Of a stretch of 58,286 nt of DNA, positions 1 through 58,286 are shown piece after piece; position 1 is the first letter of the stretch; the number at the start of each line of letters is the position of its first letter. Below the pieces are notes generated by a model. That model was not told where the DNA came from. It searched no databases and was given only the letters and a program-made list of their open reading frames with translations. The translations under genes and the position numbers were made by a program. This DNA comes from Corallococcus sp. AB011P (lineage in GTDB: Bacteria; Myxococcota; Myxococcia; Myxococcales; Myxococcaceae): assembly GCF_003611605.1 (NCBI RefSeq), contig NZ_RAVX01000011.1:196811-255096 (forward strand), read 5' to 3'.

Positions 1-3000
1 TTCTGCTTCAGCGAGCCCAGCTGCACCAGGTCCTCCACGCGAGGCACCGAGGCCAGCGTGGCCACGGCGGACGGCGCGGGCTTACCGAGGACCGCGCGGC
101 CGTCCGTGCTCGGCTTGGGCACCGGATCCGTGGCGAGGAAGGGCACGCGCGACAGCTTCGCCACCAGGCCCGGAGGCAGCGTGTCCGTGACGACGAGGAC
201 GCCCGCGCCTCCGCCCCCGCCGCCCGCGTGGCGCACGGTGTTGCCGCGCACCACCGTCTCGCCTCGCCAGTCGATGGCCACCTCGTGGAGCACCGCCTGC
301 GGCAGCGTGTTGCCGCTCTCCAGGAAGACGTTGCCCTTCACCACCAGCTCGCCGGAGCCCACGAAGGAGGCCACCGCCTGGCCCAGTCCGGGCTCGCCCG
401 CCGTGGGCAGGCCCGCGCAGGCGAAGAGGTGGTTGTCGGAGACCACCGTCACGGACAGGTCCGGCAAGAGCCGCAGGCCCGCCACCGCGCAGCCCTCCAG
501 CCGGTTGCCGTCCACGTCCAGCAGCGAGCCCGGATCCGTCGGTGCCTCCGTCAGCAGGTGGCCCGCCGCGCCCAGGGCGGTGATGCCGGTGGCGGTGTCG
601 CGCACGGTGTTGTCCGCCAGCCGCACGCGGCCCTGCACGCCGGACACGAAGAGGCCGTCCGCGGGCGACGGGAAGGTGTCGAAGACGGGGTCCACCAGGT
701 CTCCGGGGTCCGGCGCCTCGCCGCGCGCCAGCTGCTCCAGCGACTTGCGCAGCATGTCCAGGATGGCGTCCAGCGCCTGCATGCCGGTGACGACGGCGAC
801 GAGCGACGCGGAGACCTTGTCGGCGCGCTGGCGCAGGTACTCCTGGAGCCTCGCGACTCGCGACGCGTCGTCCTCGGCGGGGTCCAGGGCCTGCTCCACG
901 GCGCGCAGCAGGACCGCGGCGGCGTCCAGTTCGGCCGTCACCGCGCTGGATCTGGCGACGGCCTCCGCGGCGGTGGTGGCGGGCTCGTCCACCAGCAGGT
1001 GCAGGGCCTGACGCGCGGGCACGTCGCCGTTGCCGCTGGTGAGCGCGGTGATGGCGTCGTTCACGCGCTGGAGCGCCAGCGTGCGGAGCTTCCCCTGGAC
1101 GCCCGCGATGTCCAGCACGCGGTCGTACTGGGAGAGGTAGAGCTGCAACGAGCCGCTGAGCACCGGCCCCGGCGCCATGCCGCGCACCGCCAGCACCAAC
1201 GCGCCCAGGGCGGAGACCCAGCGCTCCAGCGGCTCCGCCTGCACCGGCACGGGCGGTAGGGGCGTGGGCACCGGGAGCACGTCCAGCGTCTGCACCCGGA
1301 TGCGGTCCAGCAGTCCCCGGGCGATGGACACCTGCTCCAACCGATTCTGCGGCTGGGCGATGGCGTTGATCACCGCCTGGTGCGCCTGCAACGAGAGCGC
1401 GGACAGCTCCGCGTCGCCGCTCACCAGCTCGCCCAGCTGTCCCACCGCGGTGCCGAAGGCGCGCAGCTGCTTCTCCACCGTGTCGTCGGACTCGGTGACG
1501 AGGCCCGCCGCCTGCCGGTCCAGATTCGTGGCGTACAGGCCGATGGTGGCGGTGAGCCCCTGCGCCGCGACGCGCGCGCCGTCCTCCGGCGTGACGTCCG
1601 ACGAGGGCAGGACGCCGGTGGTGAAGTCCAGCACCTGCTGGAGCGTGGCGCGCATGCGGTCCACCACCGGCTGCAGCTGGCCGCCCGTGCGCTCCACGTC
1701 GCGGTAGTCCGCCTCCACCTGCGAGGCCAGCGCGGGGTGGAGCTCCTGGAGTTGATCCGTCAGGGCGTCCTTGGACGTGCGCAGCTGCACGAGCACGTCC
1801 GTGTTGGCCGTCGCGCCCCGGGTGCCCGGCTGGAGCGGCAGCTGTTGCAACGCGGCCTGGGCGAAGGTGCCGATGATGGTCTTCTTGGGGCCCACCGCCT
1901 GGCCGATGACGGGCTGCCGCGCGCGCTGCGCCTGCGCCTCGCGCAGCAGAGCCACCTGGCTCAACGCCCCCGCCAGCATGACGATCGCGGCCAGGTCACC
2001 CGGCCCGCCCTGCACCCGGGCCAGGGCCTTGAGGAGGAAATCCTGCGTGTCGGAGGGCAGCCCCTGCACCAGCGAGTCGAAGGCGCCCTTGATGCGGTCC
2101 GCGGTGCTCGCCACGGCGTCCTTGCCGGACACGGTGGCCAGGTCGAACTGCGCCACCATGTCCCACGCCTCCTGGGACACAGGCTCCGGGGCGGTGAAGC
2201 TGGAGGCGCGCGCCAGCGACGAGCGCACCGCGTGCGAGGTCTGGGTGTGATCGTTGAAGCCCTGGGCGGTACGCAGATCCGCCACGTCCGTCACCAGCGC
2301 ATTGAGGACGGAGTCGGGCACGGTCCCCAGGTCCTCCAGCTCCACCACCAGGGTGTCGAGCGGGCCGTACAGGCCCCGGCCGATCTTCTGGCGCCCGTCC
2401 ACGTTCGCGCCCGTGTACTGCAAGAGGGTGCCGTACATGCCCACCACGGCGCCGTGCACGTCCGCGCGCTCCGGGCGGACGGTGGTGCTCGTGACACTGA
2501 GTTGCTGGAGCACCACGGTGATGGGCGGCAGCTTCACGGGCCCTGGCACCGGCGGCGGCTGCGTCGTCGTCACCGGCGCGTGCACGCCGTCCACCTCGTT
2601 GCCCTCCACGGTGATGCCGGAGCCGGACACCACCGCGATGCCCGCCGCGCGCACCTCCGCGTCCGGGAGCCCGGGCGCGCCGTAGGCCTCCGTCCGCCCC
2701 ACCTGGAGCAGCCGGTTGCCGCGCACCTGCGCCTCGTCCACGCCCGAGAGCACCACCGCGCCCCGGAGCGTCAGGCGCTCCAGCCAGCGCAGCGCCGCGT
2801 CCAGGGGGGCGCGCACGCGGGTCGTGGCGTTGGCGAGGAGCGCTTCCACGAGTGGGCGGGGACGGGCCTTCGCGTCCGCGCTCAGCACTGCCTCCAGGCC
2901 CGGGTCCAGGCGGGACAGCGCCAGCGTGTTGTCCTCCTGCGACGGCACGTCCGCGAGCGCCACCTGTTCGAAGCGGTTGTCCTCCACGCGCAGGCGCCCC

Positions 3001-6000
3001 ACCGCGCCGCCCGTGCCCCAGGTGCGCACGGCCGAGTCCCCCAGCGCGCGCACCACGTTGCCTCGGATGCGCACGTCGAACACCGGCTGCGGACCGCCCA
3101 GCAGGATGCCAAAGCCCGGTGTGGACTCGCCGTCTCCCTCGATGCGGTTGTCCACCACCTCCACGTCCGAGGCGGGGCGGCCGTTGGACGCGCCGTCATC
3201 CAGGCCGTCGCCCACGACGATGCCGGCCACCACGCCCAGCACGGACGCGGCGGGCACGGCCGGCAGGGAGATCCACGACTCGCGCACGCGCAGCGCCCGG
3301 CCCGCCAGCTGGATGCCCACCTGGAACAGGCTGTCCGACACGGCGTTGCGGATCTCGTTGCCCACGATGTCCACGCCGTCGCCCGCGACCTGGATGCCCA
3401 CGGCCGCGGAGCCGAGGATCTGATTCTCCGCCACCACCACGCGGTCCACCGGCCCCGCGAGCCCCCCTTCCGCCAGGTCCTGCACCAGGATGCCCACGAG
3501 GAAGCCCTGGATGCGGTTGCCGCGCACCTCCACGCCCGCGAGGAGCCCGTCCGCCACGTGGATGCCCGTGGTCGCGTCTCCCAGCGGCTCAAGCCGGTTG
3601 TTGGTGATGGCCAGCGCGTCCACGAACAGGCCCGCGCGCGGGAAGGACGCGAGGAAGCGCTCCGCGAGATACGGGGCATACGGCGCCACCGCGATGCCTG
3701 TCGCCGCGCCGACGCGGTTCTCGTCGATGACGATGCGCTCGCAGGTGCCCGTCACCAGCACGCCTGTCGCCTCCGAGCCGGCCTGGTTCGCCTGGATGTG
3801 GCAGCGGCGCAGCGTCACGCCGCTGGAGTCCGCCAGCGTCACCACGCCGTGCGGCAGCGCCGCCAGCGCGTCGAGCAGCGGCTTCGCCTCCGGCACGTCC
3901 TCCAGTGGCTGGCCTGGATGCTGGCGTTGAAGCTTGCGCAGTTGCACCAGCGTGGCCACCACGGAACCCGCCGCGCGGCCCTGGCCCGGGACGATGGCCT
4001 TGATGCGGTCGACGACCACGTCCACGAAGTCGGCTTCGGCGGACGGGTGCTTCACGTCGTCCTCCTCCAGCACCCGGTCGTCGTCCACCTCCGCCAGCGG
4101 CACGAAGCGCTGGCCGTTCGTCAAGGCCACGCTCGCCTTCACGGCCTTCACCACGGGCTGGAGGCCGCCGCCAATCACCACGTCCTCGAAGGGAGCCTCC
4201 ACCAGCTTGAAGTCCTCGATGCGCACGTCGCCGTCCAGGCCGCAGCGGTCCACGAAGAAGGCTCCGCCGGAGCCCTGGGTGCGCAGCTCGGTGGCCTCGC
4301 CGTCGCCCAGGAGGTGCACGGAGGACAGGTTGCGCAGCAGCACCGGGTGCTCCAACTTGTAGCGGCCGGCTCGCACGAAGATGGAGCCGCCCTGCCCGCC
4401 CATGCTGTCCACTGCGGCCTGGAGCGCCTCGTCGCCGGTGATGCCTTCGAGCAGGTCCTGGTCCACGTCGCCGAAGCTGCGCACGCCGTCGCCCACCACC
4501 ACCGTGAAGACACCCGGGCCGATGACACGCTCGGAGAGCTCCACCAATCTGTCTCGCACCTGGGCGAGCGGCAGGTAGCGCGGGCGCAGGTCCTCGAAGC
4601 TTCGCGTCGCGCCGCCTGTTACGCGCGCCAGTGGCACGCAGTGGTGCACCGGGCCGTGCACGGGCGCGTCCGTGAGCTGCTCGACTTCCCCCCGGGCCGC
4701 GCCGTCCGCCGCGCGCACTCGCACGGTGAAGGACCAGTATTCGGTCGCGCGCCCTTCCGTGTTGGCGAAGGCCAGGGTGATGCCGTCGTCGAAGCGGTAG
4801 CGCACGCCGGGCACCAGCAGGTCGCCGCCGTCCCACCGGCGCACCACCGCGCCCTGCTCCGGACTGAAGGCCCGGCCCAGCGTGCCTCCCACGGGGAGCG
4901 GCACGGGGTCGGTGGTGAGCACGGCGCTCGCGTCCGCCAGCTCCAGCGTGCCCGTGTCCGCCTGGACGCCTCGCAGCCTCCGCAGCACTGGCAGTGATGG
5001 GCCTTCCGGCTGGAGCCGGGTGACGCTGTCCTCGATGACGACGAGGTCACCCGCGCGCAGCTTCGCGGCGCTCGCGGGGGAGACCTGGAGCGTCATCGCG
5101 TCCGCCGCCGCGGCTGCGGTGAGCGGGAGCACCGTGGAGCCGTTGTCTCGCGACCACAGCACCACCGGCTGCGCGCCGCCCCGGAAGAACTCCACGCGGA
5201 AGTGGAGGTTGTCGGAGCCCGTGTAGCCTTCGCCCGTGGAGGCGTTCTCCGTGGACAGGCAGCGGTCGCGGCAGGGGTCCAGCGGCTCCGGTGGGAAGCG
5301 GTCCGGCAGCGCGCCCTTCGGGATGTTGGTTGTGAGGCGTGCGCCGCTGGTGGGCGTGGGCAGGTCTTCCGCGTCGGTTGCGGCCAGCCCCTGGAGCGCG
5401 CGCACCTGGGTGACGAGCCGCAGGCGCACGGTGGTGTCCTGGCCGTCCAGCGCGGGCTCCTCCAGGAACGCGTCGTCGTACTGGGTGGTGGTCTGCTCCC
5501 AGCAGTCGAGGAAGAAGAAGTGGTGCCGCGAGCCGTCCGTGGGCAGCGCCGCCAGCGGAGGCGCCTCTGGCAGGTCCGGCTGCGCGGAGTAGCGCAGGTC
5601 CTGCTCCAGGAAGACGCGCACGCCGTCGAGCAGCATGCGGCCCGCGCCCGGCAGCGTCCCGTCACCGCCTCTTATAATGATATCGGCGCCCAGCGCCGCG
5701 TCCTCCACGCGCAGCGCGGCCACCCACGTGCGGGCCACGGGCGGCAGGCCCAGCACTCCCCAGGAGCTCAGCTTCGCCGGGTCCACGCTCGCGAACGCGG
5801 CGACGGGGAAGCGCACGTCGTTCCAGCCCGTGGGTCGCTGGCCCAGACCGGCGGAGAGGACCGTCTCGTTCCCTTCCGTGTCCGCGACGACCACTTGCAG
5901 GTCGATGAACTCATCGTCGGTGGGCGGCCGTTCGAAGCGCAAGCTGATGACGAGCGCGGAGGCGGTGAAGGCGGTGCCGTCCGAGCGCGGCACGGCCGTG

Positions 6001-6380
6001 AGATCCAACGGCGCGGGCAGCGTGCGGCGCAGCGCGACGTGGCCCCGGCTGCGCACCACGAAGGGCAGCGTCTCCGTGTCGTAGCGGTCCAGGCGCAGCT
6101 CGCGCGGGATGGTGCGCTCGTCGTCCGCGGGCAGGCCCTGCCCCGTCCAGCCGAGCACGTTGCGGATGGGGTCCACGAGGTACGTGTCGACGATGCGGAA
6201 GCCATCATCGGGCGAGCCCTCGGCGACGTCGGCGGAGCGGCGGCGCGCGTCCACGGTGCGCAGCCGCACCTCCTCGTTCCAGTCGGCGTCGAGGCTCATG
6301 CGCCCCATCTGCTGATAGACGCCAGAGAATCGCCGGGCTTCGTCGAAGCGGGACCTGGAGGTGTACGCTTTCACGGTCAT
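1..6380 (-). CDS. Giant parallel beta-helix repeat protein; tail-fibre or host-recognition candidate and last visible gene of the tail-like operon. At least 2126 aa; the C-terminus lies beyond the window start.
   Basis: The minus-strand frame is open from the ATG at 6380..6378 (MTVKAYTSRSRFDEARRFSGVYQQMGRMSLDADWNEE...) to position 1. It is missing from the ORF track only because there is no stop codon in the window. Codon third positions are almost all G/C; for example the reverse complement of 1..41 reads RVEDLVQLGSLKQ. The long plus-strand ORFs over this region (1380..4997, 228..1259, 5202..6575) have G/C at codon position 1 and an R/H/Q/A-rich composition, so they are antisense shadows. 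The protein carries many V-x-x-N-x-I/L and G-x-x-V-x-G repeats (VDNRIEGDG, VEDNRFEQV, VEGNEVDGV) typical of right-handed beta-helix (PbH1) proteins. Its start overlaps the stop of the upstream gene (ATGA at 6377..6380). Confidence 0.6.
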   Translation of the reverse strand, partial: MTVKAYTSRSRFDEARRFSGVYQQMGRMSLDADWNEEVRLRTVDARRRSADVAEGSPDDGFRIVDTYLVDPIRNVLGWTGQGLPADDERTIPRELRLDRYDTETLPFVVRSRGHVALRRTLPAPLDLTAVPRSDGTAFTASALVISLRFERPPTDDEFIDLQVVVADTEGNETVLSAGLGQRPTGWNDVRFPVAAFASVDPAKLSSWGVLGLPPVARTWVAALRVEDAALGADIIIRGGDGTLPGAGRMLLDGVRVFLEQDLRYSAQPDLPEAPPLAALPTDGSRHHFFFLDCWEQTTTQYDDAFLEEPALDGQDTTVRLRLVTQVRALQGLAATDAEDLPTPTSGARLTTNIPKGALPDRFPPEPLDPCRDRCLSTENASTGEGYTGSDNLHFRVEFFRGGAQPVVLWSRDNGSTVLPLTAAAAADAMTLQVSPASAAKLRAGDLVVIEDSVTRLQPEGPSLPVLRRLRGVQADTGTLELADASAVLTTDPVPLPVGGTLGRAFSPEQGAVVRRWDGGDLLVPGVRYRFDDGITLAFANTEGRATEYWSFTVRVRAADGAARGEVEQLTDAPVHGPVHHCVPLARVTGGATRSFEDLRPRYLPLAQVRDRLVELSERVIGPGVFTVVVGDGVRSFGDVDQDLLEGITGDEALQAAVDSMGGQGGSIFVRAGRYKLEHPVLLRNLSSVHLLGDGEATELRTQGSGGAFFVDRCGLDGDVRIEDFKLVEAPFEDVVIGGGLQPVVKAVKASVALTNGQRFVPLAEVDDDRVLEEDDVKHPSAEADFVDVVVDRIKAIVPGQGRAAGSVVATLVQLRKLQRQHPGQPLEDVPEAKPLLDALAALPHGVVTLADSSGVTLRRCHIQANQAGSEATGVLVTGTCERIVIDENRVGAATGIAVAPYAPYLAERFLASFPRAGLFVDALAITNNRLEPLGDATTGIHVADGLLAGVEVRGNRIQGFLVGILVQDLAEGGLAGPVDRVVVAENQILGSAAVGIQVAGDGVDIVGNEIRNAVSDSLFQVGIQLAGRALRVRESWISLPAVPAASVLGVVAGIVVGDGLDDGASNGRPASDVEVVDNRIEGDGESTPGFGILLGGPQPVFDVRIRGNVVRALGDSAVRTWGTGGAVGRLRVEDNRFEQVALADVPSQEDNTLALSRLDPGLEAVLSADAKARPRPLVEALLANATTRVRAPLDAALRWLERLTLRGAVVLSGVDEAQVRGNRLLQVGRTEAYGAPGLPDAEVRAAGIAVVSGSGITVEGNEVDGVHAPVTTTQPPPVPGPVKLPPITVVLQQLSVTSTTVRPERADVHGAVVGMYGTLLQYTGANVDGRQKIGRGLYGPLDTLVVELEDLGTVPDSVLNALVTDVADLRTAQGFNDHTQTSHAVRSSLARASSFTAPEPVSQEAWDMVAQFDLATVSGKDAVASTADRIKGAFDSLVQGLPSDTQDFLLKALARVQGGPGDLAAIVMLAGALSQVALLREAQAQRARQPVIGQAVGPKKTIIGTFAQAALQQLPLQPGTRGATANTDVLVQLRTSKDALTDQLQELHPALASQVEADYRDVERTGGQLQPVVDRMRATLQQVLDFTTGVLPSSDVTPEDGARVAAQGLTATIGLYATNLDRQAAGLVTESDDTVEKQLRAFGTAVGQLGELVSGDAELSALSLQAHQAVINAIAQPQNRLEQVSIARGLLDRIRVQTLDVLPVPTPLPPVPVQAEPLERWVSALGALVLAVRGMAPGPVLSGSLQLYLSQYDRVLDIAGVQGKLRTLALQRVNDAITALTSGNGDVPARQALHLLVDEPATTAAEAVARSSAVTAELDAAAVLLRAVEQALDPAEDDASRVARLQEYLRQRADKVSASLVAVVTGMQALDAILDMLRKSLEQLARGEAPDPGDLVDPVFDTFPSPADGLFVSGVQGRVRLADNTVRDTATGITALGAAGHLLTEAPTDPGSLLDVDGNRLEGCAVAGLRLLPDLSVTVVSDNHLFACAGLPTAGEPGLGQAVASFVGSGELVVKGNVFLESGNTLPQAVLHEVAIDWRGETVVRGNTVRHAGGGGGGAGVLVVTDTLPPGLVAKLSRVPFLATDPVPKPSTDGRAVLGKPAPSAVATLASVPRVEDLVQLGSLKQ

Positions 6381-9300
6381 GGTCGGCTCATCCGGACGAG
6401 GTCGTCCTGGCTGCGGTCGGCGTGGAAGGGCGTGATGCCAATGGGCATGCTGTCGTCGGTGCGCGCCTGGAGTTCGCGCTCGTGGTTGGAGCGCTCGTCG
6501 TGGGCACCGGGGACTCCGCCGCGCTCGGAGGCGTGGAGCGCTTCGGGGCCGTTGTTGTCGCCCAGGACGAGGTAGCCCGGGTCCGTCTGGCGGTTCGACT
6601 GGAAGGACACGGTGTGCACCCGCGACTGGTGCGACACCGGAGGCTGTCCACCGCGCGCGAGGAGGCTGTAGCGCAGCCAGCCCAGGTCCGGCCGGTCCGT
6701 GCGCACCTCGCCCGCGAAGGCGCAGGAGGACGCCTCCAGCACGCCCGCCTCCGTGGCGCCCAGCACCGTGCAGTGCCGCAGCCGAACGCTCGCGCCCGCC
6801 GCGCGGATGGCGACGGCGTCACGGTCCCCCGCGTCGAAGGTGCAGCCCGCGGCGATGAGGTGCACCCAGGGCGGCAGCTCGATGGCGCCCACCATGCAGC
6901 CGTAGAGGCGCAGCTCCACATCAGCGGGAGGCAGGGAGCGCCGCGCGCTGATGTCCTGGTGCCCACCGCCGGGCATCCACAGTCCCACCTGTCCGGGCGC
7001 GCCCAGGCTGCACCAGCGCAGGTCCGCTTGCCCCCGAGCGAGCACCAGGTCCAGCCGTCCCGCGAGCCACAGGCCCGCGAGCCACACACGCGTGGCCGCG
7101 CTGCCTCCGAAGCCCGGGTAGAGCGCCAGCGAGAGGCCGTGCTCGTCCGCGCCGATGCAGGGCACCGCGCCCGTGTCCGCGGCGAAGAGGGACAGCCCGT
7201 AGTCCAGCCCCTGTGACAGGCGCTCCGGAGCCAGACGCGGCGAACCGATGAGGCCCAGAATCGGCGGCGATCCGGCTGGGCTCTCTTCTGCGAGGTTCGC
7301 GATATCCGGCGGCACCTGACCTTCAGTCGCGACCACCGAGGACGCGCCGGAGTCGAGACCTTGTGCGCCGACCGAGCCGATGGGTCGCGCCTGGCCTCCA
7401 GTCGCCAGCACCACGGACGCGCCGGAGTCGAGACCTTGCTCGATGGTCGCGACGATGGGCCGCTCCTGGCCTCCGGCCGCCAGCACTCCGCCCGCGCGCT
7501 CCGGGGAGATCCACGCGGTGACAGGGAGGCCGGTGCTGGAGCGGTCGCCAGGACGGTCCGGTGGGTCGATGAATGGGAAGTCCGGCTCCGCCCACGCCGC
7601 GGGCGGACGGCGGTCCGGCGGAAGCAGCCCCGCTCCCAATGAGGCGCCCCGCCCTACCCGCGCGGAGAGGGTGACGCGGCCCACGGGCGCGTCGTCCTGG
7701 AGCACGACGCGGCCCAGGCGCGGATCCACCGCGACGATGCCGGAGGCGATGCTCGGAGCGAGCGTCGTCCACGGGCCCAGGCTTCGCTGGCGCAACTGGA
7801 ACGGATGGCGCCGCAGCCGTCCGGGCACCGAGTAGCGCCGCGCGCCACCTGCGACGGAGGCATCCCGCGAGTGGTACGCGCCACCGGGCCGGGAATCGAG
7901 CGGGAGCGGCTGGCCCTCGCGAGGCTCGATGAACGCGGCGCCGTCGTTGGCGACGTTGAAGCGCAGGAGCTCATCCGGGAGCAGGGCCAGCTCTGGCAGG
8001 AACGCCAGGTAGCCGCGTCCGCCCAGTGAGAAGACGACCTCCGACGCGGGCAGCGGCGCCGGATCCACGAGGAGCACGCGACCATCGACGTACAGCGCTT
8101 CGCCCGGAACCGGCGGGTTCGAGCCCGAGGGCTCCAGCAGTCCCGCGACCCAGGCACCCTCGCCTGCCTTCAGCGTCATCCATTGAGGACGCGTCGTGTC
8201 CGCCCAGACAAGCGCCTCCACGCCGTCGGCGGTGGTGGTGGCCACGAGCGTGCCGGGCAGGTTCGCGGTGATGGGCAGCGGGGCCAGGGAACGCCAGACA
8301 GGGCTCGCGGAGGCCGGGTCGCAGGACATCACCGGCACGGCCAGTTCTCCCGTCACGGCCTCGCCGCCCAGGAGCATCAGTCCTTGCGCCGTGCTCAGCA
8401 GCGTCGCGGCCTTGCGCTCCTGGCGGTTGCGCACCGCATGGGGACGCCACGGTCCGCCCGTGACCGGCAGCGACCAGAGGTCTCCGGTGGGCGCGCCACC
8501 CAGGTCACCGCCAAAGACGAAGAGCCGGCCGCCGCGCACGCACAGGCTGGGGGCCAGTCGCGCCGCGGGCTGCCGGGGGCTCGTGGTGTCCAGCCGCGTC
8601 CCCGTCGGAGTCGCGGTGTCCAGGCCTGTCACCGACCACACACCCAGCTTCCCCGTACCGTCAGGTGCCACCAGCAACAGCGAGTCGCCAGCCGCGGCCA
8701 GGGACATACCGGGACCCTCCGGAGGCAACGCGCCGCTGAGCTCCGCCACCTGCCATGGCGCACCGTCGGCGCTCGCGTCGAAGCGGGCAAGGCGCAGGCT
8801 GCCGTCCGCGAGGTGTTGCTCGATGCGCGCGACCCATGCCGCACCGGCCAGGTCCACACGGACGGCGTTGCTGCGCGGAGGCCCCTGGCGCAGGCCCACG
8901 GCGAGGGTGCGCCACGTACCGTCCACGTCGCGCAGGCGCGGATCACCGCTCACGCGTTCGACGAGCAGCGCCGCCGTGGTGCCGCCCAGGAGCTGGTTCG
9001 CCTCCGGCGTGACGGTGACGGTGTTCAGGGCGTCCGACACCAGCTCGGTGGACAGGAGCACCGTGTCCGAGTTCTCACGCGCGGCGAGCAGCGTCAGTCG
9101 CCAGGTGTCTCCGGGCGAAGGCCTGCCCCGGTCCGCGAACCGCAGCGTGGGCGCGGGCCCCACGGGCGCGGTGGGCAGCGGTCCGCGCAGGAGCGGCAGG
9201 GCTTCCGGCCCCACCAGCGGAATGCCGTCGACGGAGACGGTGATGGCATCCGCGCGTTCGGCGGCGTCGGCGTCCTCGGCCAGCGCGGTGGGGGTGAGCA

Positions 9301-10168
9301 GCATCGCCGCCGTGCGTCCCGTGGCGAGCGACGGAGGCGCGGGCTCATGGCGCGCGGTGAGGCCTCCGGTGAGGTCCGCGCGCTCCAGGGGCTTGAGCCA
9401 CACCAGGGGACCATCGCGGTCCAGGGGATCCACGCGGAAACCCCGGTAGCCGTTGGGCAGCGCTTGCACGGTGGCTGGGGTGACGTCCTCCAACTCCACG
9501 GGCGTCAGGCGCGCGGTGCGGATGAGGGCGACGTCCGGACGTGCCCAGCCCAGCAGGTCCAGCGTGCGCGGCGTCGCGGCGACACGGCCCGCATCCGCGC
9601 TCCCCAACCGGCGCAAGGCCTGATCCAGCGTCTCTCCCGGCGCGATGCCAATGAAGGGGCCACGCTCCGGGACACCGTCGCGGGGACGCTCGATGCCAGG
9701 TGAGCGGCGGGTGAGCGGATCCGCGAGGCCGATGGGATCCCACATCACCGCGCTGCGACCGCGCCAGGGCAGCAGGTCATTGAGGTCCTGGGTCTCCAGC
9801 AGCGAACGGAAGGACTCGTCGACCTCCGCGTCCCAGAGGCTGGTGACGGAGAGCACCTCCTCCAGCGACGCGAGCGTGCCCTTCCGTCTGCGCCACGCCA
9901 CCGCGCGAGCCACCACGCCGCGCTGCACGCGAGGGTCGTCGGTGATCAGCCGTGCGCCCATCAACTCCGCGAGCAACGGCAGCGCCTGCGGGCCCGCGCG
10001 CTCCACGAAGTGATCATCCCAGAGCTGGTCCACCGCGCTCGCGAACGCGTCCAGTTCCATGCCCAGCACGGCGAGCAGCTTGAGGAGCGGCTGGTCCGCG
10101 AGCGTGGAGTCCCGCGCCGTGTAGAGGCCGGGGAGGAGCTGGAGCAGTCGCTGGGAGGGCCGGCTCAT
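6377..10168 (-). CDS. P2 gpI-like (Tail_P2_I family) baseplate or tail protein with Kelch-like repeats and a C-terminal beta-helix region (1263 aa).
   Basis: ORF 6377..10249. The start is chosen at the ATG at 10168 (MSRPSQRLLQLLPGLYTARDSTLADQPLLKLLAVLGMELDAFASAVDQLWDDHFVERAGPQALPLLAELMGA...RRKGTLASLEEVL). This N-terminus fits the LLP...LWD...LP.LA.l.G...kR...r.KGT pattern of phage P2 tail protein I. Further on come Kelch-like blades (GGRLFVFGGDLGG, LMLLGGEAV) and a C-terminus with IAAGCTFDAGDRDAVAIRAAGASVRL-type beta-helix motifs. Confidence 0.65.
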   Translation of the reverse strand: MSRPSQRLLQLLPGLYTARDSTLADQPLLKLLAVLGMELDAFASAVDQLWDDHFVERAGPQALPLLAELMGARLITDDPRVQRGVVARAVAWRRRKGTLASLEEVLSVTSLWDAEVDESFRSLLETQDLNDLLPWRGRSAVMWDPIGLADPLTRRSPGIERPRDGVPERGPFIGIAPGETLDQALRRLGSADAGRVAATPRTLDLLGWARPDVALIRTARLTPVELEDVTPATVQALPNGYRGFRVDPLDRDGPLVWLKPLERADLTGGLTARHEPAPPSLATGRTAAMLLTPTALAEDADAAERADAITVSVDGIPLVGPEALPLLRGPLPTAPVGPAPTLRFADRGRPSPGDTWRLTLLAARENSDTVLLSTELVSDALNTVTVTPEANQLLGGTTAALLVERVSGDPRLRDVDGTWRTLAVGLRQGPPRSNAVRVDLAGAAWVARIEQHLADGSLRLARFDASADGAPWQVAELSGALPPEGPGMSLAAAGDSLLLVAPDGTGKLGVWSVTGLDTATPTGTRLDTTSPRQPAARLAPSLCVRGGRLFVFGGDLGGAPTGDLWSLPVTGGPWRPHAVRNRQERKAATLLSTAQGLMLLGGEAVTGELAVPVMSCDPASASPVWRSLAPLPITANLPGTLVATTTADGVEALVWADTTRPQWMTLKAGEGAWVAGLLEPSGSNPPVPGEALYVDGRVLLVDPAPLPASEVVFSLGGRGYLAFLPELALLPDELLRFNVANDGAAFIEPREGQPLPLDSRPGGAYHSRDASVAGGARRYSVPGRLRRHPFQLRQRSLGPWTTLAPSIASGIVAVDPRLGRVVLQDDAPVGRVTLSARVGRGASLGAGLLPPDRRPPAAWAEPDFPFIDPPDRPGDRSSTGLPVTAWISPERAGGVLAAGGQERPIVATIEQGLDSGASVVLATGGQARPIGSVGAQGLDSGASSVVATEGQVPPDIANLAEESPAGSPPILGLIGSPRLAPERLSQGLDYGLSLFAADTGAVPCIGADEHGLSLALYPGFGGSAATRVWLAGLWLAGRLDLVLARGQADLRWCSLGAPGQVGLWMPGGGHQDISARRSLPPADVELRLYGCMVGAIELPPWVHLIAAGCTFDAGDRDAVAIRAAGASVRLRHCTVLGATEAGVLEASSCAFAGEVRTDRPDLGWLRYSLLARGGQPPVSHQSRVHTVSFQSNRQTDPGYLVLGDNNGPEALHASERGGVPGAHDERSNHERELQARTDDSMPIGITPFHADRSQDDLVRMSRP

Positions 10169-10373
10169 GGGGTCCGCACCTCCACGAGGAACAGCCTTGC
10201 GTCGCGGCCACGGGAGCCCGCCCTGACGCGGTGGCCGTCGGCCCTCCACGGCGAGGCATGGCTCAGAGGTCCCGAACTTCCTGTCGGACAGCTCAGCGCG
10301 TCATCCCCGCCATGGCGTCCCGCGCCAAGCCCCCGGACCTCAAGGCGGTCCCCCTCCCGCCCGGACCGCTCCC

Positions 10374-10398
10374 AACCTGTCCGACAGTCGGACAGGTT
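10374..10398. repeat. 25-bp near-perfect palindrome AACCTGTCCGACAGTCGGACAGGTT (arms of 11-12 bp).
   Basis: Read directly from the sequence. Its reverse complement is identical except for the central dinucleotide. Confidence 0.9.
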
Positions 10399-10513
10399 TC
10401 CGGGGCCCGGCGGGAGCGGGGGCGTCCCCCAGCCACACCGGCTGGCGCGGCAGGTCCGACAGGCAGCGTCCCGGGGAGCCCGACAGGCCCGGGAGGCCCC
10501 CTGCGGTCGTCCA

Positions 10514-10538
10514 AACCTGTCCGACAGTCCGACAGGTT
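10514..10538. repeat. Second copy of the 25-bp palindrome (AACCTGTCCGACAGTCCGACAGGTT), 140 bp from the first.
   Basis: Read directly from the sequence. It has one mismatch relative to the first copy. Confidence 0.9.
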
Positions 10539-10655
10539 CGTGCGGTGCGCCTCCATGGAGGGGCCCCAGTCGGGCTCCCACCTGTGCATCCACAGGGACG
10601 GAGTCCGTGTCCCGGGGCGTGAGGCAGCGCTTGTTCAGGCGCATCGAGGCGGGGC

Positions 10656-13157
10656 TCATAGGTCCTGGGCCTCCTCGTAGGTGAGCGCGACGCCATCGCT
10701 TTCTCCGGACGGCGGAGCCCATGCGAGCAGCTCGCCGGGCGCGGTGACGATGCGCTCGAAGAGGGCTGGCGGCGTGCCTTCGCGGTGCAGCCGCTGCACG
10801 ACCACTGAGCGCAGTCCCTCGATGCCCGCGAGCGCGCCGTACACGTCCGACAGTTGCAGGTCCTGTCCCAGCTCCACGCGGTCCGGATCCAGCAGGCCGG
10901 GCTCGCGCTCCGGGTCGCGGTCCACGCCCAACCGCAGGCGCGTCTCTTGAAGCACCGCGACCGGATCCGCGCCCTTCACCACGCGCAGCAGCACCCGCAG
11001 CCGCACCTCCACGCGCTGCCGGTTGGTCAGGTGCAGCTCCACCTTCGGCGCCACCCGTGCCGCCAGGTGCGCGTGGAGGGCTTCCAGGTCCGACGCGCCA
11101 AGGGCCGCTCCTTCTGGCCCGGAGACCACCACCTTCAACGAACGGCGGCGCACGCCGTCCCGGAACACGTTCGCGCGGTGCACTCCGTCGAACACCAACG
11201 TCAGCGCACGCACGTCCGAGAGAGACACGGCGCGGTCCATCGCGCCCACCGCCGCGGGCCCTCGCACGCGCGCCAGCGCCGGTGCCTCCGGATCTGTTCC
11301 TCCGGCCAGCGGCAACGGGTTGAACGTCTTCTCCACGCACGGATGCGGGCTCGCCATCGCCAGCAGCCGCAGCGCGGCCCGGTTGCCTCCCGTCCCTCTG
11401 CCCACGCGGTAGCGGACCCGCACCTCCGCGCCCAGGGGCAACGCCGAACCGTGCTCCCCTTCCCCGAAACGAAGCCTCGCGGCCCCGGCCGGTAGCGGCT
11501 CCACCGCGAAGGCCAGCTCATCCGGCGCGGCGTCCAACAACGAATCCACCGGATGCCACGCGCGTCCCCCCACCGTCAGGGACACTTCCGGGCGGCGGCC
11601 TCCCGCTCGGCTCGGGTCGCGCAGCCAGGTCACCGGTCCATGCAGCAGCGGCACCGTGCGCAGATCCAGCGCGGGCACGGCGACCTCCTCCACCGTGGAG
11701 CCCTCGCTGACGAGCGTGTTGTTGCCCAGCAGCACCACGCGATCCAACGCGTACGCGCGCGACAGCGGCGGCTGGAACGTCACCTGCGTCATCGGCGTGC
11801 GCTGACCGGGCGGGACCTCCGTGCGGACGCGCAGCACTCGCAGCGCTTCTCGGTAGAGCCGCTCCGTGCCCTTCGCTCCGCCGGGGCCCAGGCGCTCCAC
11901 GTCCTCGGCCAGCACGAACCAGTCTCCCGGGCGCACCGGTGGATCCTGCGAGGTGAGCCCGGAGGCATCCGTCAGCGGCGGCAGATAGAGGCTGTCCGTG
12001 CCAGATGCCGCCACGCCCAGCGGCCGGGCCACGCCCGCCTCCGCGCCAAAGGCCTGGTCCGCCCGGTTCAGCGCTTCACTGCCCTTGAGGATGACGAGTT
12101 GATCCCGCGCCTCCTGGATGAGGCTGTTCACGAAGGCATCCAGGAACGTGACCATCTTGTCCAACCGGACCGCGTGCACGGTCGGATCCTCGTCCGCGCA
12201 CGGGGCCAGCGCCTCCTCCAGCGCGGCCAGTGCGTCCGCCTGCCGCTTCTGCAAGTTCCGGAGCTGGCGGGCGAGGATCTCCTGCGACTCGGACAACGCG
12301 CCGACGGGACGGCCGGGCGGAGGCACGGCCTGCGCCACGACCTTCTGGGCCTCGCACAGTTGTTCGCAGAGCGCGTCCAGCGTGCTCTTGCACGCGGCAT
12401 CTCCACCCAGGTCCAGCGTCTTCATCAACGACGCCAGCTTGCGAGCATCCTGCTTCGCACGAGCCACCTGCCGTTCCTCCAGTGGACCGTGGCGCTGCAC
12501 CTCGATGCGCTCCTGGAGCCCCGCGACCACCGAGCCAGGCCCGAAGATTCCGCCCGTGGGCGCCGGAGCCCCGGGCTCACCCGGCTCGCCAGAAGGCGCG
12601 CCGGTCCCCCCACCCGTTCCACCCGTGCCCGTTCCCCCGCCCGTCCCGGCTCCAGCTCCGGTCCCTGCTCCAACCGGAGGAGGCAGGAACGCGCGAAGCT
12701 CGTTGAGCTCCGGCGACAGGCGCAGCGGCGCGAGCGTCTCGAACACGGCGGCGGTCTCTTCCCCTTCCGCCGCCGAATTCACCGCCGTTCCCGCGGACAG
12801 CGTGCCGCGCACGTTCGCCTTGCAGCGAAAGTGCTGGAGCCCCACCGCCGCGGTGCCCGGGCTCGGCCGATAACCGATGTGCCCGAGCAACTTGGAGACG
12901 GAGTCCTCCAGCCGCGCGGTGGCGAGGAAGCCCTCCTCCGCCCACGCCTGCTGATACGTCCACAGCACATGCAGCGCGAGCGCCACGCTGTCCAGCAGGC
13001 CCCGCCCCAGGTCCACCGAGGATGGCGCCGCGTACGCGAGAGGATTCCACGTGGGCGCCTCGTCCAGCCGGGCGTAGACGATGCGCGCCGACTCGCCCAG
13101 CCGGGTGCGGAGCTGATCATGCGTCAGCGCCTGGTGCGTGGAAGGAACGCGACTCAT
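10656..13157 (-). CDS. Second baseplate wedge protein of the gp6/gpJ type (a Baseplate_J-like paralogue), with an internal coiled-coil and a Gly-rich linker (833 aa).
   Basis: ORF 10656..13508. The real start is most likely the ATG at 13157 (MSRVPSTHQALTHDQL...), which overlaps the stop of the upstream gene as ATGA. The segment LLDSVALALHVLWTYQQAWAEEGFLATARLEDSVSKLLGHIGYRPSPGTAAV resembles the Baseplate_J core and parallels RDAQSLLAVMLERARTVMAPW...DSLAYQQERAVVEGFLEDARL in the neighbouring J protein. A G/T-rich low-complexity linker (GAGTGAGAGTGGGTGTGG) is followed by a heptad-like helix (ERQVARAKQDARKLASLMKTL). Confidence 0.45.
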   Translation of the reverse strand: MSRVPSTHQALTHDQLRTRLGESARIVYARLDEAPTWNPLAYAAPSSVDLGRGLLDSVALALHVLWTYQQAWAEEGFLATARLEDSVSKLLGHIGYRPSPGTAAVGLQHFRCKANVRGTLSAGTAVNSAAEGEETAAVFETLAPLRLSPELNELRAFLPPPVGAGTGAGAGTGGGTGTGGTGGGTGAPSGEPGEPGAPAPTGGIFGPGSVVAGLQERIEVQRHGPLEERQVARAKQDARKLASLMKTLDLGGDAACKSTLDALCEQLCEAQKVVAQAVPPPGRPVGALSESQEILARQLRNLQKRQADALAALEEALAPCADEDPTVHAVRLDKMVTFLDAFVNSLIQEARDQLVILKGSEALNRADQAFGAEAGVARPLGVAASGTDSLYLPPLTDASGLTSQDPPVRPGDWFVLAEDVERLGPGGAKGTERLYREALRVLRVRTEVPPGQRTPMTQVTFQPPLSRAYALDRVVLLGNNTLVSEGSTVEEVAVPALDLRTVPLLHGPVTWLRDPSRAGGRRPEVSLTVGGRAWHPVDSLLDAAPDELAFAVEPLPAGAARLRFGEGEHGSALPLGAEVRVRYRVGRGTGGNRAALRLLAMASPHPCVEKTFNPLPLAGGTDPEAPALARVRGPAAVGAMDRAVSLSDVRALTLVFDGVHRANVFRDGVRRRSLKVVVSGPEGAALGASDLEALHAHLAARVAPKVELHLTNRQRVEVRLRVLLRVVKGADPVAVLQETRLRLGVDRDPEREPGLLDPDRVELGQDLQLSDVYGALAGIEGLRSVVVQRLHREGTPPALFERIVTAPGELLAWAPPSGESDGVALTYEEAQDL

Positions 13158-16100
13158 CGCAGGCCTCCGCACACCTGCACGGTGAGGACGCCTTCCGAAC
13201 CCGGCCAATAACCACCCCGAGCGGTGGCCACCTCGTCCGGTCCAATGGGAATGACGCCCGCCTCCAGCCGCTCCTGCGCGTGGGGCTCCAGCCGGCGGAA
13301 GCGCTTCACCCGCACCGCCGTCACACCCGGTACACGCAGCACCGCCTGGTACAGGTCCGCGAGCTGCACGTCGCCGTTCAGGCCAGAGCGGTCCGGATCC
13401 AACAGGCCGCCGTCCCCAGCGATGGCGCCCACCACCGCGTCGCGCACCTGGTCGGCCTGCGCATGCGGCTCGGCATCCACCTCCAGGTCCAAGTCGAGCG
13501 GCACCCACTTGGGCGGCAGCGCCTCCACGTCCACGCCCAGCAGGCGGATTTCCTCCAGCCGGCTGCGCACTCCAGCCCAGCGGCGAAGCAGCTCGTCGCG
13601 GTCGAGTGTGTCCTCGTCGCGCAGCAACACCGTCACGCGGATGACCGTGCGCAGGTCCCGGTCCACGGCGCGCGCCGAAGCCCCCGCCACCTCCGGCATC
13701 TGCTGGAGCATCCGCACGTAGTCATCGACCGTGACGGCGGACAGCGGCTGCGACACGCCCGCCGGTGCGCGGTAACGAAGGGAGTCGAGCGACTCCGCGT
13801 CGCGTCCCCCCACCGCAGGCAGCGGGTTATCCACGCGCACCAACGCGCGCACGTCGTCCATCGACTGGGCCAGCAGCTCGCCCGCGGACGCGGAGCGCTG
13901 CGGATCCAACGGCACCTGGAGCAACCGCGTGAGCACGCCCTCCCCCACGTTGGCCACCGTCCCCAGCCCGACGCGCAGCGACAGTCCCAGCGTCGTCTCC
14001 CGAGGCGGCAGCGCGGCGCCGTTGACGCCATCGCCCCAGCGAAGGCTGGCGCCACCCGTGGGCGTCGCGCGCAGCACGAACACCTCATCCCCCGGCCCCT
14101 GGACGGACAGGTCGTCCACCAGCGTCCAGGGGTCGTCCTCCACGCTCACCTGGAGCTGGGGTGTCCCGCGCCGCGACGTCTCCTCCGGCAGTGGATACCC
14201 GGAGGCCTGGACGCTGACTGGATGGAACGGCAGGGCGAACTCGCGCTCCTCGCTGCCGTCCACCACCGGGGACAGCAACGCGCGCCACTGCGCGAGGCTG
14301 CGCGCGAAGGGCTCCGCCGAGTCCGCCTCGAAGCCCTCTGGAAGCGGCGTCACCGGCAGCCCGTGATGCGCGGGCACCACGTTGCCCAGCACCGTCGCGC
14401 GAGGCCCGGGCGCGGGGTCTCCCGGTGCCAGGAATACCTCCGGCGCGAACCTGCGCGGGTCCCACCCGACGAAGGTCGTATCGGTGGCGAGCGCCACGGA
14501 CGTCACTCGCACCACGTGTCCGCCCTCGCCGCGGCCCTGGTAGAGGATCAGCCACCGGCCGGGCTCCAGCTCCGGGTACAGGCCCGCGAGCGTGGCGCCC
14601 GTGTCCCCCAACTGCACGGACTCCGCGAGCGTCACGGCCTCCAGCCGGGGGAAGTACGACAGGGGCGACTCGGTGACGAACACCAGCGAGTGCTCGTCCG
14701 TGGAGCCATTCGCCACCAGCGTTTCGGCGGGAATCTCCAGCACGCCGCCACCGGTGAGGAACTCCAGCGCGGTGGTGCCGGGCGGCAGCACTGTCAGGTT
14801 CAGTTCCTCCAGCCGAGCCTTCACCAGCGCCGCGAGTGCCTCCGGATCCAACCTGAACCGCAGCATCACCGTGGCGGAGAGCCCCGGGTCCGGCACGCAA
14901 TCCAGCCCGCGTGCGTGGTCCTCCACGGAGCGCCGCAACCGGGCATCCTCCAGGAAGCCCTCCACCACCGCGCGCTCCTGCTGGTACGCCAGCGAGTCCA
15001 GCTGCGCGGCCACGGCCTCCAGCAACATGGTCGTGAAGTCCGCGGGCCCCCGGTCCTCCCACGGCGCCATCACCGTGCGGGCCCGCTCCAGCATCACCGC
15101 CAGCAGCGACTGCGCGTCGCGGGCCCGGTAGTCCACCAGCGCGCCAGGCGCCGGCCGCTCCGGGGCCGCGAGCCACGGGCGCGGCTGCGGATCCCGCACG
15201 TCACAGCCCGGCACCACGTCCGGAGCCCACGCGCCAATGAACGGCGCCGGGTCACGAGGACCATCGCCCGGAACCGGCACGGCCGCGCGCGAGATGGCCG
15301 CATCCGGCACCAGCCGCAGGTCCACGGTCTCCGGTGGCGGCAGGCCGCCGGTGAGCAACACGGGAGGGACCTCCGGAGTCCCCGGCGTCCGGTACGGCAG
15401 CGGCCCCACCTCCAGGAACGGCGGGGCCGCGCCCTGCGCGAACAGCGCGGGCGATGCGGACAGCTCCGCGTCTGGCTCCAGCACGAAGGGCGCGCCCACG
15501 ATGGCCGTGAAGAGCGAGTCGTACGCGCGAATCTCCCCGGGTCCCAACCGCAGCCCATGCGCATGCCGGTGCCAGGTGAGCTGCGCGAGCAGCAGCTGCT
15601 CCGCCTGGAGCCAGCCCGCGTGCACCGACGTCCAGGCCTCGGTGCGCCGCACCAGCGCCGTGCGCAACCCGCCCTCCAGCTGCAACGCGGTGCCGGTGAT
15701 GACGAAGAGGGAGCAGTCCTCGACGGCGATCTCCCCCGGCGTGCCCACGTCCAGCACCGGCTCCAGGCCGCCCAGCGGCGCGGCCACGTGCAGGCCCACG
15801 ACGTCCGCATCCATGGGAAACCCAGGCAGCGTCAGCGGCCCCACGACCGAAGCAGACAGTGCATCCAACGCGACGGAGAGCCAATCCGACCACGCCGCAG
15901 CGGGCTGCGCGGACACCGGCACGGGCGCCGCCGACACACGGCTCACCTCCACGTCGCGAACCACCACCGGCTCCAGCGAAGGTCCCCCCAGCACCCGCAT
16001 GCCCGTGGCGCGCGTTCCGGCGGCGATGTCCTCCACCTGGCCCATGGCCACTTCGATGCTCCGCCCACCCAGCGCGAGCACGCCCATCGGGAACCCGCCC

Positions 16101-16921
16101 TGCACCCGCTGCACGGTGAAGCCACGCACCTGGAGCGGGCCCACCGAAGCCGCCACGAGCCCGATGCTCCACTGCACCCCGAACGCGTTCACCTCGCTCA
16201 CGGACACGTCCACCATGGACAGGCCCTCGCCCTCCTCCCGAGCCACCAGCACCCGTGCGCCGGTCGCGTTCGGCCCGGAGACCTCCGACACCGTGAGCCC
16301 GGACAGGTCCGCGCGGGTGAAGCCCGCCAGCTCCAGGCCCACGCCCGTCTCCATGCCCATGACGTTGCTCACCGCCACGTCCGCCCACTGCGAGCGCTGG
16401 CAGACCGCCCGCACGCCAAAGGCGTCCCCCACCGTGGCCTTCACTCCGTCCACGGACAGGCCAGTGACGCGGGCCTCGGTCGCCAGGAGCCGGAGCCCCG
16501 TCGCCACCTCGCCCTTCGCCTGCGTCACCGTGAGCGAGTCGATGACCACCGTGCCATCCGGCGTCTCCACGCTCACCGCCGCGCAATCCCCCGACGCCGT
16601 GGCGTTCACCGTGACGTCCGACACCTCGACCCGTGCCCCCAGGAGGACCACCCCGGCGTCCACCGCCACCACCGTCACGCTAGACAGGCCGGTGACGAGC
16701 CCCGTGACTTCGAGCGTCCCGCCGTCGAGCCGCAGCGTCACGCCCGGCCCCCCCGTGAGCCGCAGCGCGTGCGCGGGCGTGCCGACGACGAAGTTCGTGG
16801 TGAGCACGCCTTCGCCCACGGGCAGCATCCACTCCACCTCGCCCGGCGGCGTGGTCTCCAACGTGGCCTGGGCCTCCGCGAGCGACGCCTCCAGTGGCAA
16901 TGTCAGGACCCGCGCGCTCAC
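13154..16921 (-). CDS. Baseplate J-like (gp6/gpJ/Afp11-type) wedge protein with an N-terminal extension of about 400 aa of beta-helix-like repeats (1255 aa).
   Basis: The ORF has strong GC3 bias. Its central region (PWEDRGPADFTTMLLEAVAAQLDSLAYQQERAVVEGFLEDARL ... DDYVRMLQQMPEVAGASARAV) fits the Baseplate_J family pattern. The N-terminus is rich in V-T/S-V and G-x-x-V repeats. The gene sits immediately downstream of the gp25-like gene, as in P2 (W-J) and eCIS (Afp9-Afp11). Confidence 0.6.
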   Translation of the reverse strand: MSARVLTLPLEASLAEAQATLETTPPGEVEWMLPVGEGVLTTNFVVGTPAHALRLTGGPGVTLRLDGGTLEVTGLVTGLSSVTVVAVDAGVVLLGARVEVSDVTVNATASGDCAAVSVETPDGTVVIDSLTVTQAKGEVATGLRLLATEARVTGLSVDGVKATVGDAFGVRAVCQRSQWADVAVSNVMGMETGVGLELAGFTRADLSGLTVSEVSGPNATGARVLVAREEGEGLSMVDVSVSEVNAFGVQWSIGLVAASVGPLQVRGFTVQRVQGGFPMGVLALGGRSIEVAMGQVEDIAAGTRATGMRVLGGPSLEPVVVRDVEVSRVSAAPVPVSAQPAAAWSDWLSVALDALSASVVGPLTLPGFPMDADVVGLHVAAPLGGLEPVLDVGTPGEIAVEDCSLFVITGTALQLEGGLRTALVRRTEAWTSVHAGWLQAEQLLLAQLTWHRHAHGLRLGPGEIRAYDSLFTAIVGAPFVLEPDAELSASPALFAQGAAPPFLEVGPLPYRTPGTPEVPPVLLTGGLPPPETVDLRLVPDAAISRAAVPVPGDGPRDPAPFIGAWAPDVVPGCDVRDPQPRPWLAAPERPAPGALVDYRARDAQSLLAVMLERARTVMAPWEDRGPADFTTMLLEAVAAQLDSLAYQQERAVVEGFLEDARLRRSVEDHARGLDCVPDPGLSATVMLRFRLDPEALAALVKARLEELNLTVLPPGTTALEFLTGGGVLEIPAETLVANGSTDEHSLVFVTESPLSYFPRLEAVTLAESVQLGDTGATLAGLYPELEPGRWLILYQGRGEGGHVVRVTSVALATDTTFVGWDPRRFAPEVFLAPGDPAPGPRATVLGNVVPAHHGLPVTPLPEGFEADSAEPFARSLAQWRALLSPVVDGSEEREFALPFHPVSVQASGYPLPEETSRRGTPQLQVSVEDDPWTLVDDLSVQGPGDEVFVLRATPTGGASLRWGDGVNGAALPPRETTLGLSLRVGLGTVANVGEGVLTRLLQVPLDPQRSASAGELLAQSMDDVRALVRVDNPLPAVGGRDAESLDSLRYRAPAGVSQPLSAVTVDDYVRMLQQMPEVAGASARAVDRDLRTVIRVTVLLRDEDTLDRDELLRRWAGVRSRLEEIRLLGVDVEALPPKWVPLDLDLEVDAEPHAQADQVRDAVVGAIAGDGGLLDPDRSGLNGDVQLADLYQAVLRVPGVTAVRVKRFRRLEPHAQERLEAGVIPIGPDEVATARGGYWPGSEGVLTVQVCGGLR

Positions 16922-17292
16922 GGCGGCGCCTCCAGGTCCCGGCGGAACAGCTCCGCGTGCTCCTCACCCGTCGCCAGCAGCGTGTAGAGGATGTCCACGT
17001 AGAGCGTCGCGTCCTCGGCGCTCACCTTCACCGCGTCCAGGCGCACCTGGTCGCGCATGAACTCCTGCACGTTGAGGCGGATGACGTACTCGGCCGTGGC
17101 GGCGGCCTCCGGGCTCGCGGCACCGAACACCATCCGCTGCACGCCGCACCCGAAGCGCGGCCGGTTCACCCGCTCCCCGGGCAGCGTGAAGAGCAGCTGC
17201 TCCAACTGCTGGCGGATGACCTGCGAGGGCCCCACCGTGCGCGGCGTGCCCAGGTCTCCCAGTTGGAAGGGGAAGTACAGGCCGCGTCCCAT
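16918..17292 (-). CDS. gp25/gpW-like baseplate wedge protein (GPW_gp25 lysozyme-like fold), 124 aa.
   Basis: Within ORF 16918..17763 the real start is at 17292 (MGRGLYFPFQLGD...), overlapping the stop of the upstream gpD-like gene (TGATG). The motifs LLFTLPGERVNRPRFGCGV and ATLYVDILYTL match the gp25/TssE consensus (T.pGER..rP.fG; EPR/Y...i.Y). Confidence 0.8.
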   Translation of the reverse strand: MGRGLYFPFQLGDLGTPRTVGPSQVIRQQLEQLLFTLPGERVNRPRFGCGVQRMVFGAASPEAAATAEYVIRLNVQEFMRDQVRLDAVKVSAEDATLYVDILYTLLATGEEHAELFRRDLEAPP

Positions 17293-18479
17293 CACGCCAC
17301 CCCGTTGAGCGCGTCGCGCGCCAGGTCCACGTCCACTTCGTAGCGAGCCAGCGCCTCCGCCCACACCCAACGGTGCCGGGCGCCGCGCACGTACCAGGTG
17401 CCATCCATCAGCTTGCCCGCCCCCACGAGCCCCACCGGACGCCGGGCGCGGAGGATGCGCTCGTAGCGCAGGCCCTGCACCGTGCCGTTCGCCTCCGCGA
17501 GCCAGTCCGCCTCGCGGTAGTCCGACCACGCCAGGTTCTCCACCTCCGGCACGTCGTGCGGCACGTCCACGTACTGCAGGCCCACCGCCTTCGTCTGGGG
17601 CCGCTTCGGCAGCACCGCCGCCATGCGCGCCTTCAGGATGTCCGCGCGGCCGGTGGGCCCCATGCGAGGAAAGCGAGGCGCCGTCACCGTGGCGGAGCGG
17701 ATCCGCCGGGTGCGCTCGTCGATGTGCTCCCCGTGCAGCTCCGTGGGGCGGTGGCTCTCCCAACGCGCCTTGAGCTCGATGACGGACGGCGTGGAGCGAG
17801 GGATGAGCGACAGGTCCGGCTGCTTCGGGCCGTCCGGCCGGGGCAGGTGGAAGTGGCCCACGCTCTCCGGCGCCGCGTTGGCGCCCGCGCCCACCGGCCC
17901 CGGCTTGCGCTCCACGAAGGCCTCATAACCGTTGCGCCGCGCGAGCCACCGGAGGAGCGACGCGTCCGTGCCACGCTGGAGCACCACCGCCCGCGCCGGG
18001 TCGCGCACGGGCGCCGTCTCCTGCACGTCCAGCGCGAAGCCATATTCCCCATACACCTGCCGCACGATGCCCGCGTCGGACAGGCCGCTGAACGAGCGCG
18101 TGCGCTCCTCCAGGTGCATCAGGCACGACGCGTCCAGCCCGTACACCTCCAGCGACGAGTCCGGCACGCGCGAAGGGCCGAAGTACGGCTCCACCGCGGT
18201 GATGTAGCCGTCGAACACCACGTCCTGCACGTCCGGCGCCTCGCTGTCCGGAGCGCCCAGCCCGAAGCTGATGGTGACGCGCTTGAGCAGCGCGAAGCGC
18301 CCGTCCGCCAGCGCGTCCCAGTCCCCCGAGTCCGTGGGCGCCATGTCCAGGGACAGGTGGAAGGACGACGCGTCGTCGGTGCGCTCATCCACCTCCAGGC
18401 GCGACACCCGGCCACGGGCGTCCGTCATGGGCAGCCCGTCGATCCACAGCTGGAGGAACGCCGCGCGCTGCTCCGCCAT
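17292..18479 (-). CDS. P2 gpD-like (Phage_GPD late control D family) tail hub or spike-base protein, 395 aa. No gp5-like needle or beta-helix domain is present.
   Basis: Within ORF 17292..18566 the start is at 18479 (MAEQRAAFLQLWIDGLPMTDARGRVSRLEVDERTDDASSFHLSL...), overlapping the gpX-like stop (TGATG). Its length and position (after the LysM-like gpX, before the gp25-like gene) match gpD of P2 and R-type pyocins. GC3 is high. Confidence 0.65.
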   Translation of the reverse strand: MAEQRAAFLQLWIDGLPMTDARGRVSRLEVDERTDDASSFHLSLDMAPTDSGDWDALADGRFALLKRVTISFGLGAPDSEAPDVQDVVFDGYITAVEPYFGPSRVPDSSLEVYGLDASCLMHLEERTRSFSGLSDAGIVRQVYGEYGFALDVQETAPVRDPARAVVLQRGTDASLLRWLARRNGYEAFVERKPGPVGAGANAAPESVGHFHLPRPDGPKQPDLSLIPRSTPSVIELKARWESHRPTELHGEHIDERTRRIRSATVTAPRFPRMGPTGRADILKARMAAVLPKRPQTKAVGLQYVDVPHDVPEVENLAWSDYREADWLAEANGTVQGLRYERILRARRPVGLVGAGKLMDGTWYVRGARHRWVWAEALARYEVDVDLARDALNGVA

Positions 18480-18757
18480 CAGGGCTTCTCCGGGATGAAC
18501 AGCACCGTGCCCGGCTCCAGGAGCGCCTCGGGCTCGAAGGTGGGGTTGGCGTCCACGATGCGCCACGCCTGGAACGGGTCGCTGAAGTAGCGCTGCGCGA
18601 GCAGGTCCAACCGGTCCCCCGCCACCACCTTGTGCAACAGCGACGTGGGCACGCGCGGCGCCACGCGGGGCACGTACAGCGACACCGTGGAGCCCTCCGG
18701 GCCCAGCGGCACCGCGTACGTCGGCAGGTCCTTGTGTCGCGAGGAGGGGTCGCTCAT
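18479..18757 (-). CDS. Phage tail protein X-like small LysM-fold protein (92 aa).
   Basis: HKVVAGDRLDLLAQRYFSDPFQAWRIVDANP matches the LysM-like core of P2 gpX (Phage_tail_X). Its position immediately upstream of the gpD-like gene matches pyocin and P2-like tail modules. Confidence 0.65.
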   Translation of the reverse strand: MSDPSSRHKDLPTYAVPLGPEGSTVSLYVPRVAPRVPTSLLHKVVAGDRLDLLAQRYFSDPFQAWRIVDANPTFEPEALLEPGTVLFIPEKP

Positions 18758-18767
18758 GGCCGTCTCT

Positions 18768-19496
18768 TCAGCTCGCCCCGTCGAGCTTCACCTGCGGCGC
18801 CAGGGCCTGCGCGATGAGGGTGCTCGCGTCCGCGCCCTTCACCGCCGCCAGGTCCTCCATCCGCAGGCGCTGGTCGCGCAGGTTCGCGAACGCCTGGGCC
18901 ACCTTGTTGTTCGCCGCGTTCTCCCCCACCTCCAGGATGCGCATGCGCAGGTCCACCTCCGCGCGCAGCGGGAATAACGCCGGGTCGAATCGCTGCTCCA
19001 CGATGGTCATCCCGGTGATGACCACCGGGAAGGTGCGCGGCCCCAGCATCAAGAGCAGCTCCGTGGGGTTGAGCGAGACGAGCTTCGTCGCGGGCTTCTT
19101 CTCCTCGTCCCCTGTCTGGTCCTTGCCCAGCGCCATGCCCTCCAGCACGGCCAGCTCCGGCAGCACGCCCTGGACGCCCTCCCCCACGGTGTCCCGCAGC
19201 AGCGCCTCCGTCACGTCGAAGACGAGCTTGAGGGCAATCGTCTCGCTCTTGGCGTGCAGGCCGCCGCCGCGCTGGCCGTCGGTGAGGATCTTGGTCTGCT
19301 CGGGCGTCTTGCCGGGCTTCGTCTCCCACTGGCCCGCGCGCGTGCGCGTCACCGTCTCCGGGTTGTACTGGAAGCGCAGCGCGATCACTCCCGGCTCGGC
19401 CTTCGGGTCGGCGGACGACGGCGGCAGCGTCACCAGCATGCCCTTCTGGAGCTGCTGGTCGAACGCGATGAGCGTCGGGTCCAGGTTGCGCGTCAT
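18768..19496 (-). CDS. Conserved contractile-tail protein, possibly the tube-initiator (Afp7 N-terminal or gpU-position) protein, 242 aa.
   Basis: IALRFQYNPETVTRTRAGQWE resembles the FxFNPE signature recalled for eCIS tube-initiator proteins. In Afp7 the equivalent domain is fused to LysM; here a separate LysM-like gene follows directly. The start overlaps the stop of the 70-aa ORF (ATGA). Confidence 0.35.
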   Translation of the reverse strand: MTRNLDPTLIAFDQQLQKGMLVTLPPSSADPKAEPGVIALRFQYNPETVTRTRAGQWETKPGKTPEQTKILTDGQRGGGLHAKSETIALKLVFDVTEALLRDTVGEGVQGVLPELAVLEGMALGKDQTGDEEKKPATKLVSLNPTELLLMLGPRTFPVVITGMTIVEQRFDPALFPLRAEVDLRMRILEVGENAANNKVAQAFANLRDQRLRMEDLAAVKGADASTLIAQALAPQVKLDGAS

Positions 19497-19705
19497 CCGT
19501 TGCCCCGGGCGCCGGCCGGCTCGCGCTGGGCGAGGCTCCGGGCAATGGCTTCGTTGTTCTTGTCCATCAGCGCCACCATCGTCTGGGTGAACAGCTTCAC
19601 GAACTCCTTGGGGTCATCCGGCACGCTGCGCAGCATCCACGCGAGCTCACGCTCCATCTCGCGACGGGTGAGTCCGACCTGTCCTTGCACCGGGGGTGGG
19701 GCCAT
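19493..19705 (-). CDS. Small helical hypothetical protein (70 aa) in the tail operon.
   Basis: High GC3. It is translationally coupled to the downstream gene. A GAGAGGA Shine-Dalgarno sequence lies 9 nt upstream. It is in the same frame as the upstream 291-aa ORF, separated by a TGA-C stop plus 6 codons. Confidence 0.45.
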   Translation of the reverse strand: MAPPPVQGQVGLTRREMERELAWMLRSVPDDPKEFVKLFTQTMVALMDKNNEAIARSLAQREPAGARGNG

Positions 19706-19723
19706 GGCGTGTGCGTCCTCTCG

Positions 19724-20599
19724 TCAGCTCCAGCCATCCACCAGCGGACGGCCTTCCAGCTCGTTGCGAAGCAGCTCCAGGTAGCGCCACCGCCGGGCCC
19801 TCGGCAGGGACAGGATGTCCGCCTCAGACCAGTGGTAGTGGAAGGCCAGCACGTGCACCTCTGTCTCCAGCCGCGCCGCCCCGCCCCGCAGCTCGCGAGC
19901 CAGCAGCGCGAACGGATCCAGCTCCAGCTCCAACCACGCGGAGCACCTCGGACAGCGCGCCAGCAGCCCCAGGTCCGGCGCGGACGTGCCGTCCGCCAAC
20001 GCCAGCGCCACCGCGTGCCGTGAGCGCGCGGGCAGCGCCAGCCACGCGGAAGGGCTCAGCGCCTGCCCGTCCACCACCACCAGCCGCGACCACATGAGCG
20101 CGGACCGCTCCGCCCGCGTGCCATGCGCCTCCGCGAGCAGCGCGTCGTCCTCGCCCGTGGGCTCACGCACCTCCGCCCGTCCCTCCGGCAACGCCACGGT
20201 GAGCACCTCCGGCGCCGCGTCCACCCGCTCCGGTGAGAGCGCGGAGAGCCGCACGTCCACGTCCGCCATCGCCTCGCATCCGGGCGCCGGGCAGCGCGCC
20301 ACCAGCGCGACGCGGTCCCCGTACATCCGGGCCCGCAGGTGCAGCGCCAGGTGGTGCCGGTCTCCGCGCGTGAGGCAGGCCGCCAGCTCCGCGTCCACGC
20401 GCGGGTAGTCCCCCAGCCGTCCCAGACACGCCGCCAGCCACCCGCTCACCGCGCGCGGGCCGGGACGCTCGCCGGCCTGGGCCAGCGCCCACTCCTCGCG
20501 GCCGGTGAGCGGGCGCAGCTCGCCCAGGCGGTGACAGCGGCCGTCCTCGTCGAAGAGGCCGTGCGGCAGCAGCACCGGGATGGGAGGTTCCAGGAGCAC
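19724..20599 (-). CDS. Hypothetical Cys-motif protein (291 aa) downstream of the tube genes; possibly an assembly factor.
   Basis: High GC3. Cys pairs at CPAPGCEAM and CPRCSAW suggest a zinc-ribbon-like site. No family was recognised. Confidence 0.5.
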   Translation of the reverse strand: MLLEPPIPVLLPHGLFDEDGRCHRLGELRPLTGREEWALAQAGERPGPRAVSGWLAACLGRLGDYPRVDAELAACLTRGDRHHLALHLRARMYGDRVALVARCPAPGCEAMADVDVRLSALSPERVDAAPEVLTVALPEGRAEVREPTGEDDALLAEAHGTRAERSALMWSRLVVVDGQALSPSAWLALPARSRHAVALALADGTSAPDLGLLARCPRCSAWLELELDPFALLARELRGGAARLETEVHVLAFHYHWSEADILSLPRARRWRYLELLRNELEGRPLVDGWS

Positions 20600-20600
20600 G

Positions 20601-21092
20601 TCAGACCACCGGCTCCAGCGTGAAGCCCTCGTGCTGGACCTCCAGTTGCTCGATGATGATCTCGTTCGCCTCCGCGGCCAGCTCCGACATGGCGGTGAAC
20701 TTCGAGACCCACGCGTTGCGCAGCACGAACTTCTTCACCGCGCGGTTGAAGTCCAGGTCGAAGACCAGGATCTCCACGGTGCGCCGGAAGTCCGGCTCCG
20801 CCGCGCGGAAGCCGGGCGTGGCCTCATGGCGGATGAGCTGGGTGGCCCAGTCCCGGAACGTCGTGTCCTGGGTGAGGCCCGCCTCCAGCGTGAGGGGCTC
20901 GTAGTGCACGCGGCCCGGGGACAGCTCGTCCACGGAGGACGGGCTGTTGCCGGAGCGGAACTTCACCACCTCCACGGTGCCGGTGAGGCCGGAGATCTTC
21001 CGGCACGCGGCCACCTCGATGTTGTTGAAGAGCACGCGGAAGTTGAAGTTGCGGTACGGGTCGCGCTTCGTGGATTCGACGAATCGGGGCAT
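20601..21092 (-). CDS. Tail tube protein (T4 gp19 or Afp5-like), 163 aa.
   Basis: DPYRNFNFRVLFNN...RNAWVSKFTA matches the gp19 / eCIS tube signature (NFrv..., NAWvsk). Confidence 0.8.
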   Translation of the reverse strand: MPRFVESTKRDPYRNFNFRVLFNNIEVAACRKISGLTGTVEVVKFRSGNSPSSVDELSPGRVHYEPLTLEAGLTQDTTFRDWATQLIRHEATPGFRAAEPDFRRTVEILVFDLDFNRAVKKFVLRNAWVSKFTAMSELAAEANEIIIEQLEVQHEGFTLEPVV

Positions 21093-21116
21093 GGCTTCAC
21101 TCCTCGAATGGAGACG

Positions 21117-21680
21117 TCAGGGCGCCGGGAGGCTCGTCGTGGGCGTGGACAACACGGGCCGGGGCACCGGCTCCCAGCCCTCGTGGGTGAGCTCCAACGT
21201 CAGGAGCGCCACCTCGCCCGCCATGGCGTCCAGCTTGGGCAGGGCGTGGAGCTTGCTCACCCACGCGTTGTGCACGTGGAAGCTGCGGATGCGCGCCGCC
21301 ATGCCTCCGGGCGGGGGCACGTCCGTGGGGTGCGCCCAGGCGTCCCACACGTCGAGGAAGAGGTCGCGCTTCACCGGCTCGCCGGGCGCCTTGCCGGTGC
21401 GCGCGAACTCCAGCACCGCGCGCGCCCAGCGCTCCAGCGTGTCGTCCAGCGCCAGCCCCTGCTCCAGCACGAGCGGCTCCCAGTTCACCTTGTGGGGCTG
21501 GGCGTAGCGGTGCAGGTTGTTGCCGCCCTCCCAGGTTTCGTACGCGCCCACGCTGACGGACAGGCCGGACACGGTGCGCACTCCCGCCACGTAGTCGCCG
21601 GCCGCGGACGTGCTCATCCGGAGCCGGAACTGGAAGGTCCGCAGCGGGTTGCGGGCGTTGGCGGGGACGGGCGTGGGCAT
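21117..21680 (-). CDS. Tail tube protein (T4 gp19 or Afp1-like), 187 aa.
   Basis: NPLRTFQFRLRM...HNAWVSKLHA. It is a paralogue of the gene at 20601..21092. Its start overlaps the sheath stop (ATGA). Confidence 0.8.
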   Translation of the reverse strand: MPTPVPANARNPLRTFQFRLRMSTSAAGDYVAGVRTVSGLSVSVGAYETWEGGNNLHRYAQPHKVNWEPLVLEQGLALDDTLERWARAVLEFARTGKAPGEPVKRDLFLDVWDAWAHPTDVPPPGGMAARIRSFHVHNAWVSKLHALPKLDAMAGEVALLTLELTHEGWEPVPRPVLSTPTTSLPAP

Positions 21681-24007
21681 CAGGCCGCCAGCAGGCTCTT
21701 CTGGCTGATTTCGATGACCACGAACTCCGCGGGCTTCAGCGGCGCGAACGCCACCTGCGCGGTGACGATGCCCGCGTCCACGTTCTCCTGCGGGTTGGTG
21801 CTCCGGTCGCAGACGACGCTGAAGGCCTCCTCGGGCGTGCTGCCCTGGAACGCGCCCTGCCGGAAGAGCCCCAGCATGAAGGACTCGATGGCGACGCGGA
21901 TGCGGCCCCAGAGCTCTTCGTCATTGGGCTCGAACACCGCCCACATCAGGCCGCGCCGCAGGGACTCCTTGAGGAAGAGCGCGGTGCGGCGCACCGGGAT
22001 GTAGCGCCACTCGGGTTCCGGCCCCAGCGTGCGCGAGCCCCACGACACCAGCCCCACGCCGGGGAACTGGCGCAGGCAGTTGAGGCTCACCGGGTTGAGC
22101 AGGTCCTGCTCCGCGTCGATGACGGGGTACTGGAGGCCCAGCGCGTTGGCGAGGGACGCCTCGATGCCGGCGGGCGCCTTCCACACGCCGCGAGTGGTGT
22201 CCGTGCGCGCGAAGAGGCCCGCCACGTGGCCGGACGGCGGCACCAGTCGCGTGGGGTTGCGGCCCACGCCCACGGGGTCCGCCACGCGGATCCACGGGTA
22301 GAACATGGCCGAGTTCTTCGAGCGTGAAGGCAGTCCCTCCACGAACTGCTTCGCGTCGTCCGGCACCACCGCGAAGTCCTTGTCCACGCCGCCGGGTCCG
22401 TCCGCGAGGAAGAAGCAGTCGCCCCGGTTGTCGCAGTACGCGACGCCCACGGCGATGAACGACACCTCGTTCTTGCCGGGCAGCGCCACGATGTTGACGT
22501 CCTCCGTGTCCAGCGCGTGCAGGCCCGTGCGCAGCTTCGCGTCGCCCGCGAAGTCGGACGTGTCCAGGAGGCCCGCGCCGTCGTCACCGCCCAGAAGCCG
22601 CAGGTTCGTCACCGCCGCCGGACGCACGACGGGGTTCGCGGGCGAGTCGTCCGAGTAGCCCCGGGCGCGCGGCGCGAAGCCCAGCTGCCGGAGCATGGTG
22701 GGCACCGTGGGCTGGAGCGTTTCGCTGATGGAGAGCTGGAGCCCGTCGAAGGACTCCGCGCCCATGCCCGCCGTTCCAGCGGCGGCGGTGCCAGTGAAGC
22801 CGGTGGCGGAGAGCGACAGCGTGGAGGTGCCCGCCGCCGTGGCCAGGCCCGTGATGACGGTGTTGCCCTGCGCGTCCGTCACCACCGACGCGACCCTGCC
22901 GGCCAGCGCCACGCTCAGCGAGTGGTTCAGCTCCGCGGGAGTCACCGCACCAGCGTTGGCCGCCAGGATGGGGATGGGCACCACCGTGGTGGCGCCCGGC
23001 GGTCCCACGGTGACCTTGGCGTCCTCCGGGTCCAGGTCATACGTCGCACCCGCGGGCTTGGGGATGGTGAGCGTGGGCCCGGTGGCCACCTTCAGCGAAA
23101 TCTCCGGCGAGTCCGTGCCGCTGATGACGAAGGTGTTGGTGAGGCCCGCCGCGGTGACGGCCTGGGAGAGGAAGGCCTTGAGCTCCGTGGCGGTCAGCTG
23201 CACGCGGCCGTTGACGAACGCGGCGCCCGGCACGGCGGCCACCACCAGGGCCTGGGTGATGGGGACGTCCAGCACCGTGCGGGGCAGGTCCGGCTGGGCC
23301 TCGTCCCAGGTGGAGACCTGGAGCTTGCCGCCGTCATAGAGGCTGTACTTCGTGCTGGCCAGCACGGCGGCCTTGAGCCGGGGAGGCACGCCCGGGACGA
23401 GCACCGCGCCGGGCGCCCGAGCGGCCAGCGCCACCTGGAACTCGTCGCGCACGCGAATGTAGCGGGAGATGTCGTTGATGCGGTCGCCGACGTAGTCCTC
23501 GCTGGACGGGTCCATGCGCACGTCCTCGAACGCCTCCAGGCGTCGCGTGGCCCCGGCCTCCGTCCACGTCACCTCCACGCGGAACGCCTCGCTGGGGAAG
23601 TTGATGGAGTCGCTCACGTTGACGCGGAGGTAGTCGGACCACTCGCCCGCGCCTCGCGCCAGGAACGTGAGGGCGCTGAGGCTGCCGCCCGCGCGTGAGG
23701 CCAGGGGCGCGGACACGCCGCCCACCGCGTCGGAGGGCAGCACGCGCACGACGTAGGCGCGCCGTCCTCCCGAATCGAAGAAGGCCTCCACCGCCTGCGC
23801 GACGAGGCCCGCCTCTCCGGGCTCGTGGCCACCAAAGGCCCGCTCGTAATCGGCGAAGCCGGTGACGAACTGAGCCAGGGCCGGGATGCCTCGCGCCGTG
23901 CGGCCGACGAACGCCGCCGTGGACGTGCCCACCCCTTCGATGGGGCGCGCACCGGCACTGATCTCCTCGACATAGACGCCTGGATGCAGTCGCTCAGCCA
24001 CGTTCAT
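21680..24007 (-). CDS. Contractile tail sheath protein (gp18 / FI / Afp2-4 family), 775 aa.
   Basis: The N-terminus HPGVYVEEISAGARPIEGVGTSTAAFVGRTARG...FVTGFADYERAFGG is the canonical Phage_sheath_1 signature (PGVY.EE...gvsTstaafvG...f.sw.eF...FG). Confidence 0.9.
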   Translation of the reverse strand: MNVAERLHPGVYVEEISAGARPIEGVGTSTAAFVGRTARGIPALAQFVTGFADYERAFGGHEPGEAGLVAQAVEAFFDSGGRRAYVVRVLPSDAVGGVSAPLASRAGGSLSALTFLARGAGEWSDYLRVNVSDSINFPSEAFRVEVTWTEAGATRRLEAFEDVRMDPSSEDYVGDRINDISRYIRVRDEFQVALAARAPGAVLVPGVPPRLKAAVLASTKYSLYDGGKLQVSTWDEAQPDLPRTVLDVPITQALVVAAVPGAAFVNGRVQLTATELKAFLSQAVTAAGLTNTFVISGTDSPEISLKVATGPTLTIPKPAGATYDLDPEDAKVTVGPPGATTVVPIPILAANAGAVTPAELNHSLSVALAGRVASVVTDAQGNTVITGLATAAGTSTLSLSATGFTGTAAAGTAGMGAESFDGLQLSISETLQPTVPTMLRQLGFAPRARGYSDDSPANPVVRPAAVTNLRLLGGDDGAGLLDTSDFAGDAKLRTGLHALDTEDVNIVALPGKNEVSFIAVGVAYCDNRGDCFFLADGPGGVDKDFAVVPDDAKQFVEGLPSRSKNSAMFYPWIRVADPVGVGRNPTRLVPPSGHVAGLFARTDTTRGVWKAPAGIEASLANALGLQYPVIDAEQDLLNPVSLNCLRQFPGVGLVSWGSRTLGPEPEWRYIPVRRTALFLKESLRRGLMWAVFEPNDEELWGRIRVAIESFMLGLFRQGAFQGSTPEEAFSVVCDRSTNPQENVDAGIVTAQVAFAPLKPAEFVVIEISQKSLLAA

Positions 24008-24017
24008 CCTCCTGGTT

Positions 24018-25976
24018 TCAGATGGTCCCGCGCCTGGCGGTATCGACTTCGGTGACGGATGTTCCCGGGTGGCCGCTGGCGCCTCGCGCTGCGCCCCGCG
24101 CGATGAGGTCCAGCTGGGGCGTCTCGACGAGGCGGGCGGTGGTGCGCGCGTTCGGCTCGTCCATCAGCGCGGAGACCCGGTAGTCCACGCAGCAGCGGTA
24201 CAGGTGGTTCAAGAGGTCGTCGCGGCGGCGCAGCTGCGTCTGGAAGAAGAAGCACTCCTCCTGGAACACGAGCGTGCGGCCCCGGGCCCAGGCGCCCTCC
24301 ACGGGGCGGCTGAGCGTCACGGTGTCGCCGTCCAGCCCCAGCACCAGCGCCTGGAAGCGCTGCTTGCCCACGCGGTAGCCGTCCTCGCTCGACCCCAGCA
24401 CCACCACGTCGCCGGGCTTGAGGCGCGAGGCCGCGGTGACAGAGCGGCGCAGCGCGGGGTCCAGCGGCCCCACGGGCTCCGCCACCAGGTGCACGTGGTC
24501 CACCGTGAAGTCCAACGGCGTGCCCGCCTGCGCCCCCAGCGTGAGCACCATGTCGCTCGCGGCGACGGTGACGCCCGGCGCGGCGACGGGCGGCGCGGGA
24601 GTGGCGTCCACGTCCTGGAGCGGCTGCGGCGCCCCATCCGCCGACAGCCACACCACGCCCTCCCCCGCCTCCAGCCGCGCGTGCAGCACCACGCCGGCCT
24701 CCAGCCGCTCCGCCGGAAGCCGCCAGCGCGTCTCCGCGACCTGCGTCCCGGGGGCCTGCGCCAGCGTCGCGGTGGCCACCACCTCGCCCATGAGCCGGGT
24801 GTCCACCTGCACGTAGCGGACGATGAGCCGCAGCACGGGCTGCCCCTGCGCCATCAGCACGGCCACCGGCAGCGTCTGCGCATCCACTGCGCCAGCGGCG
24901 ACGCTCAGCCCCAGCGACAACGCCAGCCCGTCCGGGGCCGGATTGTCGGCGTGGAAGGGGTCGGGCACGGCCGGCATGGGGTAGACGAGGACGGAGGCGG
25001 TGCCGGTGCCGGACAGGCGCAGGCCGTCGGTGCCGGGCAGGAAGGACGCGCCGGGCGTCAGGTCCACACGTCCGCCGCGCGCGCGCTCCAGGTTCTGGTC
25101 GCTGGCCTCCAGGTGCACCAGGGACAGGACCGTGGTGGGCTCACCGCGCGTCAGCAGGCGCACCGTCGTGGCGCCTTCGGGCACGTCCTCGGCCAGCAGC
25201 GACGGGCGCAGCACCATCTGCCCACGCGTGGGGATGGAGAGCGCCAGTGTGTCCATGATGGACGCCAGGTCCACCTGCGAGCCCGCCCACAGGTCCACCT
25301 GCACGTCGATGGCCATGGCCTTGGGCGCGCGGATCTTGCTGAGGAACACCCGGCCCTCTTGAGAACGCTCCGGAGGCTCCAGGCCCAGTGCTCCTTCGAT
25401 GCCGCCGGTGACGGGCAGCACCTCCACGCTGGAGCGGAACTCCATGGAAGGGATGCCCGCGTCGGAGCTGAGCGCGAGCCGGCTCCCCTCCACGTCCCAG
25501 CGCGCGATGACGGCGGCGAGCGCCTCCAGCAGCAGGGGGTCCGTGAGCGGCGCGCCCGTGGGCTCCTGGAAGAGTCCACCGGTGAGCGCGTCCGCCAGCC
25601 GCGCGTTGATGGCGGCGGCGAGCGCGGGGCCGGTCGCGGCGGAGGCAAACGAGCCACCCGGCAGGCCCGTGAGGGTGACGGTGGCGCGGCCATCCAGGCG
25701 CAACTGGAGCGAGCCATTGGGGGGCACGCTGTCCCCGGAAGCGCGAGGCCTGCCGACGAGGTAGCCCGGCACGCGGAAGGTGGCGACGCCCGTGCGGCCG
25801 TTCTCGCGCTCGGGTTCGGGGAACAGGCCCAGCGGACCGACGACGGAGAGGAACGGCACGCGCGAAGGCCGGTAGCCCTCATCCACGTAGCCATGCGCGG
25901 CGAAGACCCGCACGTCGCCGCTGCGCAAGGCCATACGGCCCTGCCATAACAAGCCGCTGAGGATCTCGCGAATCAC
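24018..25976 (-). CDS. Hypothetical beta-rich protein (652 aa) and first gene of the tail-like operon. Function unknown; not recognisably a tape measure, ATPase or cap protein.
   Basis: High GC3. It lies 10 bp upstream of the sheath gene. Its composition is G/V/T/L-rich and non-helical. No family was recognised. Confidence 0.55.
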   Translation of the reverse strand: MIREILSGLLWQGRMALRSGDVRVFAAHGYVDEGYRPSRVPFLSVVGPLGLFPEPERENGRTGVATFRVPGYLVGRPRASGDSVPPNGSLQLRLDGRATVTLTGLPGGSFASAATGPALAAAINARLADALTGGLFQEPTGAPLTDPLLLEALAAVIARWDVEGSRLALSSDAGIPSMEFRSSVEVLPVTGGIEGALGLEPPERSQEGRVFLSKIRAPKAMAIDVQVDLWAGSQVDLASIMDTLALSIPTRGQMVLRPSLLAEDVPEGATTVRLLTRGEPTTVLSLVHLEASDQNLERARGGRVDLTPGASFLPGTDGLRLSGTGTASVLVYPMPAVPDPFHADNPAPDGLALSLGLSVAAGAVDAQTLPVAVLMAQGQPVLRLIVRYVQVDTRLMGEVVATATLAQAPGTQVAETRWRLPAERLEAGVVLHARLEAGEGVVWLSADGAPQPLQDVDATPAPPVAAPGVTVAASDMVLTLGAQAGTPLDFTVDHVHLVAEPVGPLDPALRRSVTAASRLKPGDVVVLGSSEDGYRVGKQRFQALVLGLDGDTVTLSRPVEGAWARGRTLVFQEECFFFQTQLRRRDDLLNHLYRCCVDYRVSALMDEPNARTTARLVETPQLDLIARGAARGASGHPGTSVTEVDTARRGTI

Positions 25977-25999
25977 GCGAAACGACCCTCCAGGGCAAC

Positions 26000-26248
26000 G
26001 CCATGTCTGGTTTCAAGCTGCTGCGTCACGGCACCCCCCGGCACCCCGCAGAAACGCCCATTTCCCGCTGTGACACGCGAAGGGCGGCGACAATGAATCA
26101 GGAGCCCGGCCGGCGTCAACACTGCACGCATGTATTGATTTGATATTTTGTGTGTCTATTCTGACGAGTTTCCCATACCGACGGGAGGGTGGATCGTGGT
26201 GGTTGTCCGCTGCGTCGCAAACCACCTTTGCCGGAGGAGGAACGGTGG
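26000..26248. promoter_or_regulatory. Divergent promoter region between the tail-like operon (minus strand) and the DUF1622 gene (plus strand). It contains an AT-rich island that stands out in the high-GC context.
   Basis: 26130..26180 reads gcatgtattgatttgatattttgtgtgtctattctgacgag. GGAGGAGG lies 8 nt before the ATG at 26249. Confidence 0.5.
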
Positions 26249-26623
26249 ATGCGATTCGAGGAGCTGGTGGCCCTGGCCGCCCAATTGTTCGATGCCTCGG
26301 GCGTGGGCGTGATGGTGGTGGGAACGGTGGTGTCCGTGGCGCTCGTCCTCCGGGACGCACGGGGGTCACGGCGGGCGGAGGCGTACCGCCAGCTTCGCCA
26401 CTACCTGGGCCGCGCCATCCTGCTGGGACTGGAGCTGCTCGTGGCGGCGGACATCATCCGCACGGTCGCGGGGGCGCCCACGCTGCGGCAGGTGATCATC
26501 CTGGGCCTCATCGTCCTCATCCGGACCTTCCTCAGCTTCACACTGGAGGTGGAGATCGACAGGCGCTGGCCCTGGCAATCCAAGCCAGCTGACGGGGATG
26601 GGCCTGGCCCTCCGCGTGCTTGA
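26249..26623 (+). CDS. DUF1622 family small membrane protein (124 aa).
   Basis: Within ORF 26189..26623 the start is at 26249 (MRFEELVALAAQLF...), preceded by a strong SD. GRAILLGLELLVAADIIRTVAGAPTLRQVIILGLIVLIRTFLSFTLEVE matches the DUF1622 consensus (lLGLEfLvAADIirTv...ilai.lIRT.Lsf.Le.E). Confidence 0.7.
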   Translation: MRFEELVALAAQLFDASGVGVMVVGTVVSVALVLRDARGSRRAEAYRQLRHYLGRAILLGLELLVAADIIRTVAGAPTLRQVIILGLIVLIRTFLSFTLEVEIDRRWPWQSKPADGDGPGPPRA

Positions 26624-26842
26624 CCCAACGGGAGGGCATGCGCGGGACGGTAGGGCCCGGCCCTCTGGCTGTCTGTCATTGGTGCCGGCCAGGCGGCAGC
26701 CGCGCCTCCGGGCCGGTGTGGATTGCCCGTGGGCGTTGGGGATGCACACCCTCCAGATCAGGCCACTCCCATGGTGGGAAGCGGCGTCACGGGGCCCTGC
26801 CTCCAAGCTCGCCGGGAAGGGTCGGGGTCAAAGGAGGCGCGC

Positions 26843-36133: not shown

Positions 36134-37078
36134 CTAACGTCCGGCTGCCTTCGGCGTGCCCATGCTCATGCCCTGCCGGTCACCTTCGGCCCGAGGAGGC
36201 GCGGCCACCGGCACGGCCGTGTCGCCCAGGAAGATGAGCTGCCGCAGCGGCTTGCCCTCCGCGCCCGGCAGCCGCTCGTAGCCCAGCTGTCCCCGAGGCC
36301 CCAGCTTCACGGTCCGCCCGTGCGCGAGCACCGTCAGCACCACCTCCAGCTGCATCCGCGCGGGGACGAGCAGCGGCAGGATGTGCCGGTGGAAGCGGTG
36401 GCGCACCCGCGCGGGCCAGTCACGTCCGCGCATGTCCGCCTCCTCGTCCGCGAACACCTCCACCTGGAAGCCCCCGATGTCCGCCGCGTACGTCTGGCCC
36501 AGGAAGCCCGTGCCATCCAGCGGCGTGGGCCCGAAGGTGGGCCGCATGCCGGAGAAGCGCGTGCGGAAAGAGCGGCGGACACACGTCACGCGCAGCTCCG
36601 GGAACACCTGCTGGAACAGCCACTGGAGCGTGGCCTGTGAATCCACGCCCACCATGCGCTGGTAGAAGCCCTTCGTGCGCTCCCAGTCCCCCACCAGGCT
36701 CGCGTCCCGTTCGGGGTGCAGCGCGTCCACCAGCGCCAGCAGCAGCCGGTGGTCGAAGAAGCGGATGAAGTCGAGGAACGGCTCCGGCTCCGGCAGCTGT
36801 TCGGCCACCTGGAGGAAGTAGCTGGGCAACAGGCCCGGCGTGCCCAGGAGGCCCAGGTTGAGCGTTACCACCACCCGGCGCACCGGGGAGAGATGGAACG
36901 TCACCGCCTCCACCAGCGACACGGACGCCACCGGCTCCGGGTTGCTTTCGAAGAGCACCCGGTCCCGGCCATAGCCCTGCGTCTCCAGGAGCCGCAGCAG
37001 CGGCCCCAGGTCGAAGTCCTTCGCGCGGGCGCGGATGCGCCGCTCCAGCGGGGACAGCAGCGGCGAGGCGCCGTTCAT
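36134..37078 (-). CDS. tssG: Type VI secretion baseplate subunit TssG (ImpH/VasB), 314 aa.
   Basis: The N-terminus KDFDLGPLLRLLETQGYG matches the TssG signature (fdFfQavRLLE). Confidence 0.75.
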   Translation of the reverse strand: MNGASPLLSPLERRIRARAKDFDLGPLLRLLETQGYGRDRVLFESNPEPVASVSLVEAVTFHLSPVRRVVVTLNLGLLGTPGLLPSYFLQVAEQLPEPEPFLDFIRFFDHRLLLALVDALHPERDASLVGDWERTKGFYQRMVGVDSQATLQWLFQQVFPELRVTCVRRSFRTRFSGMRPTFGPTPLDGTGFLGQTYAADIGGFQVEVFADEEADMRGRDWPARVRHRFHRHILPLLVPARMQLEVVLTVLAHGRTVKLGPRGQLGYERLPGAEGKPLRQLIFLGDTAVPVAAPPRAEGDRQGMSMGTPKAAGR

Positions 37079-37091
37079 GAGCAGGGCCGCC

Positions 37092-38075
37092 TCACTCGCC
37101 CGGCCCCACGAAGGCGCCCAGGTCCACCTGGTAGAACTGCGACAGCGTGCGCCACTCCATGGAGTCCTTGCGCTCCCAGTGCTCCTGGATCTCCCCCACG
37201 TGGCGGTTGAGCAGCGCGCCGAACGACGAGAACAGCTCCGGCAGGTAGCGCCGCGGGTCGAAGTCCTCCAGCGTCCGGAGCACGTCGTCGCTCACCAGCG
37301 CGGCCTTCTGGAAGTCCCCGCGCTCCACCAGCACCTCGAAGGCCTTGAGCTTGTCGCACAGCTCCAGCAGGTGCGCCGACCCGCGCAGCTGCAGCGGCCC
37401 CGTCGTGCGGGGGAACGACGGAGGTGGCGCGGCGGCCTTCGCGCTCCGTCCCTTCGCGGGAGCGGCCGGCTTCGCGGGCTCCGGGGCCGGTGCGGGAGCG
37501 GCCGCGCGCTCCAGCGTCTCCTTCAGCCACTGTCCCAGCCCCGCCAGGCCCTGGGCTCCGTTGCGGAACGCGGAGCCCTCCAGCGCGCCCTGCAGGGTCT
37601 GGATGCCGCGCAGGGCGTCCTTGCGCTTGCCGTCCGTGAAGCCCTTCGTCCACGCCTCCCAGCCCGCGTCCTTCTTGCCGTGGTGATACTTCAGCGCGCT
37701 CAGCAGCGTCTGGAACAGCCACGTCAGCGCCTTGTTGAGCAGCACCGCGGGCTTGGACTTGTCCTTCCCTTCGCCCTGGGCGGCCTCCTCCGCCGCCGCG
37801 CGCGCGAGCGCGACCAGCACCTCCAGCACCTCCGGCAGGCGCACGAGCCCGTCTTCGCGCAGCGCCGCGAAGAGGTAGTAGGCCGACAGCCGGACCTCGT
37901 AGACCCCTTCACCGTCCAGGGCCTCGATGGCGTCCGCGGCCTCCGCGTAGGACTCCCGCTGCACCAGGTCCGCCACCGTGAGGAAGCGCTGATCATGCGA
38001 CTCCAGGCGCTCCAGCGTTCCGCCCTCCACGGGGCGCAGGCACAGGCTCAGGTCTCTCATGGTCTGTCTTTCCAC
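37092..38075 (-). CDS. Hypothetical T6SS-associated protein (327 aa); possibly TssA or ImpA_N-like.
   Basis: The call rests on its position between tssG and tssBC. The N-terminal LSLCLRPVEGGTLERLESHDQRFLTVADLV only loosely resembles ImpA_N. There is an Ala/Pro/Lys-rich linker (APAPAPEPAKPAAPAKG). Confidence 0.3.
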   Translation of the reverse strand: MERQTMRDLSLCLRPVEGGTLERLESHDQRFLTVADLVQRESYAEAADAIEALDGEGVYEVRLSAYYLFAALREDGLVRLPEVLEVLVALARAAAEEAAQGEGKDKSKPAVLLNKALTWLFQTLLSALKYHHGKKDAGWEAWTKGFTDGKRKDALRGIQTLQGALEGSAFRNGAQGLAGLGQWLKETLERAAAPAPAPEPAKPAAPAKGRSAKAAAPPPSFPRTTGPLQLRGSAHLLELCDKLKAFEVLVERGDFQKAALVSDDVLRTLEDFDPRRYLPELFSSFGALLNRHVGEIQEHWERKDSMEWRTLSQFYQVDLGAFVGPGE

Positions 38076-38114
38076 TTCATGTTACATGTCTTTCATTCAC
38101 AAGGACAGACGCCC

Positions 38115-38714
38115 ATGGCCATCGCGAAACCCGACTTGCTCGAACTCGAATGCAATTGGCAGACCGGGTTTCAATACCGGCCCGGCTTCCGTGGCGCGCT
38201 GGGGTATCTGCTCGAATGGAATGGCTGCGGGGGGCTGAACCTGACGAAGGAGCTCAGCCTGTCCTCCCCCACGGTGGGTGACTTCGGGCCCACGGCGCAA
38301 TGCATTGGCCTGATTGGACGGCTGTCCATGAATGGCGCTTCCGGTCCCCTGGATTTCAGCGTGTACGTGGGGCGCGCCACCGCGGCCAACGTGCTCAACC
38401 ACTTCGCCAAGCCCTTGGACAACCTGCGGCTGAAGCTGGCGTGGGCCATCATCGACTTCGATGAAGCGGGTGATACCTGGTTCGAAGCCGCCAAGCTGAA
38501 GAGCCCCGCCACCGCCGAGGCGCTGATGGACACCGAGAAGGGCCGCCCCAAGGTCTTCCTGGACAACCAGCCCACCACGCTGGCCACGGACCTGGACATC
38601 CGCTTCCACCGCTTCGACTTCCGGGTGGTGCCCGCACCCAAGAAGAGCACCACCCTGGAGTTCGCCACCAACTCCCAGGAGCGCCGTGTCACCAAGTGGG
38701 GCAGTGACAAGTGA
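38115..38714 (+). CDS. Hypothetical protein (199 aa) lying opposite in orientation inside the T6SS block.
   Basis: It is the real part of ORF 37035..38714; the upstream section of that ORF is an antisense shadow of the TssA-like gene. High GC3 starts at the ATG at 38115 (MAIAKPDLLELECNWQTGFQYRPGF...). An AT-rich divergent promoter lies at 38076..38114. Confidence 0.5.
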   Translation: MAIAKPDLLELECNWQTGFQYRPGFRGALGYLLEWNGCGGLNLTKELSLSSPTVGDFGPTAQCIGLIGRLSMNGASGPLDFSVYVGRATAANVLNHFAKPLDNLRLKLAWAIIDFDEAGDTWFEAAKLKSPATAEALMDTEKGRPKVFLDNQPTTLATDLDIRFHRFDFRVVPAPKKSTTLEFATNSQERRVTKWGSDK

Positions 38715-38771
38715 GCTGAAAATGCGGAACGGGGAGCGGCTTGACGCCCTCCCCGTCCCTCCACCCGGCTG

Positions 38772-39419
38772 CTACTGGCCGCCTTCCTTGTAGCCCCAGC
38801 TGTACACATCCTTGGCTTCGGAGTTGTGGCTGTAGTGGATGTTGCAGAGGTTCAGCTTGTCCGGGATGACCTGGAAGGTCATCTGGCAGAACTTCACGTC
38901 CGTGACGCCCACGTTCTCCGGCTCACCGACGTGGAGCATCACCTCGTTGCCCTTCTGGTTGATGCGGCCCTTGAGCATGTTGGCTTCGCCGCCAGACTCG
39001 TCGCCCAGGGGGTAGCACTTCTCGAACCACTTGCCCGCGGCGCTGTCCCACTCGCACACCCAGAACACCAGCTTCTTGAGTTCGGTGTTGGTGATGCCCG
39101 TGAAGTCCGGCTTGTTCTCCGGGCTGATGAGCACGGTGAAGTCCATGGGGTCGAGCTTGCCGCCCTCCCACTGGAGCTGGGTAATCAGGCCCACACAGCG
39201 CACGGCGTTCTTCGCGCCGACCTTCTCGATCTTCACCTCGCTGAAGGTCGCCTCACCGTCGAACGGCGTGTAGAAGAGGCCGTTGCTCTTGGGAAAGGAG
39301 CCGTCGTCCTTGCCCAGCCCCTTGATGTCCAGCAGGTAGCCCACCGGGACGTTCTTCTGGGGGCGCTGCTGGATGGTCTGCTGCCAGTCACACGAAATGC
39401 CAAGCGGTCCATCACCCAT
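38772..39419 (-). CDS. Hypothetical protein in the position where hcp is usually found (directly downstream of tssBC); possibly a divergent Hcp/TssD tube protein (215 aa).
   Basis: A GGAGG sequence lies 9 nt before the ATG at 39419. YLLDIKGLGKDDG loosely resembles the Hcp N-terminal f.KidGikGes motif. The length and N-terminal extension are not typical of Hcp. Confidence 0.3.
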   Translation of the reverse strand: MGDGPLGISCDWQQTIQQRPQKNVPVGYLLDIKGLGKDDGSFPKSNGLFYTPFDGEATFSEVKIEKVGAKNAVRCVGLITQLQWEGGKLDPMDFTVLISPENKPDFTGITNTELKKLVFWVCEWDSAAGKWFEKCYPLGDESGGEANMLKGRINQKGNEVMLHVGEPENVGVTDVKFCQMTFQVIPDKLNLCNIHYSHNSEAKDVYSWGYKEGGQ

Positions 39420-39451
39420 GGTTTCGGTCCTCCATTTTGCTGCGGGGTTTG

Positions 39452-40969
39452 TCAGCCGAGCCGCGCATCCACGCGGAGGTCCACGTTCATGCCTTCGAAC
39501 TGGATGTGCGGGAGGACGGAGAGGTTGCAGTGGTACCAGCCCACCTTGCCGGGCACTTCCGCCACGGTGAGGTTGTAGGCCTTGAAGGGGTAGTAGCGCA
39601 GCGTCAGGTCATCCGGGTTCACCAGCGTGGTGACGTACCGGGAGATCCACCTGTCCAGCTGCTGCTGCATGTACGGCGCGTTCGCCGTGCTGCCGATGTT
39701 CTCGCGCATGATGGCCTTCACGTAGTGCGCGATGCGGCTGATGGAGTACGTGTAGGCCAGGTTCGTCACCAGCTGCGAGTTCTCCGAGTCCTTCGTGTCC
39801 TCGAACACCTTGGCCTTCTTGAGGGACTGGACGCTGAAGAAGACGGCCTCCGCGCTCCCCTTCTTGTGGATGAGCGGGATGAAGCCGCCGTTGGCCAGCT
39901 CCAGCTCGCGGAAGTCCGGGATGGACATCTCCACGGGCAGCTTCATCTCCTCCTCGCCGCGCAGGTGCGTCAGGTGCACGGGCAGGCCCGCCACCAGGCC
40001 GCCGCCCTTGGGGCCGCGGATGTGCTGGCACCAGCCAGAGGTCGCGAACGAGCGCACCAGGTTGCGCGCGAACAGCATGGCCGCGTTGCCCCAGAGGTAT
40101 TCCTCCTCCTTGTCGCCCTTCACCGCCTCCGCGAAGTTCATGCCGGGGGCCGGGTAGGTCTCCGGGTTGTAGGGCGGCCGGACGATGTAGCGCGGCAGCG
40201 TGAGGCCCACGTAGGCGGCCTCGTCCGTCTCACGCAGCGCGTTCCAGGCGGAGTACTTGGGCGAGTCCAGCAGGCTCGCCACGTCGCGCAGCTGGGACAC
40301 CTCCTTCATGGTGTCGCAGCCGAAGAAGCGCGGGGACACGGACGCCACGAACGGCGCGTGGCTGGCCGCGGCGATCTTCCCCATCGTCTTGAGCCACAGC
40401 ATGTCCTGCGGCGTGTTGGCGAACTCGAACAGGCCCACCAGCGCGCCGTAGGGGGCGCCGCCGTATTGGTCGTACTCAGCCACGTACAGCTTCTTGAAGA
40501 ACTCCGAACCGGCGACGTCCGCCGCGTTCGTCTCCAGGTCGCTGTAGGCCTCCTCCTTGGAGACGTCCAGCAGGCTCAGCTCGATGTTGGCCTTGAAGTT
40601 GGTGTTGCGCACCAGGTCGTTGAGCGCGGTCCACTGCGCCTCCACCTCCTGGAACTCCGGCGCGTGCAGCACGGCGTTGAGCTGATCCGACACCAGCGCG
40701 TCAATGGTGCCCACCAGCTCCTGCACCGTCTGCTTGTCGAAGCGGCCCTCGTCCATGTCCATGTTGTGGACCATGGCCGCCAGGCTGGAGACGAAGCGCT
40801 CCTCGGGGGTGGCGTCGTCGGGGATGACCAGCAGGTCCGTCTGGGTGGAGGGGTCGCGCGCGGCGGGCACGGAGCCCAGCCGCACGCTGTTCAGGAACAG
40901 CGGAAGGTCCAGGGGCACATCGGCCACGGCGGTCGTCGCGGTGGTGGAAGACGCAGGAGGGGTAGGCAT
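39452..40969 (-). CDS. tssC: Type VI secretion contractile sheath large subunit TssC (VipB), 505 aa.
   Basis: The length and conserved VipB-type sequence are throughout (LSLLDVSKEEAYSDLE..., GLPVHLT..., FIPL). The gene is adjacent to tssB. Confidence 0.85.
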   Translation of the reverse strand: MPTPPASSTTATTAVADVPLDLPLFLNSVRLGSVPAARDPSTQTDLLVIPDDATPEERFVSSLAAMVHNMDMDEGRFDKQTVQELVGTIDALVSDQLNAVLHAPEFQEVEAQWTALNDLVRNTNFKANIELSLLDVSKEEAYSDLETNAADVAGSEFFKKLYVAEYDQYGGAPYGALVGLFEFANTPQDMLWLKTMGKIAAASHAPFVASVSPRFFGCDTMKEVSQLRDVASLLDSPKYSAWNALRETDEAAYVGLTLPRYIVRPPYNPETYPAPGMNFAEAVKGDKEEEYLWGNAAMLFARNLVRSFATSGWCQHIRGPKGGGLVAGLPVHLTHLRGEEEMKLPVEMSIPDFRELELANGGFIPLIHKKGSAEAVFFSVQSLKKAKVFEDTKDSENSQLVTNLAYTYSISRIAHYVKAIMRENIGSTANAPYMQQQLDRWISRYVTTLVNPDDLTLRYYPFKAYNLTVAEVPGKVGWYHCNLSVLPHIQFEGMNVDLRVDARLG

Positions 40970-41019
40970 GGAGAAAGGCCTCGTTCAGGAAGGTCGTGGG
41001 GAAGGGCTTGCGCCCGGCA

Positions 41020-41580
41020 TCACGTCGTCGGCGGCTGCGGGTTCGTCGCGGCCAGCTTCGGCAGGCTCATCGACTTGAACGCGGCCAGCTCCGTCTTCAG
41101 CTTCTGGACGGCCTCCGGGTTCTGCGCCAGCTGACGCACCAGCTGGCGGAACTCCTTGCGGTTGTCCAGGTTGCCCTGCAGCTCCAGCAGCAGCTTGCGC
41201 AGCGTGAGCAGCGCGTTGATCTTCGGCACCTGGCGGGCCACGTCCACCGGGCTGAAGGACTTCATCGAGTCCAGCTTGAGGCTCACCTGCAGCGGCGCCG
41301 GCGCCGAACCATCCACCGGGTCCTTCTTGTCCACGCGGTTGGGCACGCTGAAGTTCAGCGTCATGCCCATGTTCTGGATGACCTGGTTCAGGTTCTTGCC
41401 ATCCAGGTTGCGGATCTCCCGCTGATCCAGGTCCTTCTTGCGGTCGTTGGAAGTCCCCCGGGAGAAGTCCCCCATCACCAGCAGCCGGAACGGAAGCGCC
41501 TTGTCCGCCCGGGTGCCATTCACCTGGGTGCGGTAGGTCAGCGTGATGCGTGATCTGGGAATTTCGTCGGTGATGGCCAT
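41020..41580 (-). CDS. tssB: Type VI secretion contractile sheath small subunit TssB (VipA), 186 aa.
   Basis: Within ORF 41020..41703 the start is at 41580 (MAITDEIPRSRITLTYRTQVNGTRADKALPFRLLVMGDFS...). This matches the TssB signature lPF.i.VlgDfsg. Confidence 0.85.
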   Translation of the reverse strand: MAITDEIPRSRITLTYRTQVNGTRADKALPFRLLVMGDFSRGTSNDRKKDLDQREIRNLDGKNLNQVIQNMGMTLNFSVPNRVDKKDPVDGSAPAPLQVSLKLDSMKSFSPVDVARQVPKINALLTLRKLLLELQGNLDNRKEFRQLVRQLAQNPEAVQKLKTELAAFKSMSLPKLAATNPQPPTT

Positions 41581-41889
41581 GAGTACCCCCAAGAACTGAA
41601 CCGCCGTTTTGTGAAGGAATTGATAAACCATGGCAATACACAAAAGCAATACACCCCCAACACATGACCTGCCACGATGGGGCATCGCAACCCGGGGAGC
41701 CAATTAAGACCCAACCCGTGGCATTCCTCGCCCTCCAGGGCAGGAAACCAGACACGGTGGATCATCCAGGCTCACTTGACGTCGCAGGCTCCAGGCCGGT
41801 AGCTTTTTCTAAACACTGTCACCCAGCCCAAGCAAGCTTTTGCCCCGGGCGGTCCCCGTGACAGGAAACCCGCTCCCGTCGCCCCTGCC
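41581..41889. promoter_or_regulatory. Divergent T6SS promoter region between the tssBC arm (minus strand) and the tssK...tssJ arm (plus strand).
   Basis: A 309-bp AT-richer spacer. It contains the direct repeat GCAATACAC twice (ggcaatacacaaaagcaatacacc). Confidence 0.5.
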
Positions 41890-43143
41890 ATGAACCCAGA
41901 CACACTCGCGCGAGTCCTGTGGCAGGAAGGGCAGACCCTGCTGCCCGAACACTTCCGGGCCCAGGAGGAATCCCTCTCCACGGAGGCCCGGCGCTACGCG
42001 GGCTTCGCGGGCCTGCCGGTGGTGGGCGTGAGCGCGCTGCGTTTCAACGATGTATTGCTCGCCAAGGGCTCGGTGGCGCTGGAGGAATTGACCGCGGTGT
42101 TACCGGGCGGCCACCTGGTGGAGGTGCCGGGCAACGCGGAGGTGACACCGCTGTCGCTCGAGGAGACGGGCCGCATGCGGGTGACGGTGTATCTGCACCT
42201 GCTGGCGGTGCTGGAGCCCCGCGAGGACCTGGCGCCCGCGGGCGGTGAAGCCCCCAGCGTGGTGCGCGCGGGACGGAGGCTGTGCCTGTCGTTGGAGCCG
42301 GTGGTGGACGACACGGTGAGCAGCCTGTCGCTGGCCGTCTTCACCCGGAACGCGGACGGGCCCTGGCAGCTGTCCGCCACGCACCTGCCGCCGCTCTTGA
42401 GCGTGGGGCCCCACCCGTTCCTGGAGCCCCTGTTCGAGCAGCTGGACGGCCTGCTCCAGCAGGCGCAGGGGCAGTTGCGCACGTCGCTGCGCGAAGGCCT
42501 GGTGCGAGGCGACCGGCTGGCCAGCGCGCGGCGGGCGCTGTGCGAGGTGCGAAGCCTCCAGGTGCTGCGCCAGGACATGCGCCACGGCCTGCAGCCGCCG
42601 CCGTACCCGCTGGTGCAGGCGCTGCGGCGGCTGTACTTCGAGACGTGCTGCTACCTGGAGGCGGAGCCGGACGACGACCTGCCCGCGTACGAGCACGAAG
42701 CGCCGGGTCCGGGGATCGCGCGGTGGATGGAGCTGCTCACGCGCGGGTTCCGCCCGCAGGCCAGCCCCCTGTCCTACCGGGTCTTCGACTTCCAGGACGG
42801 CCACTTCAAGCTCACGCCGCTGCCCAGGGAGACGCCGCCGCCGGATGACTTCTACCTGCTGGTGCGCCGGCAGGAGCGGGACCGGCCGCGCTCCATGGAG
42901 GGCGTGAAGCTGGCCAGTCCCCTGCGGCTGCCGGCGGTGCGGCGCCAGGCCTTGAAGGGCGTGCCGTACCGGCACGTGGCCTTCCCGTCGTTCCCCCACG
43001 CCTTCGACGCGGACATCGACTGGTACCAGCTGACGCCCCAGAGCGAGGAATGGCAGTCCGCGACGCGCGAGGACGGGCTCACGTTCTTCGCCACGCCCGC
43101 GCTCGAAGGGGCGCAGGTGCTCCTCTACTGGCGCAGGGCCTGA
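41890..43143 (+). CDS. tssK: Type VI secretion baseplate subunit TssK, 417 aa.
   Basis: ARVLWQEGQTLLPEHFRAQEESL matches the TssK N-terminal signature (kilW.EGmfL.PQHFQqqdry). Confidence 0.8.
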   Translation: MNPDTLARVLWQEGQTLLPEHFRAQEESLSTEARRYAGFAGLPVVGVSALRFNDVLLAKGSVALEELTAVLPGGHLVEVPGNAEVTPLSLEETGRMRVTVYLHLLAVLEPREDLAPAGGEAPSVVRAGRRLCLSLEPVVDDTVSSLSLAVFTRNADGPWQLSATHLPPLLSVGPHPFLEPLFEQLDGLLQQAQGQLRTSLREGLVRGDRLASARRALCEVRSLQVLRQDMRHGLQPPPYPLVQALRRLYFETCCYLEAEPDDDLPAYEHEAPGPGIARWMELLTRGFRPQASPLSYRVFDFQDGHFKLTPLPRETPPPDDFYLLVRRQERDRPRSMEGVKLASPLRLPAVRRQALKGVPYRHVAFPSFPHAFDADIDWYQLTPQSEEWQSATREDGLTFFATPALEGAQVLLYWRRA

Positions 43144-43170
43144 CGGCGGACCGACGGGGGAACGGCGCGC

Positions 43171-43749
43171 ATGCCCAAGCTCATCTGCATCATCGACATG
43201 GACAAGGAGAAGGGCCTCATCCTCACCACGGAGGACAAGGACGGGAAGATCCTCCAGACGGTGAAGATGGACGGCGAGGCCATCACCCTGGAGGTGAAGG
43301 GCGACAGCGCCACCAGCACCATCGTGCAGAAGCAGGACAGCGTCACGGTGACCTGCAAGTCCTTCGTGCTGAAGGCGGAGACCATCGAGGTGACGTCCAC
43401 GAAGGCGTCGTCGTGGAAGAGCGACGACACGTTCGCTCTGGAGAGCGCCAAGGCCTTCACGGTCACCACGAAGGACGCGCTGACGCAGACAGCGGCGAAG
43501 GACGCGACCCTCTCCTCGGACGAGGCCGTGACGCTGAAGGCGGCGAAGAAGTTCACCGTGGAGGGTGACGACATCCAGGTGGAGGCCAAGAGCGGCGCGG
43601 TGGCGTTGAAGGCCCCGTCCGTCAAGGCGGAGGGACAGAAGGACATCGCCATGGAGGGAGCGCAGGTGAAGGTGACCGCGAAAGCGAAGCTGGCGCTCAA
43701 TGCGGACGGCGTGGCGGAACTCAAGGGCAGCATGGTGAACGTGGGCTGA
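43171..43749 (+). CDS. Hypothetical K/T/A-rich protein with a repetitive beta-strand motif (192 aa) between tssK and tssL.
   Basis: High GC3. It has periodic segments (VTLKAAKKFTVEGDDIQVEAKSGAVALKAPSVKAEGQKDIAMEGAQVKVTAKAKLALNADG). It has no transmembrane segment and no signal peptide. Confidence 0.5.
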   Translation: MPKLICIIDMDKEKGLILTTEDKDGKILQTVKMDGEAITLEVKGDSATSTIVQKQDSVTVTCKSFVLKAETIEVTSTKASSWKSDDTFALESAKAFTVTTKDALTQTAAKDATLSSDEAVTLKAAKKFTVEGDDIQVEAKSGAVALKAPSVKAEGQKDIAMEGAQVKVTAKAKLALNADGVAELKGSMVNVG

Positions 43750-43761
43750 CGGGGGGGCGCG

Positions 43762-44400
43762 ATGAAGCTCGAGCACTGGCAGGTCGTCTTCACGCAGTAC
43801 CGGCAGGCCCAGTCCGTGCTGGACGGATGGCTGCCGCAGGCCGCGCCCGGGTCGGCCGCGGCGGCGGGGCTTTTGGGCCGCGAGGGCCTGCGCAGGCTCC
43901 ACGACGAGCTCCTGGAGGTGATTGAGCGGCTGCGCGCGGGCCTGGGCGCCCACGCCCGCGACGAGGAGGTGCAGGACGCGCTGCGGCCCTTCACGTACCT
44001 GGTGGACGAGCGCGTCCTCCTGCGGCTCGCGGACGCGGAGCAGCCGCTGTGGCCGCTGTTGCAGTACCGCCTCTTCGGAGAAGACGGCGGCGGCGAGGCC
44101 TTCTACACGCTGGCGGATCAACGGCTGGATCAGCCGGGCTCCCCCGCGCTGCTCTTCGAGATGCTCCACTTCTGCATCACTGCGGGCTTCGGAGGCCGCT
44201 ACCTGGGCCACACGGCGAAGCTGCGCGAGTACCAGGAGCGGCTGTCCGCGCGCATCGTCACGCCCCCGCCGCCGCCCGCCCCCGCCGCGTCCGGCGAGTC
44301 CATCGGGCCGCTGCTCTACGCCTTTCCCGCCCGCTACTACGCCGTCAGCGCCGCGAGCGTGCTGGGGCTGCAGGGCCTGCTCTGGTGGGTGACCCGGTGA
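43762..44400 (+). CDS. tssL: Type VI secretion membrane subunit TssL (DotU family), 212 aa.
   Basis: LLFEMLHFCITAGFGGRY matches the DotU motif (lLElyylCLsLGFeGrY). A C-terminal transmembrane helix reads YYAVSAASVLGLQGLLWWV. Confidence 0.8.
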   Translation: MKLEHWQVVFTQYRQAQSVLDGWLPQAAPGSAAAAGLLGREGLRRLHDELLEVIERLRAGLGAHARDEEVQDALRPFTYLVDERVLLRLADAEQPLWPLLQYRLFGEDGGGEAFYTLADQRLDQPGSPALLFEMLHFCITAGFGGRYLGHTAKLREYQERLSARIVTPPPPPAPAASGESIGPLLYAFPARYYAVSAASVLGLQGLLWWVTR

Positions 44401-44714
44401 AGCCACAAGCCGCCGCACCCCAGGCTCCGGCCGCGGCCACGATCGACGCGGCGCCCGCGCTGCTCCAGGAGGTGCGCAAGACCGTCGCCGCGCGCCTGGG
44501 GGTCGGGCGCCATGGCCTGGAGCCGATGCTGGACGAGCTGGGCCAGACGCTGGCCCGCCTGATGCCGGGGCCGGGTGACGCGCGGTTGTCGCCGGAGGAG
44601 CAGGAGAAGGCGAGAGCGTCGTTCGCGGGCACGGTGGACACGCTGGAGGACGTCCTGGAGGCCCTGCATCGCGCGGGTCGGGCTGGGAACGTCCTGGGCT
44701 GGGGGGAGCGCTGA
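44397..44714 (+). CDS. Small hypothetical protein (about 105 aa; GTG start overlapping the tssL stop) between tssL and tssM.
   Basis: The frame VKPQAAAPQAPAAATIDAAPALLQEVRKTVAARLGV... has a clear GC3 bias. It is the real part of ORF 44049..44714. Confidence 0.4.
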   Translation: MKPQAAAPQAPAAATIDAAPALLQEVRKTVAARLGVGRHGLEPMLDELGQTLARLMPGPGDARLSPEEQEKARASFAGTVDTLEDVLEALHRAGRAGNVLGWGER

Positions 44715-44717
44715 GCC

Positions 44718-47700
44718 ATGGATGTCATCAAGAAACTGATCGCGTTCATCCCACCGAAGTGGAAGCCCTACGCGCTGCTCCTCGTGGCGCTGCTGGCCAT
44801 TGGCATTCCGCTGTTCCTCGTGTGGCGCGCGAAGCGCAAGAGCGCGCCGGCCGGAGGGACCGCCGCGCCGGAGCCCCTGGCGAAGAACCGGCTGCGCAAG
44901 GTGCGCGAGAAGTTCCTGGCCGGGCTGCCCCTGCGCCACCGGGTGGCGGTACGGGACCTGCCGGGTGTGGTGGTGATGGGGCCGGCGGGCGCGGGCAAGT
45001 CGCGGCTCATCGAGCTGGACCTGGACTGGAAGCGGCAGGCGCGGCAGTTCCTGCCCAGCCTCCTCACGGACTCGCTGCTCCAGGTGTACCTGGGCGCGGA
45101 CGTCGTCGCCCAGGAGGTGTCCCCGCAGCTGTTGGAGGACGAGTCGCCCCAGGCGCGCGAGGCCCTGCGCCGGCTGTGGAGGGACAGCTTCGGCGGCGGT
45201 CAGCAGGCGCTGGCGGTGCTGGTGCTGGACGCGCGCTGGCTGCAGGACACGCCCCCGGACGAGGTGCGCCGGGCCGCGCAGCTGTTGCGAGGCAAGCTCA
45301 ACCTGCTGGCGGAGGTCCGCGGGGGCGCGTTCGAGACGCGCGTGTGCCTCACCCACCTGGATGAGCGCGAGGGCTACGCGGACTTCGCGAAGCTGCTGCG
45401 CGCGCACCACGTGCCGCTGCGCTTCCCCCTGCCCCCGCCCGGCCAGGAGGGCAAGCTGGGCTCGCTGCTCAAGGCGCAGGAGCAGTACCTGGCGCTGGGC
45501 CTGACGGCGCTGCCGGTGGAATCCTTCGAGCGGCTGGAGCGCTTCTATTCGGAAGGCCACGCGCCCTTCGAGGCGCTGTCGCGCTTCGTGACGGCGCTGA
45601 TGGAGGGCCAGACGCTGGCGTACGCGCCCCGGCTGGCCACGGTGTCGCTGTCCTCCGCGGACAAGGACGCGAGGGATCCGGACGTCCTCTCGGTGTCCGC
45701 CGAGGCCAGCACGGCGCGAGCGGTCCACGACCGCTACCTGCACACGCACCTGCGCCGGGCGGTGCTGCTGGGCCTGGCGTTCGCGCTGCCGCTGCTGGCC
45801 GCGTACGGGCACTTCGCCTGGAGGCTGGGCCAGGCGAGCACGCGCGTGCAGCGCTTCGAGGACATGGTCCAGCGCATGCGCGACCAGGGGCAGGCGGTGT
45901 CCGGGGCCGCGGTGCAGGAGCCGGTGCTCGCGGCAGGCCACTCCCTGGACTCGCTGTGGAGCGCCATGAACACGTGGCCGCTCTTGCGCTACAGCTTCAC
46001 CGGCGCGCGAGAGGACCTGCGCCAGCGTCTGGCCCGGGGCATCCGCGAGGCGCACATCCGGCCCGCGCTGGAGAAGTGCCACCGCCAGCCGGACACGTGC
46101 CGTCCGGAGCAGGTCGTCTACCTGCTGGCCACGTTGCACGGCTCGCGCGAGGAGCCGCTGGGGCAGCTGGTGCTGTCCAGCCTGAAGACGCGCCCGAACT
46201 GGAGCTTCGTGTCGGAGGGAGGCACGGCCGAGCCCGCGGGCGACGTGGCGGCGCTGGAGGCAGGACGCTCGTGGGTGACGGCGGTGGGGCTGAACGAGTC
46301 CCTGGTGGCCGACTACGTCACCATGAGCAACCCGCCGTGGTCCGCGCCGGACACGCCCGAGGCCAGCTGGGCGCGCTGGCCCTTCCCGGAGCCGCTCACG
46401 CTGGAGGCGCAGCTGATGCCGTGGCAGGCGCACCTGCGGCGGTTGCAGGACCTGCTGGCGAACCGGGCCGTGGAGCCGCGCGAGCTGGAGCGGCTGGACG
46501 CGGACCTGGAGGCCATGCAGGACGAGCGCCGCAGGCTCCAGGCGCTGCTGGACGACAGCGCGCGCTTCAGCAGCCTGCCGCGAGCGTTGGAGCTCCTGGC
46601 CGCCTCCGAGGCGCGCGTGGACACCAGCCGCTTCCGGGGCATCCCCTCCACGCTCAAGACGGTGGCGTGGATCAACGACCACCGGGACGCGCTGACGAAC
46701 GTGCTGCGCATGGAGGAAGAGGCGTACCTGGGTGTGAAGGCGGTGCAGAAGATGACCGTGGCGGAGCTGCTGGTGCGCGACGGCCTGTGGCTGCCGGGCA
46801 ACGGCCCCGCGGTGCTCCAGGTGCCGGTGCTCCAGAGCACCTTCGAATTCCGGCCCAAGGACGGCTCGCGGCTGCTGCACCAGGCACTGCTGCGCTACCA
46901 CGAGAAGACGGGGCGCCTGCCCTTCGGCGTGATGGAGGGCGAGGAGGCGGTGGCGTCGCGCAGCGGCGCGACCCTGGCGGCGGACCGGCTGGAGTTCGAC
47001 ACGCGGCTGCGCCCGCTGGTGGACGAGTTCACCACGCGAATCAAAGGCGCGGGGCTGCCGGTGGAGGAGGTGTCGCAGCGCCAGGAGCACGTGCGCCGCA
47101 AGGTGAACCAGTTCGCGTACCAGTACCGCAACCGCCTCTTCCAGCGCGTGTCCACCTACCGCTTCCAGGCGGTGATTCCGGCGCTCCTGGCGGAGGAGCT
47201 GTCGCGTCTCACGCAGCCGTCCTCGGAGCTGGTGGACATGCTGCGCGACGTGGCGCAGGGCGTGGCGCTGGAGCCGTTGGACGGGCCCTTCTACGAATCG
47301 CTGCGCAACGCGGTGGCGCCGTTCAAGCCCATCGCCACGGTGATGAAGCCGGACGAGACGGGCAACTACACCGCGCTCAACCCCTACCGCGCGCTGGTGG
47401 CCCAGATGTCGGACGAGCTGAACGCGGTGCCCCGTCCGGGCGTGGTGCCCGCGGAGGCGACGGCGTCGCTCAACGGAGGCCTGGCCACCGGCAGCGCGCA
47501 GCCAGCGAGCGGGGCCGCGAAGCTTCCGGAGCTGCTGACGCCGCTGGGGCGCCTGGCCTTCGCGATGATGCTGGAGGACGACACGTCCTACCTGCGCAAG
47601 GTGGACGCGTGGCTGGACCAGCAGGGGCTCATCGGAGAGCTGCGGCAGCCCTTCCGTCAGCCGTTCCTCGCGGTGCGCGAGCTGGGGCAGCGCGAGATTG

Positions 47701-48419
47701 AGAGGACCCTGGAGCGGCAATGGGACGACGCCTCGGGTCGGTTCCTGCGTCCGCTCTTGGGGCGCTATCCGTTCACGCCGGACGCGTCGCAGGAGGTGGA
47801 TCCGGGAGACCTGGAGGTCCTGCGCAAGCAGGACGGAGCGTTCTGGGAGTTCGTGACGCGGGTGCTGGCGCCGGTGTGCGAGGAGCGAGGCTCGGAGTGG
47901 GTGGCGCGAGGCGCGCTCCAGTCCCGGCTGTCGTTGCCGCAGGGGATGTTGCCCACGCTGGGGAGGCTGTCGCGGCTGGCCCGCATGTTGTGGGACACGG
48001 AGGGGAGGCCGCGGCCACTGATGCTGCAGGTGATGCCGTTGCCACTGCCGAAGGCACCCACGCAGGGCAGCTTCGTGACGCTGGGTTCGCTGAAGTGCGG
48101 CAAGACGACGTTCCTCGCGTACAACCAGAGTCCGTCGTGGCAGGAGTTCCCGCTGGCGTGGTGGGACCAGCAGACGGCGTCGCTGATGCTGGAGGTGCGA
48201 GCGCCCGCGGACCAGTCGGTGCAGTACGCGTCGCTGGAGAAGTCGCGTTCGGCGTGGAGCTGCTTCCGGCTGCTGGAGTCGTCCCAGTCCACGGAAGACC
48301 CGCAGCACCGCCGTTGGTCGTTGAGAGCGCGAGGCGCCACCTCCACGGACGGGGTGATGGACCTGCGCTTCGGGCTCAAGGGTGAGCCCTGGATCCCGTT
48401 CCGCGAGGTGCCGCGATGA
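44718..48419 (+). CDS. tssM: Type VI secretion membrane subunit TssM (IcmF), 1233 aa.
   Basis: N-terminal transmembrane helices (YALLLVALLAIGIPLFLVW). Walker A is GPAGAGKS. The size matches IcmF. The gene overlaps tssJ by ATGA. Confidence 0.85.
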   Translation: MDVIKKLIAFIPPKWKPYALLLVALLAIGIPLFLVWRAKRKSAPAGGTAAPEPLAKNRLRKVREKFLAGLPLRHRVAVRDLPGVVVMGPAGAGKSRLIELDLDWKRQARQFLPSLLTDSLLQVYLGADVVAQEVSPQLLEDESPQAREALRRLWRDSFGGGQQALAVLVLDARWLQDTPPDEVRRAAQLLRGKLNLLAEVRGGAFETRVCLTHLDEREGYADFAKLLRAHHVPLRFPLPPPGQEGKLGSLLKAQEQYLALGLTALPVESFERLERFYSEGHAPFEALSRFVTALMEGQTLAYAPRLATVSLSSADKDARDPDVLSVSAEASTARAVHDRYLHTHLRRAVLLGLAFALPLLAAYGHFAWRLGQASTRVQRFEDMVQRMRDQGQAVSGAAVQEPVLAAGHSLDSLWSAMNTWPLLRYSFTGAREDLRQRLARGIREAHIRPALEKCHRQPDTCRPEQVVYLLATLHGSREEPLGQLVLSSLKTRPNWSFVSEGGTAEPAGDVAALEAGRSWVTAVGLNESLVADYVTMSNPPWSAPDTPEASWARWPFPEPLTLEAQLMPWQAHLRRLQDLLANRAVEPRELERLDADLEAMQDERRRLQALLDDSARFSSLPRALELLAASEARVDTSRFRGIPSTLKTVAWINDHRDALTNVLRMEEEAYLGVKAVQKMTVAELLVRDGLWLPGNGPAVLQVPVLQSTFEFRPKDGSRLLHQALLRYHEKTGRLPFGVMEGEEAVASRSGATLAADRLEFDTRLRPLVDEFTTRIKGAGLPVEEVSQRQEHVRRKVNQFAYQYRNRLFQRVSTYRFQAVIPALLAEELSRLTQPSSELVDMLRDVAQGVALEPLDGPFYESLRNAVAPFKPIATVMKPDETGNYTALNPYRALVAQMSDELNAVPRPGVVPAEATASLNGGLATGSAQPASGAAKLPELLTPLGRLAFAMMLEDDTSYLRKVDAWLDQQGLIGELRQPFRQPFLAVRELGQREIERTLERQWDDASGRFLRPLLGRYPFTPDASQEVDPGDLEVLRKQDGAFWEFVTRVLAPVCEERGSEWVARGALQSRLSLPQGMLPTLGRLSRLARMLWDTEGRPRPLMLQVMPLPLPKAPTQGSFVTLGSLKCGKTTFLAYNQSPSWQEFPLAWWDQQTASLMLEVRAPADQSVQYASLEKSRSAWSCFRLLESSQSTEDPQHRRWSLRARGATSTDGVMDLRFGLKGEPWIPFREVPR

Positions 48420-48928
48420 AACCGTGGGCAAGCTGCATCCCCTTGGCGCTGTGTTTCCTGGCCGCGTGCCAGCCGAGCACGCTGCATCTCAGTGTGAAGG
48501 CCCCGTCAGGGACGAACCAGGGCCGGCCGCTGTACATGCTGGTGCGCAAGGTGGATCCAAAGCAGTTCGCCGTGGAGTCCTACGGCGAGGTCTCCGCGCG
48601 CATCTTCCAGCCGGACGCGGACGTGCTGCTGTCGGCGCTGATCTATCCGGGCACGCTGCAGCGCCTGAAGGTGCCATTGCCGGAGAACGCGCCGGTGGCG
48701 GTGTCGTTCCTCTTCACCGCGCCGGACGGCACCTGGCAGCAGTTCGTCAACACGCCCACGCCAGGCTCGCTGGACATAGAGCTACTCGAAGGGCGCATCC
48801 GCACGGGCACCCAGCCCGCGGCGCCCAAGGAAGGCGACGACGCGGCGAAGCCGCCCGAGCCGCCCGCCGCCCCGAAGCCCCCACCCTCCTCTTCCGCCAA
48901 GGCCCCGGCCCTCCACGCCGAGAACTGA
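48416..48928 (+). CDS. tssJ: Type VI secretion lipoprotein TssJ, 170 aa.
   Basis: A lipoprotein signal with a LAAC lipobox (MKPWASCIPLALCFLAAC). PLYMLVRKVDPKQF resembles the TssJ vRvYQLk motif. The gene follows tssM. Confidence 0.7.
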   Translation: MKPWASCIPLALCFLAACQPSTLHLSVKAPSGTNQGRPLYMLVRKVDPKQFAVESYGEVSARIFQPDADVLLSALIYPGTLQRLKVPLPENAPVAVSFLFTAPDGTWQQFVNTPTPGSLDIELLEGRIRTGTQPAAPKEGDDAAKPPEPPAAPKPPPSSSAKAPALHAEN

Positions 48929-48937
48929 GGTCGCCTC

Positions 48938-51900
48938 ATGCAACGCATCCTGTACATCCTGACGGCTGCACTGTGCGTCCTGACCGCCTGTGGTCCCGAG
49001 GCTGAGAAACCACCCACGGTGGCGGACAGCAGGGACACGCGTGTCCAGGTCCGTGCCGCGGCGCTGCGACCCGACGATCCAGTTCCCTCGCTCGAGTTGA
49101 ACGATTACTCCATCGGCTTCGATCCGCAGGCGGCGTGCATGCCGCAGGAGAACTCGCTCACACTGACCAATGCCGGCACCACGGATCGCAAGATCTACCG
49201 TGCGAGCATCACCGGGGGATTCACCTTCAACGGCGTGTACGGCGCGACAGGCCCCCGCTGCGACACCAACTGCAACGTGCCGCCCACGCCCGTCAACGGC
49301 ACGGGCGCAATGACCGTGAGGGTTGGCTTCGCTCCGGTGCAGCCCGGAAACTTCAACGGGACACTGACGCTCTACACGGATGATCCGGTCGCCCCGGTCA
49401 TCACGGTCACGCTGACCGGCACGGCCACGGGCCCGTTGATCGTCGTTGGACAGACATCCGTGGCGTTCGGCGCCCATGAACTGGGCTCGTCACCGCCGCC
49501 GCGCAACGTCACGGTGATGAACCTGGGCAATGAGCCCTTCGCCCTGGCGCCGTCCGTCACCGCCCCCTTCAGCGTGTCCGCCGCCATTGCGAACCTCGCG
49601 CCTGCGACCTCGACGACGCTCGCGGTGACCTTCGCCCCCTTGACCCATGATGACCTGGGCTCCATCACGCGTACGCTCTTCCTGACGAGCGCTTCCACCG
49701 CGTGCGCCACCCCGCCCTCCGTCACTCTCACCGGCATGGGGTTGGCCCCCGCGGAACTCGGCTTGAGCCACACCGCGCTGGTCTTCAACGAGACGCAGCC
49801 GAACGCCACCAGCGCCGCGAAGGAGGTCACGGTCTGGAACAAAGGGGACAGCGTGCTCAACGTGACCCAGTTGAAGCTGCCCGCCAACTCGCCGTTTCAC
49901 GTCACGCCATCGGGAGCCTTCAGCCTCGTGAAGGGAGAGACCCAACGCCTGACACTGACGTTCCGCCCAACGACGGTGGGGAGCTGGGACCACCACCCCC
50001 TCACCTTCGTCATCGATAACACCGACGGGCCAACCATCTCCCTGACATGCAGCACGCCAGTCGTGTCCCCCCCGACGCTCGTGCTCAGCCCCGCGGTGAT
50101 GGCCTTCCCGCAGACGCCGCTGAACACCGACAGCGCCCCCCAGGAGGTCACCCTCCGGAACGAGGGTGGCAGTCCGCTCAACGTGACCGAACTGAAGCTG
50201 ACTTCGGGGGCCGCCTTCCGGGTCGATACCCTGACCGCTTTCAGCGTTGCGCCCGGGGAGACCCGGCGAGTGAAGGTGACCTTCCGTCCAGTTGCGCCCG
50301 GGGGGGCATCCGACACGCTCGTCGTCAAGAGCAACATCCCCGATCAGTCCTTGACTCTGTCGGGCTCCGCGCCATCAAGCCCGAAACTTGTCTTGATTCC
50401 CGATGAGCTGGCTTTCGAGGAGACGCCGTTCGACACCGACAGCGCTCCCAAGGAGGTCACCGTCACGAACGGCGGAGACAGTCTGCTCCAGGTGACCAAG
50501 CTGACATTGCCCGCCAACTCACCATTCCGCGTCAATGTCTCGGGCACATTCAACCTCGCGCCCGGAGGCACCCAGCGCCTTCAGCTGACGTTCCACCCGA
50601 CGGAGACGAGCGCCACGACCGGCAAGCTCACCTTCACCAGCAACGACCCTGCCCCACCTGAACTCAAACTGTCCGGAACGAAGGCACCGGGCAATGCCCA
50701 CCTGACCCTTTCCCCCGCTTCGTTCGAATTCGCCGAACAGGAGGCAGGAGACGTGGGCAGTGAGCAGAAGAAGGTGACGGTGACCAACACGGGAACGGTC
50801 TCTCTGACGGTGACGCCCGTGGTGACCACGGGCAGCAGTGCCTATTCCGTGAGCCCCACCACGGCGTTCCCCCTGGCACCGGGAGGGACACGCGAGCTCT
50901 TCATCACGTTCAACCCCGGCGCCAGTGAGAACGGAGCCGTGAATGGCGTGCTCACCTTCGGTACGTCGCCCACGACGTCCGCCGTGTTCAACGCGCCCCT
51001 CCATGGCACCGCGCGCAAGACTTCGCTGGAAATCAGCACGTCCCGACTGGACTTCAGGGAGTGGACTGTCGGCGACGCGTACCTGACCGAGCAGGTCATC
51101 CTCACGAACAACACCAACTGGCCCATCAAGGTGTTCCCCGTGTCCCCCGGGGTCCTGGCCCCCTTCACGATCTCCGGCATTCCGGCGGAGGGCCGGACCA
51201 TCGAGAGGAACGGTGGCACCGGCCTGGTGACGGTGACCTTCGCCGCGACCACCCCAGGCACATACTCGAAGACGCTCCAGCTCCAAACAGATGCCTCGCA
51301 GTCCCTGCCCCCCGTGGCAATCACCGGACAGGCGCTCGCCCCCAACCTGGAACTGGAAGAAGGAACACTGGAGTTGCCGACCGTGGCCCCCGGAGGAGAG
51401 TCCATGGCCACGGCGAAATTGTTCAACACCGGCAACCAGGCCCTGTTCCTGTCGCGGATCACGCCTGAAAGCGCCGCTCATTTCCAGGTCGTCGACTTCC
51501 TGCCGCAAACAATCCAGCCGGGAGGGGACACCACGGTGAAGGTGCGCCTCCGTCCGATGACCAGCACGGGCAACCTGGAGACGCGGCTGCACTTCTTCAC
51601 CACGAATGACCGGCAGCTTCCGCCCGTGCTCGTCGTCAAGGGTAAATCCAGTGGCCCCAACGCCATCTTTGGCGTGGACTCCCTCGACTTCGAGTCCTGC
51701 CAGGTGAACGCGACCTGTATCAACGACAAGAGCCTGAGTCTCACGAATGCAGTGGGCGCCTCCGAGCCGCTCCGGGTGACGTCGATCGCCATCTCGCCGT
51801 CGGTCTCGGCGTTCTCCGTGGATCCGATTCCCGCCACCGAGCCCAAGCTCGATCCTGGCTCTACGCGTCAGTCGGCCTTCAAGGTGAGCTTCCGCCCGAC

Positions 51901-54808
51901 CGAGGTGGGGAGGCGGTACCAGGACAACCTGGTGATTACCTACAAGGGCGTCGACTCGGGGGTAACCACCACGCGCACCTTTCCCTTGAGTGGCTTGGGT
52001 GCGGATGCGGAGCTGTCCGCGGCTGAAGACGCCATCAATTTCCCCGCCACACTCAAGGACTCGATCAGCGTCATTGACATTGTCATCAAGAATTCAGGCA
52101 AGGTCGAAGCCACGCTTGAAAGCGTGACGGTGTCCCCGTCCAATGGCTTCCTCGCGAATGTGGAGGGCTGGCCGCTCAGAACCATCCCCAAAGGGGGGGA
52201 ACGCAAGATCCGGCTGACCTTCAATCCCACGACGAGCACGGGTTCATACTCCGCGCAGCTCCAGATCAAGCTCACGACCACGCCCACTGGCTCCTTTGCG
52301 CTTGTCCGTGACATGACCGGAGAGGCTTCCATCGCGAAGCTGGAGTTGAGCAGCAGCCAGGTCGTCTTCGGAGAGGTCCCGCGACGGACCACCAAGTCCC
52401 AGATCATCACGCTTCGCAACATCGGGTCCGCGAGACTCAAGGTCAGCAACGTGGAGGCCAACGAGCCCTTCAGCGTGACACCAGTCACCACCGACAAGAC
52501 CTTCCCCCTGTACCTTGACAAGAACGGCGAGCAGAAGATCGAGGTCAGCTTCCGGCCGGAGACGACGCAGCCCACGGACGCGGTCCTGACCGTCCACAGC
52601 GACTCCGACGAGTCCACGGAGCTTCCCATCTACGTTTCCGGCCGGGGAACCGTGCCAGTGCTGGCATTGCCTGGCGGGAGGAATCCCAAGTTCCCGCCTC
52701 AAACCAAGGACGTCGAAGGGACCGGACTGCTCCAGGTGGTGAGGAATGACGGCAAGGCGGACCTGGTCGTTTCCTCCGTGAGCGTTGCCGGGGAGTTCTG
52801 CCTGCGGCCTGAGCCCGAGCCCAATCCCAAGCCCAGCGACTGCCCGCTGACATTTCCTGGATTTACCGTCAAACCAGGAGAGACCTATTCATTCAACGTC
52901 GCAGCCAAGCCCATCGACAAAGGCACGCGCAAAAGCCTGCTCACCATCGTAAGCAACGCGGAGACGACCCCCGACACGGTGAATCTGGAAGTGGAAAGCG
53001 TGGGCAGCGTGTCCATGCCGTCGACGGTGGTCGACTTCGGGCAGGTGAACTTCGGTTCGTCCGTGGACAAACTCGTGACGGTCGACAACTCAGGCATCAC
53101 GGCAGCGAATGTTTCGGTGCAATTCGACTCGGGCAGCTCTGAGTTCTCCATGGTGGACTCGTCACTGCAGGTGCCCGCGGGGCAAACCGCTCAACTCAAG
53201 CTGCGGTTCCGTCCTCTGGGAACGACAGGAGGGCGAAGGACCGCGACGGGAAGGTTGAACGTGCAGGGGGCATCACAGGTCCCCTTCACCGTGTCTGGCA
53301 CGGCCACCTCCGTGCGCTTGGAGGTGTCGCGCCAGGACGGCGAGACCTTTGACGGCGCACTGGACTTCGGGGCCACCCGGGTGAACACGAAGTCGGACTT
53401 CATCCGCCTGCGACTGACCCATGTGGGGCCGGGCGGAAGTGCGGATGCGGGAACGGACGGCGGAGCTGGCAGCAACGAGGGCCTGCTCACCATCAAGAGC
53501 ATCAGTCTGGAGGGGGAAGACGCGAGGTCCTTCATCCTCGGGGGTGTCGCCTCATCCATTGAATTGGCGAAGGGAGGGTTCCTGGACGTCCCTCTCCAGT
53601 TCAATCCCGACAGCCAGAGACGCTTCAACGCGGTCTTGCGCATCACCTCCGACGACAGCCAGTCAAGCACCACCCTGGTGACGCTGGGAGGCCGTGGCCG
53701 GACGAACCAGCTCAGCCTGTCCACGCCCACGTTGGAGTTTGGTGCGCGGGTGGCCGAGTCCTCCGCCTCGGCGATCCGTTCCGTGCGGATCACCAATGAA
53801 TCACTCCAGCCGCTGAAGGTGAAGGGCATGGAGATCATCGGCGTGGCGGAGAACTCCGAGCCGTCGCACTACAGCGTGGAGTCCGCCACTACGCTCACAC
53901 TGGCGGCACAGGAGTCGAAGGACATCATCGTCAAGTTCGTCCCTCGCCCGGACGTGACGTCCAGGGCCGCCCTCCTGATTGTGACGGACGACATTGAGTC
54001 TCCGGAAGCGCAGGTGTCGTTGTCGGGCCGAGGGCTCTCCACGGTGTTCCGGGCGCTCAATCGCGCGCTGGACTTCGGCACCGTGCGCCAGGCGGAGCCG
54101 GCGACGGCGAAGGTGGTGCTCACCAACGACAGCACCCAGGAGCTGGTGCTGATGCAGCCCAAGGTGGAGGGGCCCCAGGCCACGAGCTTCGTGGTGGTGT
54201 CGCCCATCCTGGGAGCGGAGGGCCGCACGCTGCCGCAGGGTGACTCGCTGACGCTGGACCTGAAGTACGACACGTCGGTGATTGGCGCGGCGAAGGCGAC
54301 GCTGGTCCTGGGCACGAAGGACCAGGAGCGCGCGGCGCTGGTGGCCCTGTCGGGTGTGTCCGTGGCCAGCTTCCTGACCATCGAGCCGTTCGAGTTGGAT
54401 CTGGGCTGGGTGGACATTGGCGCCACCAGCGCGCCGCGCACGGTGACGCTCACGAACCAGTCCGCGTCGCCGGCGCGCTTGAGCGTGGTGGAGAACACCA
54501 ACGCGGCGTTCGTGATCGACGCGAGCGCGCTGGACGCGGAGCTGGCGCCGGGAGCGCAGACGACGGTGGGCGTCACCTTCCGCGGCGAGGTGGGAGGCCC
54601 GGCGGAGGGAACGTTGAAGCTGCGCCTGCGCGGAGAGACGACGGCGGAGGCCACGCTCACGCTGAAGGGCCAGGCCCGGACCCTGGGCGGCACGGGCGGC
54701 GGCTGCGCCTGTGGCACCAGCGGGGATGGGGGCGCGGCGTTGGCGCTCCTGCTTCTGCTGGGGTTGGGACTGGCGCGTCAGGGGCGGCGGGCGCAGGAAC
54801 GAGGCTGA
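48938..54808 (+). CDS. Giant cell-surface lipoprotein (1956 aa) with about 17 tandem Ig-like repeats of the ASH / choice-of-anchor-D type and a C-terminal MYXO-CTERM sorting signal.
   Basis: The lipobox is LTACG. A recurring module of about 95 aa carries (V/L)T(V/L)xNxGxxxLxV ... F (for example VTVWNKGDSVLNVTQLKLPANSPFHV, VTLRNEGGSPLNVTELKL, VTVTNGGDSLLQVTKLTLPANSPFRV). The C-terminus GGTGGGCACGTSGDGGAALALLLLLGLGLARQGRRAQERG has a Gly/Cys box, a hydrophobic stretch and an Arg-rich tail, which is the MYXO-CTERM pattern. The gene starts 9 bp after tssJ with a GAGG SD. Confidence 0.8.
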   Translation: MQRILYILTAALCVLTACGPEAEKPPTVADSRDTRVQVRAAALRPDDPVPSLELNDYSIGFDPQAACMPQENSLTLTNAGTTDRKIYRASITGGFTFNGVYGATGPRCDTNCNVPPTPVNGTGAMTVRVGFAPVQPGNFNGTLTLYTDDPVAPVITVTLTGTATGPLIVVGQTSVAFGAHELGSSPPPRNVTVMNLGNEPFALAPSVTAPFSVSAAIANLAPATSTTLAVTFAPLTHDDLGSITRTLFLTSASTACATPPSVTLTGMGLAPAELGLSHTALVFNETQPNATSAAKEVTVWNKGDSVLNVTQLKLPANSPFHVTPSGAFSLVKGETQRLTLTFRPTTVGSWDHHPLTFVIDNTDGPTISLTCSTPVVSPPTLVLSPAVMAFPQTPLNTDSAPQEVTLRNEGGSPLNVTELKLTSGAAFRVDTLTAFSVAPGETRRVKVTFRPVAPGGASDTLVVKSNIPDQSLTLSGSAPSSPKLVLIPDELAFEETPFDTDSAPKEVTVTNGGDSLLQVTKLTLPANSPFRVNVSGTFNLAPGGTQRLQLTFHPTETSATTGKLTFTSNDPAPPELKLSGTKAPGNAHLTLSPASFEFAEQEAGDVGSEQKKVTVTNTGTVSLTVTPVVTTGSSAYSVSPTTAFPLAPGGTRELFITFNPGASENGAVNGVLTFGTSPTTSAVFNAPLHGTARKTSLEISTSRLDFREWTVGDAYLTEQVILTNNTNWPIKVFPVSPGVLAPFTISGIPAEGRTIERNGGTGLVTVTFAATTPGTYSKTLQLQTDASQSLPPVAITGQALAPNLELEEGTLELPTVAPGGESMATAKLFNTGNQALFLSRITPESAAHFQVVDFLPQTIQPGGDTTVKVRLRPMTSTGNLETRLHFFTTNDRQLPPVLVVKGKSSGPNAIFGVDSLDFESCQVNATCINDKSLSLTNAVGASEPLRVTSIAISPSVSAFSVDPIPATEPKLDPGSTRQSAFKVSFRPTEVGRRYQDNLVITYKGVDSGVTTTRTFPLSGLGADAELSAAEDAINFPATLKDSISVIDIVIKNSGKVEATLESVTVSPSNGFLANVEGWPLRTIPKGGERKIRLTFNPTTSTGSYSAQLQIKLTTTPTGSFALVRDMTGEASIAKLELSSSQVVFGEVPRRTTKSQIITLRNIGSARLKVSNVEANEPFSVTPVTTDKTFPLYLDKNGEQKIEVSFRPETTQPTDAVLTVHSDSDESTELPIYVSGRGTVPVLALPGGRNPKFPPQTKDVEGTGLLQVVRNDGKADLVVSSVSVAGEFCLRPEPEPNPKPSDCPLTFPGFTVKPGETYSFNVAAKPIDKGTRKSLLTIVSNAETTPDTVNLEVESVGSVSMPSTVVDFGQVNFGSSVDKLVTVDNSGITAANVSVQFDSGSSEFSMVDSSLQVPAGQTAQLKLRFRPLGTTGGRRTATGRLNVQGASQVPFTVSGTATSVRLEVSRQDGETFDGALDFGATRVNTKSDFIRLRLTHVGPGGSADAGTDGGAGSNEGLLTIKSISLEGEDARSFILGGVASSIELAKGGFLDVPLQFNPDSQRRFNAVLRITSDDSQSSTTLVTLGGRGRTNQLSLSTPTLEFGARVAESSASAIRSVRITNESLQPLKVKGMEIIGVAENSEPSHYSVESATTLTLAAQESKDIIVKFVPRPDVTSRAALLIVTDDIESPEAQVSLSGRGLSTVFRALNRALDFGTVRQAEPATAKVVLTNDSTQELVLMQPKVEGPQATSFVVVSPILGAEGRTLPQGDSLTLDLKYDTSVIGAAKATLVLGTKDQERAALVALSGVSVASFLTIEPFELDLGWVDIGATSAPRTVTLTNQSASPARLSVVENTNAAFVIDASALDAELAPGAQTTVGVTFRGEVGGPAEGTLKLRLRGETTAEATLTLKGQARTLGGTGGGCACGTSGDGGAALALLLLLGLGLARQGRRAQERG

Positions 54809-58286: not shown

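Follow-up and report, generated by a model that had tools for sequence, protein, structure and literature searches.

Little is known, as far as we are aware, about the way in which a T6SS selects or retains its targets, TasL being the one tested natural contact factor. The question arises again at a locus of Corallococcus sp. AB011P (phylum Myxococcota), where the gene for a very large lipoprotein, referred to below as the giant, lies directly behind tssJ. Does this protein belong to the secretion system next to it, and what would it do there? The window, i.e., the whole stretch of DNA analysed (58,286 nt), contains the features collected in Table 1, in which R9-R14 and R15-R17 are Ig-like domains of the giant.

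Table 1. Positions of the giant gene, its parts and the related T6SS cluster genes in the window.
Feature	Position	Strand	Details	Basis
TraB-like secreted protein	29327..30367	+	346 aa; other end of the T6SS cluster	NCBIfam exchanger_TraB
Upstream T6SS genes tssK, small VgrG-like (192 aa), tssL, ORF of ~105 aa, tssM	41890..48419	+	gaps of 27 nt or less	
IglE-type TssJ lipoprotein gene	48416..48928	+	4-nt overlap with the end of tssM	Pfam IglE_N
tssJ-giant junction	48927..48937	+	GAGG Shine-Dalgarno at 48927-48930 and 7-nt spacer	read from sequence
Giant lipoprotein gene	48938..54808 (stop codon included)	+	1,956 aa, ATG start	ORF listing and translation
Lipoprotein signal peptide, lipobox L-T-A-C	48938..48991	+	aa 1-18, Cys18	read from sequence
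Array of 17 tandem ASH-type Ig-like (choice-of-anchor D) domains	49058..54637	+	aa 41-1900	HMMs
Hypervariable block R9-R14, including the GC minimum	51629..53659	+	aa 898-1574	orthologue comparison
Conserved membrane-proximal domains R15-R17	53678..54637	+	aa 1581-1900	orthologue comparison
MYXO-CTERM sorting tag	54695..54790	+	aa 1920-1951 of 1956	TIGR03901
Gene for a probable lipase-type T6SS effector	54837..56690	+	617 aa; 28 nt past the giant gene	GxSxG motif

The ORF listing and the translation confirmed the 1956-aa reading frame named in the original prediction, and its product is 100% identical to the NCBI entry 'choice-of-anchor D domain-containing protein [Corallococcus sp. AB011P]'. 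The expected start 9 bp past tssJ, on the same strand and behind a GAGG Shine-Dalgarno sequence, was found as well: the tssJ stop codon occupies 48926-48928, the GAGG overlaps it 7 nt ahead of the giant-gene ATG, and 9 nt separate the two genes. A terminator between the two genes, named earlier as an observation that would speak against co-transcription, was searched for. None lies at the junction, the 9.5 kb searched contained three terminator-like sites against 6.8 expected, and RNA folding of positions 48880-48990 gave no stable hairpin at the junction (z = 0.00). The predicted place of the giant gene in the T6SS operon is well supported by the gap, the Shine-Dalgarno sequence, the missing terminator and the conserved linkage described below, and we infer that the gene is co-transcribed with tssJ.

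The proposal of about 17 tandem Ig-like modules agrees with the profile searches, which included the suggested ASH/choice-of-anchor D check. The NCBIfam model choice_anch_D (NF012200) scored 426.2 bits over 16 stretches of the giant (cut-off 45), and an HMM built from the protein itself delimited 17 domains between aa 41 and aa 1900, with an xVTVxNxG core, a start-to-start spacing of about 97-131 aa and linkers of 3-10 aa. Seventeen Pfam families were matched at E ≤ 0.01, including HYDIN_VesB_CFA65-like_Ig (323 bits) and ASH (211 bits). Modelled with AF2, R9-R11 are all-beta (pLDDT 87.6); the best Foldseek matches of this model in the PDB were the HYDIN/CFAP chains 9ijj, 7som and 7sqc (E about 1e-14), and the SPD-2 domain of CEP192 (7ptb) was also among the top matches. 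The repeats within this copy share a mean identity of 23% and a maximum of 50%, with weak DNA similarity for R3-R5 only. Given this low mutual identity, the repeats of this copy are old, and recent intragenic duplication is therefore not seen. The repeat number in the giant family varies from 15 to 27. An Ig-like domain is 3.5-4.5 nm long, so by arithmetic the 17 domains would measure about 60-75 nm when extended. Generic choice-of-anchor D/ASH repeat proteins, with the HYDIN/CEP192-type Ig-like fold, share family and fold with the giant, and multi-repeat relatives number in the thousands in soil bacteria; however, most of them lack the pair of lipobox and MYXO-CTERM tag, and most lack a T6SS context. 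We know of no function for the bacterial choice-of-anchor D family.

Sorting signals are present at both ends of the protein. The N-terminus reads MQRILYILTAALCVLTAC|G, with the layout MQR + ILYILTAALCV + LTAC18; the predicted lipoprotein signal is thus represented by the lipobox LTAC with Cys18, called by a match to the pattern [LVI][ASTVI][GAS]C alone. Of the 18 Corallococcus orthologues, 17 keep the lipobox, as do the T6SS-linked relatives P0019, P0020, P0029, L042 and L043. Residue +2 is Gly and not Lys, the latter being reported as the inner-membrane retention signal of M. xanthus lipoproteins. At the other end, the presence of a MYXO-CTERM tag was borne out by the model TIGR03901 (21.7 bits, cut-off 20). 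The tag, almost invariant across the 18 orthologues, is tripartite (GGGCACG, the hydrophobic helix AALALLLLLGLGLA and the Arg-rich tail RQGRRAQERG), and such tags are defined by a Cys-containing motif, a transmembrane helix and an Arg-rich tail (PMC11980579). The signals suggest surface display of the giant. A protein with lipid anchors at both ends would be unusual, and any topology drawn from them is a guess.

The giant gene stands in a series of genes that run in the same direction and are at most 28 nt apart, namely tssK, the small vgrG-like gene, tssL, tssM, tssJ, the giant gene and a lipase-like gene. TssB, TssC and TssK match canonical T6SS models strongly (TssK with 320 bits to TIGR03353), and DotU was matched too; the IcmF matches are weak, TssM fits canonical models weakly, and the matches of the small VgrG-like protein to DUF2345 and T6SS_TssI_Fran are weak too. 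The tssJ product scored 107.8 bits with Pfam IglE_N (cut-off 26) and 37 bits with NCBIfam T6SS_IglE (cut-off 75); all of its 156 homologues carry PF22361, and no M. xanthus protein is among them. Among the cluster proteins, IglI_fam passes its cut-off of 100 with 240 bits, and neither IglG (59 bits, cut-off 200) nor the VgrG model of Francisella (17 bits, cut-off 100) reaches its own. No ClpV was found within the window. Judged by these matches, the cluster appears to be a non-canonical, Francisella-like T6SS of Cystobacterineae.

The 617-aa gene downstream starts with the ATG at 54837 behind GAGGGAG. Its product contains the motif GHSHG (GxSxG), matches Abhydrolase_1 weakly and has no match in the PDB or PADLOC; it is probably a lipase-type T6SS effector. 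The protein is 90% identical in C. coralloides KYC2213, and in other strains its place is taken by Lipase_3/phospholipase-like genes. The giant gene borders a strain-variable, lower-GC effector island where unrelated cargo could accumulate.

The comparison of the locus across strains extended the linkage well beyond this genome. Nine lineage-1 loci reach far enough past tssJ to be compared; they belong to Corallococcus, two Myxococcaceae MAGs, Vitiosangium, Archangium, Pyxidicoccus and Myxococcus sp. In every one of them, the gene next after tssJ is a giant with lipobox, choice-of-anchor D domains and MYXO-CTERM tag. The tssJ-giant gaps range from 9 to 127 nt, and the 9-10 nt junction recurs in L001-L003 and L007. 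In the sister tssJ lineage (lineage 2), a giant of the same architecture heads the cluster in L037, L038, L039, L042 and L043. Since the giant occupies opposite cluster ends in the two lineages, its association with the T6SS survives cluster rearrangement. On this comparison of gene orders, the giant gene is a conserved accessory gene of this T6SS type in myxobacteria.

These data bear on a rather unlikely alternative, namely that the giant is a general adhesin or matrix protein of the cell surface that only happens to be encoded at the margin of the T6SS cluster and serves attachment, gliding or biofilm formation, with no tie to secretion. Choice-of-anchor D giants are indeed common (2,588 representatives at E < 1e-3), and the giant gene adjoins the effector island. 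P0036 has the complete giant architecture away from any T6SS, and P0025, a choice-of-anchor D giant with neither lipobox nor MYXO-CTERM tag, is likewise unlinked; the fold itself is therefore not T6SS-specific. However, the T6SS linkage spans at least six genera in the two lineages and both cluster ends, and the closest relatives outside Corallococcus (P0019, P0026 and P0029) are all T6SS-linked. Moreover, the 9-nt coupling to tssJ and the T6SS-type lipase gene 28 nt downstream place the giant gene inside the presumed transcription unit.

The conservation of the giant is distributed unevenly along the chain. In 18 Corallococcus alleles, R9-R14 are about 32-63% identical, whereas R15-R17 and the tag are 81-95% identical. 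Against the 17 orthologues, the mean identity of R9-R14 is 40-58% per domain, with a best match in any domain of 72% or less; for R15-R17 it is 81-91%, with a pairwise mean of 87%. Comparison with P0002 revealed sharp breakpoints near aa 900 and aa 1560. The variable block falls into three allele classes, 40-52% identical to one another, which are incongruent from module to module, and the giants labelled C. exiguus diverge strongly from one another. The sharp breakpoints and the incongruent classes indicate modular recombination. Hence, the suggested recombinational turnover of repeat cassettes is supported as a mosaic among alleles and not as recent duplication within the gene. As for the suggested horizontal acquisition, an origin outside the genus found no support: in an exhaustive search, the Corallococcus alleles were the nearest relatives of the variable block. 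At the level of whole proteins, T6SS core components are 91-98% identical within Corallococcus and the giant 59-61%; between genera, TssK/L/M/J are 58-75%, the small VgrG-like protein 41-49% and the giant 27-36% identical.

Both dN and dS are elevated in the variable block, dN reaching 0.46-0.72 versus 0.04-0.05 in R16-R17. The dN/dS ratio exceeds 1 in no domain (0.5-0.96 in the variable block, 0.15-0.40 in R15-R17, where GC3 is 0.87-0.95). Relaxed constraint together with old allelic lineages would account for the variation no less well than diversifying selection.

A putative partner of the giant is encoded at the other end of the T6SS cluster (29327..30367). The only NCBIfam match of this protein is exchanger_TraB (E 2.9e-5, 22 bits, cut-off 700), covering TraB positions 55-288 of 522, and its single-sequence AF2 model has a pLDDT of 35.7. 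The protein also resembles, at 50-55% identity (E 4e-97 and 6e-93), the N-terminal domain of the lineage-2 OmpA-domain proteins, which are ~490 aa long, adjoin the giant gene and score 90-100 bits with the TraB model; no OmpA domain was found in the 346-aa protein itself. The metagenome loci L042 and L043 again contain a giant gene beside a TraB-like gene, and in L044, another TraB-like/T6SS locus, no giant gene is present within its 3.2 kb of sequence. The similarity to TraB appears to reflect remote homology and not orthology, and the protein is a candidate outer-membrane partner of the giant.

The closest functional precedent is TasL, a very large predicted outer-membrane lipoprotein of the V. 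fischeri T6SS2 cluster, which is needed for cell-cell contact in T6SS killing and biases which strains are hit (Speare et al. 2022, PMC9040878). That study also names large lipoproteins encoded close to the T6SS clusters of other bacteria, among them MXAN_4798 of M. xanthus (PMC9040878), described only as a 'large lipoprotein' or 'accessory gene' (PMC9040878, PMC13310138). Like the giant, TasL is a large predicted lipoprotein encoded in a T6SS cluster; it too consists of repeated beta-sandwich modules and is predicted to reach up to ~70 nm. Compared by description, the TasL repeats are FN3-like, whereas those of the giant are of the choice-of-anchor D/ASH type, and no fn3 family is among the 17 Pfam families matched by the giant at E ≤ 0.01. 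The TasL gene stands alone between divergent and convergent neighbours, in contrast to the coupling of the giant gene to tssJ. The MYXO-CTERM tag, the hypervariable recombining block and the TraB-like gene in the cluster further distinguish the giant from TasL.

The latter features resemble M. xanthus TraA, the polymorphic MYXO-CTERM receptor whose outer-membrane partner is TraB (PMC12045341). Both proteins carry a MYXO-CTERM tag and have a region sharply polymorphic within species and a conserved membrane-proximal part, and a remotely TraB-like candidate partner is encoded in the cluster of the giant. In TraA, however, the variable domain is PA14-like and lies at the N-terminal tip, and the stalk is Cys-rich, while the giant has 17 Ig-like domains, a variable block in mid-chain, an N-terminal lipobox and a T6SS context instead of traAB. 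The giant as a homologue of TraA was considered and rejected, no PA14 or Cys-rich repeat match being found in Pfam and NCBIfam.

Two further systems offer a comparison. Cryo-tomography of the M. xanthus T6SS revealed 'antennae', ~60-nm fibres emerging from the outer membrane, one to six per machine (Chang et al. 2017, bioRxiv 10.1101/108233), to which no protein has yet been assigned. Their length is close to the 60-75 nm of the giant, a value obtained by arithmetic from 17 domains; the imaged system, however, is the canonical cluster MXAN_4800-4813 (tssJ 4801, tagF 4805, vipA 4807), whereas that of the window is a different one and appears Francisella-like. In Aureispira, T6SS-iv antennae and the GhpA grappling hook establish prey contact through long stems of Ig-like domains (bioRxiv 10.1101/2024.01.29.577165). 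Like the proposed giant fibre, these are extracellular structures tied to a contractile weapon; compared by description, they differ in phylum, in type 9 secretion and in their ordered heptameric/C6-symmetric assembly.

Taken with the sorting signals, the conserved T6SS linkage, the mosaic polymorphism and the TraB-like neighbour, the TasL precedent suggests that the giant may be a surface-anchored, polymorphic contact/recognition fibre of this T6SS, TasL-like in action and TraA/TraB-like in organisation. We regard the chances of this reading as about even, and the role in target-cell contact first proposed for the protein as plausible. The precursor would be exported by Sec and lipidated at Cys18 through the lipoprotein pathway; MYXO-CTERM processing would add lipidation of the tag cysteine, myxosortase cleavage and type II secretion-dependent surface display. 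The 17 Ig-like domains would thereby be placed outside the outer membrane, at their calculated length if fully extended or, with both lipidated ends in one membrane, as a loop of about half that length. The conserved R15-R17 and both anchor signals would form the attachment end, which may dock on the TraB-like outer-membrane protein of the same cluster, and the hypervariable R9-R14, swapped between strains by recombination, would be the part touching other cells. The fibre would hold or recognise neighbours, on which the co-expressed T6SS and the downstream lipase-type effector would act.

A stronger version, which we consider possible but rather unlikely, is that the giant and the TraB-like protein form an allele-specific, TraAB-like recognition module physically built into the T6SS as its external 'antenna', with R9-R14 deciding which neighbours (kin, non-kin or prey) are engaged. 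If true, this would provide a natural T6SS targeting receptor and a candidate identity for the unexplained myxobacterial T6SS fibres; the kin-recognition logic of a polymorphic receptor with an outer-membrane partner would be tied to contact-dependent killing, and T6SS target specificity would be directly testable by allele swaps. The locus offers a genetically tractable candidate family: a conserved accessory gene of one T6SS type, with sorting signals at both ends, a sharply bounded hypervariable cassette exchanged between strains and a putative partner resembling TraB. Should the reading prove wrong, the locus would remain a clear case of modular recombination in a repeat protein and a record of an apparently Francisella-like T6SS in Myxococcota whose accessories are unusual.

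The same polymorphism could instead serve a kin-recognition receptor and not a prey adhesin, an explanation that we find doubtful. The giant and the TraB-like protein would form a homotypic pair like TraA/TraB, in which matching R9-R14 would signal 'self' and restrain or redirect the T6SS and a mismatch would permit attack. The MYXO-CTERM tag, the intraspecific polymorphism confined to one block, its modular recombination and the presence of a TraB-like gene in the same clusters as the giant gene are in line with this, as the specificity of TraA, too, is set by a polymorphic domain and TraA pairs 1:1 with TraB. The T6SS is, besides, a major kin-discrimination system of M. xanthus, for which a 2026 study reports no known targeting specificity mechanism (PMC13310138). 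However, the giant has neither the PA14-like variable domain nor the Cys-rich stalk, the TraB similarity is remote, homotypic binding is an assumption, and TasL, the sole tested precedent, acts heterotypically.

Variation of this kind might also be driven by enemies, the giant being a receptor for phages, bacteriocins or rival cells and the variable block reflecting escape. Deep allelic lineages, raised dN and dS, and recombination, all present in the variable block, are the usual pattern of phage-receptor and surface-antigen genes. This explanation appears improbable: it leaves the constant linkage to the T6SS and the TraB-like gene unexplained, we know of no phage or bacteriocin that uses such a protein, and it is compatible with the contact fibre in any case. 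Finally, it is very improbable that the giant is an internal part of the T6SS envelope complex, its N-terminal lipid lying beside TssJ and its Ig chain spanning or scaffolding the periplasm and the outer membrane, for although it is a lipoprotein like TssJ, encoded directly after tssJ, and the weak fit of TssM to canonical models makes extra envelope parts conceivable, its 15 to 27 repeats and hypervariability differ from the 91-98% conservation of true structural subunits, and its extended length far exceeds the width of the periplasm.

The base composition follows the same division of the gene. The GC-content is 65.3% in R1-R8, 61.7% in R9-R13 (51629-53272) and 69.9% from R15 to the C-terminus, compared with 71.4 ± 3.6% elsewhere in the window, and the dip coincides with the hypervariable block. 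The GC mosaic of the original prediction was thus recovered by sliding-window analysis, but the 50-58% given for the central repeats was too low, as positions 51600-53400 have 62.1% GC. The lowest 300-nt window of the gene has 57.0%, one of 112 windows falls below 58%, and 2.4% of the other 300-nt windows of the stretch are at or below 62%. Flanks of about 68% were found upstream (tssJ 69%, tssM 71.5%) but not downstream, where the neighbouring gene has 57.9%. Amino-acid composition accounts for about half of the GC deficit of the whole gene (GC1 0.59 versus 0.72-0.77 in core genes) and GC3 for the other half (0.84 versus 0.94-0.95); GC3 returns to 0.91-0.96 in the last ~700 nt of the gene.

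The giant gene, the ORF directly 3' of tssJ, is a member of a gene family that is linked to a T6SS, conserved yet hypervariable, and accompanied by a TraB-like gene; its function is predicted. The original interpretation is supported in part, and its supported parts are more interesting than had been proposed. The ORF, the lipoprotein signal, the Ig-like (choice-of-anchor D, CoA-D) repeats and the MYXO-CTERM tag had all been described correctly, as ORF translation, HMM matches and an AlphaFold2 model indicate. The protein is 100% identical to the NCBI choice-of-anchor D domain-containing protein of Corallococcus sp. AB011P. Its N-terminus, MQRILYILTAALCVLTAC followed by GPE, reads as a lipoprotein signal, in which the n-region is basic, the core hydrophobic and the lipobox LTAC. 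The NCBIfam model choice_anch_D matches 16 stretches (426 bits), Pfam returns the equivalent Ig-like families HYDIN/VesB/CFA65, ASH, DUF1573 and Cep192, and the C-terminal surface-sorting tag MYXO-CTERM (TIGR03901) lies at aa 1920–1951 with 21.7 bits, slightly over the cut-off of 20. With an HMM grown from one repeat, 17 domains (R1–R17) tile aa 41–1900 with linkers of 3–10 aa, and R14 contains a long insertion. The AlphaFold2 model of R9–R11 shows beta structure throughout, at a confident pLDDT of 87.6; in the PDB it comes closest to ASH-domain chains from the ciliary HYDIN/CFAP proteins and to the SPD-2 domain of CEP192. A homologue search with the C-terminal module (aa 1575–1956) gave seven weak matches and missed the Corallococcus orthologues, and was uninformative.

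Features of the window and TraB-like genes of homologous loci (L numbers)
Feature	Coordinates	Strand	Remarks
Giant gene	48938..54808	+	1,956-aa ORF, translated
617-aa orphan gene	54837..56690	+	GHSHG lipase motif; 57.9% GC
TraB-like gene	29327..30367	+	346-aa secreted protein; far end of T6SS cluster
560-aa protein	30364..32046	+	weak N-terminal AMP-binding (acyl-CoA ligase-like) match; directly before DUF4280 PAAR-like gene
IglG-like DUF4280 PAAR-like protein	31944..32432		score under cut-off
IglI-family protein	37092..38075		240 bits against cut-off 100
Unannotated 215-aa protein, downstream of tssC	38139..38702 (match); 38772..39419	+ (match); -	Hcp/IglC-like tube position
192-aa VgrG-like protein	43171..43749		weak matches only
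Second contractile system, sheath	21680..24007	-	
Second contractile system, two gp19-type tube genes	20601..21680	-	
Second contractile system, CIS_tube	18768..19496	-	
Second contractile system, GPD hub	17292..18566	-	
Second contractile system, Baseplate_J	13154..16921	-	
Second contractile system, P2_I/Kelch protein	6377..10249	-	
Second contractile system, left end		-	>2,272-aa protein, DUF6519 and beta-helix; runs past left window edge
TraB-like gene, L037	5795..7282		
TraB-like gene, L038	2254..3726		
TraB-like gene, L039	4681..6156		
TraB-like gene, L042			
TraB-like gene, L043			

The giant gene had been proposed to be part of the T6SS operon, and this is probably the case. The upstream ORF, tssJ (48416..48928), ends with TGA at 48926–48928; GAGG at 48927–48930 and a 7-nt spacer precede the ATG of the giant gene, so the intergenic gap is 9 nt. 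No terminator-like site was found at the junction, and the predicted fold of the RNA there is no more stable than that of shuffled sequence (z = 0.00). A sigma-70 promoter scan, which is not informative for myxobacteria, gave no match. The co-directional array starts with tssK, the 192-aa VgrG-like gene (after 27 nt), tssL (after 12 nt), an ORF of ~105 aa and tssM. It continues with tssJ, which overlaps tssM by 4 nt, the giant gene and, 28 nt further, the 617-aa gene, and ends at a pentapeptide-repeat gene of convergent orientation (56700..57608, minus strand). The comparative evidence for operon membership, the linkage across taxa, is stronger than the evidence within the window.

TssJ homologues were aligned and one genome per species was scanned. 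The TssJ proteins form two lineages, and the window's cluster belongs to the first. No gene-context record was found for P0135, the TssJ of M. hansupus, or for P0022, an Archangium giant. In lineage 1 (TssJ 63–98% identical) a giant ORF directly follows tssJ in 9/9 loci with enough downstream sequence, namely three Corallococcus, two Myxococcaceae MAGs, Vitiosangium, Archangium lansingense, Pyxidicoccus fallax and Myxococcus sp. K38C. The gaps are 9–127 nt, each with a GAGG-like SD. Every one of these giants has a lipobox and 10–20 CoA-D repeats, two of the ORFs are truncated where the contig stops, and those with the C-terminus present have a MYXO-CTERM-type tail. In lineage 2 (TssJ ~50% identical) the 10 kb around tssJ showed no such repeats. 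Outside Corallococcus, the giant's best relatives are P0026 (2,564 aa), P0019 (3,151 aa, 27 repeats) and P0029 (2,029 aa). These are encoded at the opposite end of lineage-2 clusters, adjoining the AMP-binding-like and DUF4280 genes as well as IglI and TssB/C, and all three have MYXO-CTERM tails. As the giant is present at either cluster end in the two lineages, its association with the T6SS outlasts cluster rearrangement.

The window's T6SS (29327..48928) differs from the canonical M. xanthus type (MXAN_4800–4813, with tagF and vipA) and can, with reservations, be regarded as Francisella-like (T6SS-ii-like). Its TssJ is IglE-type, and IglI-family, IglG-like and VgrG-like proteins are encoded. 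TssB, TssC and TssK match the canonical models strongly, TssE, TssF, TssG and TssM weakly, and no ClpV was found in the window. The Francisella-like type is present in two lineages across Cystobacterineae, some genomes carrying both. The second tssJ lineage was considered as the canonical M. xanthus type, which was rejected, since it shares the IglI, DUF4280 and AMP-binding-like genes with the window's cluster. Every cluster of this T6SS type has the 560-aa AMP-binding-like protein conserved at its head, and in metagenome loci this protein is 51–60% identical. For the 215-aa protein encoded downstream of tssC, a paralogous match of 26% identity lies ~100 nt off, apparently on the opposite strand, in a lower-GC stretch.

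The TraB-like protein, encoded at the far end of the cluster, matches a single NCBIfam model, that of the outer-membrane exchange protein TraB (E 2.9e-5), and aligns colinearly with positions 55–288 of TraB. The protein lacks an OmpA domain and is 50–55% identical (E 4e-97, 6e-93) to the N-terminal domain of ~490-aa OmpA-domain proteins that adjoin the giant gene in L037, L038 and L039. The best-scoring family for the latter is TraB (90–100 bits), and their N-terminal halves alone match only TraB (E 1e-9 to 1e-11). These scores are far under the cut-off of 700, and the homology is therefore remote. A metagenome scan with an alignment of the TraB-like domains added L042 and L043, where the TraB-like gene is divergent to an adjacent 2,862-aa giant (26 repeats, lipobox, MYXO-CTERM tag), followed by the T6SS cluster head. 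In another locus, L044, the TraB-like gene lies beside the T6SS head with no giant within the short sequence available. A remote TraB homologue recurs as an accessory of these T6SS clusters, in most cases beside the giant gene. The single-sequence AF2 model of the window's protein was unusable (pLDDT 35.7). In lineage 2 the TraB-like gene is accompanied by a Big_2/beta-helix protein of 580–885 aa.

The giant is far more variable than its neighbours. Within Corallococcus, TssK/L/M/J are 91–98% identical to the window's proteins and the giant 59–61%; between genera the values are 58–75% for TssK/L/M/J, 41–49% for the small VgrG-like protein and 27–36% for the giant. Mean per-domain identity to 17 Corallococcus orthologues is 81–91% in R15–R17 and the tag, 64–70% in R6–R8 and 40–54% in R9–R13, where no orthologue exceeds 64%. 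The closest protein, P0002, is 88–100% identical to aa ~600 and 73–81% to aa ~900, falls abruptly to 35–58% until aa ~1560 and returns as abruptly to 78–98%; the breakpoints, at ~nt 51,635 and ~53,615, enclose the segment originally noted as low in GC. The variable block forms three allele classes, 67–94% identical within and 40–52% between classes, the window's allele being an outlier of class B (58–60%). N-terminal domains form different classes, which disagree with these: P0002 and the window are 94% identical in R1–R5 and 41% in R9–R13, and P0014 groups with class B at the N-terminus but, in its middle part, with class A. Different allele classes occur even among proteins that share the label C. 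exiguus.

This mosaic indicates modular recombination among old alleles. Of the origin first proposed for the repeat cassettes, recombination is supported by the breakpoints and incongruent classes, and acquisition from outside is not: an exhaustive search with R9–R13 found no relative closer than Corallococcus alleles, and import from outside the genus was rejected. The repeats within the window's copy (mean identity 23%, maximum 50%) are ancient, and recent intragenic duplication or concerted evolution was rejected on these values; R3–R5 alone share DNA similarity (65–71% over 137 nt). Repeat number is 15–21 in Corallococcus and 23–27 in lineage 2. dN is 0.46–0.72 in R9–R11 against 0.04–0.05 in R16–R17, and dS is also raised in the variable block (0.5–1.4 against 0.13–0.23). 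Since dN/dS is below 1 in every domain (0.5–0.96 in the variable block against 0.15–0.40) and dS is high, positive selection is not demonstrated.

The proposed GC dip in the central repeats is real and graded, but the original figures were too low, 51600–53400 having 62.1% GC. GC is 65.3% in R1–R8, 61.7% in R9–R13 and 69.9% from R15 to the C-terminus. The lowest 300-nt window of the gene has 57.0%, and 1/112 such windows is below 58%. The rest of the stretch averages 71.4 ± 3.6%, with 2.4% of other windows at or below 62%; the downstream 617-aa gene is even lower (57.9%). About half of the gene-wide deficit is amino-acid composition (GC1 0.59 against 0.72–0.77 in tssK/L/M), and the other half is GC3 (0.84 against 0.94–0.95), which recovers to 0.91–0.96 across the last 700 nt. 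Low GC3 was rejected as a general trait of the variable block, where orthologues span 0.78–0.97; it is restricted to the window's allele and one other.

The architecture, sorting signals, conserved linkage and mosaic polymorphism of the giant are established. We predict, with about even chances, a surface fibre making or selecting cell–cell contacts for the co-encoded T6SS and the downstream lipase-type effector, a reading favoured because of the likely export and display pathways and the conservation pattern. The protein would be exported by Sec and lipidated at the N-terminus, its C-terminus processed by myxosortase and displayed in a T2SS-dependent manner, as for TraA (PMC11980579); export of a lipidated protein by the T2SS has a precedent in the lipoprotein pullulanase (cited in PMC11980579). 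Both termini and R15–R17 may be the end that attaches, perhaps to the TraB-like protein, with R9–R14 (aa 898–1574) turned toward other cells. With the textbook length of 3.5–4.5 nm per Ig-like domain, 17 in extended form would span 60–75 nm. With both lipidated ends in one membrane, the chain would loop with its apex near R9, where the variable block begins.

The T6SS association is not universal for the CoA-D fold: neither P0025, which lacks lipobox and MYXO-CTERM, nor P0036, which has both, is near a T6SS. The giant is unlikely to be a general adhesin unconnected with the T6SS. A TraA-like role in kin recognition is likewise doubtful; TraA is a polymorphic MYXO-CTERM kin-recognition receptor, whose membrane-proximal end is predicted to sit on the barrel of TraB, its 1:1 beta-barrel and OmpA partner (PMC12045341). 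Variation driven by phage or bacteriocin pressure is quite improbable, and an internal structural role is very unlikely. A T6SS substrate or effector was rejected because of the Sec/lipoprotein signal and the surface-sorting tag.

As to the predicted contact fibre, the giant belongs among T6SS-associated giant lipoproteins, a kind already known. In function, the closest precedent is V. fischeri TasL, a large lipoprotein encoded in a T6SS cluster and required both for contact and for the choice of target (PMC9040878), although no domain family common to both was detected with Pfam on the giant. For M. xanthus, the same authors list a large lipoprotein adjoining the T6SS, MXAN_4798 (PMC9040878); a 2026 paper treats MXAN_4798 and MXAN_4799 as accessory genes and states that for M. 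xanthus no mechanism of targeting specificity is known (PMC13310138). Extracellular antennae of ~60 nm, of unassigned protein identity, have been reported on the M. xanthus T6SS (bioRxiv 10.1101/108233). Their length fits, but they belong to the canonical T6SS, unlike the window's. A full-text literature search found no paper linking choice-of-anchor D proteins to type VI secretion. Judged by titles and abstracts, papers on MYXO-CTERM and T6SS, or on myxobacteria, T6SS and IglE, apparently do not describe the family.

The 617-aa protein had no match in PDB, PADLOC or NCBIfam. Other Corallococcus strains carry at this position different lipase/phospholipase genes with partners, a transposase and a Tle1/DUF3304 pair, and the region is therefore a strain-variable effector island. 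In five draft Corallococcus assemblies (L004, L005, L006, L008 and L009) the contig stops at or within ~400 nt past the 3' end of tssJ, and several giant orthologues (P0003, P0005) stand alone on 6–9 kb contigs. Short-read assemblies are evidently interrupted at either side of the giant gene; the Pro/Ala-rich, GC-rich tail of tssJ and the repeats are candidate reasons. The minus strand of window positions 1..26012 encodes a second contractile system, which resembles an extracellular contractile injection system (phage-tail-like). Some 3 kb, including a PAS histidine kinase gene (26723..29164), separate it from the T6SS cluster.
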